A DNA stretch of 64,000 nt, taken from a bacterium (GTDB lineage Bacteria > Sysuimicrobiota > Sysuimicrobiia > Sysuimicrobiales > Segetimicrobiaceae). How positions within the stretch are numbered: position 1 is the first letter of the stretch; every line of letters begins with the position of its first letter. Below the pieces are notes generated by a model that did no database searches, had not been told where the DNA came from, and was given only the letters and a program-made list of their open reading frames with translations. The stretch is from assembly GCA_035691305.1 (NCBI GenBank), contig DASSJF010000005.1, forward strand, positions 11,380 through 75,379. Direction: 5' to 3'. Shown piece after piece: positions 1 to 64,000 of the stretch. The position numbers were made by a program, and so were the translations under genes.

Positions 1-1
1 G

Positions 2-166
2 AGCAGGGCCGAGATCGGCGTGCAGATGCTGATGCACGAGGTGCATCACCGCGCGCAGGTCATGGCGATGCTGAGGCAGCTCGGCGTCGAGGCGCAGAAC
101 CTCGACTACATCGGTTTCGTCGCGCGGCGCGAAGAGTTTCCACGCGATTCGGCGCCGCGCGCGTAG
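2..166 (+). CDS. DinB/DUF664-family protein, C-terminal fragment (5' end outside window)
   Basis: Frame 2 reads ...QMLMHEVHHRAQVMAMLRQLGVEAQNLDYIGFVARR..., which carries the HxxHHRxQ signature of DinB/YfiT-like metalloproteins. Stop TAG at 164-166. Confidence 0.5.
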   Translation, partial: SRAEIGVQMLMHEVHHRAQVMAMLRQLGVEAQNLDYIGFVARREEFPRDSAPRA

Positions 167-182
167 CGGCGGCGCGACGTCC

Positions 183-2342
183 GTGATGGGGGCTGCGCAC
201 CGCTCTCCGCGCGCGTACCGTGTCGGACTGGACATCGGCGGCACGTTCACCGACCTGGTGCTGCTCGACGAAGCGACCGGCGAGCTGCGCCTCCACAAGA
301 TTCTCACCACGCCGGAGGACCCCGCCCGCGCCGCGCTCGCCGGCCTCGAGGAGATCTGCGCGGCGGTCGGAGCCGGCATCGCCGACGTCACCGTGCTCGT
401 GCACGGCACGACCCTCGTGACCAATGCGATCATCGAACGGCGGGGCGCGCGCACCGCGCTGCTGGCCACACGGGGCTTCCGCGATATTTTAGAGATGGGC
501 AAGGAGCAGCGCTACGACATCTACGACTTGTTCCTGCGCTTCCCCGAACCGCTGGTGTCCCGCCGCCGGCGTTTGGAGATTGACGAGCGGGTCGCCGCCG
601 ACGGCGACGTGCTCGCGCCGCTGGACCGCGAGGCCGTGCGGCTTCTCGCGGAGCGGCTCGCCGCGGACGGCGTCGAGGCGGTCGCGGTCTCGTTTCTGCA
701 CGCGTACCGCAACCCGGCAAACGAGCGCGCCGCGCTGGAAGCAATCCGGGCGGGCGCGCCGCGTCTCGCGGTGTCGCTCTCGAGCGACGTCGTGCCGGAG
801 ATTCGCGAGTACGAGCGCACGTGCGCGACGGTGTGCAACGCGTACGTGCAGCCGCTCCTCGACCGCTACGTGGGGCGCCTCGAGTCGACGCTCGCCGACC
901 GCGGCTTTCAGGGACGCTTCACGCTGATGCAGTCGACGGGCGGCGCCGCCTCCCCGGAGACCGCCCGGCGGTTCCCCATCCGGCTGCTCGAATCGGGCCC
1001 CGCGGGCGGCGCGCTCGTCGCCGCGTTCTTCGGCGGGCCGCTCGGGCTCCGCGACGTCGTCGGATTCGACATGGGCGGCACCACCGCGAAGATCTGCCTC
1101 ATCCGCGACGGGCGCGCGGCGATCGCGCCGGAGATGGAGGTGGCCCGCGTCCACCGCTTCAAGCGCGGCTCCGGCCTGCCGGTGACGGTGCCGACGGTGG
1201 ATATGATGGAGATCGGCGCGGGCGGCGGCTCGATCGCCTGGATCGACTCGCTCGGGCTGCTCAAGGTCGGCCCGCACAGCGCCGGCGCCGAGCCGGGACC
1301 GGCCTGCTACGGCCGCGGCGGGCAGGAGCCGACGGTGACCGACGCCTGCCTCGCGCTGGGGTACTTCGATGAAGCATCGTTTCTCGGCGGCACGATGCCG
1401 CTCGACCGGCCGGCGGCCACGGCCGCGCTCGAACGGCTCGGAGCGCCGCTGCGCCTCGACGCGGTCGCCGCCGCGTGGGGCATCCACCAGATCGTCGTGG
1501 AAAGCATGGCGGCCGCGGCCCGTGTCTACCTGATCGAGCGCGGCCAGGATCCCCGCCGGTTCGCGCTGATCGCGTTCGGGGGCGCCGGCCCGTCGCACGC
1601 CGCGCGCGTGGCGCGCATTCTCGGCATGGCCGAGGTCATCGTGCCGCCGGCCTCGGGCGTCGCCTCCGCGCTCGGTCTCCTAATCGCCCCGGTGAGCGTG
1701 GAACTTGTGCACTCCCTACCCGGACCGCTGGACGCTCTGCCCTGGGACCGCGTGGCGGAGCTCTACGCGGAGATGGAGGCGCAGGGCCTCGCGGCGCTCT
1801 CCGCCGCGGGCGTGGCTCCCGGCGCCGTCCTCCGTGAGCGGCGCGCGGAGATGCGCCTGCTCGGACAGTTCCACGACATCGAGGTATCGGTACCCGACGG
1901 CCCGCTCGGACCGGAGGTGGCGGGCCGTCTCGCCACGGCGTTCGAGGCGGAGTACCGGCGGCGCTACGGCGTCTTTCTCGCCGACCGGCCGATTCAGGCG
2001 CTCAACTGGCGCCTCACCGTCACCGGACCTCGACCCGACGTGCGGCTGCGGACGGGCGAACCCGGAGCGGCCGACGCCGGCACGGCGGTACGGAGCCGGC
2101 GGTCCGCGTATTTTCCCGAGACGGGCGGGTTCGTCGACGTACCGGTCTATGATCGCGGCCGATTGCGGCCGGGCATGCGGGCCGACGGACCGGCGATCAT
2201 CGAGGAACGCGAGGCCACCACGGTCGTCTGCCCGGGGGACGCGTTCGCGGTGGACGAGTCGGGCAATCTCCGCCTGACCGTCGCCCGCCAGACGCGGCAG
2301 CCCGCATCCGTTCGCGGAGGGCGTGTGCATGGTGCGGACTGA
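183..2342 (+). CDS. hyuA: hydantoinase/oxoprolinase family protein, A subunit (N-methylhydantoinase A-like)
   Basis: 719-aa ORF. N-terminal VGLDIGGTFTDLVLLD acetate/sugar-kinase-fold motif and overall HyuA/OplA architecture. GTG/ATG start. Confidence 0.9.
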   Translation: MMGAAHRSPRAYRVGLDIGGTFTDLVLLDEATGELRLHKILTTPEDPARAALAGLEEICAAVGAGIADVTVLVHGTTLVTNAIIERRGARTALLATRGFRDILEMGKEQRYDIYDLFLRFPEPLVSRRRRLEIDERVAADGDVLAPLDREAVRLLAERLAADGVEAVAVSFLHAYRNPANERAALEAIRAGAPRLAVSLSSDVVPEIREYERTCATVCNAYVQPLLDRYVGRLESTLADRGFQGRFTLMQSTGGAASPETARRFPIRLLESGPAGGALVAAFFGGPLGLRDVVGFDMGGTTAKICLIRDGRAAIAPEMEVARVHRFKRGSGLPVTVPTVDMMEIGAGGGSIAWIDSLGLLKVGPHSAGAEPGPACYGRGGQEPTVTDACLALGYFDEASFLGGTMPLDRPAATAALERLGAPLRLDAVAAAWGIHQIVVESMAAAARVYLIERGQDPRRFALIAFGGAGPSHAARVARILGMAEVIVPPASGVASALGLLIAPVSVELVHSLPGPLDALPWDRVAELYAEMEAQGLAALSAAGVAPGAVLRERRAEMRLLGQFHDIEVSVPDGPLGPEVAGRLATAFEAEYRRRYGVFLADRPIQALNWRLTVTGPRPDVRLRTGEPGAADAGTAVRSRRSAYFPETGGFVDVPVYDRGRLRPGMRADGPAIIEEREATTVVCPGDAFAVDESGNLRLTVARQTRQPASVRGGRVHGAD

Positions 2343-4047
2343 CACCACGCGGCCGCCCGCGGCCGGCGATTCGCCGTTCGACCCGATCTCGCTCGAGATC
2401 ATGTGGAGCCGCCTCATCAACATCGCGGAGGAATGCTGGATCACGATCCTCCGCACCGCGTTCAGCACGATCATCGGCGAGGCTCAGGACTTCGGCTGCG
2501 AAGTACTCGACGCGGACGCCGAATCGATCGCCCACTCGCCGCGGTCGATGCCGGTGTTCAACCTGTCGCTGCCGCTCGCGGTCCGCTATATGCTGCGCGC
2601 CTTCCCGAAGGAGACGCTGCGCGAAGGCGACGTGCTTGTAACCAACGACCCGTGGATGTGCGCCGGGCATCTGTACGACCTCGCCGTCGTGACGCCGATC
2701 TTCCGACGGGGGCGCCTGTGCGCGCTGATCGGATCGATCGCCCACGCCTCCGACATCGGCGGCACGCGCGACTCGCTGAACGCCCGTGAAATCTACGACG
2801 AGGGCCTGCAAATCCCGCCGCTCAAGCTGTACCGTGAAGGCGCCCTGAACGACGATCTGATGGCGATGATCGGCGCGAACGTCCGCCGGCCCGAGATGGT
2901 GCTCGGGGACGTACAGGCCCAGGTCTCGAGCAACCGGATCGGGGCGGACCGGCTGCTGGCGTTCATGGACGAGTACGGCCTCGACTCGCTCGCCGCGCTC
3001 GCGCACACCGTGCAGGCCCGCGCCGAGCAGGCGATGCGGGAAGCGATCCGCGCGGTGCCGGACGGCACCTACCGCAGCGAGGTGTGGTACGACGGCCTCG
3101 ACGAGCCCCTCCGCCTGCCCTGCGCCGTCACCGTCGCCGGGGACGAGATCACCGCCGACTTCACCGGCGCGCCGCCGCAGCTGCCGCGGGGCGGGATGAA
3201 CTGCACCTATCACTACACCGCCGCGCACACGACGTACGCGCTCAAATCGATCCTGACGCCCGAGATCCGGTCCAACGCGGGCTGCTACCGACCGTTTCAC
3301 GTCATCGCGCCCGAAGGCTCGGTCCTCAACTGCCGGCATCCCGCTTCGGTCAACGAACGCACGCATACCGGATGGTACCTCGGCCCCGCGGTCTTCCGGG
3401 CGCTCGCCGGTGTGCTCCCGGACCGCGTGCAGGCGTTTACCGGCCTGCCGATCGGAATGGGCAGCTACGGCCGCGACGTGGACGGGCGCGCGTTCAACGA
3501 CCATCTGTTCCAGGGGGGCGGCCAGGGCGCGAGCGCGCACGGGGACGGCAAGTCCGCGCTGCTGTATCCGACGTCGGCGGCCAACGTCTCGGTCGAGATG
3601 TTCGAGAGCCGGACCCCGCTCGTCGTGGAGTGCAAGGAGCTCATTGCTGATTCCGGCGGCCCCGGGCGGCACCGGGGCGGCCTGGGGCAGCGCGTCCGCA
3701 TCCATCTGCGCCGGCCGAGCCCCAGCCCGGTGCTGGTCGACTTCCGTCCGCACGGCATGCTCGTGTCTACCCCGGGTCTGCACGGCGGACAGCCGGGGCG
3801 TCGCGCCCGCGCGTTCGTCGTCGAAGACGGACAGGTGCGAGAGGCGAGCGCCACGGTCGGGGTCGCGGAGCTTCGCGGCACGACCGAGCGCGCGACGATC
3901 GAGATCGCCGGCGGCAGCGGCTTCGGAGATCCGACGGCCCGGCCGGCCGGGGAAATCCAGGCCGACCTGGACGACGGCTACGTCAGCGCGGAGGGTGCCG
4001 CCGCCTACGGCGCCGGCGTCGACCGCGACGGGAGGGTGCGACGGTGA
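2323..4047 (+). CDS. hyuB: hydantoinase B/oxoprolinase family protein (N-methylhydantoinase B-like)
   Basis: 574-aa ORF. DPISLEIMWSRLINIAEE...GEAQDFGCEV is typical of HyuB. Overlaps the hyuA 3' end, as usual for the A/B pair. Confidence 0.9.
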   Translation: MCMVRTDTTRPPAAGDSPFDPISLEIMWSRLINIAEECWITILRTAFSTIIGEAQDFGCEVLDADAESIAHSPRSMPVFNLSLPLAVRYMLRAFPKETLREGDVLVTNDPWMCAGHLYDLAVVTPIFRRGRLCALIGSIAHASDIGGTRDSLNAREIYDEGLQIPPLKLYREGALNDDLMAMIGANVRRPEMVLGDVQAQVSSNRIGADRLLAFMDEYGLDSLAALAHTVQARAEQAMREAIRAVPDGTYRSEVWYDGLDEPLRLPCAVTVAGDEITADFTGAPPQLPRGGMNCTYHYTAAHTTYALKSILTPEIRSNAGCYRPFHVIAPEGSVLNCRHPASVNERTHTGWYLGPAVFRALAGVLPDRVQAFTGLPIGMGSYGRDVDGRAFNDHLFQGGGQGASAHGDGKSALLYPTSAANVSVEMFESRTPLVVECKELIADSGGPGRHRGGLGQRVRIHLRRPSPSPVLVDFRPHGMLVSTPGLHGGQPGRRARAFVVEDGQVREASATVGVAELRGTTERATIEIAGGSGFGDPTARPAGEIQADLDDGYVSAEGAAAYGAGVDRDGRVRR

Positions 4048-4553
4048 GCGACAGCGGCAGGGTTGGGCTCGGCGAAGTCGTCGTGAACCACATCCACACG
4101 ACCCTGGAAGACGAGGAGTGGCAGTGGCAGCCGCCGCTCCGCGGCGCGGTGCGCGGGCTGACCGCCGCCGAGGCCGCGTGGAAACCCTCCCCCGAGCGCC
4201 ATTCGATCTGGCAGATCGTCCGTCACCTCACGCTCTGGAAGCGCGGCGTACTCGCCGCGTGGAACGGCGATCCGCCGGACGGCCGAGAGCTTGCCGCCGC
4301 CGATTGGCGCGACGTGAGCGGCGGGGACGCGGCCTGGGACCGGGACCGCCGCGAGCTGCTCCAGGTCTCGGAAGAGTTCCTCACGCGGGCGCAGACCGCG
4401 GACGACGCGGCGCTCTCGAAGCAGATCACCTGGTACAGGGGCGGACCGGCGCAGCCGCTGGCGATGCGCCTGATCCGGACGACCACCCACGACATCTATC
4501 ACGCGGGTCAGATCATGTACCTGCGCGCCCTCCAGGGCATCGGCAAGCGCTGA
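4044..4553 (+). CDS. DinB_2/DUF664-like damage-inducible family protein
   Basis: 169 aa. C-terminal THDIYHAGQIMYL resembles the DinB-family His motif. GTG start overlaps the hyuB stop (GTGA). Confidence 0.55.
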   Translation: MSDSGRVGLGEVVVNHIHTTLEDEEWQWQPPLRGAVRGLTAAEAAWKPSPERHSIWQIVRHLTLWKRGVLAAWNGDPPDGRELAAADWRDVSGGDAAWDRDRRELLQVSEEFLTRAQTADDAALSKQITWYRGGPAQPLAMRLIRTTTHDIYHAGQIMYLRALQGIGKR

Positions 4554-4593
4554 ACCCCGAGCGCCGAGACCAAGGACGCCAACGCCGAAAGGC

Positions 4594-6576
4594 CTACTCC
4601 CCAACCGGCACGTACCGCCCGAGCCAGTCGACCACGCGTCGCACGACGTCGATGCGGTGGCTCGGACGCCCCTGCTGCCGGAAGCTGTGGCTCTGCCCGG
4701 GATACCGCACGAACTCCGCCGGCGCCCGCCCGGCCGCGACGAGCCCGACGAACAACTCCTCTCCCTGCCCGATCGGACAGCGGTCGTCGGCTTCTCCGTG
4801 CACGATCAGCGTGGGCGTGGTTACCCGCTCCACGTAGTTGATCGGCGAGAGACGGCGGTACGTCTCCCGGTTCGTGACCAAGTCGCCCCGCATCTCCCAT
4901 GCGCCGAACCACAGCCCGATGTCCGAAGTCCCGTGGAAGCTTTCCAGGTTGACGACGGGCGCGCCGACCACGGCGGCCTTGAACCGGTCGGTGTGCGTGA
5001 TCGTCCATGAGGTCATGAACCCGCCGTACGAGTAGCCCGAGACCGCGAGCCGCGCGGCGTCGGCGGTGCCGTCGGCGACCAGCGCATCGACCGCGGCGAG
5101 CTGCTCGGGAAGATCGCGTTCTCCCCATACGCCTCGGATGCCGTGGGCGAACGATTTCGTGTACGAGCCGGACCCTACGGGGTTCAGCTGGAGTACAGCC
5201 CATCCCCGCGACGCGAGGATGTACGTGTGCCACAGCCCCGACGGAAACGACGGTCCCGCATAGCTGGCCGGCCCGCCGTGGATTTCTACGAGCAGCGGCG
5301 CCGGCCGTCGGCCGTCGACCGGGTGCGTCACCCAGCCGTCGAGCTCACCGCCGTTCGGGCTGGAGAAGCGGCGGTGCTCCACTCTCGGCAGCGCGATCTC
5401 GCCGAGCCACGCGTCGTTGACCCGGGTGAGCCGTCGTTCGGCCGAGCCGCCGGCCTCGCAGACAAAGAGGTCGGCCGGGATCGCCGGGGCGGAGGCGGTG
5501 AACGCCAGGCGGCCCGCGGCTTCGGTCACGGTCTGGACCTGCCGGTCGCCGCCCACGACGGTCGTGACCGCGCCGTCCGCCGCCGCAACACGCACGACGT
5601 GAGCGCGGCCCCCGCCGGCCGCCAGAAACGTCACGGCACGCCCGTCCCGCGACCAGATCGGAGGCGGGGAGAGTTCCAGCGGCCGGGCAAGGACCGCGGC
5701 GCGATCATACCCCCCGGTGAGACAGCGCGCCGCGCCGCCCGCCGCGGGCACGAGCCACAGCCGCACCATCGGATCGCCGAACCCCGCCTCTTGCTCGTCG
5801 TGGCCCAAGCACGCGATCCACGCGCCGTCGGGCGACCATGCCGGCGCAACCGCCCGGCCGATCTCACGCGTCAGCTGCCGCGGAGGGCCGCCGCCCGCGT
5901 CCACCGTCCACAGATCGAAGAGGCTGTAGTCACCCGCGCCCGCCCGGGCACGGATGAACGCGAGCCGCCCGCCGTCGGGCGACCACGCGGGGCTTCCATG
6001 CTCGACGTCCTCGTCGGTCAGTTGCGCGACCCGGCCGTCGGCGAGCGCGAGCACAAACAACTGATGGCGGCGCCAAAACGTGTAGCCGGTGCCGTCGGCC
6101 TTGTACTGCGCACGCGTGACCACCCGCGGGCGGGGCGCGACTGCGGCGCCGTCCGCATTGCCCGCGCGGACGGCGGGCGTATCCACCTCTGCGCGGAACG
6201 CGATGCGGCTTCCGTCCGGCGCCCACACCGCGGCCCCGGCGCCGTGCGGAAGCGACGTGACGCGGCGGGGCTCACCGCCGCCGAGCGGCAGGAGGTGCAG
6301 CTGATTCGTGCCGTCGCGATCCGATAAGAAGGCGAGCGTCCGGCCGTCCGGCGACCATCGCGGCGCGCTGTCGCGCCGGCCGCCCCGCGTCAACTGCACC
6401 GGCTCGCCCCCGCCCGATGCGGCGAGCCAGATCGTCGACCGGTACTCGTCCGCGCGGAGGTCGATTTCGGTGCGAACAAACGCGACCGTCTCACCGTCCG
6501 GCGACAGCTGCGCGTCGGACACGGTCACGAGGTGGGCAATGTCCTCCGGACGCGGGGCCCGTTGTTGGACAGACAT
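4594..6576 (-). CDS. S9 family peptidase (prolyl oligopeptidase/acylaminoacyl-peptidase type; N-terminal beta-propeller plus alpha/beta hydrolase)
   Basis: 660 aa. Repeated SPDG/WSPDG propeller motifs. C-terminal GYSYGG nucleophile elbow and HGEADDRCP acid/His region. Confidence 0.85.
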   Translation of the reverse strand: MSVQQRAPRPEDIAHLVTVSDAQLSPDGETVAFVRTEIDLRADEYRSTIWLAASGGGEPVQLTRGGRRDSAPRWSPDGRTLAFLSDRDGTNQLHLLPLGGGEPRRVTSLPHGAGAAVWAPDGSRIAFRAEVDTPAVRAGNADGAAVAPRPRVVTRAQYKADGTGYTFWRRHQLFVLALADGRVAQLTDEDVEHGSPAWSPDGGRLAFIRARAGAGDYSLFDLWTVDAGGGPPRQLTREIGRAVAPAWSPDGAWIACLGHDEQEAGFGDPMVRLWLVPAAGGAARCLTGGYDRAAVLARPLELSPPPIWSRDGRAVTFLAAGGGRAHVVRVAAADGAVTTVVGGDRQVQTVTEAAGRLAFTASAPAIPADLFVCEAGGSAERRLTRVNDAWLGEIALPRVEHRRFSSPNGGELDGWVTHPVDGRRPAPLLVEIHGGPASYAGPSFPSGLWHTYILASRGWAVLQLNPVGSGSYTKSFAHGIRGVWGERDLPEQLAAVDALVADGTADAARLAVSGYSYGGFMTSWTITHTDRFKAAVVGAPVVNLESFHGTSDIGLWFGAWEMRGDLVTNRETYRRLSPINYVERVTTPTLIVHGEADDRCPIGQGEELFVGLVAAGRAPAEFVRYPGQSHSFRQQGRPSHRIDVVRRVVDWLGRYVPVGE

Positions 6577-6619
6577 GCGTGTGCCTCCCGGACTGAGAGC
6601 GATGGCTGAGTAGGGTTAC

Positions 6620-6634
6620 GGTCCGGGCCGGACC
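6620..6634. promoter_or_regulatory. 15-bp palindrome GGTCCGGGCCGGACC in divergent promoter region (S9 peptidase <-> pgi)
   Basis: Perfect inverted repeat GGTCCGG-G-CCGGACC read from the sequence. A second short inverted repeat, GCGAC-GCC-GTCGC, lies at about 6643-6655. Confidence 0.3.
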
Positions 6635-6763
6635 CGATCCTGGCGACGCCGTCGCATACCGACGGCTACTCCCCGTAAGGGGCGGCGTGATAGGACACAC
6701 GGAAACGGGAACGAACACCACCGAGAGTCCCAACCACCGCACGTCACCATCTGAGGACGACTC

Positions 6764-8485
6764 ATGACCGTCCCGCTCGTCGTTTCAGCGTCGCCTGAGT
6801 ACCTCGCCGCCGTCGCGGAACGGCTCGAGGCGCTGGCCCGTGACCGTTTTGTGCCGCGGCTGTGGACGGGAGATCCCGCGCTCTGGACGGCCGATCCCGC
6901 CGGGCAGGCCGCGGTGCGCGCCGGCCTCGGGTGGCTGCGCGCGCCCGAAGCCATGACGCGGGCGGTCGCCGGCTTGGAACGCTTCCGAGCGGATCTGCGC
7001 GGGGCGGGATACGGGCAGGTGCTGCACATGGGGATGGGCGGCAGCAGCCTCGCGCCGCTCGTCTTCGAGCGGACGTTTCCGGAAGGGCAGGAGCTGCGGC
7101 TCTCGGTGCTCGACACCACGGACCCCGCGACGATCCTGGCCGCGGACCGGTGGGCCGCGCGCGGGTCGACGCTGTTCATCGTGGCCAGCAAGTCCGGCAC
7201 GACCGCCGAGCCGCTCGCCTTCGGCGAGTACTTCTACGCGAAGCGGCAGGCGGCGGCGGGCGATGTCGCGGCGCAGGACTTCGCCGTGATCACGGATGCC
7301 GGCACCCCGCTCGCCGCGCTGGCGGACCGGCGCGGATACCGTCGCGTCTTCACCAACGCAACCGACGTCGGCGGACGCTATTCGGCGTTGACGTACTTCG
7401 GGCTGGTGCCGGCGGCCCTGGCCGGGATCGACGTGAAGGACCTGCTCGACCGCGCCGGGCGGATGGCCGGCGCGTGCGGTCCCGAAGTCCCGCCGGCCCA
7501 GAATCCGGGCGTCCACCTCGGAGCGGTCATGGGAGAGCTCGCGCGGCGCGGCCGCGATAAGGTGACGTTCATCGTCTCGAGATCCGTCGCGACCCTCGGC
7601 ACCTGGCTCGAGCAGCTGCTCGCCGAGAGCACCGGCAAGAACGGGACCGGCCTCCTCCCCGTCGCCGACGAGGCGGTCGGCGGCCCCGACGCGTACGGAT
7701 CGGACCGGCTGTTCGTCGAGGTCCGCCGCCGGGGCGAGACCGGCGGCCCGGTCGAGGATCGGATCCGCGCGCTTCGCAGCGCGATGCACCCGATCGTGAC
7801 CGTCGAAATGGACGACACGCTCGACCTCGGGCAGGAATTCTTCCGGTGGGAGGTCGCGACGGCGACCGCGGGCGCGATCCTCGGCATCAATGCCTTCGAC
7901 CAACCGAACGTGCAGGAAGCCAAGGACATCACGAACCGGCTGCTGGATACGGTGCGGCGCGACGGGCGCCTCCCCGAGCCGGCCCCAACGCATACCGACG
8001 GTCCGCTCGCGCTGTACGCGGCCGGCGCCGGCGGCAGCCTCGCCGGTGCTCTCGCGGAGTTCCTTCGCGGGCGCCGGCCGGGCGACTACATCGCGATCCT
8101 GGCCTACCTCACCGAGTCCCCGGAGACCGAGCGCGGGCTCCAGGCGATCCGCCACCGGCTGCGCGACGCCACGCGCCTCGCAACGACGCTCGGGTACGGA
8201 CCGCGCTACCTCCATTCCACCGGCCAATACCATAAGGGCGGCCCGCCGACGGGCCTCTTCCTACTCCTCACGGCCGACGACGCGCACGACGCCCCGGTGC
8301 CGGCGCAGCCGTACACGTTTGGAGTGTTCAAACGCGCGCAGGCGCTGGGGGACCTCGAGGCGCTGCGCGGGCACGGGCGGCGCGTCATACGGATTCATCT
8401 GCGCGGGCCGGTGGACGCGGCGCTCGCCCGCCTGGAGGACGTGACGGCGGCCGCGCTCGCCGCCGGCGGTTCCAAGGTCACGTGA
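6764..8485 (+). CDS. pgi: glucose-6-phosphate isomerase
   Basis: 573 aa. HMGMGGSSLAP and SKSGTTAEP sugar-isomerase motifs. Directly upstream of zwf and coupled to it. Confidence 0.8.
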   Translation: MTVPLVVSASPEYLAAVAERLEALARDRFVPRLWTGDPALWTADPAGQAAVRAGLGWLRAPEAMTRAVAGLERFRADLRGAGYGQVLHMGMGGSSLAPLVFERTFPEGQELRLSVLDTTDPATILAADRWAARGSTLFIVASKSGTTAEPLAFGEYFYAKRQAAAGDVAAQDFAVITDAGTPLAALADRRGYRRVFTNATDVGGRYSALTYFGLVPAALAGIDVKDLLDRAGRMAGACGPEVPPAQNPGVHLGAVMGELARRGRDKVTFIVSRSVATLGTWLEQLLAESTGKNGTGLLPVADEAVGGPDAYGSDRLFVEVRRRGETGGPVEDRIRALRSAMHPIVTVEMDDTLDLGQEFFRWEVATATAGAILGINAFDQPNVQEAKDITNRLLDTVRRDGRLPEPAPTHTDGPLALYAAGAGGSLAGALAEFLRGRRPGDYIAILAYLTESPETERGLQAIRHRLRDATRLATTLGYGPRYLHSTGQYHKGGPPTGLFLLLTADDAHDAPVPAQPYTFGVFKRAQALGDLEALRGHGRRVIRIHLRGPVDAALARLEDVTAAALAAGGSKVT

Positions 8486-10044
8486 GCCCGGATCGCGCGC
8501 GGCCCGGGGACGCCTCGAACGAGCACGGCAGGAGCGCGCGAACGCGACCGGGTCCCACGACTCTCGTCGTCGTCGGCGCGGGCGGCGACCTCGCCGCGCG
8601 CAAACTGCTGCCGGCGGTCTATAACCTGTCGGTCGACGGATGGCTGCCCGACCGCTTCGCGGTGATCGGCGTCGACCGCCACTTGGCAGGCGACGCCGCG
8701 TTCCGGCGCCATGCCCTCGAGGCCGTCGACCGCTTCTCCCGGCGCGGGAAGACCGACCCGGCGCGCTGGGACGCCCTGGCCGCGTCGCTCCGGTGCCTTC
8801 GCGGGGACCTCTCCACGCACGGAACCGCACGCGCGCTCGCCGCGGCCCTCGCCGAGGCGGAGCGGCAGTCGAACGCGCCCGCGGTGCGCGTCTTCTATCT
8901 CGCCACGCCCCCGTCGGCGGTGGAGTCGATCGTGAAGGCGCTCGGCGCGGCCGGCCTCGCCGGCGATCGGGCGCGGCTCGTGGTGGAGAAACCGTTCGGT
9001 CGGGACCTCGCGTCGGCCCGTGCGCTTGCCGCGGCCATCGGCCGCGTATTTGCCGAGCGGCAGATCTTTCGAATCGATCACTATCTCGGCAAGGAGACGG
9101 TGCAGAACATCCTCGCGCTCCGGTTCGGCAACGCGCTCTACGAGCCGGTGTGGAACCGGCGGTACGTCGACCACGTCGAGATCACCGTCGCCGAGACGGG
9201 CGGCGTCGAGCACCGCGGCGCCTACTACGATCGGGCGGGCGCGCTCCGCGACATGGTACAGAACCACCTCATGCAGATCCTGTGCCTCATCGCGATGGAA
9301 CCGCCGGTGTCGTTCGACGCGGACGAGATCCGGAACAAGAAGACGGACGTGTTGCGCGCGGTGCGGCCGCTCACCGGCGAAATCGAGACGACGGCCGTCC
9401 GCGGCCAGTACGGGCCGGGCACCGTCGCCGGCGGGCCGGTGGCGGGGTATCGGGCGGAACCCGGCATCGTGCCCGACTCGATCACCGAGACGTTCGCGGC
9501 GCTGCGCCTCTTCGTGGACAACTGGCGGTGGAACGGCGTCCCCTTTTATCTCCGCACCGGCAAGCGGCTCGCGGTCAAGGCGACCGAGGCGCTGATCCAG
9601 TTCCAACCGGGACCGCACCTGCCGTTTCCGCCGGACGCCGCCGCCCACTGGCGACCGAATCAACTGGTCGTGCGGATCCAGCCCAACGAGGGCATCGCTC
9701 TGCGGTTTCAGGCGAAGCGGCCGGGCCCCGTGATGCACCTCGACGAGGCGAACATGGATTTCGATTACTGCCGGGAGTTCGGCGGCGAGCCGCCGGAGGC
9801 GTACGAGACGCTGCTGCTCGATGTGATGTGGGACGACCCGACGCTGTTCATGCGCGCCGACCAGATCGAGGCGTCGTGGTCGATCGTCCAGCCGCTCCTC
9901 GACGCGTGGCGGTCGGCACCGGCGGACGGCCTGCCGATGTACGCCGCGGGCACGTGGGGGCCGGACGCCGCCGAGGCGCTCCCCCGGCGCGACGGCAGGA
10001 CGTGGCAGGTACCGAGCGTCGCGGAGCCGGCCCGTGGAGCTTGA
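8482..10044 (+). CDS. zwf: glucose-6-phosphate 1-dehydrogenase
   Basis: 520 aa. GAGGDLAARKLLPAVYNL NADP-binding motif, RIDHYLGKE active-site motif and NHLMQIL. GTG start overlaps the pgi stop (GTGA). Confidence 0.9.
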   Translation: MSPDRARPGDASNEHGRSARTRPGPTTLVVVGAGGDLAARKLLPAVYNLSVDGWLPDRFAVIGVDRHLAGDAAFRRHALEAVDRFSRRGKTDPARWDALAASLRCLRGDLSTHGTARALAAALAEAERQSNAPAVRVFYLATPPSAVESIVKALGAAGLAGDRARLVVEKPFGRDLASARALAAAIGRVFAERQIFRIDHYLGKETVQNILALRFGNALYEPVWNRRYVDHVEITVAETGGVEHRGAYYDRAGALRDMVQNHLMQILCLIAMEPPVSFDADEIRNKKTDVLRAVRPLTGEIETTAVRGQYGPGTVAGGPVAGYRAEPGIVPDSITETFAALRLFVDNWRWNGVPFYLRTGKRLAVKATEALIQFQPGPHLPFPPDAAAHWRPNQLVVRIQPNEGIALRFQAKRPGPVMHLDEANMDFDYCREFGGEPPEAYETLLLDVMWDDPTLFMRADQIEASWSIVQPLLDAWRSAPADGLPMYAAGTWGPDAAEALPRRDGRTWQVPSVAEPARGA

Positions 10045-10816
10045 CCTGCGCGGACGGCGCGCGGTCGTCACGGGCGGCAACTCGGGCATCGGGCGCGCGA
10101 TCGCGCTCGGGCTCGGCGCGGAAGGCGCCCGTGTGTGCGTCAACTACGTCGCGCACCCTGAGAGCGCGCAGGACGCCGTCAACGCGATCAGCGCCGGCGG
10201 CGGCGCGGCGATCGCGGTCCCGGCGGACGTGTCGGATCCGGCGCAGGTCGCGCAGCTGTTCGCGGACATCGACGCGGCCTGGGGCGGCATCGACATCCTG
10301 GTCAACAACGCCGGCGTCGACGGGGCCCGCGCCGCCGGCTGGGAGCAGACCATCGACGCGTGGCGGCGCGTGCTCGATATCAACCTCACCGGGGCGTACC
10401 TGTGCGCCCGCGAAGCGCTGCGCCGCATGGTGCCGAACCGACGCGGTGTCATCCTGAACCTTACCTCCGTGCACGAGCGCATTCCGTGGACGGGCTACGG
10501 CGCCTACACCGCGAGCAAAGCGGGGCTCAGCATGTTAACGAAGACGCTGGCGCAAGAAGCCGCGCCGTCCGGCGTGCGCGTCCTCGCCCTCGCGCCGGGC
10601 GCGATCGAGACACCGATCAACCGCGACGTCTGGACCGACCCGGCGCAACTCGCGGACCTGCTCACCAAGATCCCGATGGGACGCGTCGGCACGGTGGACG
10701 ACGTCGCGCGGATGGCGGTCGTGCTGGTGTCGGACGCCGCCCGCTACGTGACGGGTACGACCGTCTTTGTCGACGGCGGGATGACGCTGTATCCGTCGTT
10801 CATGCGGGGGGGATAG
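10034..10816 (+). CDS. SDR family oxidoreductase (glucose 1-dehydrogenase-like)
   Basis: 260 aa. TGGNSGIGRA Rossmann motif, NNAG, catalytic YxxxK (YTASK). GTG start overlaps the zwf stop. Confidence 0.85.
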   Translation: MELDLRGRRAVVTGGNSGIGRAIALGLGAEGARVCVNYVAHPESAQDAVNAISAGGGAAIAVPADVSDPAQVAQLFADIDAAWGGIDILVNNAGVDGARAAGWEQTIDAWRRVLDINLTGAYLCAREALRRMVPNRRGVILNLTSVHERIPWTGYGAYTASKAGLSMLTKTLAQEAAPSGVRVLALAPGAIETPINRDVWTDPAQLADLLTKIPMGRVGTVDDVARMAVVLVSDAARYVTGTTVFVDGGMTLYPSFMRGG

Positions 10817-10934
10817 ACGGTCCGCGCGTTTCGCGGCCGGTCTCCGCCGGGGGGAACGCCTTGTGCGCCAACGAAGTTCACGGCATTCCCGGCCGGTACG
10901 CGACCCGCCCGGCCGGCATGCCCGGAGGTGACCG

Positions 10935-11315
10935 ATGGCCCGCCAGTCCGTGTTTCCGTCAAGCCGCCCCCGCCCCGCCTCGCCGTACTCCCCCGGCATC
11001 ACGTTTGGAAACCTCGTTTTCACGTCGGGGCAGGTCGGAGCCGATCCGGCCGGACAGGTGCCGCCCGGCGTCCGCGAGCAGACCCGGAACTGCCTGGACA
11101 ATATCCAGGCGGTGCTGGAAGCTGCGGGCACGAACATGGGGCACGTGCTCAAAGCGACCGTGTTTCTCACCGACATCAAGGACTTCGCGGCGATGAACGA
11201 GATCTACCGCAAGGCATTCCCCGGCGATCTGCCGGCGCGATCGACGGTCGGCGTCAGCGCGCTCGCGCGGCCGGAACTGAAGGTGGAGATCGAGGTCGTC
11301 GCGGGGATGCCCTAG
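10935..11315 (+). CDS. ridA: RidA/YjgF family reactive-intermediate deaminase
   Basis: 126 aa. Conserved PARSTVGVSALARPELKVEIEVVA C-terminus. SD GGAGGTGA lies 5 nt upstream of the ATG. Confidence 0.85.
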   Translation: MARQSVFPSSRPRPASPYSPGITFGNLVFTSGQVGADPAGQVPPGVREQTRNCLDNIQAVLEAAGTNMGHVLKATVFLTDIKDFAAMNEIYRKAFPGDLPARSTVGVSALARPELKVEIEVVAGMP

Positions 11316-11319
11316 CCCG

Positions 11320-11355
11320 GCGCCGCCGGCGCATACCGCCGGCCTGCGGCCGGCG
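11320..11355. terminator. Two adjacent GC-rich hairpins in the convergent intergenic region (ridA / M20 peptidase); candidate bidirectional terminator
   Basis: GCGCCG-C-CGGCGC (11320-11332) and CGCCGGCC-TGC-GGCCGGCG (11337-11355). There is no U-tract, as is common in high-GC genomes. Confidence 0.3.
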
Positions 11356-11393
11356 ACCGTGAACGTGCGGGCGGCTCGTCCCGCGGGGCGGCG

Positions 11394-12536
11394 CTACAAC
11401 TCCGCCAGCACCCGGGCAAACCAGGCCGTACGCGGTGCCACGGTCTCCCGCCGGACGTGCTCCGTGTCGGCGTGCCCACCGCCGCCGACGGCGCCGAGGC
11501 CGTCGAGCGTCGGCACGCCGAGCGCGGCGGTGAAATTGCCGTCGCTCCCGCCGCCCGTGCCGCCGGCCGGCAGTTCGAAACCCTCGTCCGCCGCGATCGC
11601 GCGGGCCCGCTCGTAGAGCCGGCGGGACGCCGGCGTCTCTTCCATCGGCGGCCGGTTGAGGCCGCCGGTGACCCGCACGGTGGTCCCCGGCACGAACGGC
11701 GGCCGTTTGAGGATCGCGTCCTGGGCGCGCTGCGCCTCCGCCGCGGTTCGCACCCGCAGATCGATCTGCGCGTCGGCCGAGGCGGCGACGACGTTGGACC
11801 GCGTGCCGCCCCGGACGACACCGACGTTCATCGTCGTGCCGGCCGAAGCCAGCGGGACCGCCGAGTAGAGGTCTACGATTTGGCGGGCGAGTTCGAGCAC
11901 CGCGCTGCGGCCTTTCTCCGGATCGGCGCCGGCGTGGCTCGCCTGCCCGGTGACCTCAAGCCGGAACATCCCCACGCCCTTGCGCCACAGCTTGACGGCG
12001 CCTTCGGAGCCGACCGACGGCTCGAGCACCAGCACACATTCCGACTCCCGCGCGAGCGACTCGATGATCGGCCGCGACGTCGGGCTTCCCGCTTCTTCTT
12101 CCGTGTTGGCGAAGAACACGAACGTCTTGTCTTTCGCGGCGCTCTGTTCGCGCACGGCGCGGAGCGCCCACAGCGCCTGGATGTCCCCGGCCTTCATGTC
12201 GAAGGACCCCGGACCGGTGATCCGGTCGCCGTCGATGCGGCAGGGCAGCCGCTCGATCGTCCCGAGCGGCCACACGGTATCGACGTGCCCGAGCAGCAGA
12301 ATGCGGCGGGGACCGCGGCCGATCCGCGCTTCGAAGTGATCGCCCCACTCCCGCTGCGGATGCCAGACGATCTCGGCCGCGGCCGTATCGGCGAACCGGG
12401 CGGCGAGGTGGCGCGAGGCGTTGTCGACCGCCGTCTTCACGGTCGTCGGCGATTCCACTTCCACAAACGCTTTCAGATCGCCGAGGATCTCGTCGAAATG
12501 CCGGTCGACGAACATCCGGTACGGGCTGGGGCTCAT
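11394..12536 (-). CDS. M20 family metallopeptidase (glutamate carboxypeptidase/carboxypeptidase G2-like)
   Basis: 380 aa. HVDTV metal-binding motif, FANTEEEAGS and dimerisation-domain features. Confidence 0.8.
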   Translation of the reverse strand: MSPSPYRMFVDRHFDEILGDLKAFVEVESPTTVKTAVDNASRHLAARFADTAAAEIVWHPQREWGDHFEARIGRGPRRILLLGHVDTVWPLGTIERLPCRIDGDRITGPGSFDMKAGDIQALWALRAVREQSAAKDKTFVFFANTEEEAGSPTSRPIIESLARESECVLVLEPSVGSEGAVKLWRKGVGMFRLEVTGQASHAGADPEKGRSAVLELARQIVDLYSAVPLASAGTTMNVGVVRGGTRSNVVAASADAQIDLRVRTAAEAQRAQDAILKRPPFVPGTTVRVTGGLNRPPMEETPASRRLYERARAIAADEGFELPAGGTGGGSDGNFTAALGVPTLDGLGAVGGGGHADTEHVRRETVAPRTAWFARVLAEL

Positions 12537-13711
12537 CGGCGGGCCCCCGGGTAGACCGTGTCATTGAGCCGGCGCAGCTCCGCGAGGTTGTCCGGGTGCA
12601 TCGTCCGGTTGCCGGATTCGAGGTCGTGGATCATTTCGATCAGCCGGACGTTGAGCGGAAGGTCCATACCGCGGGCCTGCCCGATCTTCACGATCTCGCC
12701 GATCTGTGAATCGACCTCGGTGCGGCGGCGGCGCACCGCGAGGTCACGCCAGATGCCGCTCTTCTGCTTCAGCGAGCCCCGATTGTGCTCCACGAGCGCG
12801 TCAAGACTGCGCCGAACACCCGCCCAGTCGCGCGGCCGGCGGAACCGCACCGCGTCGGGCTCATAACCGTCGAACGCCTCGCAGCGCACGTCTTCCGCCT
12901 CCGCCACGGCGGTGACTTCGGCCGCCAGGTTGGCGAGCAGCGCCTCGTTGGCCGCGTCGCCGAGTACGGCGGCCATCGTCTCGTCGACGACCGCAGTCGC
13001 GAACAGCATCGACGCGTAGCCCATCTTGCCCCACAAGTACCCCCAGATGTTGCGGGTAATCGTGGTGTTGGGCAGAAAGGCGTCGCGCATCATGTCCCCG
13101 AGGGCCTCGACCCGGGGCGTGCTCTCGCCGTTCAGCTCGCCGAGGTACAGCGCGCCGGGGCCGCCGTACATGATCCGCCCCGGGGCGTGGTAGTCCGCGC
13201 CGAAGTTGATGAAAGCGCCCACGGTCCGCGCGGCGCCGAGCCGCGCCGCGATCGCCCGTTCGTTGAGGCCATTCTGCATCGACACGACGTACCCGTCCTC
13301 CGCCAGAATCGGCGCGACCACGTCGAGTCCGGCTGCGGTGTGCTGCGCCTTGACCGCGAGCATCACGGTGCGGGCCGGACGCTCCCCGAGCGCGGCGCGC
13401 AGTCCGTCCGGCGTGACCGCCGGCACGCGCACCGTAAACGTGTCCCGCCCTTCGATGTGGAGACCGTCCCGGCCCACCGCCTCCACGTGGTCGCGCGCGG
13501 CGTCCACGAGCAGGACCGCGCGGCCCTGCCGCGCGAGATGCGCGCCGATCGTCCCCCCGATCGCGCCCGCGCCGACGATGACGATCGGTTCCGGCACCGC
13601 GCCGCGGTTCCGGCCGGCGTCCGTCGAGCGTTCGCGCGCGTCCTGTAACTTGCCGGCAGTGCGCTGCCGCTCACGGTGATACGCGTCCATCGCCCAGTCG
13701 ATCGCCATCAC
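12533..13711 (-). CDS. 2-dehydropantoate 2-reductase family protein (ketopantoate reductase PanE/ApbA-like)
   Basis: 392 aa. IVIVGAGAIGG Rossmann motif and the ApbA C-terminal domain pattern. Confidence 0.75.
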   Translation of the reverse strand: MMAIDWAMDAYHRERQRTAGKLQDARERSTDAGRNRGAVPEPIVIVGAGAIGGTIGAHLARQGRAVLLVDAARDHVEAVGRDGLHIEGRDTFTVRVPAVTPDGLRAALGERPARTVMLAVKAQHTAAGLDVVAPILAEDGYVVSMQNGLNERAIAARLGAARTVGAFINFGADYHAPGRIMYGGPGALYLGELNGESTPRVEALGDMMRDAFLPNTTITRNIWGYLWGKMGYASMLFATAVVDETMAAVLGDAANEALLANLAAEVTAVAEAEDVRCEAFDGYEPDAVRFRRPRDWAGVRRSLDALVEHNRGSLKQKSGIWRDLAVRRRRTEVDSQIGEIVKIGQARGMDLPLNVRLIEMIHDLESGNRTMHPDNLAELRRLNDTVYPGARR

Positions 13712-13715
13712 GCCG

Positions 13716-15434
13716 TCACCACGCGACCGCGTAGCCGTTGCGGCGCGGGTCCGCGGCGCCGGCGAGCCAGCCGGTAGCCGGGTCGCGCTGCACGCCCTGG
13801 ACGCCGCCGACCTTCATCGACCACGGACCCAGCGTGTCCACCGCGTAGCCCCGCCGCGCGAACGCCTCGCGGGTCGCCCGCGGCATCCGCGACTCGACGC
13901 GGAGGCCCTGTGCCGGCAGCGGATCTCCGACGTCGTCGATCCATCGAAACCGAGGCGCCGCGATCGCGTCCTGCAGGTTGAGGCCGAAATCGATCAGGTT
14001 CACGAGTACCTGTACCGTCGTCACGAGAATACCGTAGGATCCCGGCGTGCCGACGGTCGACCAGAACCGGCCGTTGCGGAACAGATGCACCGGCGCGATC
14101 GGCCACTCGTGCCGCTTCCCCGGCGCGACCTGATTCGGGTGGCCCGGCCGGTTGGTGAACCAGTGCATCGCATTGTTGAGGCAGACGCCGGTCCCGGGCA
14201 CGACGACCCCGCAGCCGAAGCCGTGGCCGAGGCTGTGCGTGATGTTGACCGCAAGGCCGCTCGCGTCCGCGGCGGCGAGGTGCGTCGTCGACCGAATCCC
14301 GCCCGCATCCGCCGCGGCGCCGGCCGCACGCGCTCCACCGCCCCGCGCCGCATCCGTCCACGGGTGAAGCTCGCTCCGAAGCGCCGCCAGATGGTCCGCG
14401 GACAGCACCCGCGCCACCGGCACGTCGACCGCGTCGGGGTCGCCGACATAGCGGTCGGTATCGAGGCGGGCGAGACGGGCCGCCTCCGCGACCGCGCCCA
14501 CGTGGGCGGGACTCAAATGCTCCGCTTGTCCCAGATCGATACCGTTCAGGATGCCGAGGGTCCCGAGTACTTGGACGGCGCTCGTCGGGGGTGGCGGCGC
14601 GTACACCGTCACGCCGCGGTAGTCGATCGAGATTGGATCCGTCCAGTGCAGTTCCTCGGGGTAGTCGCGCAGGTCGCGGTCGGTGATGAGGCCGCCGTGA
14701 TCGCGCATCAGACGGGTGATCGCCTGTCCCAGCGGCCCCTGGTACAGATAGCCCGGCCCGTCGGCGGCGATCCGCCGCAACGTGGCGGCGAGATTTGGCT
14801 GAACCAGCAGCGCGCCCGGCGGCGGGACCGCGCCCCCATGGAAGTAGGTGGCCACGCCCTCCTGCGTGAGGCGCCCGCCACTCTCCCTGAACATCATCTC
14901 GTCAAACAGCGTGAACGGCACGCCGCGCTCCGCATACTCGATCGCCGGCTCGAGGACGCGGGCGAGCGGCATCGTGCCGTGCTCGGCGAGCACGCGCGCC
15001 CATCCGGCGAGGTTGCCGGGGACCGCCGGTGCCTCGTAGCCCGTATCGGGGAGTCCCGCCGCGAACCGCTCGGCCGTCGCGGCGGCGGGGGCGCGGCCGA
15101 GGAAGATCAGCGCCTTCGGCGTCTGCTCGGGACGCGTAAGCATCAGTGCGCCGCAACCGGCGAGGCCGGACATGTAGGGCTCCACGACGCCGATCGCCGC
15201 GGCCGCGGCGACCACCGCGTCGACGGCGTTGCCGCCCTGCGCCAGCATGCGCACGCCGGCCATCGTCGCGAGCGGATTGGCCGTCGCGACGACGCCGCGC
15301 TGCCCGTACACCACCGGGCGCAGCCCGAAGCGGCTCGCGAACGTTGTGTGTCCGGACCCTTCCGTGCTCATCGGTGTCCCCCCGGACGGAGCTTCAGAAA
15401 CGCGGGGACGGCCGGCGCCGGCCGTCCCCGTCAT
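13716..15434 (-). CDS. ggt: gamma-glutamyltransferase
   Basis: 572-aa ORF; the true start is probably the internal M (MSTEGSG, about 15371). Autoprocessing-site threonine context TTHLAAAD and a GGG...VVPGTGV small subunit. Confidence 0.9.
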   Translation of the reverse strand: MTGTAGAGRPRVSEAPSGGTPMSTEGSGHTTFASRFGLRPVVYGQRGVVATANPLATMAGVRMLAQGGNAVDAVVAAAAAIGVVEPYMSGLAGCGALMLTRPEQTPKALIFLGRAPAAATAERFAAGLPDTGYEAPAVPGNLAGWARVLAEHGTMPLARVLEPAIEYAERGVPFTLFDEMMFRESGGRLTQEGVATYFHGGAVPPPGALLVQPNLAATLRRIAADGPGYLYQGPLGQAITRLMRDHGGLITDRDLRDYPEELHWTDPISIDYRGVTVYAPPPPTSAVQVLGTLGILNGIDLGQAEHLSPAHVGAVAEAARLARLDTDRYVGDPDAVDVPVARVLSADHLAALRSELHPWTDAARGGGARAAGAAADAGGIRSTTHLAAADASGLAVNITHSLGHGFGCGVVVPGTGVCLNNAMHWFTNRPGHPNQVAPGKRHEWPIAPVHLFRNGRFWSTVGTPGSYGILVTTVQVLVNLIDFGLNLQDAIAAPRFRWIDDVGDPLPAQGLRVESRMPRATREAFARRGYAVDTLGPWSMKVGGVQGVQRDPATGWLAGAADPRRNGYAVAW

Positions 15435-15464
15435 CGCGGTCAGTTGGAGGGCAGCGTCGCCGCC

Positions 15465-15671
15465 TCAGCGGGCAACGCGCACGTTGGACGCCTGCGGTCC
15501 TTTGCGGCCCTGTGTCTCCTCGTACTCGACCTTGTCACCCTCGTTCAGGCTCTTGTAGCCGTCGATCTGAATCGCGCTGTAGTGAACGAACAGGTCTTTT
15601 CCGCCCGTCTCCGGCGTGATGAACCCGTATCCCTTCTCCGCGCTGAACCACTTCACCGTCCCAACCGGCAT
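15465..15671 (-). CDS. cspA: cold-shock protein (CspA family)
   Basis: Internal start [34 protein letters not shown] with RNP1/RNP2 motifs. ATG at 15671 with GAGGTGGGAA SD. The upstream part of the 100-aa track ORF is not coding. Confidence 0.95.
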
Positions 15672-15737
15672 CCCGTTCCCACCTCGGTCCCGTGCCGTGC
15701 TATCAACCGACTTCTTCAGCCTGCCGATGCACGTTTG

Positions 15738-15767
15738 AGTATGCCACAGCAGTTTTTTCGCGCGCAA
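15738..15767 (-). promoter_or_regulatory. putative sigma70-type promoter of cspA (-35 TTGCGC, 18-nt spacer, extended -10 TGgCATACT)
   Basis: Read on the minus strand about 60 nt upstream of the cspA ATG. Cold-shock genes typically have long 5' UTRs. Confidence 0.3.
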
Positions 15768-15768
15768 G

Positions 15769-15793
15769 GCCCGCGCAACTCCGCCGCGCGGGC
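15769..15793 (-). terminator. GC hairpin immediately downstream of the ketopantoate-reductase gene stop
   Basis: GCCCGCGC-AACTCCGCC-GCGCGGGC, an 8-bp perfect stem with no U-tract. Confidence 0.3.
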
Positions 15794-15799
15794 GCGGAT

Positions 15800-16756
15800 T
15801 TAGCCGTCATCATGCGACGGCGCCGGGATCGCCGGCGGCCCGTTCTCAAACGGGCGCAGCGCGGCGTAGATCGTCCAGGTGACCGGCACCGGCACCTCGC
15901 GCGCGCGGCCGAGGCGCACCATGGTGCCGTTGAGCGTCTCGAGCTCGAGGCGGCGTCCTTCGAGCAGGTCCAACGCCATCGAGCCGCGCATCCACGGCTC
16001 GAGCTTCGCCATGAACCCGAGCGTCTGCTCGGTGAAGCGCGCGGCCACGTGGATTCCTTCCGCCTTCGCGACGGCGACGCCCTCGTCGAGCGTCGCGCGC
16101 AGCAGTCCCGTGGTCTCGCGATCCGCGAAGATCGGCCCCGCCGGCAGGCGCGTCAGCGCGGTGACCCCGCTCGCAGAGCAGATGAAGATGAACTTCTCCC
16201 ACAACGCCACTTTGACGTCGGACCGCGCCTCGATCGCGATGCCGGCGGCCTGGAACGCCTTCGCCAGCGACGCGCTGCGCGCGCTTTCGCCGCCCGCCAT
16301 TTCCCCGAAGATCAGCCTGCCCGGGCCGCCCGCCTGTACCACGACGCCGGGCTCTTGAATGAAGGCGGAGACCTGCGCGGCCAGGCCGAGGACGTGCTCC
16401 GGACCGGCGGCCGCGGCGATCCGGTCCTCGTTGTCGATGCCGTTCTGCATCGACATGATCACCGTCTGAGGCCCGACGAGCGACCGCAGCGCCGGCAGCA
16501 CCGCGTCCATGCTATAGGTCTTGACGCACACCAGGACGAGGTCCACCGGGCCGATCGACCGGATGTCGTCGGTGGCGGCGGCCCGGACGGTGAAGTTGCC
16601 GGCGAGGCGCGAGTTGACCGTCAGGCCGTTCGCGCGAATCGCGTCGAGGTGCGGGCCTCGTGCGACGAAGATGACCTCGTGTCCCGCGCGCGCGAGGAGC
16701 CCGCCGAAGTAGCCGCCGGTGCCGCCGGTGCCGAGGACCGCGACCCGCATGCTCAA
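15800..16756 (-). CDS. panE: 2-dehydropantoate 2-reductase (ketopantoate reductase family)
   Basis: 318 aa. [15 protein letters not shown] Rossmann motif and the ApbA_C domain pattern. Second family member in this window. Confidence 0.8.
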
Positions 16757-17691
16757 CGCACCCGCACGCCGGACGGCGTCAGAAGATACGTATCACCGGG
16801 CCTGGGGTCGAACGCCCGCACCCGTCCCCGCAGAGCCGGCCGCGCGTTGACCGCGTCGACGAAAGCGCGCCCGCGGCGGTCCGCGGGCATGAACGACGCG
16901 TGGTGCTGCGGGAAGACCGCGACGAGGTCCGGGTTGTCGGCGCGCAGGAGTTCGGCGGCGATCGCCGCCTCGTCCGGCAGCATCCCGGAGGCGATCGGCA
17001 GCAGCGCGACTTGCGGCCGGTAGAGCCGGCCGTACAGCTGCAGGTCCATCGTGAGGGCGGTGCTGCCGGCGTGGTAAATGCGCACGCCGTTCTCCAGCGT
17101 GACGATGAAGCCGAGCGCGGGACCGCCATACACGGCGGCTGGAACGCCGGGCAGCGCCGGTGCGCCGGACCCGTGGATCGAGTTGACGACCTGGATCTTG
17201 ATGCCGTCGATGTCCCAGCGCGAGCCTGGTCCGCTCCGCAAGATCTTCGCCGTGTCGACGCCGCGGCCCACCATCCACTGCGCGAGCTCGAACGTCGTCA
17301 CGACGCTCGCGCCGGTCTTGCGCGCGATTTCCACAGTCATGCCCTGGTCGTCGGCGTGGCCGTCCGCGGCGAGGATAAGGTCGGCCTTGTCGATGTCTTC
17401 GAGGCTGACCGGGGACTCCTGATTTCGGAACGCCGCCCGCGGGTCGTTGAGCGCGGGGTTGAAGAGGAGCACCCGGCCGCGCGGGGTCGTGACCCGGAAG
17501 AACTGCCACCCGAGCCACTCCAGCTTGGCGGGCGGCGCGGCGGACTGCGCCTCCGCCGCTTTCGGCCGCGCGTAGTCCGCGACCGCGGTCGCGGCGCTTC
17601 GGAGCGCGTCCGGCCACGCGAGCGAGGTCACGAGCAGGGCCGTCGCCGTCACGGCCCAGAGCATCATCGGCAGGAACAGGTATCGGCGCAT
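16753..17691 (-). CDS. MBL-fold metallo-hydrolase, secreted (UPF0173-like)
   Basis: The real start is the internal M (MRRYLFLPMMLWAVTATALL signal peptide) with a perfect AAGGAGG SD 5 nt upstream. HAGSTAL/ADGHADD metal-binding motifs. The 5' part of the 378-aa track ORF is unlikely to be coding. Confidence 0.75.
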   Translation of the reverse strand: MRRYLFLPMMLWAVTATALLVTSLAWPDALRSAATAVADYARPKAAEAQSAAPPAKLEWLGWQFFRVTTPRGRVLLFNPALNDPRAAFRNQESPVSLEDIDKADLILAADGHADDQGMTVEIARKTGASVVTTFELAQWMVGRGVDTAKILRSGPGSRWDIDGIKIQVVNSIHGSGAPALPGVPAAVYGGPALGFIVTLENGVRIYHAGSTALTMDLQLYGRLYRPQVALLPIASGMLPDEAAIAAELLRADNPDLVAVFPQHHASFMPADRRGRAFVDAVNARPALRGRVRAFDPRPGDTYLLTPSGVRVR

Positions 17692-17825
17692 CAATTTCCT
17701 CCTTGGCGACATTGCGGCATGGCGCCGCGGCATATTATCGTGAGGGTTGTTTGTAACGATTCTTCGCCGGCGCGCGATCCCCGCTCTCCAGACCGTCTGA
17801 ACGGAACGCGCGCCCCGGAATCGCC

Positions 17826-17831
17826 TATAAT
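17826..17831 (+). promoter_or_regulatory. consensus -10 hexamer TATAAT about 30 nt upstream of the ycnI-like start; weak -35
   Basis: CGCCTATAATGAACC, followed by AAGGGGGA SD and ATG at 17862. Lies in a locally AT-richer 170-bp divergent region. Confidence 0.4.
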
Positions 17832-17861
17832 GAACCGGGCGACCGGAGACCAAGGGGGACC

Positions 17862-18497
17862 ATGCGGCAGCACGCACCGGGTTGGGCAATCACGACGGCG
17901 GCCGTCCTTGGGTTGTTGAGCTGGGTAACGATGCCCGCTTTGGCCCACGAGCATCGCACAGCGGGAACCGTCGCCATGACGGTAGGATGGGGCGACGAGC
18001 CCGCGTACACCGGTATGAAGAACACGGTGCAGGTTATCCTCGCCGATAAAGCCGGCAAACCGATCGAGGACGTTACCGACACCCTCAAGGTGGAGGTTCG
18101 CTTCGGATCCCAGCTCAGCGGGCCGCTCGACATCGAGCGCGCCTTCGGGCGGACCTTCGGGCGGCCGGGCGACTACCGGGCGCAGATCGTGCCCACCCGG
18201 CCGGGCACCTATTCGTTCCACTTCACCGGTACGGTGGACAACCAGAAGATCGACGAGACGTTTACATCGTCAGACAAGACGTTCGACGATGTCCGGGAGG
18301 CGACCGCGATCGAGTTCCCCGCCAAAGATCCGTCCACGGCGGACCTCAACGGCTTGGTCCAGCGGCTCGGTCCCCGCGTCGGCGAGGCCGCATCGGCTGC
18401 GGGCCGTGCCGTCACCGTCGGGACAATCGGGCTGATCGCCGGCCTTGTGGGCATCGCCGTCGGCCTGGGCGCGATGCGGCGGAAGCGGCCCGGATAA
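17862..18497 (+). CDS. YcnI-like (DUF1775-like) secreted, C-terminally membrane-anchored putative copper-binding protein
   Basis: 211 aa. Signal peptide ending ALA|HEH gives a mature N-terminal His. A C-terminal TM helix is followed by RRKRPG. First gene of an operon with a CopC-CopD fusion. The fold assignment is inferred from architecture and context, not from strong motif identity. Confidence 0.45.
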   Translation: MRQHAPGWAITTAAVLGLLSWVTMPALAHEHRTAGTVAMTVGWGDEPAYTGMKNTVQVILADKAGKPIEDVTDTLKVEVRFGSQLSGPLDIERAFGRTFGRPGDYRAQIVPTRPGTYSFHFTGTVDNQKIDETFTSSDKTFDDVREATAIEFPAKDPSTADLNGLVQRLGPRVGEAASAAGRAVTVGTIGLIAGLVGIAVGLGAMRRKRPG

Positions 18498-18523
18498 CGG
18501 CGAAGTCGTCGGGCATCGAAACG

Positions 18524-20491
18524 TTGCGGCCCGCGCCATCCGCACTGCACCGCCTGATCGGCGCGCTCCTCAGCCTGCTCGCGGTGACGTTTCTGTCGCA
18601 CCCCGCGTGGGCCCACGCGCTGCTGCGCCAGTCGGACCCCGTGTCCGGGGCAGTGCTGCGGCGGGCCCCCGGCTTTACGACGCTTACGTTCACCGAGGAG
18701 CCTGAACCGGCGCTTTCGACGATCCAGGTCGTCGACGCGAACGGCCGGACGGTCAGCGGCGCACCGGCGACGCCGGTCTCGGGCAACCCTCTGGTCCTCC
18801 GTGTCCCGGTCCACGCGTCGGGCAACGGCGTCTACACGGTGTCGTGGCGGACGGTCTCCAGGGTCGACGGGCACACCACAGGCGGTACCTTTGCGTTCGG
18901 GGTCGGCGTTTCCGCGGCCGCCGCGGTGCTGCCCGCGTCGGCCGGATCCCCGCCCTCCGCCGCCTCGATTGTGTCGCGCTGGGCCTTCTACCTCGGTCTT
19001 TCCGGCATCATGGGTGCGGCGTGGGTCTGGACGATCGCTGCGCCGGCCGCGGCCACGGGCTCCCTGCGATATGTTTGGCTTTCATGCGCGACGGCGCTTC
19101 TCGCGGTCGCCGGGATCGGTCTCGCGCAGGCGCAGGCCGCCGGCACGGGCATCGGCCGGCTGCTCGCCACGTCGCTCGGCACGTCTCTCGCGCTTCGCGC
19201 CGGGCCCATCCTCCTCGCGGGGCTCGCCCTGGCCGCGGCGGCGCCGCGCCCCTCCGCACGACGGTGGGGGCTGGCGGCCGCGGGCGTGTGCGCCGCGGCC
19301 GCCATGCTGGTTCACGTCACCGCGGGACACGCGGGAGCCACCCTCGGTCCGCTCCGGCCCGTGAACATCGCCGTACAGTGGCTGCACTTCGTCGGCATCA
19401 CCGTTTGGCTGGGGGGACTCGCGGCCCTGCTGGCAATAGGGACCCGTGTGCCGGCCGGTCAGGTCGCGGCGGCGGCGCGGCGATTCTCGACGGTCGCGGG
19501 GATCGCCATTCTCTCGGTGGCCGTCACCGGCGCGCTGCGGGCAATCGACAACGTCGGCGCGTGGGACGCCCTCCTCTCGACGGACTACGGACGCCTCATC
19601 GTCGTCAAGGCGGCGCTTCTGCTCAGTCTGGCCGGCCTCGGCTGGGTGAACCGGTACCGCGCGATCCCGCGCCTGCCGGACACGGCCGGTCTGCTCCGAA
19701 AAGTGGCCGCGATGGAACTCGCGGTCGGCGCGGTCGTGCTGTTGCTGACCGGACTGCTCACGGGCCTCGCGCCGGCACGCCAGGCCGCCGAGGCCGCGGC
19801 CGCCGCCCGACCGCTCACGATCACCGGAAACGACTTCGCCACGTCCGTGCGCGTCCGGCTCGAGATCGCGCCCGGTTTTCCGGGCGCCAACCATTTCACC
19901 CTGCGCGCGGCGGACTACGACACCGGGCGGCCCGTCGCGGCGGACCGCGTCAGCCTGAGCTTCCGAAGTGTCGCGCGCCCCGATCTCGGCGTTTCCACCC
20001 TCGACCTGCGCACCGCGGGCGCCGGGGTGTACACTGGCGACGGCGCGAACCTGTCGCTCGGCGGCCCGTGGACCGTCGCCGCACTCCTGCAGCGCGCCGC
20101 GACCGCGGTGGAAGTGCCGCTCGCTGTCACGCCGAAGGCACGGCCCCAGACTATTCGCGAAATTCGTGCGCCGGGCCAGCCGACGCTGTACACCATCGAC
20201 CTCGGGGGAGGCATCGTGCTCAACTCGTACCTCGATCCCGGCCGGCCGGGATTCAACGAAGTGCACGCGACGTTCATCGCGCCGAACGGCGGGGAACTGC
20301 CCGTACCGCAGTCCATTACCATTCTGGCCGCACGCGCGGGCGGCGCGCGGCAGAGCGTGCCGGTGCGGCGGTTCAGCGCCGGACACTTCATTGGAGATGC
20401 GCAGCTCGGCGCGGGCGGGTGGCGGTTCGAGTTCTACGGCACCGCCCAAGACGGAACGGTGCTCGACGCGCAACTCGACGTCACGCTATGA
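18524..20491 (+). CDS. CopC-CopD fusion copper transport protein with C-terminal YtkA-like domain (YcnJ-like)
   Basis: 655 aa. Signal peptide, then HALLRQSDPVSGAVL...VSWRTVSRVDGHTTGGTFAFGVG, a classic CopC cupredoxin domain with N-terminal His. This is followed by about 8 TM helices of CopD type and a soluble C-terminal domain of about 230 aa. Confidence 0.85.
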   Translation: MRPAPSALHRLIGALLSLLAVTFLSHPAWAHALLRQSDPVSGAVLRRAPGFTTLTFTEEPEPALSTIQVVDANGRTVSGAPATPVSGNPLVLRVPVHASGNGVYTVSWRTVSRVDGHTTGGTFAFGVGVSAAAAVLPASAGSPPSAASIVSRWAFYLGLSGIMGAAWVWTIAAPAAATGSLRYVWLSCATALLAVAGIGLAQAQAAGTGIGRLLATSLGTSLALRAGPILLAGLALAAAAPRPSARRWGLAAAGVCAAAAMLVHVTAGHAGATLGPLRPVNIAVQWLHFVGITVWLGGLAALLAIGTRVPAGQVAAAARRFSTVAGIAILSVAVTGALRAIDNVGAWDALLSTDYGRLIVVKAALLLSLAGLGWVNRYRAIPRLPDTAGLLRKVAAMELAVGAVVLLLTGLLTGLAPARQAAEAAAAARPLTITGNDFATSVRVRLEIAPGFPGANHFTLRAADYDTGRPVAADRVSLSFRSVARPDLGVSTLDLRTAGAGVYTGDGANLSLGGPWTVAALLQRAATAVEVPLAVTPKARPQTIREIRAPGQPTLYTIDLGGGIVLNSYLDPGRPGFNEVHATFIAPNGGELPVPQSITILAARAGGARQSVPVRRFSAGHFIGDAQLGAGGWRFEFYGTAQDGTVLDAQLDVTL

Positions 20492-20892
20492 CGCGGGCGA
20501 TACTCGTCCTGGTCGCAATGTTCGTACTGGCGGCCTGCGGGCCGCGCGCGCAGAACGCCCCGTCCGGCCCGTCCTCGCGGCGCCCGCGCTCCACCGCCAC
20601 GCTGTCCATTCTGAAACCGGCGCCGGGCACGACGGTGTCGAGCAGAAAGCTTGAAGTACAACTGCGGCTGACGGGCGCGACCATCACACCGGAAACCTCG
20701 ACCAATCTGAAGCCCGACCGAGGACATATACACCTGATCCTCGACGGCCGCGTCGTGTCGATGACCTACGGCCTCGATCAGGTCGTCCCGGTGACGGCGG
20801 GCGATCATCTGCTGCAGGCCGAGTTCGTAGCGACGGACCACTTTCCGTTCAATCCGCGCGTCGTGACGAGTGCGACGTTCACCGTCAAGTGA
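20488..20892 (+). CDS. lipoprotein of unknown function with GHIHL motif
   Basis: ATG overlaps the copCD stop (ATGA). MTRAILVLVAMFVLAACG lipobox. 134 aa and beta-rich. The track merges it into an alternate-frame 682-aa artefact. Confidence 0.5.
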   Translation: MTRAILVLVAMFVLAACGPRAQNAPSGPSSRRPRSTATLSILKPAPGTTVSSRKLEVQLRLTGATITPETSTNLKPDRGHIHLILDGRVVSMTYGLDQVVPVTAGDHLLQAEFVATDHFPFNPRVVTSATFTVK

Positions 20893-21661
20893 CCCAGTAA
20901 CAGAGAAACGCCGCGGTGCCGCCGTGCGCGCGGCCGCGGGAGCCGCCGCCGCCGGAATCCTCGGCGCCGGGCTGCTGGTCGCCGCCGCGCTGGGCCGGAC
21001 GGGCCCGACCTGGCTGGCACGAGGTCTTTACGATGGCGTCGTGCCGCTCCCGCCGTACCAGTGGGTGCACCCGCCACGCGAACTGGCGCAGGACAATCGC
21101 CCGCCCCAGCCGAGCCGGGCCACCCGCGACCTGGACGCCTCCGGAAAGTCTCCGGGCGCCGTCGCCACCGGCGACGCCCAGTGCACGGTCATCCTTAACG
21201 ACGGGGCACTCGCCGCGGGGCCCTTCGGCCGGACCGTCACCGTGACGATCACCCCGCTCGATCCCGCCTCGATCGGCCCGCCGCCGCCGGGCATGCGGTT
21301 CGACGGGAACGCCTGCCGGTTCGGGGCCGTCTTGGGACAGAGCGGCGCCGTCCCGCAGTTCAAGCGTCCGGTAACGATCGTGCTGCGATACGCCACCGGC
21401 GGCAGCGGGATCGTTCGGGCGTTGCCCGGCGCGGCGCCGGTCTGGCAGCTCACCCGGTCCGTGCAGTACGCGGGCCACCTGCACCTGCTGGTCGGGGACG
21501 TCACGGCGTTGGGAACGTTCGCACCTGTGGCGCCCGCCGGAACTCCCTACGCGCAGAGGACGCCGTGGCTCGCGTACGTGGCCGTCGCGGGGGCGGTTGC
21601 GGTTTTCGTCGGGCTACTCTGGCTGAGGCGAAAACCGCCGCGCCCGGCAGGCGCCGCCTGA
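20870..21661 (+). CDS. uncharacterised Pro-rich two-TM membrane protein (paralog 1)
   Basis: 263 aa. N-terminal TM helix, a Pro-rich extracytoplasmic domain of about 200 aa (PPYQWVHPPRELAQDNRPPQP ... ITPLDPASIGPPPPGMRFDGNACRF ... RPVTIVLRY), then a C-terminal TM helix and a basic tail. The start may instead be GTG at 20924. Confidence 0.5.
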   Translation: MRRSPSSDPVTEKRRGAAVRAAAGAAAAGILGAGLLVAAALGRTGPTWLARGLYDGVVPLPPYQWVHPPRELAQDNRPPQPSRATRDLDASGKSPGAVATGDAQCTVILNDGALAAGPFGRTVTVTITPLDPASIGPPPPGMRFDGNACRFGAVLGQSGAVPQFKRPVTIVLRYATGGSGIVRALPGAAPVWQLTRSVQYAGHLHLLVGDVTALGTFAPVAPAGTPYAQRTPWLAYVAVAGAVAVFVGLLWLRRKPPRPAGAA

Positions 21662-22654
21662 CAGCAGCTGGTCCGCGGTTCCGCCCAGCACCCGCCGTTC
21701 GTCGTCGGGGCTGATGTGCGCCGCCCGCACCTGGTCGGCCGGGCGCTCCACCCCCATGTCAAACGGATAGTCGGAACCCATCACGACGTGATCGGCGCCG
21801 GCGTACTCGACGAGCTGCCGCAAGAGGGTGACGTCGTGCACGATCGTGTCGTAGTAGAACCGTCGCAGCGATTCGTCCGGCGGCATCTCGAGGCGCGCCC
21901 GCGCGGCCGGAACTTCCTCGTATGCGTGGCGGAGACGGCCCCGCAGCGCGAGCACCGCGCCGCCGCCGTGCGCGAGCACGATGCGGAGGCTGGGGAACGA
22001 CTCCAGCAGTCCGCCCATGACGAGGTCGGCCGCCGTGATCGTGGTCTCGAGCGGGTTGCCGACCGCGTTGCCGAGGTGATGGCGGCTGAACGCCGGATTG
22101 TCGAAGCCCCGCGTCGTCGGATGGATGAACACGACCGATCCGAGCGCGGCCGCGGCCTCCCAGAACGGCCGGAAGCGATCGTCGCCGAGGTAAGCGCCGC
22201 GGACGCTCGCGGCGATCTCGACGCCGGCGAGGCCGAGGTTCGCGACGGCTTCCAGCTCGCGGGCGGCCAGCTCGGGGTCCTGCAGCGGCACCGTCCCGAG
22301 CGCCGCGACGCGCCCCGAATGCGCGCGCACGAGCGAGGCGAGCGCGGCGTTCTGGATGCCGCCCGACTCCAACGCGTCGTGCGGGTCTGCGTCGTAGCGC
22401 AGAAGCCCCACGAACGGACAGAGCACCACCCGATCGCTGCCGGCCGCGGCGGTTTCGGCGAGCAGACCCTCCGGGTTCACGAACTCATGGCGGACCGAAC
22501 GGACCTCCACGCCGCCGATCTCGATGCGCTGCCGGTCGCCGTCTCGCGCAACTGTGGGCCGCCACGGCTCCGGGCCGCGGTCGCGCGTGATCTGCGGGAC
22601 GATGATGTGGACGTGCGCGTCGACGACGGGCGCGTCAGTCCGCCGCGCGGTCAT
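21614..22654 (-). CDS. amidohydrolase-2 family protein (ACMSD-like metal-dependent decarboxylase/hydrolase)
   Basis: 346 aa. VDAHVHI, HPTT, LAHGGG and DYPFD metal-ligand motifs of the TIM-barrel amidohydrolase_2 family. Confidence 0.8.
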   Translation of the reverse strand: MTARRTDAPVVDAHVHIIVPQITRDRGPEPWRPTVARDGDRQRIEIGGVEVRSVRHEFVNPEGLLAETAAAGSDRVVLCPFVGLLRYDADPHDALESGGIQNAALASLVRAHSGRVAALGTVPLQDPELAARELEAVANLGLAGVEIAASVRGAYLGDDRFRPFWEAAAALGSVVFIHPTTRGFDNPAFSRHHLGNAVGNPLETTITAADLVMGGLLESFPSLRIVLAHGGGAVLALRGRLRHAYEEVPAARARLEMPPDESLRRFYYDTIVHDVTLLRQLVEYAGADHVVMGSDYPFDMGVERPADQVRAAHISPDDERRVLGGTADQLLSGGACRARRFSPQPE

Positions 22655-24009
22655 CGGCGGCCGGGCGCGCCTCCGCCCTCGGAGCGCGCGCCGGCGACGA
22701 CCCGCTCGGCCGGAGACGGCGCCGCGGCGCCGCGGTTCATGTTAGACTGCGCCTCGCGCGTCGACTCGAGCGGCCCCGTCGCGGTCCAGTAGCGCGTGCC
22801 GGCGACGAGGAGCTTCTCCGCCGGGAAGCGGGTGATGACCTCGCAGCCGTCCTTGGTCACGACCAACTGCTCCTCGATCCGGGCCGCCGACCAGCCGTCG
22901 GCGGCCGGCCAGAAGGTCTCGAGCGCGAACACCATCCCCTCTTCGATCACCTCGGGGTGGTCCAACGAGACGAGCCGGCTGAAGATCGGCTTCTCCCAGA
23001 TCGAGAGCCCGACGCCGTGGCCGTATTGGAGCGCGAACGCCGCCTCTTCGTCGGCAAACCCGAACTCCTCCGCCTTCGGCCACACGCGAACGACGTCGGC
23101 GGTCGTCACGCCCGGGCGGATCAAGGCGAGCGCCGCGTCGAGGTAGTCGCGGCAGCGGCGGTAGGCGTCGACCATCGCGGGCGAAGCGCTGCCGACGCAG
23201 AACGTCCGGTAGTAGCAGGTCCGGTAGCCGTTGTAGGCGTGGAGGATGTCGAAGTACGCCGGGTCGCCCGGGCGCAGCACGCGGTCGGTGTAGACGTGCG
23301 GATGCGGGCTGCACCGCTCGCCGGAGATCGCGTTCACGCCCTCGACGTGCTCGGAGCCGAGGTCGTAGAGCACCTTCGCGACGAGCCCCACGCATTCGTT
23401 CTCCCGCATTCCGGGCCGGAGCGCCCCGTACAGCTGCTCGTATGCCGCGTCGACCATCATCACCGCGGTCGCGATCAACGTGATCTCGTCGACGGTCTTG
23501 ATCTTGCGGACGTCCTGCATCAGCGTCTGCCCGTCGACGATGCGCAGCCCCTCCGCCTGCAGCGCAAACAGCACCTGGGGTTCGATGATGTCCACGGCCA
23601 GCGGCTGCCGGTGCAGGCCCCTCGCCTCCAACTCGGTGCGGATCTTCTTCGCGACGTCGCGCGCGCTCTCAGGATACGCGCCGCGGAGCGTCGAGATGCC
23701 GGCGCGCGACCGCTCGCCGAGCCACGGGCAGTACAGCCGGTGGTGCCGCGCCGCGGAGCCGAAGTCCCAGAGGATCGGCTCGTCCCCGCGGGGGAGCAGT
23801 GCGAAGCGCACGAGCTTGTCGATCGCCCACGTGCCGATGTGCGTCGCTGTGATGTATCGGATGTTGTTCATATCGAAGCAGAGCAGCGCCCCGCAGTCGG
23901 ACGCGTCGAGGCGGCGCTTGACCCGCGCGAGCCGCTCGGTGCGCAGTCGTTCGTAGTTGACGCGCTCCTCCCAGTCGACCGTCTGCAGGCCGAACGTCTT
24001 AATCCCCAT
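22651..24009 (-). CDS. M24 family metallopeptidase (creatinase/Xaa-Pro aminopeptidase-like)
   Basis: Real start is the internal MGIKTFGLQTVDWEE, ATG at 24009. Creatinase-N domain plus pita-bread fold (HGVGLSIWE, EEGMVFALE). Its stop overlaps the downstream amidohydrolase ATG (ATGA). Confidence 0.8.
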   Translation of the reverse strand: MGIKTFGLQTVDWEERVNYERLRTERLARVKRRLDASDCGALLCFDMNNIRYITATHIGTWAIDKLVRFALLPRGDEPILWDFGSAARHHRLYCPWLGERSRAGISTLRGAYPESARDVAKKIRTELEARGLHRQPLAVDIIEPQVLFALQAEGLRIVDGQTLMQDVRKIKTVDEITLIATAVMMVDAAYEQLYGALRPGMRENECVGLVAKVLYDLGSEHVEGVNAISGERCSPHPHVYTDRVLRPGDPAYFDILHAYNGYRTCYYRTFCVGSASPAMVDAYRRCRDYLDAALALIRPGVTTADVVRVWPKAEEFGFADEEAAFALQYGHGVGLSIWEKPIFSRLVSLDHPEVIEEGMVFALETFWPAADGWSAARIEEQLVVTKDGCEVITRFPAEKLLVAGTRYWTATGPLESTREAQSNMNRGAAAPSPAERVVAGARSEGGGAPGRR

Positions 24010-24946
24010 CGCCGCCCTCCCCGCCGCCCTCCGCCGCCCGCCGGTCTGCGCCGCGCGCCGGCGGGCGCGCCTCCACCCCGGCCATCTCCGCCAGGACGTC
24101 AAACATCGCCGCGAAGTCCTGCTCCGCGAGGCCCATGGCACGCGCCGCGGTCAGCCATTCGTTGGCCACCGCCGTCGTAGGCAGCGGCACGCCGAGCACA
24201 CGGCCCATCTCCGCCGCGAGCACCAAGTCCTTCTGCATCATCGTACAGTCGAACCACGCCTCCGCCGGCATCTCGAGGACGAAGGGCCCGCGGTACTTGA
24301 GCATCGGCGAGGCGATCGCGCTGTTGAGCAGCACGTGGACCGCGGTCTTCCGGGCGATGCCGCCCTTCTCCGCGAGCAGCACCGCTTCGCAGAAGGCCAG
24401 CACCTGCGCGCCGAGATTGAGGTTGGTGGCGACCTTCATCAGCGCCGCTTGGCCGTTCTCGCCGACGTGCGTCACAACCGGGCCGATCGCGAGCAGGACC
24501 GGACGCACCCGCTCGACGACCTCCCGATCGCCGCCGACCATGATCGAGAGTCGGCCTTCCTCCAATGTCACGAGGCTGCCCGAGACCGGCGCGTCGAGCA
24601 TCGCCGCGCCCCGCTCCCGCACCCTCGCGGCGAGCTCGCGGCTGATGCGCGGGCTCACGGTGCTCATGTCGACGTAGACCTTGCCGGGACCCAGGCCGGC
24701 GAGAATGCCGTCGGGTCCCTCGGTGACCGCGCGAAGCGCGCCGGTATCCGTGACCATCGAAAACGTGATCTCCGCCGTGGCGGCGACGGCTCGCGGAGCC
24801 GGCGCGAGCGTGAGACCGGCCTGCTCGAGCCACCGGGCCTTGGCGGCCGTGCGGTTGAAGCCCGTGACCGTGTGGCCCGCGTCCAACAGGCGCTTCGCGA
24901 TGCGGCCGCCCATGGCGCCGAGGCCCACGAATCCGAGGTATGCCAC
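23999..24946 (-). CDS. NAD(P)-dependent 3-hydroxyacid dehydrogenase (3-hydroxyisobutyrate dehydrogenase/MmsB family)
   Basis: 315 aa. GFVGLGAMGG Rossmann motif and catalytic ...SGS...K pattern. Overlaps the M24 start by 11 nt. Confidence 0.8.
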   Translation of the reverse strand: MAYLGFVGLGAMGGRIAKRLLDAGHTVTGFNRTAAKARWLEQAGLTLAPAPRAVAATAEITFSMVTDTGALRAVTEGPDGILAGLGPGKVYVDMSTVSPRISRELAARVRERGAAMLDAPVSGSLVTLEEGRLSIMVGGDREVVERVRPVLLAIGPVVTHVGENGQAALMKVATNLNLGAQVLAFCEAVLLAEKGGIARKTAVHVLLNSAIASPMLKYRGPFVLEMPAEAWFDCTMMQKDLVLAAEMGRVLGVPLPTTAVANEWLTAARAMGLAEQDFAAMFDVLAEMAGVEARPPARGADRRAAEGGGEGGDGD

Positions 24947-24995
24947 TCCCGCCTCCCATTTCGCGAACGCGACAAGCGGAGTCCGGCGCCGCGGC

Positions 24996-25538
24996 GTGGT
25001 ATTCCCTTACTCGTTGGACGTCCTCCTACCTCTCGTCGCGGGATTTCTCGGCAGCGCGGCGCTCGCGCTGCGTCCGCCGGCCACCGTCGCCTCGCTTGCG
25101 ATTACCCTCGCGACCGGCGTAATCGGCGGCGCCACACCGGTGCCGCGGGCGCCACGCGGGGACGGCGCGCGGCTGTCGTGGCTCGCCGTGGCGGCAGTCG
25201 GGATCGCGGCCTTCGCCGCGGCCCGCGCGCTGCAGCATCCCCTGGCGCCGAAGATGACGCCGCTCCTCGTCGCCGCGACCGCGGCCGCCGGCGTCGCCGA
25301 AGAATTGCTGTTCCGCCGGCTGCTCTATGGCGCGCTCGCGGTGTACGGCGCCGCGCTCGCCGTCGGCGGATCCGCGGCGGTCTTCGCCGCGGTTCACGTG
25401 CCGGCGTACGGCGTCGCCGCGTTCCCGGTGGATCTCGCGGCCGGCCTCGTCTTCGGATGGCAGCGCTGGGCGTCCGGCACCTGGACGGCCTCGGCCGCCA
25501 CTCATGCCGCCGCAAATCTGATCCAGGCCGCGTGGTGA
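24996..25538 (+). CDS. CPBP family intramembrane metalloprotease (CAAX protease/PrsW-like)
   Basis: About 180 aa. Four TM segments with the EELLFR motif-1 glutamates and the FAAVH motif. GTG 24996 or TTG 25014 start. The upstream part of the 285-aa track ORF is antisense to the dehydrogenase gene. Confidence 0.7.
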   Translation: MVFPYSLDVLLPLVAGFLGSAALALRPPATVASLAITLATGVIGGATPVPRAPRGDGARLSWLAVAAVGIAAFAAARALQHPLAPKMTPLLVAATAAAGVAEELLFRRLLYGALAVYGAALAVGGSAAVFAAVHVPAYGVAAFPVDLAAGLVFGWQRWASGTWTASAATHAAANLIQAAW

Positions 25539-25545
25539 GCGCCCC

Positions 25546-26286
25546 GTGGTAATCATCGGGCGCGCGCGCTTGACGGCCGCGGCGTGGGGAATCGCCGCGG
25601 CCGCCGTGTACCTGGTGGCCGCCCCGCTCGCGTGGCACCACGTCCCGGCGCGGCTGCTCTACGAAGGCGAAGCTCCGCCGGCTCCGTATCACTGGATCGC
25701 CCCGCCGCCCGACCTCGCGCGGGACAACCAGCCGCCGACGGGTGGAACGGGACAGATCGGCCTCAACCCCACCGGCTCCGGATCCGCCTCGATCCTGACC
25801 GACGACGCGCAGGCCGGCATCATCTTCCCGCACGATTCGGTGGCGCCGAGGCCCGGTGTCACCGCCGCAATCGTGCGGATCACGGCGGTCGACCCGGCGA
25901 AGGTCGCGCCGCCGCCCCCCGGCCTCGTCTTCGACGGCAACGCCTACCGCGTGGACGCGGCCTATCAGAATGACGGCGCGATCGTGCTGCGGCGCCCCGT
26001 CACGCCTGTGCTGCGCTATCCCCGGCACGCCACCGTGCTGCTGCGGTGGAGCGACGGGGCGTGGACGGCGCTCGACAGCAAGCGCGTCCCGGCGGCGTTG
26101 CAGATCTTCGCGGCCTCAGACCGCTTGGGGGTGTTCGTGGCGGCCGGCCCGGGGGGCGGCGGGTCATCCCGGGCGGTCTACGCGATCGGGGCGGCGGCCG
26201 CGCTGCTCGCCGCGGCGGCGGTCATCTGGATGATCAGACCGAACCGGCGTAAGGGTACGCGGCGCGGCGACGGTCCGACCGCCTGA
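25546..26286 (+). CDS. uncharacterised Pro-rich two-TM membrane protein (paralog 2)
   Basis: 246 aa. Same architecture and collinear motifs as 20870..21661 (APYHWIAPPPDLARDNQPPTG, ITAVDPAKVAPPPPGLVFDGNAYRV, RPVTPVLRY). Begins 8 nt after the CPBP stop. Confidence 0.5.
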   Translation: MVIIGRARLTAAAWGIAAAAVYLVAAPLAWHHVPARLLYEGEAPPAPYHWIAPPPDLARDNQPPTGGTGQIGLNPTGSGSASILTDDAQAGIIFPHDSVAPRPGVTAAIVRITAVDPAKVAPPPPGLVFDGNAYRVDAAYQNDGAIVLRRPVTPVLRYPRHATVLLRWSDGAWTALDSKRVPAALQIFAASDRLGVFVAAGPGGGGSSRAVYAIGAAAALLAAAAVIWMIRPNRRKGTRRGDGPTA

Positions 26287-26290
26287 ACCG

Positions 26291-27571
26291 TCAGCTCCCG
26301 GCGACGAGGAGATCCTCGGGGAGCCCGGCGGTCACGTGTTCGCGCCCGGTCTCGGTCAAGAGGAATGTGTGGCCGTAGAAGAGCCCGAGCAGTCCGTCCG
26401 GCGTGATGGGGTTCGGCTCGAGCATCAGCTCCATGCCCGGCCGCATCACCCGATCGGCCGGCTCGGCGTGCACGCCGTCGACGCGCACGTCCGGATGGTG
26501 GCTCGTGAGATCGATCCCGTGCATCACGATCGGCCGCGACTGGTAGCCGCGCTCGCGGAAGACCGCCGTCTTCCGCTGCATCGCCTCGAAGGTGTTGCCC
26601 GGCCGCAGCTCCTCTGCGAGCAGATCGAACCCCGGGCGCACCACCTCGTCCCACATCGCCCGCACGCGGTCGGTCGGCCGGCCGACGCAGATCGGGATCC
26701 CGATCTGCGCGGTGTAGCCCTCGTAGCCTGCGGCGAGCTCGTTCAGGATAAGATCGCCCGGACGGAGCCGCCGCCCCGACGGCCGCGGATTGCCGAAGAC
26801 CATGCTCGGCGCGTCCATCGGCGTGCTGCCGATGATGAGGAAATCGAGTTCGCCGCCGCCGGCGAGGATCGCCGACGCGGCGGCCGCTTTCAGTTCGTAC
26901 TCGGCGACGCCTGGCCGCGCCGCGGCGCGGACGGCGCGCAGCGCCGCGACGCAGAGCGCGCCGGCCCGGCGGACGCGCGTCTGTTCTTCCGTGCTCTTCA
27001 CGACGAGCAACTCGTGAAAGAAGTCGCCTACCAGCTCGAGCCGGGCGTCCGGCAGCTCCGCGGCCAGACGCCGGTATTGGTTGTACGGCAGGTAATCGCC
27101 GTATCGCGGATCGATCACCGCGATGCCGATCCGGCCACCGGCGTGTCCCCGCTCCTTCGCCACGGCCGCCAGCGCCTCGCCGAACTGGCCGCCCGGCGCC
27201 GGACGCACGTCGCGCACGGCGACCGCGCGGCGCGTCGCTTCGATGTGCGTGCCGCCCATCCCGTACACGAGCGCCGGCTCGCCCTCGCGCGGCACGTAGA
27301 GATAGACCGAGAGCGCGTGCCATTCGCGGTGATTGCTGAGCCAGAAGACCCCGGCGCCGTAGCTCCAGTGGTTGGGCCCGCCGCAGGCGATGAGCCCGTC
27401 GAGAGCGAGGCGAGCCATCTTGTCGCGGGTCGCGGCGAGGCGGCGCGCGTGCTCCGCGTCGGAGAACCGCTCGTACACCGCGTCGGCGTAGTACGGCGTG
27501 CCCGTGAGGCGGCCGAAGTTCGCGCCGCTGTCGAGGGCGCCGCGCGCCGATTCGAAGTCGCGGGATGACAC
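26291..27571 (-). CDS. M24 family metallopeptidase (creatinase/prolidase-like), second copy
   Basis: 426 aa. Creatinase-N-like N-terminus and M24 core (DFLIIGSTP, GYEGYTAQIGIP, HGIDL). Confidence 0.8.
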   Translation of the reverse strand: MSSRDFESARGALDSGANFGRLTGTPYYADAVYERFSDAEHARRLAATRDKMARLALDGLIACGGPNHWSYGAGVFWLSNHREWHALSVYLYVPREGEPALVYGMGGTHIEATRRAVAVRDVRPAPGGQFGEALAAVAKERGHAGGRIGIAVIDPRYGDYLPYNQYRRLAAELPDARLELVGDFFHELLVVKSTEEQTRVRRAGALCVAALRAVRAAARPGVAEYELKAAAASAILAGGGELDFLIIGSTPMDAPSMVFGNPRPSGRRLRPGDLILNELAAGYEGYTAQIGIPICVGRPTDRVRAMWDEVVRPGFDLLAEELRPGNTFEAMQRKTAVFRERGYQSRPIVMHGIDLTSHHPDVRVDGVHAEPADRVMRPGMELMLEPNPITPDGLLGLFYGHTFLLTETGREHVTAGLPEDLLVAGS

Positions 27572-27620
27572 CGCAGTCGACCTCCTCTCTGCTCCGGGCG
27601 GCCGGGACGTCCTGCCGCGG

Positions 27621-28454
27621 TCAGTCGTCCCGCCCGGCGAACTGCCAGGGCGCGATCCGCACCTCGACCCAGCGCAGCGCCTGAACCAACGTCACCCCGG
27701 TGATCGAAAGGATCACCACCGGCACCAGCAGGCGGTCGATCTGGAGGTTCTGGGCATAGCGGACGATGAGGTAGCCGACGCCCGAGACGGAGGTGTACAG
27801 GTCGGCAATCACCATCCCGATGAGCGCGCGGCCGAGGGCGAGCCGCACGCCCGCCACGATGAACGGCAGCGCCGACGGCAGGATCACGTCACCCCACAGC
27901 GCCCGCTCCGAGGTGCGAAACGAGCGCGCGACCTCCAGGAGGCGCGCGTCCACCCCCCGGACGCCCTGGTAGGTATTCAGCAGCACCGGAAAGACCGCGA
28001 ACAAGAAGATCACGACGGTCTTGCCGGCGTCGCCGAAGCCGGCCCAGATCACGACGAGTGGAATCAGCGCGACCATCGGCGTCGAGTACAGCGCGATCAC
28101 GAACGGCTCGAGCGAGAGGTCGAGCAGGCGCACGCGCGCGATCAACACCCCGGCCGCGATGCCGACGACGGTGCCGAGGAGCATGCCGGCCCCCGCGACG
28201 CGGAAGCTCAGGCTGAGGTACGGCCACAGCTCGCCGGAGACGACCATCTGCGCGCCGGCCGCGATAATCCGCGACGGCGGCGCGAAGAGCAGCGGGCTCA
28301 TCTCGCGGGCGCCTACCTCCCAGATCGCGAGCACGGCACAGACCGACGCCACGCGGACGATCGCGTCCTGCAGCCGCCGGCGCCGCCGGAGGCGCGACGC
28401 CGCGGCCTGTACCGCCCGTTGCTGCGACGACAGCACCGCCGCCTGGCCGTTCAC
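27621..28454 (-). CDS. ABC transporter permease (NitT/TauT family, SsuC/TauC-like)
   Basis: Six TM helices with the EAA-like loop (LEVARSFRTSERALWGDVILPSALP). Likely GTG start at 28454 overlapping the ATPase stop (GTGA). Confidence 0.8.
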   Translation of the reverse strand: MNGQAAVLSSQQRAVQAAASRLRRRRRLQDAIVRVASVCAVLAIWEVGAREMSPLLFAPPSRIIAAGAQMVVSGELWPYLSLSFRVAGAGMLLGTVVGIAAGVLIARVRLLDLSLEPFVIALYSTPMVALIPLVVIWAGFGDAGKTVVIFLFAVFPVLLNTYQGVRGVDARLLEVARSFRTSERALWGDVILPSALPFIVAGVRLALGRALIGMVIADLYTSVSGVGYLIVRYAQNLQIDRLLVPVVILSITGVTLVQALRWVEVRIAPWQFAGRDD

Positions 28455-29212
28455 TGGATCTCCTGCCGCAGCAGGTCCCACACCCGTGACCGCAGGGCGC
28501 CGAACGCGGGGTCGGCGCGGACCGCGGCCAGGGCACGGGGCCGTGGAAACGGGACCGGCAGCACATCGCGCACCCGCGCCGGACGGGATGTCAGTACGAT
28601 GACGCGGTCGCCGAGCAGCAGGGCCTCGTCAATGCTGTGCGTCACGAACACGATCGTCTTGCGCTCCTGGTCGAGGATGCGCAGCATCTCTTCCTGCAGG
28701 ATCTCGCGGGTCTGTGCGTCGAGGGCCGCGAACGGCTCGTCCATCAGCAGCACCTCTGGTTCGATCGCGAGCGCCCGCGCGAGCCCGACGCGCTGCTGCA
28801 TGCCGCCGGAGAGTTGATACGGGTAGTACGGCGCGAACGTCTGGAGCCCGACCAGCGTGAGCGCACGCCGTACGCGGCCGTCGGCTTCCGTTCGGGAGAC
28901 GCGGGCCAAGCGGAGCCCGTAGGCCACGTTGGCCTCGACCGTCTTCCAGGGGAAGAGGCCGAAGTGCTGAAAGACCATCGCCATGCGCGACGGCGGCGCC
29001 GTGACCGGCGTCCCGTCGAAGAGGATGCGGCCCGCCGACAGCGGCACCAGGCCGTCGATGCACCGCAAGAGGGTCGTCTTTCCGCAGCCGCTCGGTCCGA
29101 CGATGCAGAGAATCTCGTTGTCGTAGACGTCGAACGAGAGGTCCTCGAACGCGCTGACGGTGCCGCCCGCGAACATCCGGCACGCCCTCTCGATCCGAAT
29201 CTTGGGCGTCAC
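28451..29212 (-). CDS. ABC transporter ATP-binding protein (NitT/TauT family)
   Basis: Walker A GPSGCGKTT, signature LSGGMQQRV, Walker B LLMDEPF. GTG start at 29212 overlaps the upstream hydrolase stop (GTGA). Confidence 0.85.
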   Translation of the reverse strand: MTPKIRIERACRMFAGGTVSAFEDLSFDVYDNEILCIVGPSGCGKTTLLRCIDGLVPLSAGRILFDGTPVTAPPSRMAMVFQHFGLFPWKTVEANVAYGLRLARVSRTEADGRVRRALTLVGLQTFAPYYPYQLSGGMQQRVGLARALAIEPEVLLMDEPFAALDAQTREILQEEMLRILDQERKTIVFVTHSIDEALLLGDRVIVLTSRPARVRDVLPVPFPRPRALAAVRADPAFGALRSRVWDLLRQEIQ

Positions 29213-30291
29213 CGCAGCTGTTCCGCCATGAAATCCGCGACGAGCGGCCGGTATTTGTAGGTGATGTTGTTGCAGACGTGGTTGCCGTCGGGGTACAGCA
29301 CCCACCGCTTGGGCCCCGCCGCGCGCTCGTACGTGCGGTACGCGTCTTCGGGCGGGATCAAGGTGTCTTGCGCGCCGTGTACGACGAGGAGCGGCGCCGT
29401 GATGCGCGCCGCGCAGTCGGCGAGCGTGGCGCCCCGGCTGCGGGCCTCCAGTTCCGCGTGATCACGCGCCCCCCAGACGTGCAGCCACCGCGCGAGATGC
29501 GGCCCGCGGTGCAGGCGGCCTTCCTCCAGGCTGTGCAGGCCGCCGCACGACGCCACGGCGCGGAGGCGCGGCTCGAACGCGGCGCACCGAGGCGCAAGGT
29601 AGCCGCCGAGGCTGACGCCGCAGACGCCGACCCGCGTGCCGTCGACGTCGCCGCGCCCGAGCAGGTAGTCGATCGCCGCCGTCGCCGTGACCTCCCAATC
29701 GGCGCGCATCTTCATGCGGTACCACGTCTCGCCCTGGCCCGGCCCGTCGAGGGTGAGCGTCGCGAGGCCCCGCCGCAGGAAAAACCGCTCGAAGGTGGCG
29801 TGCTCTTCTTTGATCGAGTCGAGCCCGGAGAGAAACAAGACGACGGGCGGCCTGGAGTCCCCTCCGGGGGCCGCGCCGGCGGGGTCCACGCGCGGGCGAC
29901 GCAGATAGCCCGGAATCCGGACCGTCTCGAGGGGAAACTCGACGCGCTCGGCCGGCGGATCGAGCCAGGGCAGCGCGCGCCGGTAGCAGTCCACGCAGCG
30001 CTCGTGGCCGTGAGTGTACTCATCCAGGTTCTCCGTCCAGCTGAAAACGGCGAAATGGTAGGCGATCGCGGCCCGGTAGTACGCCTCCCCCGCGGTGAGA
30101 CCGAATCCGCCGATCTCGGCGTCGCGGGCCAGCCGCTCGTGGCCGCCGGCCAGATCCATCCACGCTCCGTACCACTGGTCCCAGGTCTCGAGCCCGCCGA
30201 CGACGCGACGGTAGTCGCTCGGATCCACGCCGTTGGCGACGAGCCGCGGCTCCCAGACGCGGCCGACGTAGCGGACCCGCTCGTCAGGCAT
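29209..30291 (-). CDS. alpha/beta hydrolase (FrsA/DUF1100-like)
   Basis: 360 aa. GVSLGG nucleophile elbow and a C-terminal HG..D acid/His region. Confidence 0.7.
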   Translation of the reverse strand: MPDERVRYVGRVWEPRLVANGVDPSDYRRVVGGLETWDQWYGAWMDLAGGHERLARDAEIGGFGLTAGEAYYRAAIAYHFAVFSWTENLDEYTHGHERCVDCYRRALPWLDPPAERVEFPLETVRIPGYLRRPRVDPAGAAPGGDSRPPVVLFLSGLDSIKEEHATFERFFLRRGLATLTLDGPGQGETWYRMKMRADWEVTATAAIDYLLGRGDVDGTRVGVCGVSLGGYLAPRCAAFEPRLRAVASCGGLHSLEEGRLHRGPHLARWLHVWGARDHAELEARSRGATLADCAARITAPLLVVHGAQDTLIPPEDAYRTYERAAGPKRWVLYPDGNHVCNNITYKYRPLVADFMAEQLR

Positions 30292-30309
30292 GGCGGGTGG
30301 CGGCGGCGG

Positions 30310-31353
30310 CTACTCGCAGCCCTCGGGAACCGGGACCGCGCCGCCGGCCTTGGCGAGCGCCTCGTTGGCGAGACCCGCGTCGACGATCTGACTCGCCGGG
30401 TAGACGTTCCGGAGGTTGCCGCCGGCGTGCTCGAACTGCGTGGTCCAGTCGATGCGCCTCGAGTCGAGCCCGAGGTTGCGCGCCCAGATGCAGCCGGTGA
30501 CGACTTTCCCGTACGCGTACGCGACGTCCTCGGCGTCTTCGTGCGTGATGTCGGTCAGCGCCTTGATCGTCTCCGCGCGGTGCGCGTAGGCATACCGCAC
30601 GGCGAGAATCGTCGCCGCGGCCAGGTTGACGACCGCCTGCCGGTGAGCCTGCACCCACGGGCGAAGCCCGCAGTAGGCGTTGTACTCGTAATCGGGCAGC
30701 GCCTTGTAGAGATCGTACAGAACGTGGAAACCCCGCTGGGTGCGCAGCACCTTGCTCGCCTGCTCCAGATGGAAGAGCGCGGTGTCGTTCTGGCCGGTCA
30801 CGAGCGCCGGCACGCGCCCGGCGGTGGTCGTCGGGACCATCGTCACGTCTTCGGCCCGCAGGCCCGCCTTCGCGAGGATCGCGCGGTTCATGCGATCGAT
30901 GATGCCCCCGGGCGCGCCCGAGAGCCCCATCTTCCGCCCCTTGAGGTCTCCCAGCGTCTTGATGCTGTCGCGCGCCACGAGCACGAAGTCGGTCCGGGGA
31001 GCCGGCGCATAGAACATCGAGATCTGGACCCCGTTGCCGTTCGCGACCTGGCAATCGATGAGACCGACGTTGATGCCGCCGGCGATCGCCGCGGTGAGCG
31101 CGCGCGTCGAGCCGTCGAAGTCGAGCACCGACAGGTCCACGCTGAATTTGTCCATGAACCCGAACGCCTTCGCCAGCTCGACCGGCGCGTGGACCACGTT
31201 CGGCGGCGCCGTCGGCTGGCCGAAGACGATCTTGTCGTGCGGCCCGGCGGGCGGGAACTGGGGTGCCGCCGGAGCGGCAAGACCCGAGGGCGCCGCGCCG
31301 GCCACGGCGAGCGCGGCGACGGCGAGCGCCGCGGAGAGCAGTCGGGGTCTCAT
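30310..31353 (-). CDS. ABC transporter substrate-binding protein (NMT1/THI5-like, SsuA/TauA family)
   Basis: 347 aa with signal peptide MRPRLLSAALAVAALAVAGA. ATG overlaps the upstream Mo-subunit stop (ATGA). Confidence 0.8.
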   Translation of the reverse strand: MRPRLLSAALAVAALAVAGAAPSGLAAPAAPQFPPAGPHDKIVFGQPTAPPNVVHAPVELAKAFGFMDKFSVDLSVLDFDGSTRALTAAIAGGINVGLIDCQVANGNGVQISMFYAPAPRTDFVLVARDSIKTLGDLKGRKMGLSGAPGGIIDRMNRAILAKAGLRAEDVTMVPTTTAGRVPALVTGQNDTALFHLEQASKVLRTQRGFHVLYDLYKALPDYEYNAYCGLRPWVQAHRQAVVNLAAATILAVRYAYAHRAETIKALTDITHEDAEDVAYAYGKVVTGCIWARNLGLDSRRIDWTTQFEHAGGNLRNVYPASQIVDAGLANEALAKAGGAVPVPEGCE

Positions 31354-33719
31354 CGCTCACCGCCTTTCGCATCACGAATCGCCCGCCACAGCCGCTCCGG
31401 CCGCAGCGGCAGGTCGAGGTGCGTGATCCCGAGCGGCGCGAGCGCGTCCATGACGGCGTTGGCCACCGCGGGCGGGGCCGCGATCGAGCCCGCCTCCCCG
31501 ACGCCCTTCGCGCCGAGCGGGTTCCAGGGCGAGGGCGTTTCGACGAAGACGCCGTGCACGGACGGCGTGTTTGCCGCCCGCGGCATCGCGTACTCGCCGA
31601 ACGTCGTCGTCAGCGGCTGACCCGCCTCGTCGTAGACCGCTTCCTCGAGGAAGACTTCGCCGACGCCCTGCGCGACGGCGCCGACGACCTGCGCCTCGGC
31701 GAGAAACGGATTGACGATGCGGCCGCCGTCGTCGACCGCGACCAGCGACAGGATTCGCGCGGCCCCCGTCTCCGCCTCGACCTCGACCACGGCGACGTAG
31801 GCGCCAGACGGAAAGACCGGACTCGGCAGGGCGAACGTCGCCGATGCGTCGAGCCCCAGCTCCATGTCGCGCGGCAGGCGTCCCGGCTGGTACGCGGCCG
31901 CCGCCACCTCCGCGAACGAGACGCCGCGCGCGGCCGCGCCGCGAACCGCATACCGGTCGCCGTCGCGAACGAGGTCGGTCGGCGCGGCCTCAAGCAGGTG
32001 CGCCGCGATCCGCGCGGCCTTCTCCTGGATCTTCTGCGCGGCGACCCACAGCGCCGACCCGCCGCAGGTGATCGACCGGCTGCCGAACGTGCCCACGCCG
32101 CGGGGCACGACCGCGGAATCCCCGTGCTCGACCGTGATCCGGTCCGGCGGCACGCCGAGCGCGTCCGCGGCGATCTGGGCGAACGTCGTCTCGTGCCCCT
32201 GGCCGTGCGGGGTCGAGCCCATGCGCGCGACGACACGGCCGTCAGGCGAGACGGTGATCGCCGCGGCCTCCCACAGGCCCGTACCGGCGCGTTCGACGTA
32301 CGCCGCGATGCCGATGCCGAGAAGGCGTCCCTCGGCGCGCGCGCGCTCCTGCTCCTTCCGCCAGCGCCCGTAGCCGATCGCCTCGAGCCCGCGCTCGAGG
32401 CAGAGCTCGAACCGTCCGGAATCGTACACCCACCCGAGCGGCGTGCGGTACGGGAACCGATCGGCGGCGATGAAGTTGCGCCGGCGAATCTCGGCAGGAT
32501 CCAGTCCCGTCGCATGCGCCGCGAGATCTACCAGCCGCTCCATCATATACACGGCTTCCGGGCGGCCCGCGCCCCGATACGGCCCCGTCGGGGGTTTCGT
32601 CGTGGCGACGCCGATCAGCTCGACGTCCGCAGCCGGCGTGGTGTACGTGTTGATGATGAGGATCGCCGCGGTGAGCGGGACCGTCGTCGTCGCGGGATAC
32701 ATGTACGCGCCGAGGTCGGCGAGGATGCGCGCGCGCAATCCGAGAAACCGGCCGTCCTTGTCCACGGCCAGCTCCGCGTCCGCGTCGATGCCGCGCGCCT
32801 GATAATTCGAGAGGAAGTTCTCGCGCCTGGTCTCCATCCACTTGACCGGCCGGCCGAGGTCCATCGCCAGCAGCGCCGCGACCGCCACCTCCGGCGCCGG
32901 ACTGCCCTTGACGCCGAAGCCGCCGCCGACCTCCGGCACGATGACGCGCAGCCGGTCCTCCGGACGGCGCAGTACCCGGCTCAGCTGGGCGAGCGGGCGG
33001 TGCGGATCCTGCGTCGAGCACCACACGGTCAGCACGTCGGTGCCGGGATCGTAGGCCGCGGCCCCTCCCCGCGGCTCCATCGGCGCCCCGACCATCCGGG
33101 GAATCTCGAAGCGCGCGCGCACCACGTACGCGGCCGACGCGATCGCTTCGTCCACGTCGCCGTGGCTCCGCCGCCAGCGGAGCAGCGCGTTGTCCGGCGC
33201 GGCCGCGTGGACCGCGACGGCGCCGCCGAGGGCGGCCCGCACGTCGGTCACCGCGGGCAGCTCATCGTACTCCACCTCGACGAGCGCGGCCGCGTCAAGC
33301 GCCGCCGCCGGCGTCTCTGCGGCGACCGCCGCGACGGGCTCCCCGGCGTACCGGACCACGCCGTCGGCCAGAATCCGCAGCGGCGCAGGCGTGACCTTCG
33401 CGCCCTCGGCGACGTTGATGGGGAACGCCTCCGTCCGGCCGACGACGTCGGCGCCCGTGACCGCGGCGACGACTCCGGGCGCGCGCCGCGCCGCGTCGGT
33501 CGAGATGCGGCGGATGCGAGCGTGCGCGACGGGGCTGCGCACGACGGCAAGGTATACGACGCCCGGCAGCGCGAGGTCGTCGACGTAGCGGGCGACGCCG
33601 CGGATCGGCCGCAGCGTCTCGTGCGGACGCACGCTCTTCCCGATCCACGGCGCGGACAGCGCCTGCGGTGCGGCCGGAGCGTGCGGTGTGGCCGTACCGG
33701 CCGAGTGATCGTCGGTCAC
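31350..33719 (-). CDS. xanthine dehydrogenase/aldehyde oxidase family molybdopterin-binding large subunit (CoxL-like)
   Basis: 789 aa. N-terminal a/b-hammerhead (IGKSVRPHE...GVARYVDD), GGGFG Mo-cofactor motif and a long MPT-binding C-terminal part. No small FeS or medium FAD subunit genes lie adjacent. Confidence 0.85.
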   Translation of the reverse strand: MTDDHSAGTATPHAPAAPQALSAPWIGKSVRPHETLRPIRGVARYVDDLALPGVVYLAVVRSPVAHARIRRISTDAARRAPGVVAAVTGADVVGRTEAFPINVAEGAKVTPAPLRILADGVVRYAGEPVAAVAAETPAAALDAAALVEVEYDELPAVTDVRAALGGAVAVHAAAPDNALLRWRRSHGDVDEAIASAAYVVRARFEIPRMVGAPMEPRGGAAAYDPGTDVLTVWCSTQDPHRPLAQLSRVLRRPEDRLRVIVPEVGGGFGVKGSPAPEVAVAALLAMDLGRPVKWMETRRENFLSNYQARGIDADAELAVDKDGRFLGLRARILADLGAYMYPATTTVPLTAAILIINTYTTPAADVELIGVATTKPPTGPYRGAGRPEAVYMMERLVDLAAHATGLDPAEIRRRNFIAADRFPYRTPLGWVYDSGRFELCLERGLEAIGYGRWRKEQERARAEGRLLGIGIAAYVERAGTGLWEAAAITVSPDGRVVARMGSTPHGQGHETTFAQIAADALGVPPDRITVEHGDSAVVPRGVGTFGSRSITCGGSALWVAAQKIQEKAARIAAHLLEAAPTDLVRDGDRYAVRGAAARGVSFAEVAAAAYQPGRLPRDMELGLDASATFALPSPVFPSGAYVAVVEVEAETGAARILSLVAVDDGGRIVNPFLAEAQVVGAVAQGVGEVFLEEAVYDEAGQPLTTTFGEYAMPRAANTPSVHGVFVETPSPWNPLGAKGVGEAGSIAAPPAVANAVMDALAPLGITHLDLPLRPERLWRAIRDAKGGER

Positions 33720-33786
33720 CGCAGACCCCCTTTTGTCGCGCAGATCGATACAGGCTTAGGCTACGGAACGGCGGCGGGCGAGTCCT

Positions 33787-34512
33787 TTACAGCGCGGGTC
33801 GGACCGGAAACACCTGAAGAATCCAGGCGTTGAGACGGTAGATCCAGTCGAAGAGAAGCGCCGCGCCCATCACGACCAGGAACGCGCCACCCGTGACCTC
33901 GATCGCGTGTGCGTAGCGCCTGATCGCACGGAGCGCGCCGAAAGCTCTCGTGAGCAGCGCGGCGGTGACGAGAAACGGCAGGCCGAGGCCGAGCGAGTAC
34001 GCGAACAGCAGCAGGGCACCGTCGGCCGCGCGCGCCGTCGTCGCCGCGAGCGTCAGGATCGCGCCGAGGACCGGTCCGACGCACGGCGTCCACGCAAACC
34101 CGAACGCCATGCCCACGAGCACGATCCCGGCCAGCCCGGCCGGCCGGGCCGAGAACGCGAAGCGCCGTTCGCGGGAGAGCCCGGGGATCCGCAGCACCCC
34201 CAGCATGACGAGACCGAACAGAATGACGATCGCGCCGCCGATCCGGCCGAGCAGCTCCCGGTTGCCGAGAATGAACCCGCCGGCGAGAGACGCGGACGCC
34301 CCGAGTCCGGTAAACACGAGGGAGAAGCCAAACACGAAGAGCAGCGTCGCCCCGACGACGCGCCAGACGTGCCGTCGCCGTTCGGCCGCCTCGACCTCGA
34401 GCAGCGAGACGCCCGACACGAACGATAGGTAGCCCGGGATGAGCGGCACGATGCACGGCGAGAAGAAGCCGAGCACGCCGGCGGCGAACGCGATCACGAG
34501 CGAGAGATGCAC
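33787..34512 (-). CDS. ccdA: cytochrome c biogenesis thiol-disulfide transporter CcdA (DsbD-beta family)
   Basis: 241 aa. Six TM helices with the two conserved Cys (FFSPCIVPL and WTPCVGPVL). Confidence 0.85.
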   Translation of the reverse strand: MHLSLVIAFAAGVLGFFSPCIVPLIPGYLSFVSGVSLLEVEAAERRRHVWRVVGATLLFVFGFSLVFTGLGASASLAGGFILGNRELLGRIGGAIVILFGLVMLGVLRIPGLSRERRFAFSARPAGLAGIVLVGMAFGFAWTPCVGPVLGAILTLAATTARAADGALLLFAYSLGLGLPFLVTAALLTRAFGALRAIRRYAHAIEVTGGAFLVVMGAALLFDWIYRLNAWILQVFPVRPAL

Positions 34513-34524
34513 CGGGTCTCCGCG

Positions 34525-35040
34525 CTACCGATTCGCCAGCGCGTCGATGGCCGTTCGCAGTTCCGCCTCGCCCGCCGGCCCGTACCCCGCGCGAACGACC
34601 GTCCCGGCCCGCGAGATCACGGCCCAGTACGGCTGGTAGGTGAAGCCGTACGACTTGGCGACGCGCTCGTCCCCGTCGTACGCGTTCGGAAACGACAGGT
34701 GATACCGCTTCACGAACGCCTCGCAGGACGCGCGCCCGGCGAGCAGTCCGATGCCCAAGAGCGCCACGCCCTTCGCCCTGGCCTCACCGTCCGCGCGCTC
34801 CCACCCGGGGGCGTCTCCGTTGCAGGTGGGTCACCACGGCGCCCAAAACAGCAGGATGACGGGCTTTCCTTTAAATGACGCGAGGCTGACGGACCCGCCG
34901 CCGAGCAGGGGCAACTGAAAGTCGGGCGCCCGAACCGGAGCCGCCTGGGCGATTTCGGGGGCGGACGGCGCGCCCGGAGCGACGCCAATCAGGATGCTCG
35001 CCGCCAGCGCGATCGCAAGTGGAGCAAGCCGGGACGGCAC
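34525..35040 (-). CDS. TlpA/ResA/DsbE-family thioredoxin-like protein with a single in-frame TGA at the first Cys of WCxxC (candidate selenoprotein W-U-P-T-C; alternatively a pseudogene)
   Basis: Track ORFs 34831..35040 and 34525..34767 are in the same frame, separated only by TGA (plus-strand tca 34831-34833). Read through, they give a 171-aa protein ...GKPVILLFWAPW[TGA]PTCNGDAPGW...HLSFPNAYDGDERVAKSYGF.... GTG start with AGGAG SD. A hairpin begins immediately 3' of the TGA. The gene lies directly upstream of ccdA. Confidence 0.55.
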
Positions 35041-35048
35041 GACGGCTC

Positions 35049-35843
35049 CTAGTGACGCCAGCGGGGCGGGCGTTTTTCGAGGAAGGCCCGCATCCCCTCT
35101 TGCGCGTCCGGCGCCAGCGCGTTCTCCACCATCACCTTTTGGGCGACGGCGTAGGCCTCTGGCCGGTCCTTGGAGAGCTGCTGGTAGAAGCCGCGCTTGC
35201 CGATCGCGAGCGTATACGAGCTGGCGGCGATCACCTGGGCAGCGAGGGCCATCGTCTCTGCCTCAAGCCGGTCGGTCGGGACGATGCGGTTGACGAGGTC
35301 CGCGCGCCGGGCGTCCTCGGCGCTGATGGGCGTCCCCGTCAGCAGCATCTCCATCGCCTTCCGCGGACCAACCGCCCGTGCGACGGCCACGCCGGGCGTG
35401 GTGCAGAACAGACCGTTCTTGACTCCCGGCGTGGCGAACGTAGCGTCCTCGGAGGCGACGACGAGATCGCAGGTCGCGACGAGTTGGCAGCCGGCGGCGG
35501 TGGCGAGGGCGTGCACCTGGGCGATCACCGGCTTGGGCAACGTCCGGATCGTCTCCATGACGCCGGTGCAGACGTCGAACAGCGAGGCGACGTCGGCCTC
35601 GGGCTGGCCCACGAGTTCGCGCAGGTCGTGGCCGGAGCTGAACACCGGGCCCACCGCGCGAATGACGACGGCGCGCACCCGGTCGTCGTCGGCGGCCCGG
35701 TCGAGGGACCGCTGCAACTCCTGAAGCATCGCGCGCGACAGGGCGTTGCGGCGCTCCGGATGGTTGAGGGTAAGCACGGCGACGTTCTCTTTGACCTCAT
35801 ACAGGAGAAGCGGTTTCTGCTGCTGCTCTACCGGCGCGCTCAT
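35049..35843 (-). CDS. enoyl-CoA hydratase/isomerase family protein
   Basis: Crotonase fold with an oxyanion-hole region (AVIRAVGPVFSSGHDL, GLFCTTPG). Start M at 35843 (GGAGGGG SD); a second ATG at 35849 is possible. Confidence 0.85.
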   Translation of the reverse strand: MSAPVEQQQKPLLLYEVKENVAVLTLNHPERRNALSRAMLQELQRSLDRAADDDRVRAVVIRAVGPVFSSGHDLRELVGQPEADVASLFDVCTGVMETIRTLPKPVIAQVHALATAAGCQLVATCDLVVASEDATFATPGVKNGLFCTTPGVAVARAVGPRKAMEMLLTGTPISAEDARRADLVNRIVPTDRLEAETMALAAQVIAASSYTLAIGKRGFYQQLSKDRPEAYAVAQKVMVENALAPDAQEGMRAFLEKRPPRWRH

Positions 35844-36358
35844 CCTCATCACCCCTCCGAAGACTACACTCCGGAGACTACAACGGATGCGCAAGGCCAT
35901 TCCTTCCTGTTGAGAGTGCCCAAAAACGTGGCCGGCGGGCGCTCCGGGAGCGCCCGCCGTTAGACCGCCGGGCCTCGTTTCCCCCCGTTACGAGGCCCGG
36001 CCGAACAACGGTCTGCGTCGAGGCAGGTAGCGAAAACTGTTGCTGCGGACGGCGATTCGAAGAAACCCTATGAGCCCGACCGACAGCAGGGCCAACGGGA
36101 CTCCATATGCGATCGTCAACATCAGCCGGTCCGTGCTCCTTAACATCCCAGAGTTGAGTTTACTTGGCCCGGGCGGGAGCAGTAATCGGGCGATGGCCCT
36201 ATTGGGATCCAAAATCGGGTCTCCACCCGATGCCGGCGGGGGCCGGCGGCGGAGGGTCTCCACTTGCTCGCCGGCGTGGGCGATTATTCGGGGATTTGGG
36301 TGGGAATGAAGCGGTTAGAGGGTCACTGAGGCGCGACGGGGGTGGTGGCGAACTGGGC

Positions 36359-38173
36359 ATGCCGGTCCTTATGCTGGATTTCGCCGTAGGCATCCACGTC
36401 GCGATCGTGCTGCTGCTCCTCAGCAAGTACGTCGAGACGAGGTTGCCGTACGTGGTGTGGTGGACCGCCGGGATGGCCGCCCTGGCGGCCCGGTCGGCCA
36501 CCGAACTCACCCTGCTGTCCAACGGAGCGCCCGCGCCCTTCGCCCTCGTCCCGAGCATCCTCATCCTGGCCGGAGCCGGCTGCTTCCTCACCGGCTCCGT
36601 CGCACGGGACCCCAACACGCCCGGCAACATCCTCTTCGGAGCCGTCGGCTACGGCGGACTGCTCACCGCCGTCGCCGCGTTCTTCGTCCTCGGGCGGGGC
36701 CACGCCGACGTCGCGCGCGCGGTCGCCGGCATGGCCGCGGCGCTCGCGTTCGTCCTTGCGGGACGCAGCTATTACCAGGCGGAAGGCGCCGCCGATGACA
36801 CCGCGATTCGGACCATCTTCATCGCGCTCGTCGCGATCGGGGTCAATTTCGCCGGCTGGTCGTTCCTCCCGCGCACGACTTTCGACGCCGGGATCTCGGA
36901 GCTGCTCGGCGCACTGTGCGCGGCGACGTTCGGCGCAGGCGTGCAGCTCCGGTCGCTCGAGCGGCAGCGCGCGCTCGAAGTGATGAGCGCGATCAGCGCC
37001 GCGCTGCACCAGGCGAGCCACGTCGGCGAGATGCTCACAGACGTACTGCGCGCGACCGGCAAGATGGTGCAGGCGCACTCGGGCTGGGTGTTTCTCGAAC
37101 GCGGTGGGCGGTACGAGACCGCCGCGGCGTTTGGGCTGTCGGGACCGCTGGCGGACGGCGGCGGCGCCCTCCGCGACCTGGTCCCCGGCGGAGAACACGG
37201 CCGGTCCGCGCCCGCCGGATCCTGCCGCTGCCTCGAGATGCTGCGCGCCGGCCGGTTGCCGGCGCAGGGCGGCGTCGTGGACTGCGACCGGTTCGCCGAC
37301 GTCGGGGTGGCCCTCCGGCACGCGAGCGTGCCCCTGCGCACCGTGCGGACGCGGGGGGTGCTGAACCTCGTGCTCGTGCCCGGTCGGTTGTTTATGCGGC
37401 GGGAACTGGCGCTCGTGTCCGCGATCGCCACGCAGGTCAGTTTTGCGATCGACAAGGCCGAGCTGCTCGACGAGTTGCGCGACAAGGAGGCGGATCGGAC
37501 GGGGTTGATCCGGCGCCTCCTGAGCGCCCAGGAAGACGAACGCAAGCGCATCGCCCGGGAACTGCACGACGAAGCCGGCCAGTCGCTCGCCGGCCTGATG
37601 CTCGAACTGGAAGCGGCGCGCCTCGAGGACGCCCGCGGCACGGCCGTGACCCAGGAGACGCTCGCGCGCCTCAGGCGCCTCGCGGCGCGCACGGTGGAGT
37701 CCGTGCGGGCGCTGATCTACGACCTCCGGCCGGCCGTCCTCGACGACCTGGGGCTCGTGCCGGCGCTGCGGTGGTACACGCAGAGCCAGATCGCCGCCCG
37801 CGGCCTGGACGTGCGCCTGAGCGAGCGGCTCGGCAGCGAGCGGCTCGACGCGACGCTGGAGACGACGATCTTCCGCATCGCGCAGGAGGCGCTTTGGAAC
37901 GCCGTCAAACACGCCGCCGCGTCCCGCATCGACGTGGACCTCTTGCGAAAGGACGACCGTATCGTGCTTCGCGTGCGCGACGACGGGCGCGGAATCACCG
38001 CGGCGGCCGGCGCCCCGGCGCACCGGGGGCGGGTCGGCGTCGGACTCGGCGGCATGGTGGAGCGGGCCGCGGCCCTCGGCGGCACGGTCCAGGTGGCCGC
38101 GCGGCCGGAGGGCGGCACCGAGGTGCTCGCCGAATTTCCCGCCGCCGCGGTCCGCCGGGGACAAACCGCGTGA
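36359..38173 (+). CDS. sensor histidine kinase (membrane domain - GAF - HisKA_3 - HATPase_c; NarL/LuxR-partner type)
   Basis: Start at the internal MPVLMLD. About 6 TM helices, a GAF-like middle, RIARELHDEAGQSLAGL H-box and a GLGGMVERAAALGG G-box. Confidence 0.85.
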   Translation: MPVLMLDFAVGIHVAIVLLLLSKYVETRLPYVVWWTAGMAALAARSATELTLLSNGAPAPFALVPSILILAGAGCFLTGSVARDPNTPGNILFGAVGYGGLLTAVAAFFVLGRGHADVARAVAGMAAALAFVLAGRSYYQAEGAADDTAIRTIFIALVAIGVNFAGWSFLPRTTFDAGISELLGALCAATFGAGVQLRSLERQRALEVMSAISAALHQASHVGEMLTDVLRATGKMVQAHSGWVFLERGGRYETAAAFGLSGPLADGGGALRDLVPGGEHGRSAPAGSCRCLEMLRAGRLPAQGGVVDCDRFADVGVALRHASVPLRTVRTRGVLNLVLVPGRLFMRRELALVSAIATQVSFAIDKAELLDELRDKEADRTGLIRRLLSAQEDERKRIARELHDEAGQSLAGLMLELEAARLEDARGTAVTQETLARLRRLAARTVESVRALIYDLRPAVLDDLGLVPALRWYTQSQIAARGLDVRLSERLGSERLDATLETTIFRIAQEALWNAVKHAAASRIDVDLLRKDDRIVLRVRDDGRGITAAAGAPAHRGRVGVGLGGMVERAAALGGTVQVAARPEGGTEVLAEFPAAAVRRGQTA

Positions 38174-38856
38174 CGGACGCGGGCGCCGTGACCGGCGAGA
38201 GCCCCGGCAAGATAACGGTCATCCTCGCCGACGATCACGCCATCGTGCGGGAGGGCGTGAAGCGCATCCTGGCCGGCGAGCCGGACATCCAGGTGGTGGG
38301 CGAAGCGTCGGACGGGGCCGAGGCGGTCGCCCTCGCCAAGCAAGTACACCCAACGGTCGCGGTGCTCGACATCAGCATGCCTCGGCTCGACGGCATCGAG
38401 GCGACGCGGCAGATCCGCGACGCGGTGCCGGACACGCACACCATCGCGCTCACGATGCACGCCGACGACACCTACGTCTTCCAGCTCATCAAGGCCGGCT
38501 CGGCCGGCTGCGTGCTCAAGCACGATGCGGCGCCGAACTTGATCGAGGCGATCCGATCGGCCGCGCGCGGAGAGGCGTTCCTCTATCCGCAGGCGGCGAC
38601 CGCGGTCGCCGAGGACTACCTCAAGCGCGTCGAGCACGGCGAAAACCGCGAGACCTACGACGGCCTCACCGCCCGCGAAAAGGAGATTTTGACCCTGATC
38701 GCCCACGGCGCGACCAACCAGGAGATCGCAAAGCAGCTGTTCATCAGCGTCAAGACCGTGCAGACGCACCGCGCCCACATCTTGGAGAAGCTCGAGCTCC
38801 ACGACCGCACGCAGCTCGTGCGGTACGCGATCCGCAAGGGGCTCATCGAAGCGTAG
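38170..38856 (+). CDS. response regulator, LuxR/NarL family
   Basis: GTG overlaps the kinase stop (GTGA). Receiver domain (ILADDH...VLDISMP) plus a LuxR helix-turn-helix. The upstream part of the 646-aa track ORF is an antisense artefact. Confidence 0.9.
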   Translation: MTDAGAVTGESPGKITVILADDHAIVREGVKRILAGEPDIQVVGEASDGAEAVALAKQVHPTVAVLDISMPRLDGIEATRQIRDAVPDTHTIALTMHADDTYVFQLIKAGSAGCVLKHDAAPNLIEAIRSAARGEAFLYPQAATAVAEDYLKRVEHGENRETYDGLTAREKEILTLIAHGATNQEIAKQLFISVKTVQTHRAHILEKLELHDRTQLVRYAIRKGLIEA

Positions 38857-38917
38857 TCGAACCCGCTGCACGCGATGTCCCGCCCCGCCGCCGCGGGCCG
38901 CCCCGCGGCCGCCCACG

Positions 38918-40918
38918 ATGAAACCTAACACCGTCGCCGAAGGCACCGTGCTGTGGGAACCGCCGGCCGAGGTACGCGGGCGCGCGGCGATCACCCGCTA
39001 CCTCGGTTGGCTGCGCCGGACGCGCGGCCTCACCTTCGACTCCTACCAGGCGCTCTGGGACTGGAGCGTCCGGGATCTCGCGGCCTTCTGGGAATCGATC
39101 TGGGAGTTCTTCGAGATCCGCGGCACGCGCGTGCCGGGCGCCGTGCTCGAGCGCGGCCGGGGTGTGGAAGGTGCCAGGTGGTTTCCCGGCGCCGCGCTCA
39201 ACTTCGCCGAGCCAGCCCTCCGCCGGAACGACGACGCACCGGCGCTCCTCGCCCGTTCCGAGACCCGGCCGCCCCGCACCCTGAGCTGGGCCGATCTGCG
39301 GCGCGAGGTGGCCGGAGTGGCGGCGGGCCTCCGGCGGTTCGGGGTGCGGCGCGGCGACCGGGTCGCGGCGTATCTGCCGAACGTCCCGGAGGCCGCCGCG
39401 GCGCTCCTCGCTTCGGCCGGTCTCGGCGCCGTCTGGTCGAGCTGCCCGCCGGAGTTCGGCACGCGCAGCGTCGTCGACCGCTTCCGGCAGATCGAACCGC
39501 GCGTGCTGCTCGCCGTGGACGGATACCGCTACAACGGTCGCGGACACAACCGTATGGACGCCGTGCGCGAGATCGCCGCCGCGCTGCCCACCGTCGACGC
39601 CGTCATCGTCCTGCCGTATCTCACCGAGCGTCCCGATCTCGCCGGCCTCCGCGGCGCGCGCCTGTGGGCGGATGCGCTGCCTCCCGGGCCGGACGGCTTC
39701 GTGCCGGAGCCGGTCCCGTTCGATCATCCGCTGTGGATCCTCTACTCGTCCGGGACGACGGGGCTGCCGAAGGGCATCATGCACGGCCATGGTGGAGTTC
39801 TCCTCGAGCAGTTGAAGTGGATCACGCTGCACGCGGACGTCCAGCCCGGCGACCGCTTCTTTTGGTACTCGACCACCGGCTGGATGATGTGGAACGTAGT
39901 CGTCTCGAGCCTGCTCGCCGGGGCGACGGCGATTCTGTACGACGGCAGCCCCGCCTACCCGGATCTCGACGCGCTGTGGCGGCTCGCCGCGGAGACCGGG
40001 ATGACCTACTTTGGGACCAGCGCGCCGTTTCTGCTCGCGTGTATGAAGGCGGGGATCGAGCCGGGAAAGACGTTTGACCTATCGCGTCTCCGCGGCATCG
40101 GCTCGACCGGGGCGCCGCTCACGCCCGAAGGCTTCGCCTGGGTGTACGACCACGTCAGCCCGTCGTTGCTGCTCGGCTCGGCGAGCGGCGGCACCGACAT
40201 CGCGACGGCGTTCGTTCTGTCATGCCCCCTGCTTCCGGTGCGCGCCGGCGAGATCCAGTGCCGCGGCCTCGGCGCGAAGGTCGAGGCCTGGAACGAGGAC
40301 GGGCGGCCCGTCGTCGATGAAGTCGGCGAACTCGTCGTTACCGAGCCGATGCCGTCCATGCCGGTGGCCTTCTGGAACGATACGGGCGGCCGGCGCTACC
40401 ACGATGCCTACTTCGCGCACTACCCCGGGGTCTGGCGGCACGGCGACTGGATCAAGATCACGCCGCGGGGCAGCTGCGTGATCTACGGACGCTCCGATTC
40501 GACGCTCAACCGCGCCGGCGTCCGCATGGGCACGAGCGAGTTCTACCGGGTCGTAGAAGAACTCCCGGATGTGCTCGACAGCCTCGTCATCGACACCGGA
40601 GAGCTGGGGCGCGAAGGACGCCTCGTGTTATTTGTCGTCCTGCGCGAGGGCGCCGAGCTCGACGATCGTCGCCAGACGACGATCCGCGAGCGCCTGCGGA
40701 CGCAGCTGTCGCCGCGGCACGTGCCCGACGAAATCTACCAGGTCGCCGAGGTGCCGCGTACCCTCAACGGCAAGAAGCTGGAGGTCCCCGTCAAGCGCAT
40801 TCTCGCGGGCGCCCCGCCCGACCGCGCCGCGAGCCGGGACGCGCTCGCGAATCCCGGAGCGTTCGACGCGTTCGTCCGCCTCGCCGCCGGACGAAGTTCG
40901 GGACCCGCCGCCACCTAA
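38918..40918 (+). CDS. acetoacetate--CoA ligase (acetoacetyl-CoA synthetase)
   Basis: 666 aa. N-terminal LWEPP...FDSYQALWDWSV, YSSGTTGLPKG AMP-binding motif and a C-terminal NGKKLE lysine. Confidence 0.85.
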   Translation: MKPNTVAEGTVLWEPPAEVRGRAAITRYLGWLRRTRGLTFDSYQALWDWSVRDLAAFWESIWEFFEIRGTRVPGAVLERGRGVEGARWFPGAALNFAEPALRRNDDAPALLARSETRPPRTLSWADLRREVAGVAAGLRRFGVRRGDRVAAYLPNVPEAAAALLASAGLGAVWSSCPPEFGTRSVVDRFRQIEPRVLLAVDGYRYNGRGHNRMDAVREIAAALPTVDAVIVLPYLTERPDLAGLRGARLWADALPPGPDGFVPEPVPFDHPLWILYSSGTTGLPKGIMHGHGGVLLEQLKWITLHADVQPGDRFFWYSTTGWMMWNVVVSSLLAGATAILYDGSPAYPDLDALWRLAAETGMTYFGTSAPFLLACMKAGIEPGKTFDLSRLRGIGSTGAPLTPEGFAWVYDHVSPSLLLGSASGGTDIATAFVLSCPLLPVRAGEIQCRGLGAKVEAWNEDGRPVVDEVGELVVTEPMPSMPVAFWNDTGGRRYHDAYFAHYPGVWRHGDWIKITPRGSCVIYGRSDSTLNRAGVRMGTSEFYRVVEELPDVLDSLVIDTGELGREGRLVLFVVLREGAELDDRRQTTIRERLRTQLSPRHVPDEIYQVAEVPRTLNGKKLEVPVKRILAGAPPDRAASRDALANPGAFDAFVRLAAGRSSGPAAT

Positions 40919-40979
40919 CCGAGCGACCGCCACCCGCTTTTCGCCCACCGTACGTTGCCGATCGCGGAGGGTGCGGCCG

Positions 40980-41669
40980 TCACTTCGGCAGGGTCTTCGC
41001 GACGTCGGAGTTTTGCGTGTAGAGACCGACCACTTCCCCCCACGCCAGGACGTGCGACTGCCCGGCCCGTGGGACATCGGCGGCAGTAAAATTCGCCGGC
41101 ACCGGCAGACGCGCGACGTTAAGCGCGTAGACCCGGAAGTGGTAGTGGTGCACGGCGGCGTCGTTCCACGGAGGGCACGGTCCGTCGTAGCCGGCACGGC
41201 CGTTGCCGTAGTCGTTGAGACCGCGCACGCCGTTGGGGGTCGGTCCGGCAGACTTGGCCGTGCCGTCCTTGGAATCCGCCCCCTCGGGCAGCGACGTGAC
41301 CGACGCCGGGATATCGACCAGCAGCCAATGATACCACGGCCGCCGCTTCATGGTGGCCGGGATGACTTTGCCTTCCTTGTCGGCGTCGGTAAGAACCGCG
41401 GGGACATCCGTATCGACGACCACGATGGCGTACGACGCGGTCCCGGACGGGCCGCGCGACCAAGAGATTGCCGGGCTCACGTTCTGTCCCGGCGCGGTGT
41501 GGCCCGTCGCGGCCGGGACGCAGAAGGCGTACCTCTGCGGGATGACGCCGCCCGCCCGGAAACTGTCCACCGTCACTGTGAGGGTCGCCTGAGCCTGCGC
41601 GGCCGGCGCCGAGGGCGCGGCGGCCAGCAAGACCGCGGTCGAGACCAACCACAGGATCGATCGCCTCAT
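40980..41669 (-). CDS. YbhB/YbcL-family phosphatidylethanolamine-binding protein (PEBP/Raf-kinase-inhibitor-like), secreted
   Basis: Start at the internal MRRSILWLVSTAVLLAAAPS (signal peptide), ATG 41669 with GGAGAGGTG SD. DGPCPPW...HHYHFRVYAL PEBP core. The upstream 188 codons of the track ORF are non-coding. Confidence 0.8.
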   Translation of the reverse strand: MRRSILWLVSTAVLLAAAPSAPAAQAQATLTVTVDSFRAGGVIPQRYAFCVPAATGHTAPGQNVSPAISWSRGPSGTASYAIVVVDTDVPAVLTDADKEGKVIPATMKRRPWYHWLLVDIPASVTSLPEGADSKDGTAKSAGPTPNGVRGLNDYGNGRAGYDGPCPPWNDAAVHHYHFRVYALNVARLPVPANFTAADVPRAGQSHVLAWGEVVGLYTQNSDVAKTLPK

Positions 41670-41771
41670 AAGCACCTCTCCAGGGGGCTCTGGGACTCGG
41701 GTTCGGTCCCCCGCGACCGGGATTCCTCCGTTCGTCCCCGCCGCTCCCGCGAATGGAACACCCGCGCCGCC

Positions 41772-41798
41772 GTTTACGCTTCTTAAGGCGGAGGGTAA
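41772..41798 (+). promoter_or_regulatory. sigma-B/sigma-F (general stress sigma) type promoter: GTTTAC - 15 nt - GGGTAA
   Basis: GTTTAC at 41772-41777 and GGGTAA at 41793-41798. This matches the GTTT-N15-GGGTAT consensus of SigB/SigF promoters. It lies 80-115 nt upstream of the STAS-domain gene. Confidence 0.45.
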
Positions 41799-41876
41799 AT
41801 ATCGGGAGGCTAAACAGCGGGTCTGGAGGTCCGTGCGGCGGGGGAAGGTCGGCGCGGATCGCTTTTCGGTCCGGCA

Positions 41877-42317
41877 GTGCTTTTCAACGACGCGGACGTC
41901 GAGAACAGCCTTATGAGAGCACAGGCTCGGGTCACGGTGCACCAACCGCCACGCGCCACCGTGGCGTGTGTGGAAGGCGATCTCGACCTCGTCAGTCTGC
42001 CGCAGGTCGAGCGTGAGCTGCGGGCAGCCGCGTCCGATGCGAAGGCGAACTCCCTCGTCGCCGTCGACGTCACGGGCGTGACGTACCTCAACAGCGCGGC
42101 GATCCGCCTGCTGTACGATCTCGCCGAGGACCTCCGCACGAGGCGGCGCCAGCTCCGAGTTGTGATGTCGTCGGACGCGCCGCTGCGCGCGCTGTTCCGG
42201 CGCCTTCGATTCGACACCGTCATACCCGTGCACGACACCGTCGACGAGGCGATCGCCGAAGCCGTCTCCGATTCGTCGGACACGGATGGGAGCGATCGTT
42301 CGCGCGCACCCGGCTAG
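41877..42317 (+). CDS. STAS-domain protein (anti-sigma factor antagonist, SpoIIAA/RsbV-like)
   Basis: GTG 41877 or ATG 41913 start. Conserved DLSGVTYLNSAAIRLL-type region (VDVTGVTYLNSAAIRLLYDL). The conserved Ser/Thr phosphorylation position lies in that region. Confidence 0.7.
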   Translation: MLFNDADVENSLMRAQARVTVHQPPRATVACVEGDLDLVSLPQVERELRAAASDAKANSLVAVDVTGVTYLNSAAIRLLYDLAEDLRTRRRQLRVVMSSDAPLRALFRRLRFDTVIPVHDTVDEAIAEAVSDSSDTDGSDRSRAPG

Positions 42318-42339
42318 ACACGAAGGAGGGCATGCGGAG

Positions 42340-42576
42340 ATGAGCGTTTCGATGAATGTTATCCCGTCGCTGATGCGGATTCACCGGCAGCTGCGGCTGC
42401 TCGACCGGGCCTACACCGACTCGGAGAGTAAGCAGCAAGTCCAGAACGCGGTAGAGGCGAAGCTCGATGAGCTTCACGCGATCCACGACCTTCTACCGAC
42501 GGACCTGCGGGACAAGAGCTGGATCTTTCTGATGCAGGGCTACAACAACTGGGGGAAGCTCTCCAAGTCGGCCTGA
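42340..42576 (+). CDS. small hypothetical protein (78 aa), locally low GC
   Basis: ATG with AAGGAGG SD 10 nt upstream. MSVSMNVIPSLMRIHRQLRLLDRAYTDSESKQQVQNAVEAKLDELHAI..., predicted helical. GC is visibly lower than its surroundings. Confidence 0.4.
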   Translation: MSVSMNVIPSLMRIHRQLRLLDRAYTDSESKQQVQNAVEAKLDELHAIHDLLPTDLRDKSWIFLMQGYNNWGKLSKSA

Positions 42577-42627
42577 GCCCGGGCGCGCGTTTGACCACGC
42601 CCCGCGCACGGGAAAACTTGTGGTGTC

Positions 42628-43005
42628 ATGCGGCGCTCGCACGCTACGCTCAGATGGAGCCTCGGGCCCGCGGCGGCGGTCGTGATGGCCTGGGCGGCTG
42701 CAGCCGGCGCGGCGCCGCTTTCCGTCAGGGTCGTCTCGGTGACCACGCCGGTGATGCGCGGCACGGAGGGCCGGCTCGTCGTGCGCACGGCACCCCACGC
42801 GCGGTGCGGCGCGTCTGTGCAGGCGCTGTCTGATCCCCACCGTACGATCGCGTCGTTGCCGCCGCACGCCGCGGGGTCGGACGGGCTCGTGAAGTTCAGC
42901 GTCCGCGTTCCCGATATCGCCAAGGCGGGTCCCTATCCCGTAACCGTCTCGTGCCGGCGCGGCGAGAAGGCCGCCGTCACGCACCTCCGCGTCACCGTCC
43001 AGTAA
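42628..43005 (+). CDS. hypothetical secreted protein
   Basis: 125 aa with signal peptide (LGPAAAVVMAWAAAAGAAP). No recognised motifs. Confidence 0.35.
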   Translation: MRRSHATLRWSLGPAAAVVMAWAAAAGAAPLSVRVVSVTTPVMRGTEGRLVVRTAPHARCGASVQALSDPHRTIASLPPHAAGSDGLVKFSVRVPDIAKAGPYPVTVSCRRGEKAAVTHLRVTVQ

Positions 43006-43046
43006 CCCGCAGGCGGTCCGGCGCCGCGAGTCGAAGGTCCGTCACC

Positions 43047-44585
43047 ATGCGGAGGCTCGGCGCGCTCGGGGCCGCGGCCGTGCTGCTGGCCGCTCTGGCG
43101 GCAGGCGTGCAGGCGGAGAGCGTCCACCGCGGCGGGACGCTGCGCGTGGGCCTCGACGCGGATCCGCCCAATCTCGATCCTCACCGGTCGACCGCCGCGG
43201 TCGATCGCCAAGTGTTCCAGGGTCTGTTCGCCAAGCTCGTCGACACCGACGAGTCGCTGCGGATCGTGCCGGATCTCGCCACGTCGTGGGCGGTGAGCGC
43301 CGACGGCCGCACGGTGACGCTGCACCTGCGCCAGGGCGTGGTGTTTCAGGACGGGACGCCGTTCAACGCGGAGGCGGTCCGCTACAACCTCGAGCGAATG
43401 CGCGATTCGAGGTTCCCGTCGGCGCGCCGCCTCGAGATCAGCCCGATTCAGAAGATTACGGTTCAGGACGCCGCCACCGTCGCCCTGACCCTCGAGCGGC
43501 CGTACAGTCCCCTGCTCTACGTGCTGACCGACCGCGCGGGGATGATGGTGTCGCCGGCGGCGGCGCAGCGGGAGGGGCTCAATTTCGCGCTCCACCCGGT
43601 CGGCGCCGGGGCCTTCACGTTCGTAGAGAAGGCGCCGCAAGACCACGTCACACTGCAGCGGAACTCGTCCTACTGGGCGAAGGGCCTCCCCTACCTCGAC
43701 CGCATCGTGTTTCGTCCGGTGATCGACGACAATGCCCGGGTGGCAAATTTGAAATCGGGCGACCTCGACATCATCAACACGGTGCCCCTGCCGCAGATCA
43801 AGGAACTGGCGCAGGCGTCGGCGCGCCCCGGGGCGGCCTACCGGCTCCTGCAGCGCGGGGCGTTTTCATGGGTCGCGATCCGGCTCAACATCACGAAGCC
43901 GCCCTTCGACAACAAGCTGCTGCGCCAGGCGCTCGACAACACGATCGACCGGGAGGCGCTCGCCGGCGTCGTCCTTCAAGGTGCGGCGTATCCGGCGTAC
44001 TCGTTCTTTCCGAACGGCACCCCGGGATACGACCCGTCCTGGCCGATTCCCGGCCGGAGCGTGGCGCGGGCCAAGGAGAAAGAACAGGCGGCCGGGCGTC
44101 CGGACGGATTCGAGTTCACGCTGCTCACGACCCCGGGCCAGCAGCAGCTATCCGTGGCCCAGGCCGTGCAGTCGATGGCCGCGGACGCGGGCATCCGGAT
44201 CAAGATCCAGGCGATCGAGTTCGGCACGCTGCTCGACACGCTCGGGCACCTGCGGCATCAGGCGGGACTCCTCGGATGGAGCGGCCGGCCCGACCCCGAC
44301 GGGGACATCTATTCCTTCCTGACGCAGGCCGGGCCCGACCAGCCGAACGACACCGGCTACACGAACCCGCGCGTAACCAGCCTCCTCGACGCCTCACGCC
44401 TCCTCGGCGACATGGCGCAGCGCCGGCGGGCGTACCGTGAAGTCCTCCAGATCGTAGCGGACGACATGCCCTACGTGTGGCTCTACTTCCCGAAGGAGTA
44501 CAAGCTGGTTTCGGCGCGCGTGCACGGCTTCGTCCACGTCCCGGACGGGATGATGCGGCTCGCACGCGCGTGGCTGTCACCCTAG
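43047..44585 (+). CDS. ABC transporter substrate-binding protein, family 5 (peptide/nickel, DppA/OppA-like), solitary
   Basis: Start at the internal MRRLGALGAAAVLLAALAAG signal peptide. SBP_bac_5 core (LDPH..., PVGAGAF, PYVWLYFPKEY). No adjacent permease or ATPase genes. Confidence 0.8.
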   Translation: MRRLGALGAAAVLLAALAAGVQAESVHRGGTLRVGLDADPPNLDPHRSTAAVDRQVFQGLFAKLVDTDESLRIVPDLATSWAVSADGRTVTLHLRQGVVFQDGTPFNAEAVRYNLERMRDSRFPSARRLEISPIQKITVQDAATVALTLERPYSPLLYVLTDRAGMMVSPAAAQREGLNFALHPVGAGAFTFVEKAPQDHVTLQRNSSYWAKGLPYLDRIVFRPVIDDNARVANLKSGDLDIINTVPLPQIKELAQASARPGAAYRLLQRGAFSWVAIRLNITKPPFDNKLLRQALDNTIDREALAGVVLQGAAYPAYSFFPNGTPGYDPSWPIPGRSVARAKEKEQAAGRPDGFEFTLLTTPGQQQLSVAQAVQSMAADAGIRIKIQAIEFGTLLDTLGHLRHQAGLLGWSGRPDPDGDIYSFLTQAGPDQPNDTGYTNPRVTSLLDASRLLGDMAQRRRAYREVLQIVADDMPYVWLYFPKEYKLVSARVHGFVHVPDGMMRLARAWLSP

Positions 44586-44591
44586 GCGCCG

Positions 44592-45698
44592 CTAGGCGCG
44601 CGCGAACCGGTCCGGACGAAACGGCGCGAGGCGCGGGTCGGGACGGCCGCCGAGGATCTCGGCGGCCGCCGCGGTGGCCAGAAACGGCGCGAGCGTCACG
44701 CCGCTGTGGGTGACGATCGCGTAATATCCGGAGAGCCCGCCCTGCGGGCCGATGACGGTCCGGCCGTCCGCCGGCATCGACCGAACGCCGAGGCGCGCAG
44801 ACTCCACACCCGTCCCGGCGAGCCCCGGTAGCAGTTCGGCCGCACGCCGCACCAGTTCGGCCGCCAGGTCAGGCGGCGCTTCGGACGCGCGCGACGCCGT
44901 GACCGCATCGTCGACTTCGTCCGCCTGGATCAGCACCCGTCCCCCGCCGTCGGGACGAAACTGGCACCTCGGCGCGTGGACGACGCGCTCGAGCCGCGTA
45001 AGCGCCGGCGGCGTGATCGCGAGTACGCTGCGGTTCGGCGCCATCGGAAGACCGGCGCCGGCCGAGGCGCCGAGGTCGCCGGCCCAGCGGCCCGCGCAGT
45101 TCACGACGACGTCCGCCTCGTGGAACTCGCCGGAGTCGGTGCGCGCGCCGGTGACGCGGTTGCCCTCCCGCCAAATCTCGCGGACCCCCGTCCCGGCCTC
45201 GACGCGCGCGCCGGCAGCCGCGGCCGCCCGCGTCATCGCGTAGACGTAGACCGTGGTCTCGATCCACGCTTCGTCCGGATAGAACGCGATCGCCGTGTCG
45301 CGGAGCGCGCCTGGGGGAAGATCCGGCTCGAGCGCGAGGGCCCGGGCCGCGTCGATCTCCTCCGCGGCATAGTCCCAAGCGCGCAGCCGCTCGACGCGCG
45401 CGCGGAGCGCGACGCGCGCGGCATCGCCGGCCGCGATGTGGATGTTACCACCTCCGTGCCACCACGGCGCGGCGCCGAATTCGGCCCGCAGCGCGGCGTG
45501 GGCGCGCATGCCTTCCACGTTCAGGTCGTGGTACTCGCGCGGCGTCTTCTGGTTCGAGTTGGTCCAGGCGAAACTGGCGGCGGAGGTCCCGCCGCAGAGC
45601 CGGCCGCGGTCGAGAAGCGTCACAGCGGCGCCTCCCCGCGCAAGACGATAAGCCGCCGACGCACCGATCACGCCGCCGCCGACAACAATCGCACGCAT
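44592..45698 (-). CDS. FAD-dependent oxidoreductase (DAO family; glycine/D-amino-acid oxidase-like)
   Basis: 368 aa. N-terminal AIVVGGGVIGASAAYRLA dinucleotide-binding motif. Confidence 0.8.
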   Translation of the reverse strand: MRAIVVGGGVIGASAAYRLARGGAAVTLLDRGRLCGGTSAASFAWTNSNQKTPREYHDLNVEGMRAHAALRAEFGAAPWWHGGGNIHIAAGDAARVALRARVERLRAWDYAAEEIDAARALALEPDLPPGALRDTAIAFYPDEAWIETTVYVYAMTRAAAAAGARVEAGTGVREIWREGNRVTGARTDSGEFHEADVVVNCAGRWAGDLGASAGAGLPMAPNRSVLAITPPALTRLERVVHAPRCQFRPDGGGRVLIQADEVDDAVTASRASEAPPDLAAELVRRAAELLPGLAGTGVESARLGVRSMPADGRTVIGPQGGLSGYYAIVTHSGVTLAPFLATAAAAEILGGRPDPRLAPFRPDRFARA

Positions 45699-45756
45699 AT
45701 CGGGTGGGATATTTCGGCGGGCCGCGGGCGCGCCCCTCGGCGGCGCGTCGTTCGGA

Positions 45757-47694
45757 TTACGGGATCACGGGCGGGGGCGAACCTTGATCCGGCGGACCGG
45801 TCTGATTGGACGGCGGCGTCTGCGGCGCCGGTCCGGCGGGCGGCGCGGGCCCCTGGCTGACGACCAAGTCGACCGCCTCGTTCGGGGAGGCCTCGGCGCC
45901 GGCCGCCCGGCCCTGACCGATTACGACGCCCGCGGGAGTCCGATCGTCGTACGTGTAGCTGATGCGTCCCGTCCGGAAGCCGGCGGAGCGCAGCGCGGAC
46001 TCCGCCTGCGCGAGCGATGCGCCGGTTACGTTCGGGACGACCGTGGTGTCCGGAGACGGCGCCGGCGCGCCCAGCGGCGTGCCGGAGGGACTCGACGGCT
46101 GATCGGCGCCTCGGCTCACCACGATGTTGATCAATGACTTGGCCCCCAGATGGTCGCCTGGATTCGCGGACTGCGACTGGACCATGCCGGACGGCACGTG
46201 GTCGTCGTGTACGTAGCTCGTGCTGCCGAGCCGCAGTCCGGCGGCCCGCAACTTCCGCGCGGCCGCGTCGGCTGAGACGCCGCGGACATCGGGCACGACC
46301 CCCGACCCCTGGCTGACCACCACGTTGAGCGCCGCGCCCTGCGCGAGCGCGGTTCCCGGGGGCGGATCCTGCGCCAGGATCACGTCCGGGGCCACGGTCC
46401 CGTTCTGTCTGCCCGTGACGGCAAGCCTGATCTTGTTGGACGCCGCGACGTCCTGCGCGGCCGCCAGCGTCCGGCCCACGAGAGCCGGCGCCCGGATGGC
46501 GGCCGCGGTTTGCGCCGCCGGACCGCGACGGTTCGCGGACTGGTAGCCCTGGTAAGCCGCGAAGGCGAAGAACCATAAGCCGACCAACCCGACGAGGACG
46601 ATCGTAAGCTGCGGCGCGATCGCCTGGCGACGGTGCCGCGACGACAAGATCGGCGTTCGTGCGGTGTCCGACAACACGCGCCCGCGACCGAGCGTCGCGA
46701 GACGGGCCGTCGCGTCGCGGGCGATCGCGCCGTCCCGCTCGGCCCCCGCCGCGCGCGGCTGCCCGCCGGCCCGAATCGGCAGCGGGACGGTCTTCGACGC
46801 GTCACGGCCGAGCCGCGCGTAGATCCGCCGGAGGTTCGACGCGAGCTCGGCCGCGCACACCTGGCGCTCCTCCGGCGATTTGACCAGCAGGCGGCGCACC
46901 AGCGCCACGGTGGCTTCGGATAGACCCGGACGGATCCAGTGCAGGTCGTATGGCGGCTCGTGTATGTGCCGCAGCGCCATAGCGACCGGGGTCTCGGCTT
47001 CCTCGAACGGCAGACGTCCGGCCAGCATCTCGTACAGGACGACGCCGAGCGAGTACTGGTCCGACGCCGGGCCCGCCTGCTGCCCGGCCGCCTGCTCGGG
47101 CGAGATGTACTGCGTGGACCCGGGCACGATCCCGGCGCGTGTGTGTGACGTCGAATCGAGCGAACGGGCGATGCCGAAGTCCGCGACCTTGACGTGCTCG
47201 TCCGCCGTCAGGAGGATGTTGTGCGGCTTGATGTCGCGGTGGACGACGCGGCGGGAGTGGGCGTACGCAAGCGCGTCGGCCACTTCTGCCGCGATGCGGA
47301 CCGCGGTTCCCTCCGGAAGCTGCTCCCGCCGGCTCACCAACTCGCGAAGCGTCCCGCCGTCCAAGAACTCCATCGCGATGTAGGGCGTCGAGTCGGCCTC
47401 GCCGTGCCCGTACACTCGCACGATGCGTGGGTGCACGAGCGCGCTCGCCGCCTCCGCCTCCCGGCGAAACCGTTGCCGGAATTCCTCGTCGCGCGCGAGG
47501 TGCTCGGCCGGCACTTTTACGGCGCAGGGACGGTTGTGGGCGCGGTCCCAGGCCCGGTAGACCGTGGCCATGCCGCCGGTGCCGATGACCTCGCGCAACT
47601 CGAACCGTCGGTCGAGCACGCGCGGCTCCCGGCCGCAGGCGCCCGCCCCGGGGAGCGGCCCATCGAACGCCGGCTCGTTGTTGTGGATCGCCAT
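45757..47694 (-). CDS. Ser/Thr protein kinase with three extracellular PASTA domains (PknB-like)
   Basis: 645 aa. Kinase subdomains (GTGGMATVYRA, HRDIKPHNILL, DFGIA), a TM helix, then three PASTA repeats (VVPDVRG..., VVPNVTG...). Confidence 0.9.
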   Translation of the reverse strand: MAIHNNEPAFDGPLPGAGACGREPRVLDRRFELREVIGTGGMATVYRAWDRAHNRPCAVKVPAEHLARDEEFRQRFRREAEAASALVHPRIVRVYGHGEADSTPYIAMEFLDGGTLRELVSRREQLPEGTAVRIAAEVADALAYAHSRRVVHRDIKPHNILLTADEHVKVADFGIARSLDSTSHTRAGIVPGSTQYISPEQAAGQQAGPASDQYSLGVVLYEMLAGRLPFEEAETPVAMALRHIHEPPYDLHWIRPGLSEATVALVRRLLVKSPEERQVCAAELASNLRRIYARLGRDASKTVPLPIRAGGQPRAAGAERDGAIARDATARLATLGRGRVLSDTARTPILSSRHRRQAIAPQLTIVLVGLVGLWFFAFAAYQGYQSANRRGPAAQTAAAIRAPALVGRTLAAAQDVAASNKIRLAVTGRQNGTVAPDVILAQDPPPGTALAQGAALNVVVSQGSGVVPDVRGVSADAAARKLRAAGLRLGSTSYVHDDHVPSGMVQSQSANPGDHLGAKSLINIVVSRGADQPSSPSGTPLGAPAPSPDTTVVPNVTGASLAQAESALRSAGFRTGRISYTYDDRTPAGVVIGQGRAAGAEASPNEAVDLVVSQGPAPPAGPAPQTPPSNQTGPPDQGSPPPVIP

Positions 47695-47726
47695 AGGTTA
47701 CGCCGTCGCTGCGTCGCACATGGCAG

Positions 47727-47750
47727 GCGCAGTGTCTCCTGCGCTTTTTT
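47727..47750 (+). terminator. intrinsic-terminator-like hairpin with T6 tract (GCGCAG-TGTCTC-CTGCGC-TTTTTT), orphan on plus strand
   Basis: Seen at 47727-47750 in the divergent region between the PASTA kinase start and a small plus-strand ORF. No plus-strand gene lies upstream for about 3 kb. Confidence 0.35.
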
Positions 47751-47824
47751 CCCGTTTTGAGGGGTGGCCGTTTGGGCGCGGCGCCCGTCATACGGGGCCG
47801 AGTCCGGGGCAAAATAACCGTGCC

Positions 47825-47995
47825 ATGCGGCTGCCGAACGGAGTGTTGGGTATCGCCGTCGCCGGCGTGCTGATCGTGGGGCTGGCGGCCGATCTGGTCT
47901 TACCCGAGTCGGGCGTCTCGGCGGCGCTCGCGCGGGTGCTGGGGGCCTCGTCGATCGGGTTGGCCGTCTGGACGCTCGCGAAGATCGCGCGCTAG
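47825..47995 (+). CDS. small hydrophobic hypothetical protein (56 aa)
   Basis: MRLPNGVLGIAVAGVLIVGLAADLVLPESGVSAALARVLGASSIGLAVWTLAKIAR, two predicted TM segments. Weak evidence only. Confidence 0.25.
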   Translation: MRLPNGVLGIAVAGVLIVGLAADLVLPESGVSAALARVLGASSIGLAVWTLAKIAR

Positions 47996-48053
47996 TCCGG
48001 CCGCCGTCGCTTCGAGCATTCCCCCCGAAGCACGACGCTCGGTTTGTGAGGCC

Positions 48054-48725
48054 TTACGCTTCCGTGACGATGCCGCGCCGGATCGCGTAGCGGACGAGAT
48101 CGGTCTGGTTGTGCAAGTCCAGTTTGCGCATGAGGTTGGCGCGGTGCACTTCGGCGGTGCGGGGGCTGATGCCGAGGCGCTGGCCGATCGCGCGGTGGCC
48201 GTGTCCTTCCGCGGCGAGGTGAAGTACCTCGCGCTCCCGATTCGTGAGCGTAGCGTACCCATCCGACGGCCCGGGATCGGCAGGGGCGGAGTCGGCGTAC
48301 ACCGCGATCGCACGGCTGGACAGCGAAGGGCTGAGATAACGATGGCCGGCCGCCGCCGCACGCACGGCCTCGACGAGGTGCGCCGACTGCGACGCCTTGA
48401 GCACGTACGCCGCGGCACCGTTGCGAAGCGCTTCCAGCACGTACGGCTCACTCGCGTGCATCGAGAGGATGACCACCTGCGTGTCGGGGTACTCTTTGCG
48501 GACACGGCGTGTGACCTCGAGCCCGGTGATGCCGGGCATCATGAGGTCCGCGATCAGCACGCGGGGCCTCGACTGCGCGACGAGGTCAACGGCTTCGAGG
48601 CCGTCTCCGGCCTCGCCGAGGATTGAAAAATCCGGTTCGGCCTCCAAGACGGCCCGGAGGCCCTGACGGACGACGTGGTGGTCATCCGCGAGGACGATCG
48701 TGACAGGCGTCAGTGCGCTTGTCAC
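48054..48725 (-). CDS. response regulator, LuxR/NarL family
   Basis: 223 aa. Receiver domain (VLADDH...LIADLMMP) plus LuxR helix-turn-helix. Start overlaps the upstream kinase stop. Confidence 0.9.
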   Translation of the reverse strand: MTSALTPVTIVLADDHHVVRQGLRAVLEAEPDFSILGEAGDGLEAVDLVAQSRPRVLIADLMMPGITGLEVTRRVRKEYPDTQVVILSMHASEPYVLEALRNGAAAYVLKASQSAHLVEAVRAAAAGHRYLSPSLSSRAIAVYADSAPADPGPSDGYATLTNREREVLHLAAEGHGHRAIGQRLGISPRTAEVHRANLMRKLDLHNQTDLVRYAIRRGIVTEA

Positions 48726-50929
48726 GGCACCTCGGCGGTCGTGGTAGGCAGCGTGGCGGTGATCCGTGTCCCGGCACCCCGGCCGGTTTCAACGGTCAGG
48801 CGCCCGCCCACGAGCAACGCCCGTTCCTTCATGCCGACAAGACCGTTCGATTCCACGCGACCGGGGTCGAAGCCGCGGCCGCCGTCCTCGACCTCAACCG
48901 ACACCGCACCCCCCACCGCCCAGACGCGCAGCGTCACCTCGGAGACGCCGGCGTGCCGCGCGACGTTGGTCAAAGCTTCCTGTGCGATGCGGTAGGCCGC
49001 CGTCTCGACGCCGGCGCCGAACCGCCGGTTCAGCCCAGATTGAGTGAAGGCGACGCCGACGCCGGTCTGTGCCTGGTACCGCTCGACATGCCACTGTAGC
49101 GCGGGCAGCAGCCCGAGATCGTCGAGCACCGCCGGACGCAGCTGCAGCGAGATGTCGTGCACGCGCATCATCAGGTCCGACACGACGTCGCGTGCGTTCT
49201 GCAAGCTCTCCTCCACGCGCCTCTCGGCCTGCACCGGCAGCGCGTCGAGGGTCAGCTTCAGTCCGGTCAGCGCCTGGCCGATCTCATCGTGTAGCTCGCG
49301 CCCGATCCGCCGGCGCTCCGTTTCCTGAATCGCCACAAGGTACGGGATCGCCTCGGAGACCGACGGCGTCGCCTGCGCCGGCGCGTCCACAGACCGCGTC
49401 TCCTCATCGTCCGAGAGAGGCGCCGACGTCCCGCCGCCCACCGGGAGCCGCGATTTCCACGCCTCCCACGCCGGGTTGCCGGCGGGAGCCGCCGCGAGGG
49501 CGGGCTGCGGCCGCATCGACGCGCCGAAGAGTTTGACGAACAACGGCACGGCGTCCGTGGTGGCGATGATCTGCCCGAGCGCCTGCACGATCTTCGGGTC
49601 GTAGTCCCGACCGGCCCGCGCCTGTATCCGCGTGAGCGCGCCTTCGGGCGTGAACGCCGGCCGGTGTGGCCGCGCCGAGCAGAGGTCGTCGTAGGAGTCG
49701 ACGACACGAATGATCCGTGCGCCGACCGGGATCCGATCGTCTTTCAGGCCGTCGGGATACCCGCGTCCGTCGTAGTCTTCGTGGTGGGAGCGTACGCACT
49801 GCGCGACGCGGCCCATGCCGGGCAGCCGCTCGATCACCGCGGCGCCGAGCGCGGGATGCCGTTTTATCAACGCTTCCTGCGCGTCGGACAGCACGTCCGG
49901 CGTCGCTTCGAGGTCGCGCCGCAGCAGCATCATGCCGAGATCGTGCAACTTCGCCGCGAGCCAGACGAGTTCGATTTCAGACTCGGACAGGCCCATCCGC
50001 CGCGCGAGGCGCTCCGCCCACCAGGCGACACGTTCCGACTGCTCGTGCATGAACGGAGACAGCCCCTCGTTCGTCTCGACGAGGGACGAGAGTATCGTCG
50101 TGATCTGCCGCCGTTGCCTGCCGAGCATCCGCGTCTGACCCCAGAAGATCACCAAGACGGAGATCAGCAGCGGGATGACCCAGAACGGGTGGATGGTCGC
50201 GAGCAGCCCGGCCACCGCGCCGAGCAGCAGCGTGACGGCGTACCCGGCGGAGCTCTCTCGCAAAATCTGCAGCCAAAGCTCGAAGGCACCCGTCCGCCTG
50301 CGCAGCGCCGACCACGTCGACACGAGCCAGGTATTGACCAGCATATGGACGAGGCCCGCACCTATCGCGGCGAGCGACAACCTGGCCTGAGCGGGCAGCG
50401 ATCCCAAGTCCGCCCACAGACGGTGGAATAGGATGATGACGAGACTCCACGTCACCACGTACTGCGCCACGTTGAAGATAATCGCGGGAGCGCTGAGCTG
50501 ACGGCGACGCCGGCTGACGAATTGCGCGACGACGGTGCCGGCCGTCGTGGGAATGAGCGCGAGATGCACCGGGAAGCTCAGCAGGATGGCGAACGATGCG
50601 CCGCTGCCGAGTGCGAGGAAGACCTTCCGACCGAGCGGAAGGTGATAGATGCCGCCGAGCGCGACGGCAATCGTGGCGGCGATCAGCAGGGCCGCCACGC
50701 CGGCCGGTGCGCCGGCGGCAACGGTCGGGAGCGCGCCGCGCGCCACCAACGGCGGCGTGAGGTATAGGCCCGCGGCGGCCGCGACCGCCGCGAGGACCAC
50801 GAAGCCTTCGAAGGAACGGCTGGGCGCGGAAGCTCCGGTGAAGAAGCCCCTCGCGCTCTGCGCGTTGGCGGCACCGACCGCCGGTTCGTTACGTGAAGAC
50901 CGGCGACGTAGGTTGCGGATCCGGCTCAT
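48722..50929 (-). CDS. multidomain sensor: 7TM membrane domain - HD-GYP phosphodiesterase domain - HisKA_3/HATPase histidine kinase
   Basis: 735 aa. About 7 N-terminal TM helices. HD-GYP signature (KLHDLGM ... HHEDYDGRGYPDGL). Then RIGRELHDEIGQALTGL H-box and IAQEALTNVARHAG...VEDGGRGFDP ATPase motifs. Confidence 0.8.
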   Translation of the reverse strand: MSRIRNLRRRSSRNEPAVGAANAQSARGFFTGASAPSRSFEGFVVLAAVAAAAGLYLTPPLVARGALPTVAAGAPAGVAALLIAATIAVALGGIYHLPLGRKVFLALGSGASFAILLSFPVHLALIPTTAGTVVAQFVSRRRRQLSAPAIIFNVAQYVVTWSLVIILFHRLWADLGSLPAQARLSLAAIGAGLVHMLVNTWLVSTWSALRRRTGAFELWLQILRESSAGYAVTLLLGAVAGLLATIHPFWVIPLLISVLVIFWGQTRMLGRQRRQITTILSSLVETNEGLSPFMHEQSERVAWWAERLARRMGLSESEIELVWLAAKLHDLGMMLLRRDLEATPDVLSDAQEALIKRHPALGAAVIERLPGMGRVAQCVRSHHEDYDGRGYPDGLKDDRIPVGARIIRVVDSYDDLCSARPHRPAFTPEGALTRIQARAGRDYDPKIVQALGQIIATTDAVPLFVKLFGASMRPQPALAAAPAGNPAWEAWKSRLPVGGGTSAPLSDDEETRSVDAPAQATPSVSEAIPYLVAIQETERRRIGRELHDEIGQALTGLKLTLDALPVQAERRVEESLQNARDVVSDLMMRVHDISLQLRPAVLDDLGLLPALQWHVERYQAQTGVGVAFTQSGLNRRFGAGVETAAYRIAQEALTNVARHAGVSEVTLRVWAVGGAVSVEVEDGGRGFDPGRVESNGLVGMKERALLVGGRLTVETGRGAGTRITATLPTTTAEVP

Positions 50930-51157
50930 CGACTACGCAGCCCCCCCACTTGGGGGTTCTGCCCGCCGCGGAGGCCCCGTAGACTGCCGCGGCACCGCTG
51001 TGGCGCGGCTCCCGCCCAAACTCACGGTACCGGCCCTCGTGCCGGTGTTGCTGGCGGGTCAATCGGGCGCGAATCTGAGGGGCGTCAGGGTACGCACCCC
51101 GATGGGGGTGGGTGCCGGCCGCGGCGCACTACAGAATCGATGTCAAGCGCGCAGCGA

Positions 51158-51180
51158 AACCGGCCGTGTCTCAGGGCCGG
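51158..51180 (-). terminator. 7-bp GC hairpin (ACCGGCC...GGCCGGT) spanning the kce stop codon, followed by UUUCG on the minus strand
   Basis: Inverted repeat read from the sequence. The stop codon lies in the loop. Confidence 0.3.
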
Positions 51181-51959
51181 TCGCTTAGCGCGACGACCTG
51201 CCTGTGGCCGTGACGGCGAACCATCTCCACGGCCGATGCGACCAACTGAGCGTTGTCTCGAGCGCGGCCGCCGCCCACCAGCTGCAGGGTATCCTCCAGG
51301 CCGACCCGGATGTCCCGGTCCACGTTGAGCGCCGCGTCGAGCACCGCCCACGTCGCGACGCCCTCGCCGTGATGCAGCCTGGGGAGCCAAATCTCGGCGC
51401 GATCGAGTTCCGCATCGATGGCCGCCGCATCGTCCAGCGCCCGCGCCGGCTCGAGCGGCCGGGCTTCAACGAGGATGCGCAGCGACCAGGCCGCGAGCCC
51501 GCTCGCGCCGAACGTCCGGGCGTCCTCGACGGACCACAGCCCGGCTTCGATGCCGATCCCGCGGCGAATCAGCGCCGCGCACACGTCGGCGGCGCCGGCT
51601 TCGGAGAAGTTGACCGACGCGAAATCGGGGAGCACCGTCCACGATTCGACGAGCGCAACGCGGGCCCGGGGATCGGGCGCCATCCATGCGCCGGTGCTGA
51701 CCCCCACCGGGACGCCGGGACACGCCGCCCGGATCGCGGCGAGCGCGGCGGCGTGCGCTCCGGCGTCGAGGGTCTCCGCGCCGGCACGATCGCGGGGGTG
51801 GACGTGGAGGGCCGCGGCGCCGGCGGCGACGGCCGCACGCGCATCGCGCGCCGTCTCCTCCGGTGTGAGCGGCACGCCGTCGTGATCGGCGCGCCGCCGG
51901 CCGCCGTTGAGGCAGGCTTTGATGAGAATTGGACGGCCGACGGACTTCGTAGCCGTCAC
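51171..51959 (-). CDS. 3-keto-5-aminohexanoate cleavage enzyme family protein (BKACE/DUF849)
   Basis: 262 aa. GTG start. TIM-barrel BKACE pattern (ILIKACLNG, HVHPRD, VSTGAW). Confidence 0.7.
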   Translation of the reverse strand: MTATKSVGRPILIKACLNGGRRRADHDGVPLTPEETARDARAAVAAGAAALHVHPRDRAGAETLDAGAHAAALAAIRAACPGVPVGVSTGAWMAPDPRARVALVESWTVLPDFASVNFSEAGAADVCAALIRRGIGIEAGLWSVEDARTFGASGLAAWSLRILVEARPLEPARALDDAAAIDAELDRAEIWLPRLHHGEGVATWAVLDAALNVDRDIRVGLEDTLQLVGGGRARDNAQLVASAVEMVRRHGHRQVVALSDRP

Positions 51960-51990
51960 CCCTTTTTCGACGGCCGGTCGATCCGGCTGC

Positions 51991-52275
51991 TTACCCCGCC
52001 CGCTCGACGGCCAAGATCAGGTGGGCTTTTGCCCGCGCGGCATCGGGCAGCAATTCCCACGCGGCCCGCATCCGGGCAAACTGCACCGACGCGGCCGGCG
52101 CCGCCCGGCGCGACAGCCAGACGTCGGATCCGAGCGGCTTTCTCAGATCCCGTCGCGGCAGCACGGGCGCGTAGGGCAGCGATACGTGCGCGTCATCGCA
52201 CTCAGCGCGGCGGAGCGCCGCGTAGGCCGCCTGAAACTCCCGCACCACGCGATCATTCTGAGGTTTCATACACAT
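51991..52275 (-). CDS. hypothetical protein (94 aa)
   Basis: ORF 30 nt upstream of kce on the same strand. No recognisable motifs. Confidence 0.3.
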   Translation of the reverse strand: MCMKPQNDRVVREFQAAYAALRRAECDDAHVSLPYAPVLPRRDLRKPLGSDVWLSRRAAPAASVQFARMRAAWELLPDAARAKAHLILAVERAG

Positions 52276-52432
52276 CGCCTCCGTTGCCTTCCGAAGTCGG
52301 CGCTGCGCCCGCTTCCCGCCTATCGCCGCGCAGCGACGTTCCGATCACGCCAGGATAATTGGGAACACGCCCGTCCCCGGCCTGCGTTCGTCCGCGCCGC
52401 CCCGCGACCATTTCGGACCGGCCCGGCCGCCT

Positions 52433-52467
52433 CGTTTGAGCGATCCGCCCCGCCCGTTTGAGTAATC
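52433..52467 (+). promoter_or_regulatory. tandem direct repeat CCGCC(T)CGTTTGAG(C/T)(G/A)ATC x2 (22-bp spacing) upstream of the orphan response regulator gene; candidate regulator binding sites
   Basis: cgtttgagcgatc (52433-52445) and cgtttgagtaatc (52455-52467). Downstream lie a perfect 10-bp palindrome CACGTACGTG (52507-52516) and a hairpin CGCCGCG-N9-CGCGGCG (52521-52543). Confidence 0.35.
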
Positions 52468-52562
52468 GGCGGGAGATTTGGCGCAAGTGCGACGGCGGTC
52501 TGTCCGCACGTACGTGTGTACGCCGCGTCTGCGAAACGCGGCGCGTGGGCACACCTCACCTG

Positions 52563-53276
52563 ATGGACCATGCCAAGTTCGGCCTGCATGCGCTAAAGCC
52601 GCGCCTTCGGGCCGTGCCGCGCCCGGATCCGATCCGGGTGTTTCTGATCGATCCGCAAGTGCTGCTCCGCCACGGCCTCCGGCTGCTGTTCGGTTCGGAG
52701 GGCGACATCGACATCGTCGGCGAGGCCGGGGCGGCGGCGGGGGCGATCGACGATGTCGCGGCCGCAAAGCCCGACGTCGTCCTGATGGACATTCCGGCGC
52801 CGGCCGCGGACGGGATCGGCGCCATTCGCGCGATCAAAGCCCGCTGCCCGAACGCGCAGGTGCTGGTGCTGACCGCGCAGTCGGACCAGGAAGTGTTTCG
52901 CGAGGCCGCGGCCGCGGGCGCCGTCGGCTACGTGTTGAAAGACATCTCCGCCACGAACCTGTCCAACGCGATTCGCGCCGTGCAGTCGGGCGCCACGATG
53001 ATCAACCCGGTGTTGGCCCGGCAGATGGTCGAGGGTCTCGCCCGGGACGAGGCCGCCGCGGCAGTCGGCGCGCCGCGGCGGCCGCACCGGCTCACCCCGC
53101 GCGAAATCAACATCCTCGTCGAAGTCGCCCTCGGCATGAGCGACAAGGAGATCGCGGTCAAACTGGCCGTGTCCGAGTCGCGCGTCAAGAACTGCCTGCG
53201 CGCGCTGTACAGCCGCCTCGACCTCCGCAACCGCGCGCACGCCGCGGCCTTCGCCGTTCGGAGGGGCCTGGTCTAA
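52563..53276 (+). CDS. response regulator, LuxR/NarL family (orphan; no kinase adjacent)
   Basis: Start at the internal MDHAKF. Receiver (VFLIDPQ...VLMDIPAP) plus LuxR helix-turn-helix (LTPREINILVEVALGMSDKEIA). Confidence 0.85.
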   Translation: MDHAKFGLHALKPRLRAVPRPDPIRVFLIDPQVLLRHGLRLLFGSEGDIDIVGEAGAAAGAIDDVAAAKPDVVLMDIPAPAADGIGAIRAIKARCPNAQVLVLTAQSDQEVFREAAAAGAVGYVLKDISATNLSNAIRAVQSGATMINPVLARQMVEGLARDEAAAAVGAPRRPHRLTPREINILVEVALGMSDKEIAVKLAVSESRVKNCLRALYSRLDLRNRAHAAAFAVRRGLV

Positions 53277-53297
53277 CCGCACCAAAGACTTGGTCCC

Positions 53298-54572
53298 GTG
53301 AACGCGCTGCGCGCGGCCGCGTGGCGATCGATCCCGCGGCCGGACCGGTCCAATGCCGGGATGTGGGCGATCGGGGCCGGCCACGGCATGACGCACGCCT
53401 ACTCCGCGGCGTTCTACGTGCTGCTGCCGTTCCTGGCCAAAGATCTCGGGCTGTCCTACAGCCAGGTCGGCCTGATCATTTCGCTGCGGCAGCTGATGAG
53501 CACCCTCATCAACCTCCCCGCGGGCGCCGTCGTCGACACGATCGGCCGGCGCAGCCTCTTCATGAGCGCGGCGCTCGCGTGGGCGTCCCTACCGTACCTC
53601 GTCGTCGGGCTCACCAAGAGTTACACCGCGATCCTGCTCGCGGTCGGCGTCGTCGGCGCCGGAAGCTTCCTCTGGCATCCCGCGGCAATCACCGCGCTGT
53701 CGGAGATGTATCCGCTCCGCCGGGGCTACGGCCTCGCCCTGCACGAGCTGGGCGCCAACCTCGGCGACACCCTGACTCCGCTGGCCGCGGGACTGCTGTT
53801 GGCCGCGTTCAACTGGCGGCAGGTCATGCTGATCGTGGTCGCCGCGGGCCTGCTGCTGACGCTCGTGATCACGCGCGTCATGAGCCACGCGCACCGCCGG
53901 CACGGCGGCGCCCCGGCCCGCGCGCTGCCGATCCGGGACTACGTGGCCGGCCTCGCGCTGCTCGCCCGCAACGCCAGGCTGCTCGCGCTCGCCATGATCT
54001 CGGGCGTCCGGTCCATGACGCAGCTCGGCCTCAGCACCTTTCTCCCCCTCTACCTGCTGAACGTGCAGCACCTGCCGGCGGCGCTGATCGGCCTCTACCT
54101 CGCCGTCGTCCAAGGGTCGGGCATGATCGCCACGCCGATCGCCGGAACGTTGTCCGATCGCCTCGGGCCGAAGCGGGTCGCGACGATCGGCATGTTCAGC
54201 ACGAGCGTCGCGCTGCTCGGATTCGCGGCCCTCAACCTCGGCCCGGCTTTCGTCGCCGCCCTCGCGGTGCTGGGGTTCTTCACGTACTCGATGCGGCCGG
54301 CGATCTTCCGCTGGGCGATCGCGGTCGTCCCGCGCGAGTACGAGGGCACGGCGGTGGGGATCTTGTTCACGACCCAGGCGTTGCTCCCCACGGCCATACC
54401 GATCATCGGCGGGTATCTGGGCGACCGCTACGGGCTGCTGTCCATCTTCTACGTCATCGCCGCGACAGTGCTTGTGGCCAACGCGGCGCTGCTTTTCGTG
54501 CCGGACGCGAAACGCCCGGCCGCGCAGGCGGCGCCGGGCGTGAAGGCGCTTGACCGCGAGGCCGGTCCGTGA
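53298..54572 (+). CDS. MFS transporter
   Basis: 424 aa, 12 predicted TM helices. MFS loop motif DTIGRR between TM2 and TM3. Confidence 0.85.
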
Positions 54573-54587
54573 GATGGTAAGGCGATC

Positions 54588-56423
54588 GTGGCACAGGCCA
54601 TCCGAAACATCGCGATCATTGCGCACGTCGACCACGGCAAGACGACGCTCGTGGATGCGATGCTGCGGCAGAGCGGCACGTTCCGCGCCAACGAGACCGT
54701 GGTGGACCGCGTGCTCGACTCCAACGAATTGGAGCGCGAACGCGGTATCACCATCCTCGCGAAGAATACCGCCGTGTTCTATCAGGGCGTCAAGATCAAC
54801 ATCGTCGACACCCCGGGGCACAGCGACTTCGGGGGCGAGGTCGAGCGCGCGCTCAAGATGGTTGACGGGGTGATGCTGCTCGTCGACGCGAGCGAGGGGC
54901 CGCTGCCCCAGACGCGGTACGTGCTCGGCAAAGCGCTCGAGGCAGGGCTCCCGCCGGTCGTCGTCATCAACAAGATGGACCGGCCCGACGCGCGGGCGCC
55001 GCAGGTGCTGAACGAAATCTACGATCTGTTCATCGACCTCGACGCGGTAGAGGCTCAGCTCGACTTCCCCGTCCTGTACGCGAACGCCCGCGCCGGCACC
55101 GCCTCGCGCGCTCCGGCGGACCCGGGGATCGATCTGCGGCCCCTCTTCGACGCGATCGTTTCGACCGTGCCGGCGCCGGCCGGCGACGCCGCGGGGCCGC
55201 TGCAGGTGCTGGTGGCCAACCTCGATTACAGCGACTACCTCGGCCGCATTGCGATCGCGCGCGTCTTCAACGGCACCCTGCGGACCGGCGCCGACGCGGG
55301 CATCGCGAAGGTGGACGGCCGCGTCATCCGCACCCGCATCACGAAGCTGTTCTCGTTCAGCGGGCTGGATCGCATCGACATCGAGACGACCGACCTCGGC
55401 GACATCGTCGCGGTCGCCGGCGTCGAGGGGATCGCGATCGGCGACACGATCACCGACCCGGACACGCCGGCCCCGCTGGCGCGCGTCGCGATCGACGAAC
55501 CCACGATCGCGATCCAGTTCTGCGTCAACACGTCGCCGTTCGCGGGGCGCGAGGGGGCGTACGTGACGTCGCGCAACCTGCGCGAGCGGCTGGACAAGGA
55601 GCTCCTCACCAACGTCGCGCTGCGGGTCGCGGAAGGCGGGTCGCCGGACACCTTCGCCGTGATGGGGCGCGGCGAGCTGCAGCTTTCGATCCTGATCGAG
55701 ACGATGCGCCGCGAGGGCTACGAACTGATGGCGGGACGGCCGGAGATCGTGACGAAGGTGGTGGACGGCCGGGTGATGGAGCCGGTGGAACTGCTCTTCC
55801 TCGACGTGCCGGAGCAGTTCGTCGGCGCCGTGGTCGAGAAGCTCGGCCCGCGGAAGGCGGTCATGGTCAACATGCGCAACCACGGATCCGGGCGCGCGCG
55901 GCTGGAGTTCCGGATTCCGAGCCGCGGCCTGATCGGCCTGCGCGGCGAGCTGCTGACCGAGACCCGCGGCACGATCGTCATGAACTCACTCTTCGACGGG
56001 TACGTCCCCTGGAGCGGCGACATTCCCCGCCGCCCCACGGGCGCGCTCGTCGCCGACCGCCCGGGCGTCACCACCGCCTACGCGCTCTACAACCTGCAGG
56101 AGCGCGGCGACCTGTTCGTCGGCCCCGGCACCGAGGTATACGAGGGCATGGTCGTCGGCGAGCACGCGCGCGACAACGATCTCGACGTCAACGCGGTGCG
56201 CGAGAAAAAGCTCACTAACATCCGGTCGTCCACCGCCGACATCGCGGTCCGCCTTGTCCCGCCGCGCGCGCTGAACCTCGAGCAGGCGCTCGAGTTCATC
56301 GCGGACGACGAATTCGTCGAGATCACGCCGGCGGCGTTGCGCCTGAGAAAACGGGTCCTGCGGGCCAACCGGCGGCCGAAGCGGGACGAGGTGCCCGCCG
56401 GCACTCCCGCCGGACGGTCCTAA
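54588..56423 (+). CDS. typA: translational GTPase TypA/BipA
   Basis: 611 aa. [18 protein letters not shown]1 and DTPGHSDF G3 motifs. EF-G-like domains. Confidence 0.95.
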
Positions 56424-56473
56424 GCGGTCGCGCTCCGGAGATGGAACCGGCGGGGTAAGTTTGTAGCGACCCC

Positions 56474-57748
56474 ATGTCCACCGCCCCGGAACGGGAAACG
56501 ATCGCCGCCGGCGGCCGTACGGTCGCGATTTCCAACCCGCGGAAAATCCTTTTTCCCGGTAGAGGGTACACCAAGCTGGACTTGGTGCGGTACTTCCTGG
56601 CCGTCGCCGGCGGCGCGCTGCGCGCGGCCGGCGGCCGGCCGAACATGCTGGTGCGCTACCCGAACGGCGTCGGCGGCGAGTTCTTCTTCCAGAAGCGCGC
56701 CCCCCGGTCGCGGCCGGATTGGATCGAGGTCGTCTCTCTCCGCTTTCCCTCCGGCCGTTCCGCCGACGAGGTGGTGCCGCGCGACGCCGCGGCGCTCGCG
56801 TGGATGGCCAACCTCGCCTGTCTCGAGCTCCACCCGCATCCGGTGCGGGCCGAGGACCTCGAGCACCCCGACGAGCTGCGTATCGATCTCGACCCGATGC
56901 CGGGCGTCGGCTGGCCGCAGGTCCGCGACGTGGCCCGGGTGGTGCGCGGCGCGCTGGAGGACTTCGGCATGACCGGCTGGCCGAAGACGTCCGGCGGCCG
57001 CGGGATGCACGTGCTCGTGCGGCTCGAGCCCCGCTGGACCTTCGACGAGGTCCGCCGCGCCGCCCTGGCCCTGGCCCGCGACGTCGAGCGCCGCGCGCCC
57101 TCGCTCGCGACCAGCAAGTGGTGGAAGGAAGAGCGCCACGGCGTCTTCATCGACTACAACCAGAACGCCAAAGACCGCACGGTCGCCGCGGCGTACTCCG
57201 TGCGGCCCACCGCCGATGCCCGCGTCTCCGCGCCGTTGTCGTGGGCCGATGTCGACGGCTGCGATCCGGGCGAGTTCACGCTGGCCACGATGCCGCGGCG
57301 CTTCGCCGCAGTCGGCGACCCGCACGCCGGCATCGACGAGTCGCCATGCCCGCTCTCCGCCCTCCTTGAGCTGTCCGCCCGCCACGAGCGCGACGGGCTC
57401 GGCGACGCGCCGTGGCCCCCGCACTATCGCAAGCAGGCCGGGGAGCCCGTCCGCGCGCAGCCATCCCGCCGCCGCGCGCCGGTGTTCCCGCTCATCGAGA
57501 TCGCGCGAGCGTATCGCAAGGACGACGCCGCCGCGGGGCTCGACCGCTGGCGGGCGCGCCATCCCGGCGCCGCGGCGTATCTTGCGCCCGACGACATTCT
57601 CGTCGACGCGATGCGGGGCCGCTCGACCACGTGGACGCGCATCCGGCTGAATTTGAGACACGTGCCGGAAACACTGCGCCCGGAGCACGAGCCCCCTGAT
57701 CCCGACGAAGTCCCGGCGTGGCCGGGGCGCCCGCCGGCGCCGCGCTAG
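56474..57748 (+). CDS. non-homologous end-joining DNA polymerase (LigD polymerase/primase domain protein) with C-terminal extension
   Basis: 424 aa. LigD-Pol/PrimPol-type core ([15 protein letters not shown]..., GRGMHV) of about 300 aa, plus an extra tail of about 120 aa. Confidence 0.75.
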
Positions 57749-57764
57749 ACACCCGCGGCCCCGC

Positions 57765-58862
57765 CTAACGTCCGCGGGCGCCGAACACCTTCTCCAGCTC
57801 GAACGGCGGCGCGACCTCGAGCTGATCGTACCGGCACTCCGCCGGCCGCTTGTCGGACCGCCAGCGCAGAAACAGGGCCGCGTGCCGGAACCGTCGGCCC
57901 TGCAGGTGATCGTACTTGACCTCGCACACGCGCTCGACGCGCACCGGCTCCCAGGACAGATCCTTGCCGGCGCTCCACCGGCTCTGCCCGCCGGGCATGC
58001 GCACGAACTCTGCCGGGTCCGGGTTCGCCCACTCGCGCCACGGATGCTGCGCGAGGGCCTCCCGGCGCAGCGGCGCGAGCTCCTCGGCAAGCCGCCGGCG
58101 CGTCGCCATCGGAAACGCGGACGTGACGCCGACGTGGTGCAGCGCTCCGCTGTCGTCGTAGAGGCCCAGCAGCAGCGAGCCGACCGCGCCGACGCCGCTC
58201 TTGTGCCAGCGGAAGCCCGCCACGACGCAGTCCGCGGTCCGGGCGTGCTTGACCTTGACCATCGCCCGCTTGCCCGGCTGATAGGTCCCCCGCTCCGGCT
58301 TGGCGACGACGCCGTCGAGACCCGCCCCCTCGAACTCGCGCAGCCACACGGCCGCCGTCTCGCGATCGCGTGTGACCGGCGTGAGGTAGATCGGCCGCGC
58401 CGCGGCGCGGAGGAGCCGCTCGAGCTGCGCGCGGCGATCCGCCTGCGGCGCCGTTCGGATGTCGCGGCCGCCGGCCGCGAGCGCGTCAAACGCCACGAAC
58501 GCCGCGGGCGTGACCGTCGCCAGCATGGCGACGCGGGATGCAGCCGGATGCAGCCGCAGCTGCAGCGCCTCGAAATCCAGTCCGCGGACCGTCACGATGA
58601 CGATTTCGCCGTCGAGCACGCACCCCGGGCCCAGTTGGGCGAGAAATGCCTCGCGCAGCTCCGGAAAGTACCGGTCGAGGGGCCGCAGATCGCGGCTCTG
58701 GATGAAGACCTCGTCGGCACCGCGGAAGACGAGGGCGCGAAAGCCGTCCCACTTGGGCTCGTACAGCCATCCGGACCCATCGGGCAGCGTCCCGGCGGAC
58801 GCGGCCAGCATCGGCTCGACCGGCGGCGCGATCGGAAACGCGGAAGGGTTGGGGACATTCAC
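57765..58862 (-). CDS. ATP-dependent DNA ligase (LigD ligase domain protein)
   Basis: 365 aa. EPKWDGFR adenylation motif I (KxDG) and an OB-fold C-terminus. Convergent with the Pol gene, ends 17 nt apart. Confidence 0.85.
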
Positions 58863-58928
58863 AGCACGATGATACCCGCCCGCACGGCGGCCCGCCCGCG
58901 TGGGTTCTCCAGCCTGCGCCGCGGCGGG

Positions 58929-59639
58929 TTAGGCGGCGGCGATCCGCCGCACGAACGCGGCGGCGACATGTCCCAGGTCCCGGCCGATCTCAAGGTCGGA
59001 GCGGCGGGTACCGCGCACGTGAAAGGAATGGTCGGCGTCCGGGACCGCGTGCAGCCGGGCGAGCGGCCCCAGCCGCCGGACCACGTCCTCGATGAGCGCG
59101 AATTCGGCCAGTGCGTCCCTCGTCCCCTGAATGAAGAGCACCGGCACCCGGATCTGCGGGAGGTGTGCGTCCCGGAGCCGCTCCGGTTTCCCCGGGGGGT
59201 GCAGCGGATAGCCGAAAAAGACGAGCGCCTTGCCGGAAAACGCCGGCCCGTCCTCGGCCGCGAGCATAGAGGCCATCCGCGCGCCCATCGACTTGCCCGC
59301 CGTGATCATCGGCAGACCGGCGCCGCGGCGCGAGAGCTCATCGATCGCCGCGCGCCATGCGCCGAGCAGGACCGGCGTCCGGTCCGGCACACGCCGGCGG
59401 GCCTCCATGTACGGGAAGTTGAACCGCAGGACAGAGACACCGTCGTCCGCCATCGCCGCCGCCGTACCGGCCAGGAACGGATGCGTGAGGCCGGCTCCGG
59501 CGCCGTGGGCGACCGCCGCCGCGGCGACCGGCTGTGCCGCGGGCGTCCACACGGCGGAGACCCTACCGTCGGGAACCGAAAACTGCAGCCGCTCCCCCTC
59601 GCCCGTCACGTCGCGCCTCCAGGCCCGGCCGCGCGCCAC
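58929..59639 (-). CDS. alpha/beta hydrolase (dienelactone-hydrolase/TEX30-like)
   Basis: 236 aa. GKSMGARMA nucleophile elbow and a C-terminal DxxH. Confidence 0.65.
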
Positions 59640-59717
59640 ACTTCATCCGGCGGTGTACCGTCGCTCCGGTACAATGCGGCGCGGAGACGGAACGGGTCAC
59701 CCCGTGGGGAGGCGCGC

Positions 59718-60035
59718 ATGACAATTACCGTGTTCATCCGCTACCGACTCGATCCATTCAAGCGGGAGGCGTTCGAGGCATACGCGCGGCGCTGGCTCTC
59801 GCTCATCCCGAAATGCGGCGGCGACCTCGTCGGCTACTGGATGCCGCACGAGGGGACCAACGACGTCGCCTACGGCCTGATCTCGTTCGAGAGCCTGGCG
59901 GCGTACGAGGCGTACCGGGCGCGCCTCCGCGCCGACGGCGACGCCGCGGCGAACCTCCGGTTCGCCGAGGAGCAGCGCTTCGTCCTACGGGAGGAGCGCA
60001 CATTCCTGAGGCTCGTGGCTCCGCAGGGAGAGTAA
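59718..60035 (+). CDS. NIPSNAP/Dabb-type small alpha+beta barrel protein
   Basis: 105 aa. ATG with GGGGAGG SD. Lies inside a 717-aa alternate-frame artefact ORF. Confidence 0.55.
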
Positions 60036-60084
60036 CCATCGACTTCGAAACATCGGTTACTCGGTCACGACGCGGGGGCGTAGC

Positions 60085-60900
60085 ATGGGATTCCGCCGGC
60101 ACCGTTGGAAGATGCTCTTGGCCGCCGCGGCTCTCGCGGCGGCGGCGGCGGGACCGCCGGCGTCCGCCCAGCCGGGCCCGGACCTCTATCAGGCGACGGT
60201 CATCGTCACGGGCAAGGACGCGCGCAGCCGGCCGATCGGCTTCGCGGAAGCGCTGCGCAAGGTACTCGTCAATCTCACCGGCGAGCCGCGCCTGCACGAC
60301 GACGCGAGGGTCTCGGCGATGGCCGCGCGCGCCGGCGCGGCCGTGGCCTCATTCTCCTACATCGACCGGATGGCGGGCCGGCCGGTTCACGACGAACAGG
60401 GCACCCGCGACCGGCCCTTCAACCTCACCGTGAAGTTTGTCCCGGCGCGGGTCGACAAGATGCTCGGGGACCTCGGACAGCATGCCTGGACCGGGGCACG
60501 GCCGGTGGTCGTGCCCGTCCTCGCCGTCGCGATCGGGCCCACGTCGTATCGGCTGAGCGCTGAGACTCAGCACGGGACCGAGCAGCGGGCGTCCTTTGCC
60601 GACATGGCACGCGACTTCGACTTGACGGTGCGGTTCCCGAGCGAGGCCGATTTCGCCGCCTGGGGCGTCGGGACCACCGGCTTCCCCGCGCCCCCGGCGG
60701 CCACCGCCCCAAACGAAGCGCGCGTCGCGGGCACCCTCCGCTTCGACGAGTCGCTGCCGGGGTGGGTCGGATCCTGGCGCTGGCGGTGGCACGGCTCGGA
60801 CTATGCGTGGAGAACGAAGGGCGTCAGCTTCGACGAGGCGTTCCGCGACATCTGCCGGGGCGTCCTCCGCGTGGCGTCGGGGCACGGCGCCCCGGATTGA
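60085..60900 (+). CDS. hypothetical secreted protein
   Basis: 271 aa with signal peptide MLLAAAALAAAAAGPPASA. No recognised motifs. Confidence 0.4.
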   Translation: MGFRRHRWKMLLAAAALAAAAAGPPASAQPGPDLYQATVIVTGKDARSRPIGFAEALRKVLVNLTGEPRLHDDARVSAMAARAGAAVASFSYIDRMAGRPVHDEQGTRDRPFNLTVKFVPARVDKMLGDLGQHAWTGARPVVVPVLAVAIGPTSYRLSAETQHGTEQRASFADMARDFDLTVRFPSEADFAAWGVGTTGFPAPPAATAPNEARVAGTLRFDESLPGWVGSWRWRWHGSDYAWRTKGVSFDEAFRDICRGVLRVASGHGAPD

Positions 60901-60950
60901 CGGCGCCGCGCACGGAAGGCGGTCGGCGTCCGCGCGGCTAAGAGGCACCC

Positions 60951-61766
60951 ATGATCATCGCGCTCGCGTCGCCGCGTCCCGCGTCGACGCTCGAGGACGG
61001 GCTGGAGAGGGTCCGGCGCCTGATGTCGGACGCGTCATCGAAGGGCGCCCGCGTCGTCTGCTTCCCCGAGGCGTATCTTCCGGGGCTCCGCGGTCAGGAC
61101 TTCGAGGTGGCGCCGTTCGATGCGGCAGCCGAGGCACGGATGCTGAGCGCGGTCGCCGGCTGGGCCAAGACGTTTGCCCTGACCACGATCCTCGGCATGG
61201 AACACGTGAGCGCCGCGGGCCGGCAGATCGCCGCCCGGGTCATCGGCGCGGACGGCCGCCTTCAAGGATGTCAGACGAAGACCCAGCTCGACCCGAGCGA
61301 GGACCGTTTCTACGTGCCGGGTGCCGGGCGGCAGCTGTTCGAGGCCGACGGGACGGCGTTCGGCGTGGCCATCTGTCACGAGGCGTGGCGTTACCCCGAG
61401 ACGGTCCGGTGGGCCGCGGTCCGCGGCGCCAAGATCGTCTTTCACCCGCAACACACCGGCACCGAGCGCGCCGGCGTCCGTCTGACGCGCTGGGGCGATC
61501 CGGGCGCCCCCTACTACGAGAAGGCGATGATGCTGCGCGCGCTCGAGAACACAATCTACTTCGCCAGCGTCAACTACGCGGTGCGATTCCAGGAGTCGGC
61601 GACCAGCCTCATCGGACCCGACGGCGAGTGCGAGGGCCATCTGCCGTACGGCGACGAAGGCGTGCTGGTCCGGCGGATCGATCTGAACCGGGCGACGGGC
61701 CTGCTGGCCCGCCGGTTCGCCCCGGAACGCTACGAAGACGTCACGGCGGCGGCGCGTCCCCGCTAG
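60951..61766 (+). CDS. carbon-nitrogen hydrolase family protein (nitrilase/amidase superfamily)
   Basis: 271 aa. Catalytic E (CFPEAYLPG), K (QTKTQLD) and C (AICHE) triad pattern. Confidence 0.8.
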   Translation: MIIALASPRPASTLEDGLERVRRLMSDASSKGARVVCFPEAYLPGLRGQDFEVAPFDAAAEARMLSAVAGWAKTFALTTILGMEHVSAAGRQIAARVIGADGRLQGCQTKTQLDPSEDRFYVPGAGRQLFEADGTAFGVAICHEAWRYPETVRWAAVRGAKIVFHPQHTGTERAGVRLTRWGDPGAPYYEKAMMLRALENTIYFASVNYAVRFQESATSLIGPDGECEGHLPYGDEGVLVRRIDLNRATGLLARRFAPERYEDVTAAARPR

Positions 61767-62209
61767 CGCCCACGGGCGCCGCCGGCGCGCGCTGCGATGA
61801 TTTCGTCGCACCGGCGGCTCGACATCGCGAAGTACTCCTTCCACGCGACCCCGATCGCGCGGCACAGCAGTTTCTCAACCGCGTCCGCGACCTGGTGCTG
61901 CTCGTAGTACGGACAATCGAGCTCGTCGCCGTACTCGTCGCTGTCCGGATGGGCGGCGTGAAACTCGTCCGCCGCCCGCTGGGTCACGCCTTGCCGAACG
62001 CACAAGAACAGCTCGACGAGCTCGTGAATGGCGATGAGCCACGCCGCGTAGTTGGCTTCCCCGCCGAATTTCGGTACGCTGATGCGGACGGCCACGCCGT
62101 CCGGACGCTCCTCGTACTCCCAATCGCCCAACGTGTCGTACCGGAACTGCGCGTCGTCCACCTGGGCGATTGCAATCGTGAACGGGCGTCCATCGAGGCG
62201 CTCGCTCAT
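61763..62209 (-). CDS. hypothetical protein (148 aa)
   Basis: Acidic and Cys-containing (DCPYYEQH, HELVELFLC). Convergent 4-nt overlap with the CN-hydrolase stop. No family recognised. Confidence 0.35.
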   Translation of the reverse strand: MSERLDGRPFTIAIAQVDDAQFRYDTLGDWEYEERPDGVAVRISVPKFGGEANYAAWLIAIHELVELFLCVRQGVTQRAADEFHAAHPDSDEYGDELDCPYYEQHQVADAVEKLLCRAIGVAWKEYFAMSSRRCDEIIAARAGGARGR

Positions 62210-62384
62210 CTGATTTGGACCCGGCCGATGCGGTTCATGCCGCTGCCCGCAATCTCCAACGCGCTGCCGTCCGGTGTGTGCACCATGTTCCGCACCACCC
62301 TTCCTCCCGACGGAATGACCACGTCACGGCGCTCCCTCAGTCCGCGGCCGGGCTCGGCATAGCTCGGATCGTCCGGCGGGCTCT

Positions 62385-63296
62385 TTACTCTTTCTTTGCC
62401 GCGTGATACTCGCGGCGTATGTGTTCGATATCGACGGCCGGTTTAGGGTAGCCCATCCGAAGGTCCTCCAGATGCTCCACCACAATCCGGGCGACCGCGA
62501 GATTCCGAAACCACTTGTGGCCGGCGGGAACCAGGAACCACGGCGCGTACTCGGTGCTGCAGCGGGACAAGGCATCCTCATACGCCGCCATGTAGTCGTC
62601 CCAGAATTTGCGCTCCGCATAGTCCGCCTCGCTGATCTTCCACCGCTTGGCCGGATCGTCCAGGCGGTCCTGGAATCGCGCCAATTGCTCTTCCTTCGAG
62701 ATGTGCAGGTAGAACTTGAGAATGTGGGTGTCCTGGTCGGCGAGGCCGCGTTCGAACGCGTTGATCCGGTCATAACGAACGGACCAGACGTCCTTCGGCA
62801 CCAAGTTGTGGACCCGCACCACCAGCACATCCTCGTAGTGGGAGCGGTTGAAGACGACGACCTCCCCCCGGGCGGGGACCGCGCGGTGGATCCGCCAGAG
62901 AAAATCGTGCGCCAGTTCTTCGGAGGTGGGCGCGTGAAAGACCGCTACCCGGCAGCCCTGCGGGTTCATCGCGCTCAGCACGTGATTGATCGTTCCATCC
63001 TTGCCTCCGGTATCCATCCCCTGGAGACAAATCAGGAGCGAGCGGCGGCGTTCCGCGTACAGCAGGTCCTGAAGTTCGCGCAACCGTTTCCGATAGTGTT
63101 CGAGTTCGTCGGCGGCGTCCCGACGGTGCGCGTAGCGGTCCTTGAACGCGGGGTCGATCTCGTTCAGCTTCACCCGGGTTCCCGGCGCCACTCGGAATCG
63201 CTCGCGGTAGTTCAGCTGGCTCCTCCATATTCTCGAGGGTCGGCAGTGATCGAAGGAGTGCGCAGCGCAGGACTGAAATTCAGCCTCATTCGCCAC
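62385..63296 (-). CDS. ppk2: polyphosphate kinase 2 family protein (polyphosphate:nucleotide phosphotransferase)
   Basis: 303 aa. LLICLQGMDTGGKDGTI Walker A of the PPK2 family. Lid region ...FNRSHYEDV. Confidence 0.85.
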   Translation of the reverse strand: MANEAEFQSCAAHSFDHCRPSRIWRSQLNYRERFRVAPGTRVKLNEIDPAFKDRYAHRRDAADELEHYRKRLRELQDLLYAERRRSLLICLQGMDTGGKDGTINHVLSAMNPQGCRVAVFHAPTSEELAHDFLWRIHRAVPARGEVVVFNRSHYEDVLVVRVHNLVPKDVWSVRYDRINAFERGLADQDTHILKFYLHISKEEQLARFQDRLDDPAKRWKISEADYAERKFWDDYMAAYEDALSRCSTEYAPWFLVPAGHKWFRNLAVARIVVEHLEDLRMGYPKPAVDIEHIRREYHAAKKE

Positions 63297-63315
63297 TCAT
63301 CGCTCGGAGGTCGGC

Positions 63316-64000
63316 ATGGCCCCCAAGACGCGCTTCGGCATCTGCACAGACCAGAACCTGCCGTGGCCTACGCTCGTCGAACGCTGGCAGCACTTCGAGC
63401 GCCTCGGCTTCGACAGTGTCTGGGATTGCGACCACCTGAACCAGCCGAGCAACCCTACCGGCCCCTACTACGAGGGATGGACGCTGCTCGCCGCCCTGGC
63501 GGCGCGCACGGAACGGATCCGCGTCGGCGTCCTCGTGAGCTGCAACACCTTCCGCCACCCCGGCCTGCTGGCCCAAGAGGCGATCACGGTCGACCACATT
63601 TCGAACGGCCGGCTCGAGCTGGGCTTCGGGGCCGGATGGTTCGTCCCCGAGCATGAGCGGTTCGGCATCCCCTTTCCGCCGAGCGCCGCGATGGTCGTCC
63701 GTTTCCGCGAGGCGGTGCAGGTGCTCGACAGCCTCCTGCGCAACGAGACGACGACCTTCGCCGGCAAACACTACCGGCTTCAGGAGGCCCATGTGCGGCC
63801 GCGGCCGGTGCAGCGGCCGCGGCCGCCGCTCACGCTCGGGGCCCACGGGCCGCGAATGCTTCGGATCTGCGCCGAGTACGCGGACGCTTGGAACTCGTTC
63901 GGCACGGTGGAGGAGATTCGCGAGCGCAACCGGATTCTGGATGAGCACTGCGCGGCGATCGGGCGGGATCCCAAGGACATCCGGCGGTCGTTTTACGGAT
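63316..64000 (+). CDS. LLM-class (luciferase-like) F420/flavin-dependent oxidoreductase, 5' part (3' end outside window)
   Basis: ATG 63316 with GGAGG SD. MAPKTRFGICTDQNLPWPTLVERWQHFERLGFDSVWDCDHL... is typical of the LLM TIM barrel. Not in the ORF track because no stop lies within the window. Confidence 0.8.
   Translation, partial: MAPKTRFGICTDQNLPWPTLVERWQHFERLGFDSVWDCDHLNQPSNPTGPYYEGWTLLAALAARTERIRVGVLVSCNTFRHPGLLAQEAITVDHISNGRLELGFGAGWFVPEHERFGIPFPPSAAMVVRFREAVQVLDSLLRNETTTFAGKHYRLQEAHVRPRPVQRPRPPLTLGAHGPRMLRICAEYADAWNSFGTVEEIRERNRILDEHCAAIGRDPKDIRRSFYG

Follow-up and report, generated by a model that had tools for sequence, protein, structure and literature searches.

The window, i.e., the whole 64-kb stretch of DNA analysed here, carries on its minus strand a candidate selenoprotein gene that is preceded by an enoyl-CoA hydratase gene and followed by ccdA, with the following features:

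35049..35900: ECH_1 gene (enoyl-CoA hydratase), upstream of the selenoprotein gene
35046..35050, minus strand: Shine-Dalgarno sequence AGGAG, 5 nt upstream of the GTG start
34525..35040, minus strand: candidate selenoprotein gene of 171 codons, with a GTG start, UGA70 as the putative Sec codon and a TAG stop
34525..35040, minus strand: encoded product, a ResA/TlpA-like thiol-disulfide oxidoreductase with W-U70-P-T-C73, putatively exported
34942..35040, minus strand: hydrophobic signal or anchor region, residues 1-33, ending in A-Q-A and followed by A-P
34831..34833, minus strand: in-frame UGA, codon 70, aligned with the first Cys of the WCxxC motif of homologues
34800..34830, minus strand: hairpin proposed in an earlier note on this DNA, CCCACCUG / CGGGUGGG with a 15-nt loop, present in the window and not conserved
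34796..34813, minus strand: candidate SECIS hairpin CGCCCCC-GGGU-GGGAGCG, over codons D76-R82
33787..34512, minus strand: ccdA (DsbD_TM, PF02683, E 1.4e-14), starting 12 nt after the TAG stop

Two ORFs, 34831..35040 (69 aa, GTG start) and 34525..34767, lie in the same frame of the minus strand with one TGA between them, and translation through this TGA (...VILLFWAPW-[TGA]-PTCNGDAPGWER...) gives a product of 171 residues. The earlier note had described this split frame, the AGGAG and GTG start and the position of ccdA directly downstream, and all of these were borne out, the first ones by the sequence and its translation and the last by the DsbD_TM match. The AGGAG overlaps the TAG stop (35051..35049) of the enoyl-CoA hydratase gene. 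Searched against Pfam, the read-through product matches AhpC-TSA (E 1e-20) and Redoxin (E 2e-20), both above gathering scores. All orthologues possess a hydrophobic N-terminus and an AxA-like motif followed by the conserved AP.F.L.L, suggesting that the signal may be cleaved after A33. All public gene calls examined (ENA, JGI, Logan and NCBI MAGs) divide the gene into two hypothetical fragments, and therefore protein-database searches see only stubs of about 100 residues of what is one conserved enzyme.

The TGA falls exactly on the first Cys of the CxxC motif, as the earlier note had pointed out, and comparison with relatives showed that chance falls far short of explaining this coincidence. 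Of the loci fetched, 92 (61 distinct sequences) have TGA at this codon and 18 (14 distinct) have TGC or TGT, the TGA aligning with the first Cys of W-C-P-T-C in the latter and in proteins P0001-P0019. TGA was found in 17 of the 23 species-representative genomes with the family and in 61 of the 73 JGI metagenome loci with it, the remainder in both sets carrying TGC or TGT. Among the MAGs, TGA forms are found for example in DATGHZ01, DASYRG01, DATHLI01, DASPUZ01, JAIBHM01, JAVKIJ01 (Ca. Fervidifonticultor quintus), MENB01 and DATDQT01, and Cys forms in DASYXS01, CAWDRG01, JAJPIA01 and JAJPJL01. The orthologues carrying TGA at codon 70 are 46-81% identical. The earlier note had also considered that the orthologues might be uniformly Cys-containing and that this copy might bear additional lesions; instead, TGA is present in most orthologues and no other lesions were observed.

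These data bear on two explanations in which the TGA is accidental. The first, the alternative raised in the earlier note, is a recent nonsense mutation from TGC to TGA that would have left the two ORFs as remnants of a fresh pseudogene, a reading for which a single base change suffices and which is consistent with the two fragments annotated by gene callers and with the lack of Sec machinery within the window. However, TGA occupies this codon in 61 distinct sequences from many species, and there are no further lesions. A comparison of 21 Sec forms (210 pairs) gave a pN/pS of 0.44 for the 34 codons preceding the TGA and of 0.43 for the 101 codons that follow it; pS is about 0.60, i.e., synonymous divergence is saturated. 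Because the TGA is shared by divergent orthologues and both halves are under equal purifying selection, the pseudogene is refuted, and its probability is negligible. The constrained hairpin described below, which is restricted to TGA forms, speaks against it as well, as does the ancestral state, which was reconstructed as U with 4 state changes (neighbour-joining tree and Fitch parsimony on 63 U and 26 C distinct proteins). The second explanation, a one-base sequencing or assembly error, has nothing but its prior possibility in its favour and is likewise refuted, as assemblies made independently from different samples and sequencing runs (ENA, Logan, JGI and NCBI MAGs) agree on this base. Identical TGA-split gene calls of the same organism were obtained from at least 6 independent soil assemblies.

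A genome-wide reassignment of TGA was also considered and rejected, because TGA terminates ordinary ORFs, namely 17 of the 38 in the window, and is the terminal stop of the Sec-form gene itself in 7 genome-derived loci. Another explanation is that the locus encodes two small functional proteins, a 69-aa exported peptide and an 80-101-aa C-terminal fragment translated from an internal GTG. Both pieces are listed in database gene calls, and a GTG directly follows the TGA in some lineages. However, a start codon after the TGA is not conserved, because the codon there is CCC, CCG, ATC, ACG or GTG among the loci, and the next start in the window lies 21 codons downstream. Furthermore, the two pieces combine into a single compact thioredoxin-fold domain, which the break would divide within the active-site turn, and the C-terminal piece would lack a signal peptide, which makes two separate proteins very improbable.

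The conservation of TGA in divergent orthologues, the existence of Cys homologues and the equal selection on both sides of the codon support the proposal of the earlier note that codon 70 encodes a Sec in place of the N-terminal Cys of CxxC. This Sec reading is further backed by a hairpin conserved only in TGA forms and by a confident ResA-like fold. The hairpin in question is not the one that had first been suggested as a SECIS. The earlier note had described a GC hairpin directly 3' of the UGA, and this hairpin does exist at 34800..34830, where the CCCACCUG-15 nt-CGGGUGGG structure belongs to the minimum-free-energy fold. Its fold energy is unremarkable for a sequence of 71% G+C (z = +1.0, with 174 of 200 shuffles folding at least as well), and its pairs 13-43, 15-41 and 18-38 are kept in 36/61, 32/61 and 25/61 Sec forms. 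As a SECIS, the 8-bp hairpin was rejected because it is not conserved, two of its pairs being kept in only about 41-52% of Sec forms, and because its 15-nt loop is larger than the published 3-9 nt. It competes with the candidate SECIS for GGGUGGG, the candidate SECIS reusing its 3' arm, and it would be melted with a ribosome on the UGA.

The candidate SECIS is an 18-nt hairpin with the family consensus CGCCCCC-GKGU-GGGAGCG, which begins 17 nt after the UGA and is composed of 3 bp, a C.A mismatch (or a bulged A), another 3 bp and the loop G-G/U-G-U, the loop starting 24 nt after the UGA. Among the Sec forms, the third-position entropy is 0 at codons +7 to +11 (GCC CCC GKG TGG GAG), the sole such run in the gene, whereas these codons are variable in Cys forms. 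The hairpin pairs are kept in 58-61 of the 61 distinct Sec forms, compared with 1-14 of the 14 distinct Cys forms, in which C30-G47 is kept in 1/14, pair 34-43 in 9/14 and pair 36-41 in 6/14. Cys forms neighbouring Sec clades retain relics of the hairpin. Rare Sec-form C>U variants keep the pairing as U-A or U.G, and the refolded Sec-form variant C36A+G39A has a GGA loop and an A-U pair. Two registers fit the variants, one with the C33.A44 mismatch and a GKGU loop and the other with a bulged A44 and a CGKGU loop. An A29-U48 pair is present in 46/61 Sec forms, and no extended lower stem is conserved. This pattern supports the assignment of the 18-nt hairpin as a candidate bacterial SECIS constrained specifically in Sec forms.

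The consensus energy of this hairpin is −9 kcal/mol (RNAalifold), and the hairpin in the window has −9.3 kcal/mol; taken alone, the 18 nt give an MFE of −7.0 to −12.8 kcal/mol (mean −8.1) over the 61 Sec forms, and with short flanks −9.3 to −14.3 kcal/mol. In so G+C-rich a context, the folding energy does not stand out from that of shuffles (z −0.7 to −1.7). Consensus folding of the Sec forms revealed no compensatory covariation, because the hairpin is invariant. Published bSECIS criteria call for a loop of 3-9 nt with G in its first two positions followed by G or U, a UGA-to-loop distance of 16-37 nt and an MFE ≤ −7.5 kcal/mol (PMC13188914); the hairpin here has a 4-nt loop starting with G[G/U], a spacing of 24 nt and an MFE ≤ −7.5 kcal/mol in the window and on average. 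With the bSECISearch model and the E. coli fdhF type it shares the small apical loop starting with G[G/U], the G+C-rich upper stem, one unpaired position and an allowed spacing. In contrast to the bSECISearch consensus, it is very short (6 bp), has no conserved extended lower stem and is conserved family-wide in sequence, not merely as a structure. No relevant Rfam match was obtained, either for the window at the gathering threshold or for 34740..34860 at E up to 10. When searched for in the rest of the fetched DNA, the hairpin core gave chance matches only, none with an in-frame TGA; one of these matches, at L091:1643, reads ...ILGWERHKG in another frame.

Searches of the 64-kb window and of about 0.94 Mb of fetched flanks, a small fraction of the genomes, found neither selA, selB, selD nor tRNA-Sec. 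In a tblastn search of the 0.94 Mb comprising window and loci, using E. coli SelA, SelB and SelD sequences as approximate probes, only GTPase-domain matches to BipA-like genes were returned, and the EF-Tu-like GTPase at 54573..56423 is BipA/TypA rather than SelB. A Pfam scan of 37 window ORFs yielded no sel genes, and ARAGORN reported no tRNA-Sec in the window or any of the loci; its lone tRNA call in the window, an 87-nt tRNA-Arg within a hydantoinase ORF, is probably spurious. The fetched DNA showed no second selenoprotein gene, and a composition scan of it for in-frame TGAs between coding-like stretches returned this gene and ordinary gene junctions only. The genome paper on Sysuimicrobiota does not mention selenium, and a literature search gave no paper joining CSP1-3 with selenocysteine and none with 'WAxxUGC'.

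That no selABCD was found in the sequence searched, and that the hairpin shows no covariation tying it specifically to SelB, leaves some room for a site-specific recoding of the UGA without Sec, either by near-cognate read-through with Cys or Trp or by regulated synthesis of both the full-length protein and a 69-residue peptide, in organisms that have no SelB or have lost it. However, the position is that of the nucleophilic Cys of CxxC, the usual site of Sec/Cys exchange in selenoproteins (PMC1088965, PMC1794560), and both the loop sequence and the spacing of the hairpin fit the SelB-type bSECIS consensus. The UGA is not in a leaky-stop context, because the nucleotide 3' of it varies (C, G or A). 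In addition, Trp at codon 70 would kill catalysis, and insertion of Cys would give no reason to retain the TGA and the hairpin in most lineages. Recoding without Sec is thus improbable, though less remote than the other alternatives, and 34525..35040 is very probably one intact gene for a putatively exported ResA/TlpA-like oxidoreductase with Sec, U70, as its nucleophile.

The AlphaFold model of the read-through product has a pLDDT of 87 (>95 for residues 40-171) and places position 70 immediately before helix 72-89. The best structural matches are B. subtilis ResA (TM 0.91, rmsd 1.5 Å), M. tuberculosis DsbE/DsbF and Geobacter 3kcm, and sequence matches in the PDB are to 3kcm, Mpt53/DsbE, DsbF and ResA (E 1e-18 to 1e-13), those to ResA and DsbE/DsbF having E 1e-13 to 1e-17; a ResA/TlpA-like thioredoxin fold is thus predicted with confidence. 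P137, invariant among homologues, aligns with the V-P of 3kcm, i.e., with the cis-Pro position. With B. subtilis ResA and M. tuberculosis DsbE (Mpt53)/DsbF, the product shares a putative N-terminal anchor or signal, the Trp-preceded motif at the start of helix 1, an acidic residue at the sixth position past the first Cys, the conserved cis-Pro position and an adjacent ccdA. In contrast to ResA, the first Cys is replaced by Sec and the intervening dipeptide is P-T rather than E-P. The acidic residue, at position 76, which we take to correspond to ResA Glu80, is Asp in Sec forms and Glu in Cys forms. The product scores 69 bits against the model for ResA proper (NCBIfam PRK03147), whose cut-off is 170 bits, and because neither the window nor the annotated loci contain resB/resC or cytochrome c genes nearby, its involvement in cytochrome c maturation is not established.

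Among predicted selenoproteins, the UxxC thioredoxin-fold class is the most common, and the present gene adds a member to a type, the UxxC redoxin selenoproteins, that has been known for about twenty years. NF041054, a ResA-like WAxxUGC selenoprotein, also has the TlpA/ResA fold, and its W-A-x-x-U context resembles the W-A-P-W-U found here; membership in NF041054 is nevertheless ruled out by a score of 66 bits against a cut-off of 300, a length of 171 residues compared with 354 model positions, and a U-P-T-C rather than a UGC motif. A counterpart is provided by the Prx-like thiol:disulfide oxidoreductases (Prx-like 1 and 3; reference proteins such as WP_010940744.1), the selenoprotein families of Kryukov, Zhang and Gladyshev with PF00578/PF08534 domains and a UxxC motif, which are exemplified in Geobacter, Syntrophus and the Sargasso Sea and GOS metagenomes (PMC1088965, PMC1794560, PMC2398784, PMC13188914). 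The read-through product carries PF00578/PF08534 domains and UxxC instead of CxxC, and, compared by description, the two share the Sec at the N-terminal position of the motif, many Cys homologues and prediction by the same criteria, namely a Sec/Cys pair and a bSECIS. The family here differs in occurring only in a high-G+C lineage of soils and hot springs, probably Sysuimicrobiota (CSP1-3), in usually having ccdA next to it and in its invariant SECIS.

Among loci with enough flanking sequence, a ccdA homologue lies directly downstream in 57/84 Sec-form and 17/17 Cys-form loci; it is absent from this position in 27/84 Sec-form loci, e.g., L027. CcdA is presumed to supply the reductant for the selenoprotein, and a scheme for synthesis and function can be proposed. 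During translation, SelB.GTP.Sec-tRNA(Sec) would bind the hairpin at 34813..34796, which, beginning 17 nt 3' of the UGA, would stand at the mRNA entrance while the UGA occupies the A site, and this codon would be recoded to Sec rather than read as termination. The N-terminal signal or anchor would then carry the protein to the extracytoplasmic side, where U70 and C73 may cycle between the selenolate/thiol and the selenenylsulfide, probably in the direction of reducing disulfides of client proteins. Known client classes of the ResA/TlpA family are apocytochrome c, Cu-site assembly factors and envelope repair enzymes, and substrates of this kind might be served here. By analogy with the established CcdA-ResA/TlpA pathway, the co-transcribed CcdA may re-reduce the selenoprotein with electrons from cytoplasmic thioredoxin.

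Sysuimicrobiota (CSP1-3) is an abundant, uncultivated phylum of soils and hot springs. It is quite possible, if slightly short of probable, that this phylum is a Sec-utilising lineage with an exported ResA-like selenoprotein as its signature, in which Sec is ancestral and predominant (about 80% of loci) and in which the SECIS is frozen in sequence phylum-wide, forcing Asp in place of Glu at the ResA Glu80 position. If so, Sysuimicrobiota would rely on selenium for envelope thiol-redox homeostasis, and the 18-nt hairpin would serve, just as it is, as a minimal recognition element for SelB. The finding leaves the current view of selenoproteins unchanged and adds a CcdA-linked and putatively extracytoplasmic selenoprotein to a soil-abundant phylum, and therefore cultivation attempts might benefit from added selenium. 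In soils, the relative abundance of Sysuimicrobiota can exceed 20%, and enrichment cultures of CSP1-3 have been described (PMC11604079). The family also offers a natural experiment, with 63 distinct Sec and 26 distinct Cys proteins, at least 4 state switches, remnants of the SECIS in forms that have recently changed to Cys, and an RNA constraint that appears to have turned a Glu close to the active site into Asp.

On the minus strand, 34525..35040 holds two open reading frames in one frame whose sole separator is a TGA at 34833..34831 (codon 70), and reading through it gives 171 residues, i.e., ...KPVILLFWAPW-[TGA]-PTCNGDAPGWER..., which agrees with the earlier note. The AGGAG, the GTG start and the ccdA gene directly downstream, also described there, were found again in the sequence and by Pfam, which assigned the product with Cys at position 70 to AhpC-TSA (E 1e-20) and Redoxin (E 2e-20).

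Features of the redoxin locus
5 nt upstream of the GTG start (35040), minus strand: Shine-Dalgarno AGGAG, overlapping the TAG that ends the enoyl-CoA hydratase gene upstream
34527..34525, minus strand: TAG stop of the redoxin gene, with the GTG of the DsbD_TM/CcdA gene 12 nt further on
33787..34512, minus strand: DsbD_TM/CcdA gene, GTG start

A phmmer search against the PDB bore out the claim of a TlpA/ResA-type redoxin with TGA at the first Cys of WCxxC, as in every match the first Cys of W-C-x-x-C lies opposite position 70.

Matches of the redoxin in the PDB (phmmer)
Geobacter 3kcm: E 3e-18
M. tuberculosis Mpt53/DsbE: E 4e-17
M. tuberculosis DsbF: E 7e-15
B. subtilis ResA: E ~1e-14
StoA, CcmG/CycY and TlpA: weaker scores

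An AlphaFold2 model (31 sequences) has a pLDDT of 87 overall and above 95 at residues 40-171, with a helix at 72-89 beginning just past position 70, and P137, at the cis-Pro position, is invariant. In a Foldseek comparison with the PDB, ResA structures rank first (TM 0.91 on the target, rmsd 1.5 Å), ahead of DsbE, DsbF and 3kcm. In NCBIfam, the protein scores below the cut-offs both for ResA proper (69 bits, cut-off 170) and for the "ResA-like WAxxUGC" selenoproteins (66 bits, cut-off 300), and neither resB/resC nor cytochrome c genes lie near the redoxin gene. All orthologues start with a hydrophobic stretch and then an AxA-like motif, which suggests that the protein is exported or membrane-anchored. 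Many family members share a third Cys (A-C-x-x-F), here Cys106 (34723..34725, ...RASCEAF...), and others have Val or Ser at that position.

A CcdA identical to that of the window occurs on no fewer than 23 contigs of independent soil metagenomes, drawn from Chinese farmland ENA assemblies and from several Logan runs, and all six such contigs inspected carry the same 69-aa plus 80-aa split with the identical TGA, which rules out a sequencing or assembly error. A protein search returned 19 full-length W-C-P-T-C homologues (50-77% identity) and eight proteins of ~100 residues (52-60% identity) that start exactly one or two residues past the Sec position; the DNA 5′ of all eight encodes, in frame, an intact signal peptide and an N-terminal half ending ...LLFWAPW, then TGA. 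Because gene callers split the gene at the TGA, the databases contain ~100-residue "AhpC-TSA (weak)" stubs and orphan peptides of 57-69 residues. The public callers do so everywhere, placing starts at GTG, ATC or ACG right after the TGA (fetched loci L001-L013; short proteins P0020-P0027).

The alignment of orthologues at this codon, proposed in the earlier note, gave TGA at 17 of 23 loci in a GTDB scan with one genome per species and at 61 of 73 motif-bearing loci in a JGI metagenome scan, the other six and 12, respectively, having TGC or TGT. Among 21 Sec forms, i.e., family members with TGA at codon 70 (210 pairs), pN/pS was nearly the same on the two sides of the TGA, at 0.44 upstream (34 codons) and 0.43 downstream (101 codons), with a saturated pS of ~0.60; therefore, both halves have been maintained as coding over long divergence with the TGA retained. 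A fresh pseudogene is thus ruled out by the TGA in divergent orthologues together with the equal pN/pS on both sides. Reassignment of TGA is likewise ruled out, since TGA ends 17 of the 38 Pfam-supported ORFs of the window and, in seven genome-derived loci, also serves as the true terminator of the Sec-form gene.

Downstream of the UGA, a 17-nt sequence at codons +7 to +12, GCCCCCG[G/U]GUGGGAGCG, is invariant except at the G/U position in the alignment of 21 Sec forms. Third-position entropy is zero at codons +7 to +11, no other run of this kind occurring in the gene, and adjacent codons vary freely; the six Cys forms (TGC or TGT at codon 70) of that set have GCG/GCA/GCC, CCG/GCG and other codons there. 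The RNAalifold consensus (−9 kcal/mol) pairs C30-G47, G31-C46, C32-G45, C34-G43, C35-G42 and C36-G41 around a C33·A44 mismatch and a G-G/U-G-U loop. Across all fetched data, each pair is retained by 58-61 of the 61 distinct Sec forms, versus 1/14 (C30-G47), 9/14 (34-43) and 6/14 (36-41) of the distinct Cys forms. Rare Sec-form variants retain pairing (C33U as a U-A pair or U·G wobble, C34U as a U·G wobble), and in a C36A+G39A variant the hairpin rearranges to an A-U pair closing a GGA loop. The published bSECIS model (PMC13188914) calls for a loop of 3-9 nt that has a G within its first two positions and G or U next, a UGA-to-loop distance of 16-37 nt and an MFE of −7.5 kcal/mol or lower. The loop is GKGU at a UGA-to-loop spacing of 24 nt, and the hairpin has an MFE of −9.3 kcal/mol in the window, the 18-nt hairpin alone ranging from −7.0 to −12.8 (mean −8.1) across Sec forms. 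Since the invariant element offers no covariation, its energy is unexceptional for its G+C content (z −0.7 to −1.7) and Rfam holds no family matching it, the support comes from form-specific suppression of synonymous change rather than from thermodynamics.

The earlier note had suggested a different hairpin as a possible SECIS, CCCACCUG, 15 nt, CGGGUGGG (34830..34800). That hairpin does exist within the minimum-free-energy fold and shares GGGUGGG with the conserved one, but its stability does not exceed that of shuffled sequence (z = +1.0), three pairs of its 8-bp stem are kept in just 25-36 of the 61 Sec forms, and its 15-nt loop falls outside the published bSECIS model (PMC13188914). Moreover, the stem would unwind with the ribosome over the first 8 nt past the UGA. 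The candidate SECIS is accordingly corrected to the shorter hairpin (34813..34796).

Six residues after U, Sec forms have Asp (GAC; rarely His, Asn or Glu) and Cys forms Glu (GAG/GAA), because column 30, the third base of the Asp76 codon (34813) whose C pairs with G47, is C in 59/61 Sec forms versus 1/14 Cys forms. Thus, it is apparently the RNA element that determines which residue occupies the site corresponding to ResA Glu80.

The MAGs with family members, all of 64-71% G+C, are titled "bacterium", "Firmicutes/Bacillota", "Armatimonadota" or "Chloroflexota", along with Candidatus Fervidifonticultor quintus, assigned by NCBI to Candidatus Sysuimicrobiota (formerly CSP1-3); we infer that the family belongs to this phylum or close relatives. 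Fitch parsimony on an NJ tree built from 89 distinct proteins (63 U, 26 C) gives a U root and four changes. The window lineage clusters with L037 and L038, both Sec forms, its sister being a Cys clade (P0001-4, L015, L042, L043). Cys forms beside Sec clades retain most of the hairpin (L015:8851, GCC CCC GGG TGG GAG; L071:510, GAC GCT CCC GGC TGG GAA), indicating Sec-to-Cys conversion, and these remnants look like relic SECIS elements from a recent event.

Neither selA, selB, selD nor tRNA-Sec was found within the 64-kb window or ~0.94 Mb of fetched flanks, and the fetched DNA held no other selenoprotein gene. An 87-nt ARAGORN call at 1274..1360 (minus strand), inside a hydantoinase-A ORF (75..2342, plus strand; Pfam E 1e-91), is tRNA-Arg(CCT), not tRNA-Sec, and probably a false positive. 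The features by which the field predicts selenoproteins, i.e., a Sec/Cys pair, TGA-containing orthologues, conserved flanks and a bSECIS (as corrected), are all present, supporting the proposed ccdA-paired selenoprotein; on this sequence evidence the gene is very probably a genuine selenoprotein gene. UxxC thioredoxin-fold selenoproteins have been catalogued since 2004-2008, and a 2026 review lists "Prx-like thiol:disulfide oxidoreductase" (PF00578), "Prx-like 3" (PF08534), "thiol:disulfide interchange protein" and a "UGC-containing TlpA" family. The redoxin is a new member of this known type, possibly a new subfamily within it. It comes from a lineage that the searchable literature does not yet connect to selenium: the Sysuimicrobiota genome paper makes no mention of the element, and no paper joining CSP1-3 with selenocysteine was found there.

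The pairing with ccdA is common yet not universal in Sec forms, a homologue lying directly downstream at 57/84 Sec-form loci versus 17/17 Cys-form loci with enough flank; the 27 Sec-form loci without it, about one third, include L027, L016, L083 and L110. At L027:607, an ABC peptide-transport operon takes its place.

Elsewhere in the window, Pfam gave no match for the coding-like ORFs 17757..18497 and 25522..26286, and a quick annotation placed no confident gene in 18500..21600 or 40920..42830. At 56459..58928, a LigD primase-polymerase gene (plus strand) adjoins a convergent ATP-dependent DNA ligase gene (minus strand), an NHEJ-type repair pair unrelated to the selenoprotein finding.

Follow-up and report, generated by a model that had tools for sequence, protein, structure and literature searches.

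The locus described here raises the question of whether a promoter-like motif in front of a STAS-domain gene is read by a general-stress sigma factor, and what kind of regulatory module such a promoter might serve in a region that carries neither a sigma factor gene nor an anti-sigma kinase gene. The window, i.e. the whole stretch of DNA analysed, is 64 kb long, and its host lineage consists of uncultured, high-GC soil bacteria. The module is of an ordinary regulatory kind with one uncharacterised partner; orphan antagonist genes of this type are already known in actinobacteria and firmicutes. On sequence grounds, and with somewhat better than even confidence, the locus is read as a stress-type promoter (P1), a two-gene operon consisting of the STAS gene and a small ORF, and a second promoter of the same class (P2). 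The features are summarized in Table 1.

Table 1. Features of the locus, with positions counted from the first base of the window.
Feature	Position	Strand	Remarks
GGAAC block, role unexplained	41755..41759	+	12 nt upstream of the -35 element; in most orthologous regions
P1 -35 element, GTTTAC	41772..41777	+	Per-position counts in 15 distinct orthologs: G 14, T 15, T 15, T 14, A 15, C 12
P1 -10 element, GGGTAA at 41793-41798 (conserved block GGGTAAAT)	41793..41800	+	GGTA in 15/15 orthologs; first G in 10/15
Predicted 5' leader of the STAS mRNA	41805..41912	+	Probable start near 41805-41808
STAS-only protein, 134 aa, SpoIIAA/RsbV-class antagonist (supported by sequence, fold and conserved serine)	41913..42317	+	Stop TAG 42315-42317; Pfam STAS E=1.3e-12
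Shine-Dalgarno sequence AAGGAGG of the small ORF	42323..42329	+	Ends 10 nt before ATG 42340
Small helical protein, 78 aa, rare uncharacterised family	42340..42576	+	ORF conserved after the STAS gene
P2 (candidate promoter), GTTTGA-N15-GGGAAA	42589..42615	+	Ends 12 nt before the next ATG; conserved motif
125-aa protein, gene after P2	42628..43005	+	N-terminal signal-peptide-like sequence; weak NPCBM_assoc match only

Promoter motifs of the locus

The initial annotation described a SigB/SigF-like motif, GTTTAC-N15-GGGTAA at 41772-41798, upstream of a SpoIIAA/RsbV-like STAS gene. Both were recovered, the gene by its Pfam STAS match and the motif by its presence in the window and its conservation across 15 orthologous regions. 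The pattern GTTTN{14,18}GGGTA has one match in the 64 kb; because 0.26 matches are expected and 23 of 100 shuffled sequences contain at least one, the motif is not significant by count alone. For a promoter pattern of 14-16 specified bases, about 10^3-10^4 chance matches are expected in a scan of the whole collection. Comparison of the 15 distinct orthologous intergenic regions showed that P1 is their sole conserved island, with a pairwise identity of 0.90 at the -35 element and 0.92 at the -10 element; the spacer reaches only 0.44 and the flanking DNA 0.37-0.40. The GTTTA of the -35 element is kept in 14-15 of the 15 orthologs. The -10 element reads GGGTAT in L010, and its first G is replaced by A or C in three clades. 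The spacer is 15 nt long in the window and 13-15 nt among the orthologs, varying by 1-2 nt in the manner of promoter spacers.

P1 keeps its place next to the STAS start although the distance from the -10 element to the ATG, and hence the leader, shifts between 13 and 115 nt among the orthologs; L010 and L022 lack the leader. An inversion of the neighbouring PEBP gene does not separate P1 from the STAS gene either. Because of this variation in length, a fold of only marginal stability (z-score -1.97) and the lack of an Rfam match, the leader is considered dispensable. An RNA element in the leader was considered and rejected, with no credible Rfam match in the region, where the single hit is a sub-threshold antisense match to Chlorobi-1 that lies inside the STAS gene. 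Across the whole window nothing reached the Rfam gathering threshold.

P1 has the class features of a -35 element of the form GTTTaa/GTTT, a -10 element of the form GGG(T/A)A(T/A) and an appropriate spacer length. Promoters of this class initiate transcription 6-9 nt beyond the -10 element. It resembles the SigB promoters of B. subtilis, with the consensus GTTTAA-N12-14-GGG(A/T)A(A/T) (PMC8346170), and fits the SigF consensus of M. smegmatis, GTTT-N14-19-GGGTA (PMC4694148). The 15-nt spacer lies inside the mycobacterial range (PMC4694148), and is one nucleotide over the range quoted for B. subtilis (PMC8346170). For the group-3 SigF of Synechocystis, a -12 element, GGTAA, is critical for recognition (PMC2532724), and the same GGTAA forms the invariant core within the -10 element of P1; the upstream element in Synechocystis is TAGGC at -32, whereas P1 has GTTTA. 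The comparison supports the view that P1 behaves like a functional SigB/SigF-class promoter, with the class-defining GTTTA and GGGTA as the conserved positions.

The second motif, P2, lies 0.8 kb downstream of P1. The pattern GTTTN{15,17}GGGHA has two matches only in the whole window, which are P1 and P2, and 13 of the 15 matches to a relaxed pattern fall at P1 or P2 in the 257 kb scanned. P2 is kept in those orthologous loci that retain the downstream gene; the 125-aa gene is found in some of these loci and is absent from L001, L015, and L032. P2 is assigned to the same class as P1, and the locus would therefore hold two members of one putative regulon.

Two other readings of the P1 hexamers were weighed. 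It is quite unlikely that P1 is a promoter for another kind of sigma factor, either a housekeeping one (TTTACG-N17-TAAATA) or an ECF one (GGAAC...CGTT). TTTACG and TAAATA lie 17 nt apart and are loosely like TTGACA and TATAAT, and the -10 region of P2 reads nAnAAT in several orthologs. However, a scan for the sigma-70 consensus was empty over 41500-43200, the would-be -10 element has no final T in nearly all orthologs (TAAATA then C), and the invariant GG(G) before TA is left unexplained by a sigma-70 model. As for the ECF variant, the arrangement GGAAC-N17/18-CGTT in the L001/L003/L012/L015 clade resembles an ECF promoter overlapping the -35 element. Among the orthologs the GGAAC block stands either 12 nt or 18-19 nt from the -35 element. 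Only 11 nt separate GGAAC from CGTT in the window and its clade, which is too short and therefore does not fit an ECF promoter. A role of the hexamers as inverted-repeat operator arms (GTTTAC / GTAAAT) for a dimeric regulator, e.g. one of the neighbouring LuxR-type response regulators, is very unlikely. GTTTAC and GTAAA(T) are near reverse complements, the L015 motif also matches on the minus strand, and a HisKA_3/LuxR two-component system is syntenic upstream. Yet the spacing of the arms differs by 1-2 nt from ortholog to ortholog, a shift that dimeric operators rarely tolerate, and substitutions in one arm (GTTTAT, GTTAAT, GTTTAG, CTTTAC) are found with no mirror change in the other. The invariant GG has no mirror-image CC, and P2 shares the GTTT...GGGnA pattern yet is not palindromic.

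The STAS protein and the search for its partners

One STAS domain makes up the recognizable part of the STAS protein, and both Pfam models exceed their thresholds, PF01740 with 47.9 bits (cut-off 22.6) and PF13466 with 37.4 bits (cut-off 29.2). The NCBIfam model TIGR00377 (ant_ant_sig) gave 48.6 bits (E=6.3e-13), a near miss on its cut-off of 53.45, and the protein is therefore a divergent member. Its start is the ATG at 41913, where the sequence MRAQARVTV is common to all orthologs, and not the upstream GTG at 41877. The gene has no strong ribosome-binding site, unlike the small ORF that follows it.

Profile searches against the PDB matched TM1442, 4qtp, and RsfB. In the AF2 model (pLDDT 85.7), a helix spanning residues 61-76 begins at Ser61. 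The best Foldseek matches of the model were 4qtp, RsfB (8ih8), RsbV (6m36), TM1442 (1vc1), and SpoIIAA (1tid), with E-values from 6.5e-8 to 2e-6 and query-normalised TM-scores of 0.65-0.74. The segment YLNSAAI, which includes Ser61, is invariant in 20 STAS orthologs, and Ser61 aligns with the serine of YMDSAG in TM1442 and of FLGSVG in RsfB. This residue is a putative phospho-acceptor at the N-terminus of helix 2. Canonical antagonists carry a DS(S/A)G or DS(S/T)G motif at this place, where the STAS protein has NSAA. Sequence, fold and the conserved serine together support its assignment as an antagonist of the SpoIIAA/RsbV class.

In agreement with the initial annotation, Pfam scans covering almost all coding ORFs of the 64-kb window, and the precomputed annotations, revealed neither a sigma factor nor an RsbW-type kinase. 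A tblastn search with B. subtilis SigB, RsbW, and SpoIIAB gave a weak histidine-kinase match only. No Pfam match to PP2C or SpoIIE was present in the window, and the orthologous loci likewise yielded no PP2C phosphatase, RsbW-type kinase or sigma factor. Neither the 64 kb nor the orthologous loci gave a HATPase_c_2-only protein or a Sigma70 protein, and the annotations of about 3 kb beyond the window contain nothing relevant. The Pfam scans of the window did identify three HisKA_3/LuxR systems, and a PASTA Ser/Thr kinase is syntenic with the locus. Since these searches of the window and the orthologous loci detected none of the three partners, the STAS protein is considered an orphan antagonist. 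Canonical partner-switching operons are exemplified by rsbV-rsbW-sigB and spoIIAA-spoIIAB-sigF. The defining features of such operons, i.e. adjacent kinase and sigma genes with PP2C or SpoIIE nearby, are absent from this locus.

The small protein encoded after the STAS gene

The 78-aa ORF reported earlier behind a perfect AAGGAGG was found again at the same place. Wherever a locus of the lineage has sufficient flanking sequence, the ORF comes immediately after the STAS gene. MAG assemblies with this locus include GCA_035307565.1, GCA_035945995.1, GCA_054639575.1, GCA_035945255.1 and the one with locus tag VFL28_00785. Substitutions in the ORF fall mostly at third codon positions, and its pattern of conservation shows that it is a genuine gene kept by purifying selection. 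The relatives of the protein form 40 clusters with 68-100% identity. The family as a whole is very rare: only 22 representatives were present among 1.84 billion, a genome scan with the alignment of the small protein found five species only, and the distant relatives are labelled Bacillota.

No Pfam or NCBIfam family was found for the small protein. Its fold search returned nothing below E=1, the best PDB fold match having E=1.6. The only sequence hint is a weak PDB match to the N-terminal hairpin of flagellin (whole-sequence E=0.008, best domain E=0.077). No STAS gene stands beside the distant family members in the six contexts inspected, and no SigB-type promoter was found upstream of them; the link between the STAS protein and the small protein is therefore specific to the lineage.

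The small ORF had been described as visibly lower than the surrounding DNA in both GC content and codon usage. The GC content is indeed low, at 58.6% versus 70.9% for the window, and 0 of 1546 in-frame genic windows of 237 nt are as low. The codon usage is native, since GC3 is in the native range (0.835 versus 0.877 +/- 0.032, with 181 of the 1546 windows as low or lower). The deficit lies in GC1 and GC2, with a GC2 of 0.342 versus a gene mean of 0.526, and the orthologs show the same pattern of native GC3 with a deficit in GC1 and GC2. The low GC thus follows from the amino-acid composition, and with native GC3 the small ORF is not foreign DNA.

These data bear on two further readings. The low GC content would favour a recently acquired foreign gene that has no functional connection to the STAS gene, an origin that is extremely unlikely and is contradicted by the native GC3 in the window and the orthologs and by the conserved synteny, the position of the ORF being unchanged across all loci of the lineage. 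A rather unlikely reading is that the STAS protein and the small protein form a self-contained module with no kinase, in which the small protein, as an output protein or a non-kinase anti-sigma factor, would be the direct partner of the STAS protein. All the lineage loci with sufficient flanks have the two genes side by side, their products are similarly conserved (the STAS protein with a mean column identity of 78%, the small protein with 80%), and no kinase gene is nearby. The closest parallel, and a precedent, is found in P. aeruginosa, where the STAS protein PA3347 (HsbA) binds the small helical non-kinase anti-sigma factor FlgM (PMC8256260). The small protein itself has no detectable FlgM similarity: 23 of 23 family members had no match to FlgM or any anti-sigma Pfam family at E<=1, and there is no fold match. 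Moreover, the invariance of Ser61 argues for a kinase encoded at some place in the genome, the distant relatives of the small protein occur with no STAS gene beside them, and adjacency in one narrow lineage may be mere inherited synteny. That the small protein is a new kind of partner of a STAS antagonist, i.e. a non-kinase anti-sigma factor or output protein sequestered or released by the STAS protein in a minimal lineage-specific module, either kinase-independent or with the kinase in trans, is likewise unlikely; if true, this family of 22 representatives would be a new regulator family.

Relationship to known partner-switching systems

The locus shares several features with the rsbV-rsbW-sigB genes of B. 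subtilis. In both, a single-domain STAS antagonist whose conserved serine opens helix 2 is the product of the first gene, and this gene is preceded by a stress-sigma promoter, a predicted one in the present locus. RsbV also ranks high in the fold search with the STAS protein. In B. subtilis the antagonist gene is followed by rsbW and a sigma gene, whereas here no such genes follow the STAS gene and a 78-aa protein of an uncharacterised family is encoded instead. The antagonist motif also differs, as NSAA stands in place of DS(S/T)G.

Mycobacterial SigF systems have dispersed antagonists (RsfA, RsfB, and MSMEG_6541). A GTTT-N15-GGGTA motif is listed upstream of the gene for the M. smegmatis anti-sigma factor antagonist MSMEG_6541 (PMC4694148). 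The locus had been regarded as an incomplete or unusual module; the absence of a nearby kinase or sigma gene stands, but "unusual" is too strong a word, given mycobacterial antagonists such as MSMEG_6541 that lie outside a sigma operon (PMC4694148). By fold as well as by sequence, the STAS protein comes closest to the mycobacterial antagonists 4qtp and RsfB, the latter solved in complex with UsfX (8ih8), and both mycobacteria and the host are high-GC organisms. However, the STAS protein shares only 17-23% identity with the mycobacterial antagonists, the host belongs to an uncultured soil lineage, and the distant relatives of its small protein carry the label Bacillota. To our knowledge, no counterpart of the small protein has been described in mycobacterial SigF systems.

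Other non-canonical STAS-only proteins include SypA, BtrV, and RbaV. As in these systems and in the HsbA-FlgM pair, the protein studied here is STAS-only, and its partner may not be a neighbouring RsbW kinase. No HsbR- or SypE-type kinase/phosphatase gene is adjacent to the STAS gene.

Under the preferred reading of the locus as two stress-type promoters and a two-gene operon, P1 (41772-41800) would be recognized by a sigma factor of group 3, of the general-stress type and the SigB/SigF class, with transcription starting near 41805-41808 and covering the STAS gene and the small ORF as a bicistronic operon. By analogy with its family, the unphosphorylated STAS protein would bind an RsbW-type anti-sigma kinase encoded elsewhere, and the sigma factor would be freed; phosphorylation of Ser61 by the kinase would then inactivate the STAS protein. 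With its antagonist gene under a stress-sigma promoter, the circuit would have positive feedback, as in the sigB operon of B. subtilis. The small protein, a predicted cytoplasmic helical hairpin, would be made together with the STAS protein; most likely the two proteins serve one stress pathway, in which the small protein may bind the STAS protein. P2 would drive the adjacent secreted-protein gene from an almost leaderless transcript, with a predicted start at about 42622-42625.

If the promoter reading is correct, the SigB/SigF grammar (GTTT...GGGTA) can be recognized by sequence and conservation alone in an uncultured high-GC soil lineage. P1 and P2 could then serve as anchor promoters for predicting the stress regulon of this lineage from full-genome scans. 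The small protein, which is rare, strongly conserved and probably co-expressed with an anti-sigma antagonist, is a candidate new component of partner-switching networks.

Layout of the locus and the P1 motif

The STAS gene and the small ORF form a bicistronic arrangement (Table). The 243-nt intergenic region between the STAS gene and the PEBP gene contains the P1 motif (GTTTAC-N15-GGGTAA). The initial annotation had described this motif, followed by the STAS gene, an AAGGAGG sequence and a 78-aa ORF, and all of these elements were found in place. Since the STAS orthologs all begin with MRAQAKVTV or a close variant, the start codon was assigned to the ATG rather than to the upstream GTG at 41877. 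The ribosome-binding site of the small ORF is perfect; for the STAS gene, no evident Shine-Dalgarno sequence was found in any ortholog (window 41900-41915; locus L010, 2548-2575; locus L022, about 9534-9575).

Table. Features of the STAS locus and of the surrounding genes in the window
Feature	Position	Strand	Remarks
HisKA_3 kinase/LuxR-type regulator genes, first pair	36164-38856		Synteny with the STAS locus kept in most related genomes
PEBP/YbhB-family gene	40983-41669	minus	Pfam PBP, 5e-37; divergent from the STAS gene
GGAAC block	41755-41759		Upstream of the P1 -35 element
P1 -35 element	41772-41777	plus	GTTTAC, then 15-nt spacer
P1 -10 element	41793-41798	plus	GGGTAA
STAS ORF	41913-42317	plus	ATG at 41913, TAG at 42315-42317; Pfam STAS E=1.3e-12, also STAS_2
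Shine-Dalgarno sequence of small ORF	42323-42329	plus	AAGGAGG
Small ORF	42340-42576	plus	78 aa
P2 motif	42589-42615	plus	GTTTGA-N15-GGGAAA; between the small-ORF stop codon and the next start codon (42628)
PASTA Ser/Thr kinase gene	45757-47694	minus	
LuxR-type response regulator gene	48054-48788		Adjoins the sensor kinase gene
Sensor kinase gene	48722-50932	minus	Unusual HD_5 (HD-GYP-like) + HisKA_3 + HATPase_c
LuxR/GerE-type response regulator region	52440-53276		
LigD primase-polymerase and ATP-dependent DNA ligase genes	56474-58862	convergent	Non-homologous end-joining type; pair also syntenic in loci L032 and L033

By count alone, the P1 motif is not beyond chance. On the two strands of the 64 kb, GTTTN{14,18}GGGTA occurs once, with 0.26 expected, and at least one match occurred in 23 of 100 shuffles. 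The evidence that P1 is more than a chance match comes from comparison with related sequences. Close homologs of the small ORF (40 clusters) and of the STAS protein (57 clusters) were used, all from uncultured soil metagenomes and MAGs labelled only 'bacterium'. Fifteen distinct STAS-upstream regions from the fetched loci were anchored on the motif and compared. The promoter-like elements are conserved: the -35 hexamer and the 8-nt -10 block have pairwise identities of 0.90 and 0.92, whereas the spacer reaches 0.44 and the 20-nt flanks 0.37 (upstream) and 0.40 (downstream). The per-position counts (n=15) are G14 T15 T15 T14 A15 C12 for the -35 element, and G10 G15 G15 T15 A15 A14 A15 T15 for the -10 block. 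The spacer is 13 to 15 nt among the orthologs; variants include GTTTAT-N15-GGGTAT (L010), GTTAAT-N13-GGGTAAAT (L012), CTTTAC-N15-GGGTAAAT (L018), and GTTTAG-N15-GGGTAAAT (L022).

Between the -10 element and the STAS start codon lie as many as 114-115 nt, but only 19 nt in L010 and 13 nt in L022; P1 therefore stays attached to the STAS gene while the leader is gained or lost. In L010 and L022, translation of the STAS mRNA may be leaderless or nearly so. The PEBP gene is inverted in L003 and L004, where the motif is still found in front of the STAS gene. In these comparisons, P1 behaves like a promoter of the STAS gene. A GGAAC(A) block is also conserved upstream of the -35 element, 12 nt away in the window clade. 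In the L001/L003/L012/L015 clade the distance is 18-19 nt, and GGAAC-N17/18-CGTT there looks like an ECF-type promoter that overlaps the -35 element; the spacing in the window does not fit.

Probable promoter class of P1 and the second motif P2

The conserved positions of P1 are those which define the general-stress group-3 promoters. The B. subtilis SigB promoter is GTTTAA-N12-14-GGG(A/T)A(A/T), and in the -10 element of SigB-family promoters from Streptomyces the three Gs and the position-5 A hardly vary (PMC8346170). The M. smegmatis SigF promoter is GTTT-N14-19-GGGTA (PMC4694148); a GGTAA -12 element is critical for Synechocystis SigF (PMC2532724). P1 could alternatively be read as a sigma-70-type promoter, TTTACG-N17-TAAATA. 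However, the final T of this -10 hexamer is missing in almost all orthologs, the invariant GG is not accounted for, and a sigma-70 consensus scan of 41500-43200 gave no match. It is also conceivable that the two hexamers, which are partly palindromic (GTTTAC/GTAAAT), are operator arms rather than a promoter; against this, the inter-arm spacing varies among the orthologs, substitutions in one arm have no mirror in the other, and the GG has no mirror-image CC.

The group-3 promoter reading of P1 is also consistent with P2, a second motif of the same class. P2 ends 12 nt before the ATG of a 125-aa signal-peptide protein, and would give an almost leaderless mRNA. The arrangement is kept in the loci that retain the downstream gene: GTTTAG-N15-GGGAAAAAT in L010, GTTTAG followed by GGGCAAAAT in L005, L014, and L022, by GGGGATAAT in L012, and by GGGGAGAAT in L003, and GTTTCA followed by GGGGAAAAT in L024. 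P2 was not found in L001 and L015, both of which are without the downstream gene; L007 and L008 have lost the gene but still carry the motif as a relic. GTTTN{15,17}GGGHA matches only P1 and P2 in the whole window, and 13 of the 15 matches in 257 kb from this and related lineages lie at P1 or P2 positions. Both motifs are conserved and lie on one strand with 0.8 kb between them, and each immediately precedes a start codon. This pair is the strongest internal support for the SigB/SigF-type promoter proposed in the initial annotation, an interpretation that the comparative evidence (P1 conservation and P2) substantially strengthens.

The STAS protein and its genomic neighbourhood

A 20-ortholog profile matched TM1442 (E=1e-6), the M. 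paratuberculosis antagonist 4qtp, and M. tuberculosis RsfB in the PDB, all of which are anti-sigma-factor antagonists. The best fold matches of the AlphaFold model (pLDDT 85.7) were 4qtp, RsfB with UsfX (8ih8), RsbV with RsbW (6m36), TM1442, and SpoIIAA (E 6.5e-8 to 2e-6). Ser61 is part of the invariant YLNSAAI and is located at the N-terminus of helix 61-76 in the model; the serines of TM1442 YMDSAG and RsfB FLGSVG align with it. By comparison with SpoIIAA Ser58, we take this position to be the canonical phospho-acceptor site. The STAS protein is best classified as a divergent antagonist, because it scores 48.6 bits with TIGR00377, just below the 53.45 cut-off, and has NSAA in place of the usual antagonist motif DS(S/A)G.

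When nearly all coding ORFs of the window were scanned with Pfam, no Sigma70 protein, stand-alone HATPase_c_2 protein, or PP2C was found; the scans identified metabolic genes, transporters, a PASTA Ser/Thr kinase, and HisKA_3/LuxR two-component systems. Searches (tblastn) with B. subtilis SigB, RsbW, and SpoIIAB gave nothing relevant in the window or in part of the loci. The absence of an RsbW-like kinase or sigma gene from the window was thus borne out, and the orthologous loci give the same picture, with no sigma, RsbW-type kinase, or PP2C gene. With no kinase, phosphatase, or sigma gene nearby, the STAS gene is therefore an orphan antagonist. The initial annotation had suggested that the arrangement may be unusual, but it is not: the M. 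smegmatis antagonist gene MSMEG_6541 is listed with an upstream SigF-type GTTT-N15-GGGTA motif (PMC4694148).

The PASTA kinase gene, encoded on the strand opposite to the STAS operon, is conserved at a position 2 to 3 genes downstream of it (also L001, 7606-10050, and L032, 9421-11958), and adjoins an HSP20 gene in some relatives. This syntenic kinase is a possible alternative source of STAS serine phosphorylation. M. tuberculosis PknD phosphorylates a STAS homolog. The 64-kb stretch also encodes two HisKA_3 kinases and three LuxR/GerE-type response regulators.

The small protein and the proposed switch

The small ORF is a real gene under purifying selection. Its homologs are all 77-80 aa with a mean column identity of 80%, and substitutions relative to the window copy are mostly at the third codon position (e.g. 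10/10/32 at positions 1/2/3). It lies 3' of the STAS gene in every lineage locus with enough flank, with a gap of 4-23 nt; the two genes are therefore almost certainly co-transcribed. The low GC content noted previously was confirmed (58.6%, versus 70.9% for the window, and below all 1546 in-frame 237-nt windows from other genes), whereas the proposed codon bias was not, GC3 being native. The anomaly has a mundane cause, the amino-acid composition (GC1 0.58, GC2 0.34). Import of the small ORF was ruled out, as its GC3 of 0.835 is near the native 0.877 +/- 0.032.

Among 1.84 billion representatives searched exhaustively with a profile, only 22 proteins were identified, and the family is therefore rare. 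The small protein has no Pfam or NCBIfam match. Its model (pLDDT 74) shows a helical hairpin with shorter helices after it, and gave nothing below E=1 in a fold search. The sole sequence hint came from the diverse family alignment, of which residues about 15-54 weakly match the flagellin N-terminal D1 hairpin in the PDB (whole-sequence E=0.008, best domain E=0.077), with a flagellin-like pattern RxQxRxLNxA...AE..L.E and a loop at the same place. This likeness is probably fortuitous.

Distant members (30-45% identity) stand alone, two of them in MAGs labelled Bacillota. Neither a STAS gene nor a P1-type promoter was found in the contexts examined, so the STAS link is specific to this lineage. 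In two 'Bacillota bacterium' MAG lineages, an ORF-less intergenic region of about 590 nt lies 5' of the homolog (L016 2401-2995, L017 2455-2998; L025 and L026 cover these same regions). The two lineages share a block with TAGAAT and further conserved stretches in this region, which may be a long 5' UTR or RNA element. One distant subfamily has a metallo-beta-lactamase-fold gene before the small-protein gene and a 35-44-aa micro-ORF after it (L027 5247-5381, L030 5310-5417), a conserved context unlike the STAS one.

In the proposed mechanism, a putative group-3 stress sigma factor would initiate near 41805-41808. The unphosphorylated STAS protein would bind an RsbW-type kinase encoded elsewhere and free the sigma factor, giving positive feedback; phosphorylation of Ser61 by this kinase would reset the switch. 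The small protein would act in that pathway too, perhaps by partnering the STAS protein. A precedent is PA3347-FlgM, in which a STAS protein binds a small anti-sigma factor that is not a kinase (PMC8256260). The locus belongs to an already known kind of system.

Follow-up and report, generated by a model that had tools for sequence, protein, structure and literature searches.

Of the three domains that metabolise c-di-GMP, HD-GYP is understood least, and it is usually seen as a C-terminal output. To our knowledge, structural proof that an HD-GYP domain can serve as a non-catalytic c-di-GMP switch (DvhD) came only in 2026. The histidine kinases CckA and SgmT are regulated by c-di-GMP, and the receptor of SgmT is a degenerate GGDEF domain. 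We know of no use of an HD-GYP domain by ShkA, CckA, RavS or SgmT, and of none in the kinase-regulator pairs DesK-DesR, NarX-NarL, LiaS-LiaR and MctS-MctR. In the kinase ShkA, activation comes from domain liberation mediated by c-di-GMP (PMC6969517, PMC7010744), and RavS is a c-di-GMP-regulated histidine kinase (PMC6707612). The HD-GYP domain of Desulfovibrio vulgaris DvhD (PDB 9RBZ/9RC0) binds c-di-GMP without hydrolysis and switches a stalk (PMC13090378). MASE9-HD-GYP is a known arrangement, and the survey that describes it makes no mention of a MASE9-HD-GYP-kinase architecture (Galperin & Chou, bioRxiv 10.1101/2021.11.05.467447). Such an architecture, with a MASE9-type membrane module, is found in the window analyzed here, a 64-kb stretch of bacterial DNA.

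Organization and recurrence of the locus

The locus comprises two overlapping genes and the region upstream of them.

48722..50929, minus strand: sensor kinase gene (MASE9 / HD-GYP / HisKA_3 / HATPase_c), a 735-aa ORF with an ATG start and the stop codon at 48722-48724 (Pfam, homologues)
48054..48725, minus strand: NarL/FixJ-family response regulator gene (REC and GerE HTH), a 223-aa ORF with a GTG start (Pfam and NCBIfam)
48722..48725, minus strand: 4-nt GTGA overlap of the kinase stop (TGA) and the regulator start (GTG), read from the sequence
50930..51170, minus strand: 241 bp of intergenic DNA upstream of the kinase gene, presumed to contain its promoter

The GTGA stop/start overlap suggests that kinase and regulator are translationally coupled. 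A GAGG sequence sits 5 nt upstream of the regulator GTG, and the identical 4-nt overlap was present in three further loci (L009, L010 and L013). A sigma-70 and terminator scan of the 241-bp upstream region revealed nothing recognisable, such a scan being uninformative at 70% GC, and no GGDEF gene was found within the 64-kb window. The original prediction of a 735-aa minus-strand protein with an overlapping NarL-family regulator agreed with the ORF coordinates, with the Pfam domain order (TM, HD-GYP, HisKA_3/HATPase_c) and with the Response_reg (93.8 bits) and GerE (67.1 bits) matches of the regulator. The kinase is divided as follows.

50828..50929, minus strand: Arg-rich cytoplasmic N-terminus, residues 1-34, with the motif FTGxSxASRxFE (alignment, conserved in clades A and B)
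50129..50827, minus strand: MASE9-type integral membrane domain, residues 35-267 (hydropathy, AF2 helices with pLDDT 70-85, MASE9 scores)
49550..50128, minus strand: stalk helix that extends the last TM helix, and HD-GYP domain, residues 268-460 (HD_5, PDB sequence matches, AF2, Foldseek)
49349..49549, minus strand: variable Ala/Pro/Gly-rich linker, residues 461-527, ∼67 aa (predicted disordered, AF2 pLDDT 25-38)
49064..49348, minus strand: DHp / HisKA_3 dimerisation and phosphoacceptor domain, residues 528-622 (Pfam HisKA_3, DesK matches)
48725..49063, minus strand: HATPase_c catalytic ATP-binding domain, residues 623-735 (Pfam, AF2 pLDDT 75-90, motif census)

The NCBI gene model of the kinase (HET7263181.1) is 692 aa long; the 735-aa start is favoured because the N-terminal FTGxSxASRxFE motif is conserved in clades A and B. 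Hydropathy and AF2 located 7-8 hydrophobic segments between residues 35 and 288, in agreement with the about 7 TM helices first proposed. The AF2 helices span residues 35-57, 75-94, 107-118 (short), 121-143, 147-174, 180-211, 215-246 and 248-288; in the model the short pair 107-118 / 121-143 may form an intramembrane hairpin, and the topology is probably N-in/C-in. Eight TM segments, two of them short, directly preceding an HD-GYP domain correspond to the described MASE9 pattern. MASE9 (PF20972) scored 22.3 bits over residues 121-264 of the query, below the cutoff of 24.3, and 25.9, 31.0 and 30.7 bits in the 70-73% identical orthologues P0007, P0008 and P0009 (profile positions 60-199 of 203). 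We therefore consider the membrane module most probably a MASE9 domain. The 7TM-HD receptor arrangement originally assigned to it was not borne out: 7TMR-HD (PgpH-type) gave no Pfam match at E<=0.1, the orthologues pass the MASE9 cutoff, and the PgpH HD domain is a poor structural match (E 3e-3, TM 0.59) when compared with HD-GYP structures (E 3e-12, TM 0.8).

The kinase core was as predicted. HisKA_3 matched residues 538-602 (49.2 bits, cutoff 24) and HATPase_c residues 641-730 (44.9 bits, cutoff 26.4). The H-box ELH547DEIGQ (His codon 49289-49291) is conserved in all clades, and the N-box QEALTN655, G1 (D682-G-G-R-G-F) and G2 (GLVGMKERA) are present; together with the adjoining NarL/GerE-type regulator these are the features of a HisKA_3-class sensor kinase. 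The regulator carries D14, D15, D60, S88 and K110, that is, the acidic pocket, the acceptor Asp and the Ser/Thr and Lys switch residues.

The linker between HD-GYP and kinase core holds a clade-A-specific WEAWKSR motif, and its length is kept in all clades despite poor sequence conservation (55/28/18% identity within A, within B and between A and B, vs. 78/66/54% for the HD-GYP domain). This disordered 67-aa tether offers no obvious signal path, a point that speaks against reading the HD-GYP domain as regulatory.

The same architecture was found in about 18 protein clusters (42-82% identity) from independent metagenomes, with about 7 full-length clusters among 1.84 billion (1.84e9) representative proteins. 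The MASE9 / HD-GYP / HisKA_3 / HATPase_c sensor kinase is thus real but rare, and the survey agrees with the earlier statement that a kinase fusion is uncommon. The junction at residues 461-527 is of low complexity and poorly conserved, and kinase-less MASE9-HD-GYP relatives exist (P0143, P0144, 455 aa), as would be the case if a MASE9-HD-GYP gene and a HisKA_3 kinase gene had been joined by a frameshift or assembly error. Such an artefact, for which a check had been asked at the outset, is scarcely credible and was rejected: one unbroken ORF is present in 11 population variants (98.6-99.7% identity) from separate Logan, ENA and NCBI assemblies, the about 18 diverged clusters and the syntenic loci, including long contigs, carry a single uninterrupted kinase gene with the linker length maintained, and the regulator co-diverges with the kinase (84% in L008, 64% in L010).

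The HD-GYP fold and its catalytic site

HD_5 (PF13487) matched residues 292-447 with 115.2 bits (cutoff 27.2; profile positions 12-170 of 170), and Pfam HD also matched the kinase protein (51.4 bits). Sequence matches in the PDB were 5z7c, 4r8z, 4mcw and 9rbz; the best match was the active cGAMP phosphodiesterase V-cGAP3, with which the domain has an SPY/F motif in common. The domain was modelled with an AF2 pLDDT of 89.6, and Foldseek retrieved 9rbz, 4r8z and 4mcw (DvhD, PA4781 and PmGH) at E 3e-12 to 4e-10 and TM 0.79-0.83, confirming an HD-GYP fold with an HD core and a C-terminal GYP subdomain.

The name-giving motifs, H329-D330 and H382-H383-E384-D-Y-D387-G-R-G390-Y391-P392, are intact, and H358, D411, D414, R420 and R423 are kept. 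The RxxK motif reads R420..R423, RxxR being the common form in the HD-GYP sample. Two codons of the site are altered.

50039..50041, minus strand: codon CAG (Q297) at the site of the PmGH metal ligand H189; orthologues have CAC or CAT (His)
49931..49933, minus strand: codon ATG (M333) at the site of the HDxGK lysine (PmGH K225); Met in 11 of 11 clade-A sequences, Lys in 94 of 98 others

Q297 occurs in all 11 population variants and is specific to the window lineage. The KPG loop is replaced by T343-P-D345 (TPD), although K is present in 91 and G in 85 of the 98 other HD-GYP domains. When compared with the PmGH-essential set (H189, H221, D222, K225, H250, H276, H277 and D308, with D183 in the E/D-T-G subgroup), the window protein has Q297, M333 and, at the D183 position, S291, and the remaining residues are present; Ser also occupies this position in the active V-cGAP3. 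The complete HD-GYP signature of the original prediction therefore stands for HD and HHExxDGxGYP and fails at H189 (Q297) and K225 (M333), with TPD in place of KPG. The domain is not the degenerate, non-GYP HD domain against which that prediction had warned, yet catalytic residues are replaced.

H189A and K225A each abolish PmGH activity (PMC4159591), and the contacts of KPG to the nucleotide are made via main-chain atoms. Not every HD-GYP protein needs the H189 equivalent: it is absent from RpfG-type proteins, and Lysobacter RpfG is active. One of three V. cholerae HD-GYP proteins missing a PmGH-essential residue is still active (PMC4212101). A binuclear site may still form in the window protein, because the HD, H250, HHE, D305 and D308 equivalents are all present. 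The lysine equivalent to K225 contacts the c-di-GMP phosphate in DvhD (PMC13090378), so that both catalysis and nucleotide binding could suffer from M333. A DvhD-like receptor has lost HD and HH with its nucleotide contacts kept, and the window protein keeps both HD and HH; DvhD is a working analogy, and the window protein is not a member of its class.

Clade comparison and the HD-GYP domain's role

In a catalytic-site census, 11 clade-A sequences were compared with 98 other HD-GYP domains. The window protein belongs to clade A, in which the phosphodiesterase site is altered: KPG is TPx throughout, and the D305 equivalent is Gly in 9 of the 11 sequences, vs. Asp in 91 of the 98 others, with Asp kept in the window protein. 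Clade B has a near-canonical site, and in clade C HHE is replaced by Q[AGTS]E and RxxK is lost. Clades A and B have the HD, H358, HHE, GYP and RxxR residues without exception. All three clades keep intact H, N, G1 and G2 boxes together with the overlapping GerE regulator. The uneven degeneration of the site beside an unchanging kinase and regulator argues against c-di-GMP hydrolysis as the conserved task of the domain in this architecture. Met at the K225 position was found elsewhere in the sample only in two unrelated HD-GYP/HisKA hybrids, P0073 and P0107, both degenerate. A further hybrid, P0145, keeps a near-canonical site; together with clade B this indicates that kinase fusion alone does not imply degeneracy.

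These data suggest that the locus is a two-component system in which the HD-GYP domain acts mainly as a regulatory input or transducer, a probable binder of metal and cyclic dinucleotide with poor or no phosphodiesterase activity, a reading that we hold with moderate confidence. Poor or absent activity is inferred from the replacement of H189, K225 and KPG by Q297, M333 and TPD; hydrolysis of c-di-GMP by the window protein is doubtful on these residues, and since residues needed for catalysis are lost, the domain is more likely a regulatory or sensing module than an enzyme.

The original prediction had held that one membrane sensor could both hydrolyse c-di-GMP and drive a phosphorelay. The second part agrees with the intact kinase and regulator; the first is less likely here. 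An active c-di-GMP/cGAMP phosphodiesterase under MASE9 control, perhaps a 'trigger' enzyme whose turnover gates the kinase, would account for the intact HD, H358, HHE, DGxGYP, D411, D414, R420 and R423, for HD_5 at 115 bits and for the V-cGAP3 match with its SPY/F motif. Some RpfG proteins can do without the H189 equivalent, VCA0681 is active without a PmGH-essential residue, and clade B is near-canonical. Against it, Q297 and M333 replace two PmGH-essential positions together, each lethal to PmGH activity when changed to Ala and the second a Lys in nearly all other HD-GYP domains, and KPG is TPD. Moreover, the D305 equivalent is lost in most clade-A relatives and HH in clade C while kinase and regulator persist, and independent kinase hybrids are degenerate too. 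The dual function is possible mainly for clade B, and for the window protein we consider it rather unlikely.

HD-GYP and the kinase core are conserved to the same degree (78/66/54% vs. 80-88/59-63/57-59% within A, within B and between A and B), which argues that the HD-GYP domain is under selection and not a relic. A ligand-free spacer or dimerisation platform that relays a MASE9 signal, with all sensing in the membrane, would fit clade C, where the architecture is kept without the HH metal ligands and the RxxK contacts; it would also fit M333, which removes the lysine that contacts c-di-GMP in DvhD, and a last TM helix that is continuous into the HD-GYP domain. However, GYP, HHE, HD and RxxR are invariant in clades A and B at a conservation equal to that of the kinase core, which is hard to explain for a mere spacer, and the disordered tether after the HD-GYP domain would not carry a mechanical signal. 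This relic reading appears improbable.

Clades A and B show no variation in the second-site ligands D330, H358, H382 and H383, whereas K225 and KPG drift, and the di-iron or tri-iron centres of HD-GYP proteins depend on metal and are redox-active (PMC4159591). A His/Asp cluster that binds iron could thus regulate the kinase through its occupancy or oxidation state and not through a nucleotide. The nucleotide contacts GYP and RxxR are invariant as well, however, and clade C lacks the HH pair, so that we regard a pure metal or redox sensor as very unlikely.

On the regulatory reading, a membrane-embedded MASE9-type receptor (8 hydrophobic segments, N-in/C-in) would run through its last TM helix straight into the cytoplasmic HD-GYP domain. 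With its retained second metal site (D330, H358, H382 and H383) and its GYP/RxxR nucleotide-contacting residues, this domain probably binds a metal as well as c-di-GMP or a related cyclic dinucleotide. The flexible ∼67-residue tether would join it to the HisKA_3/HATPase_c core, which would phosphorylate the NarL-type regulator of the overlapping downstream gene, and the phosphorylated regulator would control transcription. Because the linker is predicted to be disordered, the kinase is more likely controlled by an HD-GYP domain that docks, is released or dimerises depending on ligand than by a rigid helical relay; the liberated domain of ShkA and the switching stalk of DvhD are precedents for such coupling.

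As a tentative extension, these proteins may form a new class of two-component kinases, in which HD-GYP is a cytoplasmic cyclic-dinucleotide (c-di-GMP/cGAMP) receptor that integrates the second messenger and the MASE9 membrane signal into transcription-factor phosphorylation. The clades would then form a series from an active 'trigger' phosphodiesterase (B) through a binding-only receptor (A, with the window protein) to a ligand-independent scaffold (C), and the K-to-M change in three independent hybrids would mark the step at which an enzyme became a sensor. With an internal HD-GYP domain in a kinase family, the receptor idea would reach two-component signalling as well, and the family's three natural states (canonical, partly altered and fully degenerate) provide a set for separating hydrolysis from sensing residues. 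If c-di-GMP is sensed, a single protein would connect the second-messenger level directly to a phosphorelay in an uncultured lineage from soil; if not, the protein would represent an uncommon yet ordinary reshuffling of familiar signalling domains.

Comparison with described systems

The nearest sequence relatives outside the family are of the MASE9-HD-GYP kind: P0021-23, P0028 and P0042 are 30% identical over ∼51% of the query, and P0143/P0144 are 38% identical over residues 26-460. In MASE9-HD-GYP and MASE9-HD-GYP-GAF-GGDEF proteins (T. maritima TM1467, S. venezuelae HdgA/Vnz_24090) MASE9 is likewise followed directly by HD-GYP (bioRxiv 10.1101/2021.11.05.467447), and in the latter HD-GYP is internal, as in the window kinase. 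MASE9-HD-GYP relatives keep a canonical catalytic site, whereas the window kinase has Q297, M333 and TPD and, unlike them, ends in a HisKA_3/HATPase_c output with a partner regulator.

DvhD, the best structural match (TM 0.83), is also a transmembrane signalling protein in which a stalk helix precedes HD-GYP. It has lost the metal ligands (HD to SQ, HH to MN) and kept the lysine, whereas in the window kinase HD and HH are kept and the lysine is missing, as is the first His. DvhD contains no kinase domain, and its signalling is inside-out, with a periplasmic protease as the target. ShkA, CckA, RavS and SgmT couple the second messenger directly to a phosphorelay, whereas c-di-GMP binding by the window kinase is only proposed; the ligand-driven release of a tethered domain in ShkA resembles the coupling suggested here.

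RpfC/RpfG and other REC-HD-GYP regulators, some RpfG proteins of which lack the H189 equivalent, also link two-component signalling with HD-GYP. Their logic is reversed, the kinase controlling a separate HD-GYP output; in the window kinase HD-GYP lies upstream of the kinase in one polypeptide, with a DNA-binding regulator as the output. PgpH-type 7TMR-HD proteins (c-di-AMP phosphodiesterase; PDB 4S1B/4S1C) likewise have a multi-TM N-terminus followed by an HD-superfamily domain, but they lack the GYP subdomain that the window kinase has. The HisKA_3/NarL class (DesK-DesR, NarX-NarL, LiaS-LiaR and MctS-MctR) shares the DHp/CA core and the REC-GerE partner and differs in its input modules. Kinases of this class normally reach the DHp domain by a helical connection, whereas the linker of the window kinase is predicted to be disordered.

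The gene pair and its membrane module

Both ORFs of the original prediction lie on the minus strand where it had placed them. The claimed coupling of the regulator to the kinase is suggested by the sequence GTGA, in which the stop of the kinase gene overlaps the start of the regulator gene, with GAGG 5 nt before the GTG.

48722..50929, minus strand: kinase, 735 aa, ATG start
48054..48725, minus strand: regulator (RR1), 223 aa, GTG start

Pfam matched HD_5, HD, HisKA_3 and HATPase_c in the 735-aa protein. The 223-aa protein consists of Response_reg and GerE (Pfam), in agreement with the proposed NarL family; its NCBIfam matches are NarL/MctR/UvrY-like, and its REC signature (D14, D15, D60, S88 and K110) is complete. 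The locus encodes a MASE9-type/HD-GYP/HisKA_3 kinase whose catalytic core is intact, together with a coupled NarL-type regulator of canonical make-up. No match was found in a promoter/terminator scan of 47500-51400, a result that carries no information at 70% GC, and no RNA family in an Rfam scan of the whole window.

Pfam matches of the 735-aa kinase
MASE9, residues 121-264: 22.3 bits, below the 24.3 threshold
HD_5, residues 292-447: 115.2 bits
HD: matched
HisKA_3, residues 538-602: 49.2 bits
HATPase_c, residues 641-730: 44.9 bits

About seven transmembrane (TM) helices had been predicted. Hydropathy is in line with this (7–8 hydrophobic segments, residues 43-267), but the count differs in the AF2 model, with eight helices between residues 35 and 288, a short one (107-118) lying next to that at 121-143. 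The final AF2 helix (248-288) runs directly into the HD-GYP domain. Positive charges are found at the N-terminus (RRR), at 140-143 (RRRR) and at 210-212 (RRR). The positive-inside pattern, hydropathy and AF2 point to a putative N-in/C-in topology, made up of six full spans plus one re-entrant pair.

The membrane module had been taken for a 7TM-HD receptor (PgpH-type 7TMR-HD). This is the wrong family, because three orthologues (70–73% identical) pass the MASE9 threshold (25.9, 31.0 and 30.7 bits vs. 24.3) and the helix pattern fits the MASE9 description in the HD-GYP survey, namely 8 predicted TM segments, of which two short ones form an intramembrane hairpin (bioRxiv 10.1101/2021.11.05.467447). 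Pfam gave no 7TMR-HD match, and PgpH matched the cytoplasmic domain of the kinase weakly in structure (E 3e-3, TM 0.59). 7TMR-HD was ruled out and MASE9 favoured.

Recurrence and rarity of the fusion

A frameshift or assembly error joining two genes was ruled out: the single ORF recurs in independent assemblies, in diverged clusters and at syntenic loci. Separate assemblies from Logan, ENA and NCBI yielded 11 variants of the 735-aa protein (98.6–99.7% identity). Among these, HET7263181.1 (NCBI) is carried on a 117-kb contig and annotated only generically ('HD domain-containing phosphohydrolase'). The N-terminal cytoplasmic motif FTGxSxASRxFE (residues 28-42; window 50828-50929, minus strand) is conserved and common to clade A, that of the window, and clade B, subdivisions of the kinase family with the same architecture; the 692-aa HET7263181.1 model and several metagenome gene calls would therefore begin too late.

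The HD_5, HisKA_3 and HATPase_c content is repeated in ∼18 clusters at 42–82% identity. The fusion is uncommon, as had been claimed: when 1.84 billion representatives at 50% identity were searched exhaustively with HMMER, ∼7 clusters matched end to end (P0004, P0134, P0136, P0137, P0138 and P0142), the other matches including fragments. The same search returned P0145, whose architecture differs, and two 455-aa MASE9-HD-GYP relatives without the kinase. At single-protein-query sensitivity, GTDB species-representative genomes held no close relative, only distant HD-GYP or kinase matches (29–35%). By their labels, BipA relatives at 76–78% belong to Terriglobales MAGs and HD-GYP neighbours to Gaiellaceae or Solirubrobacterales. 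The 64-kb window contains no second clade-type paralogue.

No report of an HD-GYP/histidine-kinase fusion was found in the literature searched, the coverage of which was incomplete. The main text of the HD-GYP survey mentions none; it places HD-GYP domains typically at the C-terminus and describes MASE9-HD-GYP and MASE9-HD-GYP-GAF-GGDEF proteins, so that MASE9-HD-GYP is itself a known arrangement (bioRxiv 10.1101/2021.11.05.467447). Each domain of the kinase is a member of a known family, and the novelty appears to lie in the combination, with HD-GYP preceding a HisKA_3 kinase within a single polypeptide. Specialists would be more likely to find this tidy and testable than surprising.

The HD-GYP site and its variation

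The middle domain is a genuine HD-GYP by its HD_5 score, fold match and retained GYP, although its catalytic set is incomplete. Sequence matches to solved HD-GYP proteins were V-cGAP3 (2.7e-28), PA4781 (6e-22), PmGH (1e-19) and DvhD (7e-18). A model of residues 257-460 from a 60-sequence alignment (pLDDT 89.6) superposed best on DvhD (TM 0.83), then on PA4781 (0.81) and PmGH (0.79–0.81).

The 'complete' HD-GYP signature stood in part: HD, HH and GYP are present, but the equivalents of H189, K225 and KPG in PmGH, the reference active phosphodiesterase, are changed. The residue map was built from the HMMER alignment and the gap-free motif register. Alignment A2, made independently, agrees with it: the near-invariant H41, K87 and D155 of A2 fall at residues 297, 343 and 411.

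PmGH residues and their equivalents in the 735-aa kinase
E185: F293, Y/F subgroup, predicted binuclear
H189: Q297, substituted
H221, D222: H329, D330, kept
K225: M333, substituted
K235-P-G237: T343-P-D345, altered
H250: H358, kept
H276, H277: H382, H383, kept
G-Y-P: residues 390-392, kept
D305: D411, kept
D308: D414, kept
R314, K317: R420, R423, kept

PmGH activity is abolished by H189A and K225A and reduced by D305A (PMC4159591). Other HD-GYP domains from the same search (n = 98) carry H at the H189 position in 84, K at K225 in 94, K at K235 in 91 and D at D305 in 91. Q297 reflects one third-position change (CAG vs. CAC/CAT in orthologues), fixed throughout the window lineage; a sequencing error was ruled out by its presence in all 11 variants. 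The D183 to S291 change was dropped as a sign of inactivity because V-cGAP3, an active cGAMP phosphodiesterase, carries the same Ser.

In clade A (n = 11) the K225 position is M and KPG is TPx in every member, and D305 is replaced by G in 9; Asp is found there only in the window protein and P0002, and H189 is lost instead in the window lineage. Clade B (∼48% identity) is near-canonical, with K (8 members) or Q or E (3) at K225, KPG mostly kept, and D or E at D305. In clade C (34–41% identity) HHE is changed to Q[A/G/T/S]E, and RxxK and KPG are lost, which would make this clade clearly non-catalytic. All three clades retain intact H, N, G1 and G2 boxes. Identities within A, within B and between A and B are 78, 66 and 54% for HD-GYP, 88, 63 and 57% for DHp, 80, 59 and 59% for CA, and 55, 28 and 18% for the linker (458-527). 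The HD-GYP domain is as strongly constrained as DHp and CA, but the linker is not. The domain is under purifying selection yet departs from the catalytic consensus, and the evolutionarily labile part is the phosphodiesterase site, not the kinase.

Unrelated hybrids were compared. P0073 (HD_5-GAF-PAS-HisKA-HATPase) and P0107 (HisKA-HATPase-GAF-HD_5) are, outside the window family, the only sampled HD-GYP domains with Met at K225, and have further lesions (HD to HT or YD, HH to HR, D305 to T). The site of the third hybrid, P0145 (REC-HD_5-GAF-HisKA_3-HATPase), is canonical. Four of the six kinase-fused HD-GYP lineages sampled have degenerate sites. The clade-wise decay of the phosphodiesterase site, recurring in independent kinase hybrids, also appears to be new.

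Gene neighbourhood and proposed control of the kinase

A GerE-type regulator gene overlaps the kinase 3′ end at the homologous loci L008, L009, L010/L011, L013 and L014; the sole exception seen is P0014 (L012 176-2344). P0014, which has no adjacent regulator, carries Arg, Glu and Gln at the H189, K225 and R314 positions, respectively, and 12 inserted residues after the KPG loop; it may be on its way to losing its function. Regulators and kinases co-diverge (84% where kinases are 76%; 64% where kinases are ∼49%). Clade-A and clade-B genes occur together, on different long contigs, in JGI sample 3300022557 (L008, L011) and ENA ERZ27245795 (L009, L012), and could be either paralogues sharing a genome or orthologues from relatives that live side by side.

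Neighbouring features in the window
~36164-38856, plus strand: second, unrelated HisKA_3 kinase, followed by a REC-GerE regulator
44592-45698: DAO-family FAD oxidoreductase
45757-47694, minus strand: PknB-like Ser/Thr kinase with three PASTA domains
47564-47995, plus strand: family-less 143-aa ORF
51171-51959, minus strand: beta-keto acid cleavage enzyme (BKACE)
52458-53276, plus strand: RR2, orphan NarL-type regulator (REC and GerE)

RR2, possibly over-extended at its N-terminus, lies ∼1.5 kb upstream of and divergent from the kinase operon, with syntenic counterparts among clade-A relatives (L008 3261-4049, L009 2942-3721). As a conserved second regulator it was ruled out, being only 27% identical to the extra GerE-type regulator of clade B (L010/L011 8821-9492, minus strand), which is convergent and right after the cognate one. 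That regulator is a 60% identical RR1 paralogue and therefore suggests a duplicated or branched output in clade B. BKACE, immediately upstream of the kinase on the same strand (241 bp apart), is conserved in position in L008 and L009. An MscL mechanosensitive-channel gene directly 3′ of the regulator in L008 (8846-9328) and L009 (8609-9079) is absent from the window, where a 360-bp gap (47695-48053) with the family-less ORF takes its place. The PASTA kinase and DAO-family genes are both syntenic with the operon in L008. In the search for paralogues and GGDEF genes, the only other match was the unrelated HisKA_3 kinase (tblastn 37508-38140), 37% identical to the core of the 735-aa kinase; at its 3′ end, the long ORF 36916-38856 runs out of frame over the real regulator gene. 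The clade-C pair at L013 (1-3964, minus strand) lies divergent to a series of small hypothetical genes whose last member is T2SSF (type II secretion or type IV pilus platform); these could be its regulatory targets.

On the residue census, the window protein probably has little or no hydrolytic activity. The original prediction was of one protein that could act as phosphodiesterase and phosphorelay kinase. Two caveats on inactivity bear on it: some RpfG proteins can do without the H189 equivalent, and one of three V. cholerae HD-GYP proteins without a PmGH-essential residue is still active (PMC4212101). We regard such bifunctionality as rather improbable. The second metal site and the GYP/RxxR contacts are retained, which suggests that the domain may still bind a metal and possibly also a cyclic dinucleotide; a metal or redox sensor is very unlikely. 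The K225-equivalent lysine of DvhD contacts c-di-GMP (PMC13090378), so M333 may also weaken binding, and a scaffold that binds no ligand, set against the retained contacts, is an unlikely alternative. We lean, somewhat beyond an even chance, towards HD-GYP as a sensor or regulatory module of the kinase, with the caveat that the 64-kb window contains no GGDEF gene.

The long tether to DHp (∼67 residues) varies in sequence and has a predicted disordered structure (AF2, per-domain identity), and a rigid helical relay is therefore unlikely. The clade-A-specific WEAWKSR (residues ∼486-495; window 49349-49549, minus strand), a short predicted helix inside this linker, could be a docking or membrane-association element. 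The full-length AF2 model (pLDDT 63, pTM 0.38) was too weak for inter-domain contacts. Kinase control would more plausibly work by the HD-GYP domain docking, being released or dimerising in response to a ligand than by a helical relay. c-di-GMP-regulated kinases are already known, as are the regulatory degenerate HD-GYP domains of HnoD, ECA3548 and DvhD. The proposed control would resemble two effects of c-di-GMP: the domain liberation that it drives in ShkA (PMC6969517), and the stalk rearrangement and dimerisation that it induces in DvhD, an HD-GYP switch without hydrolysis (PMC13090378).
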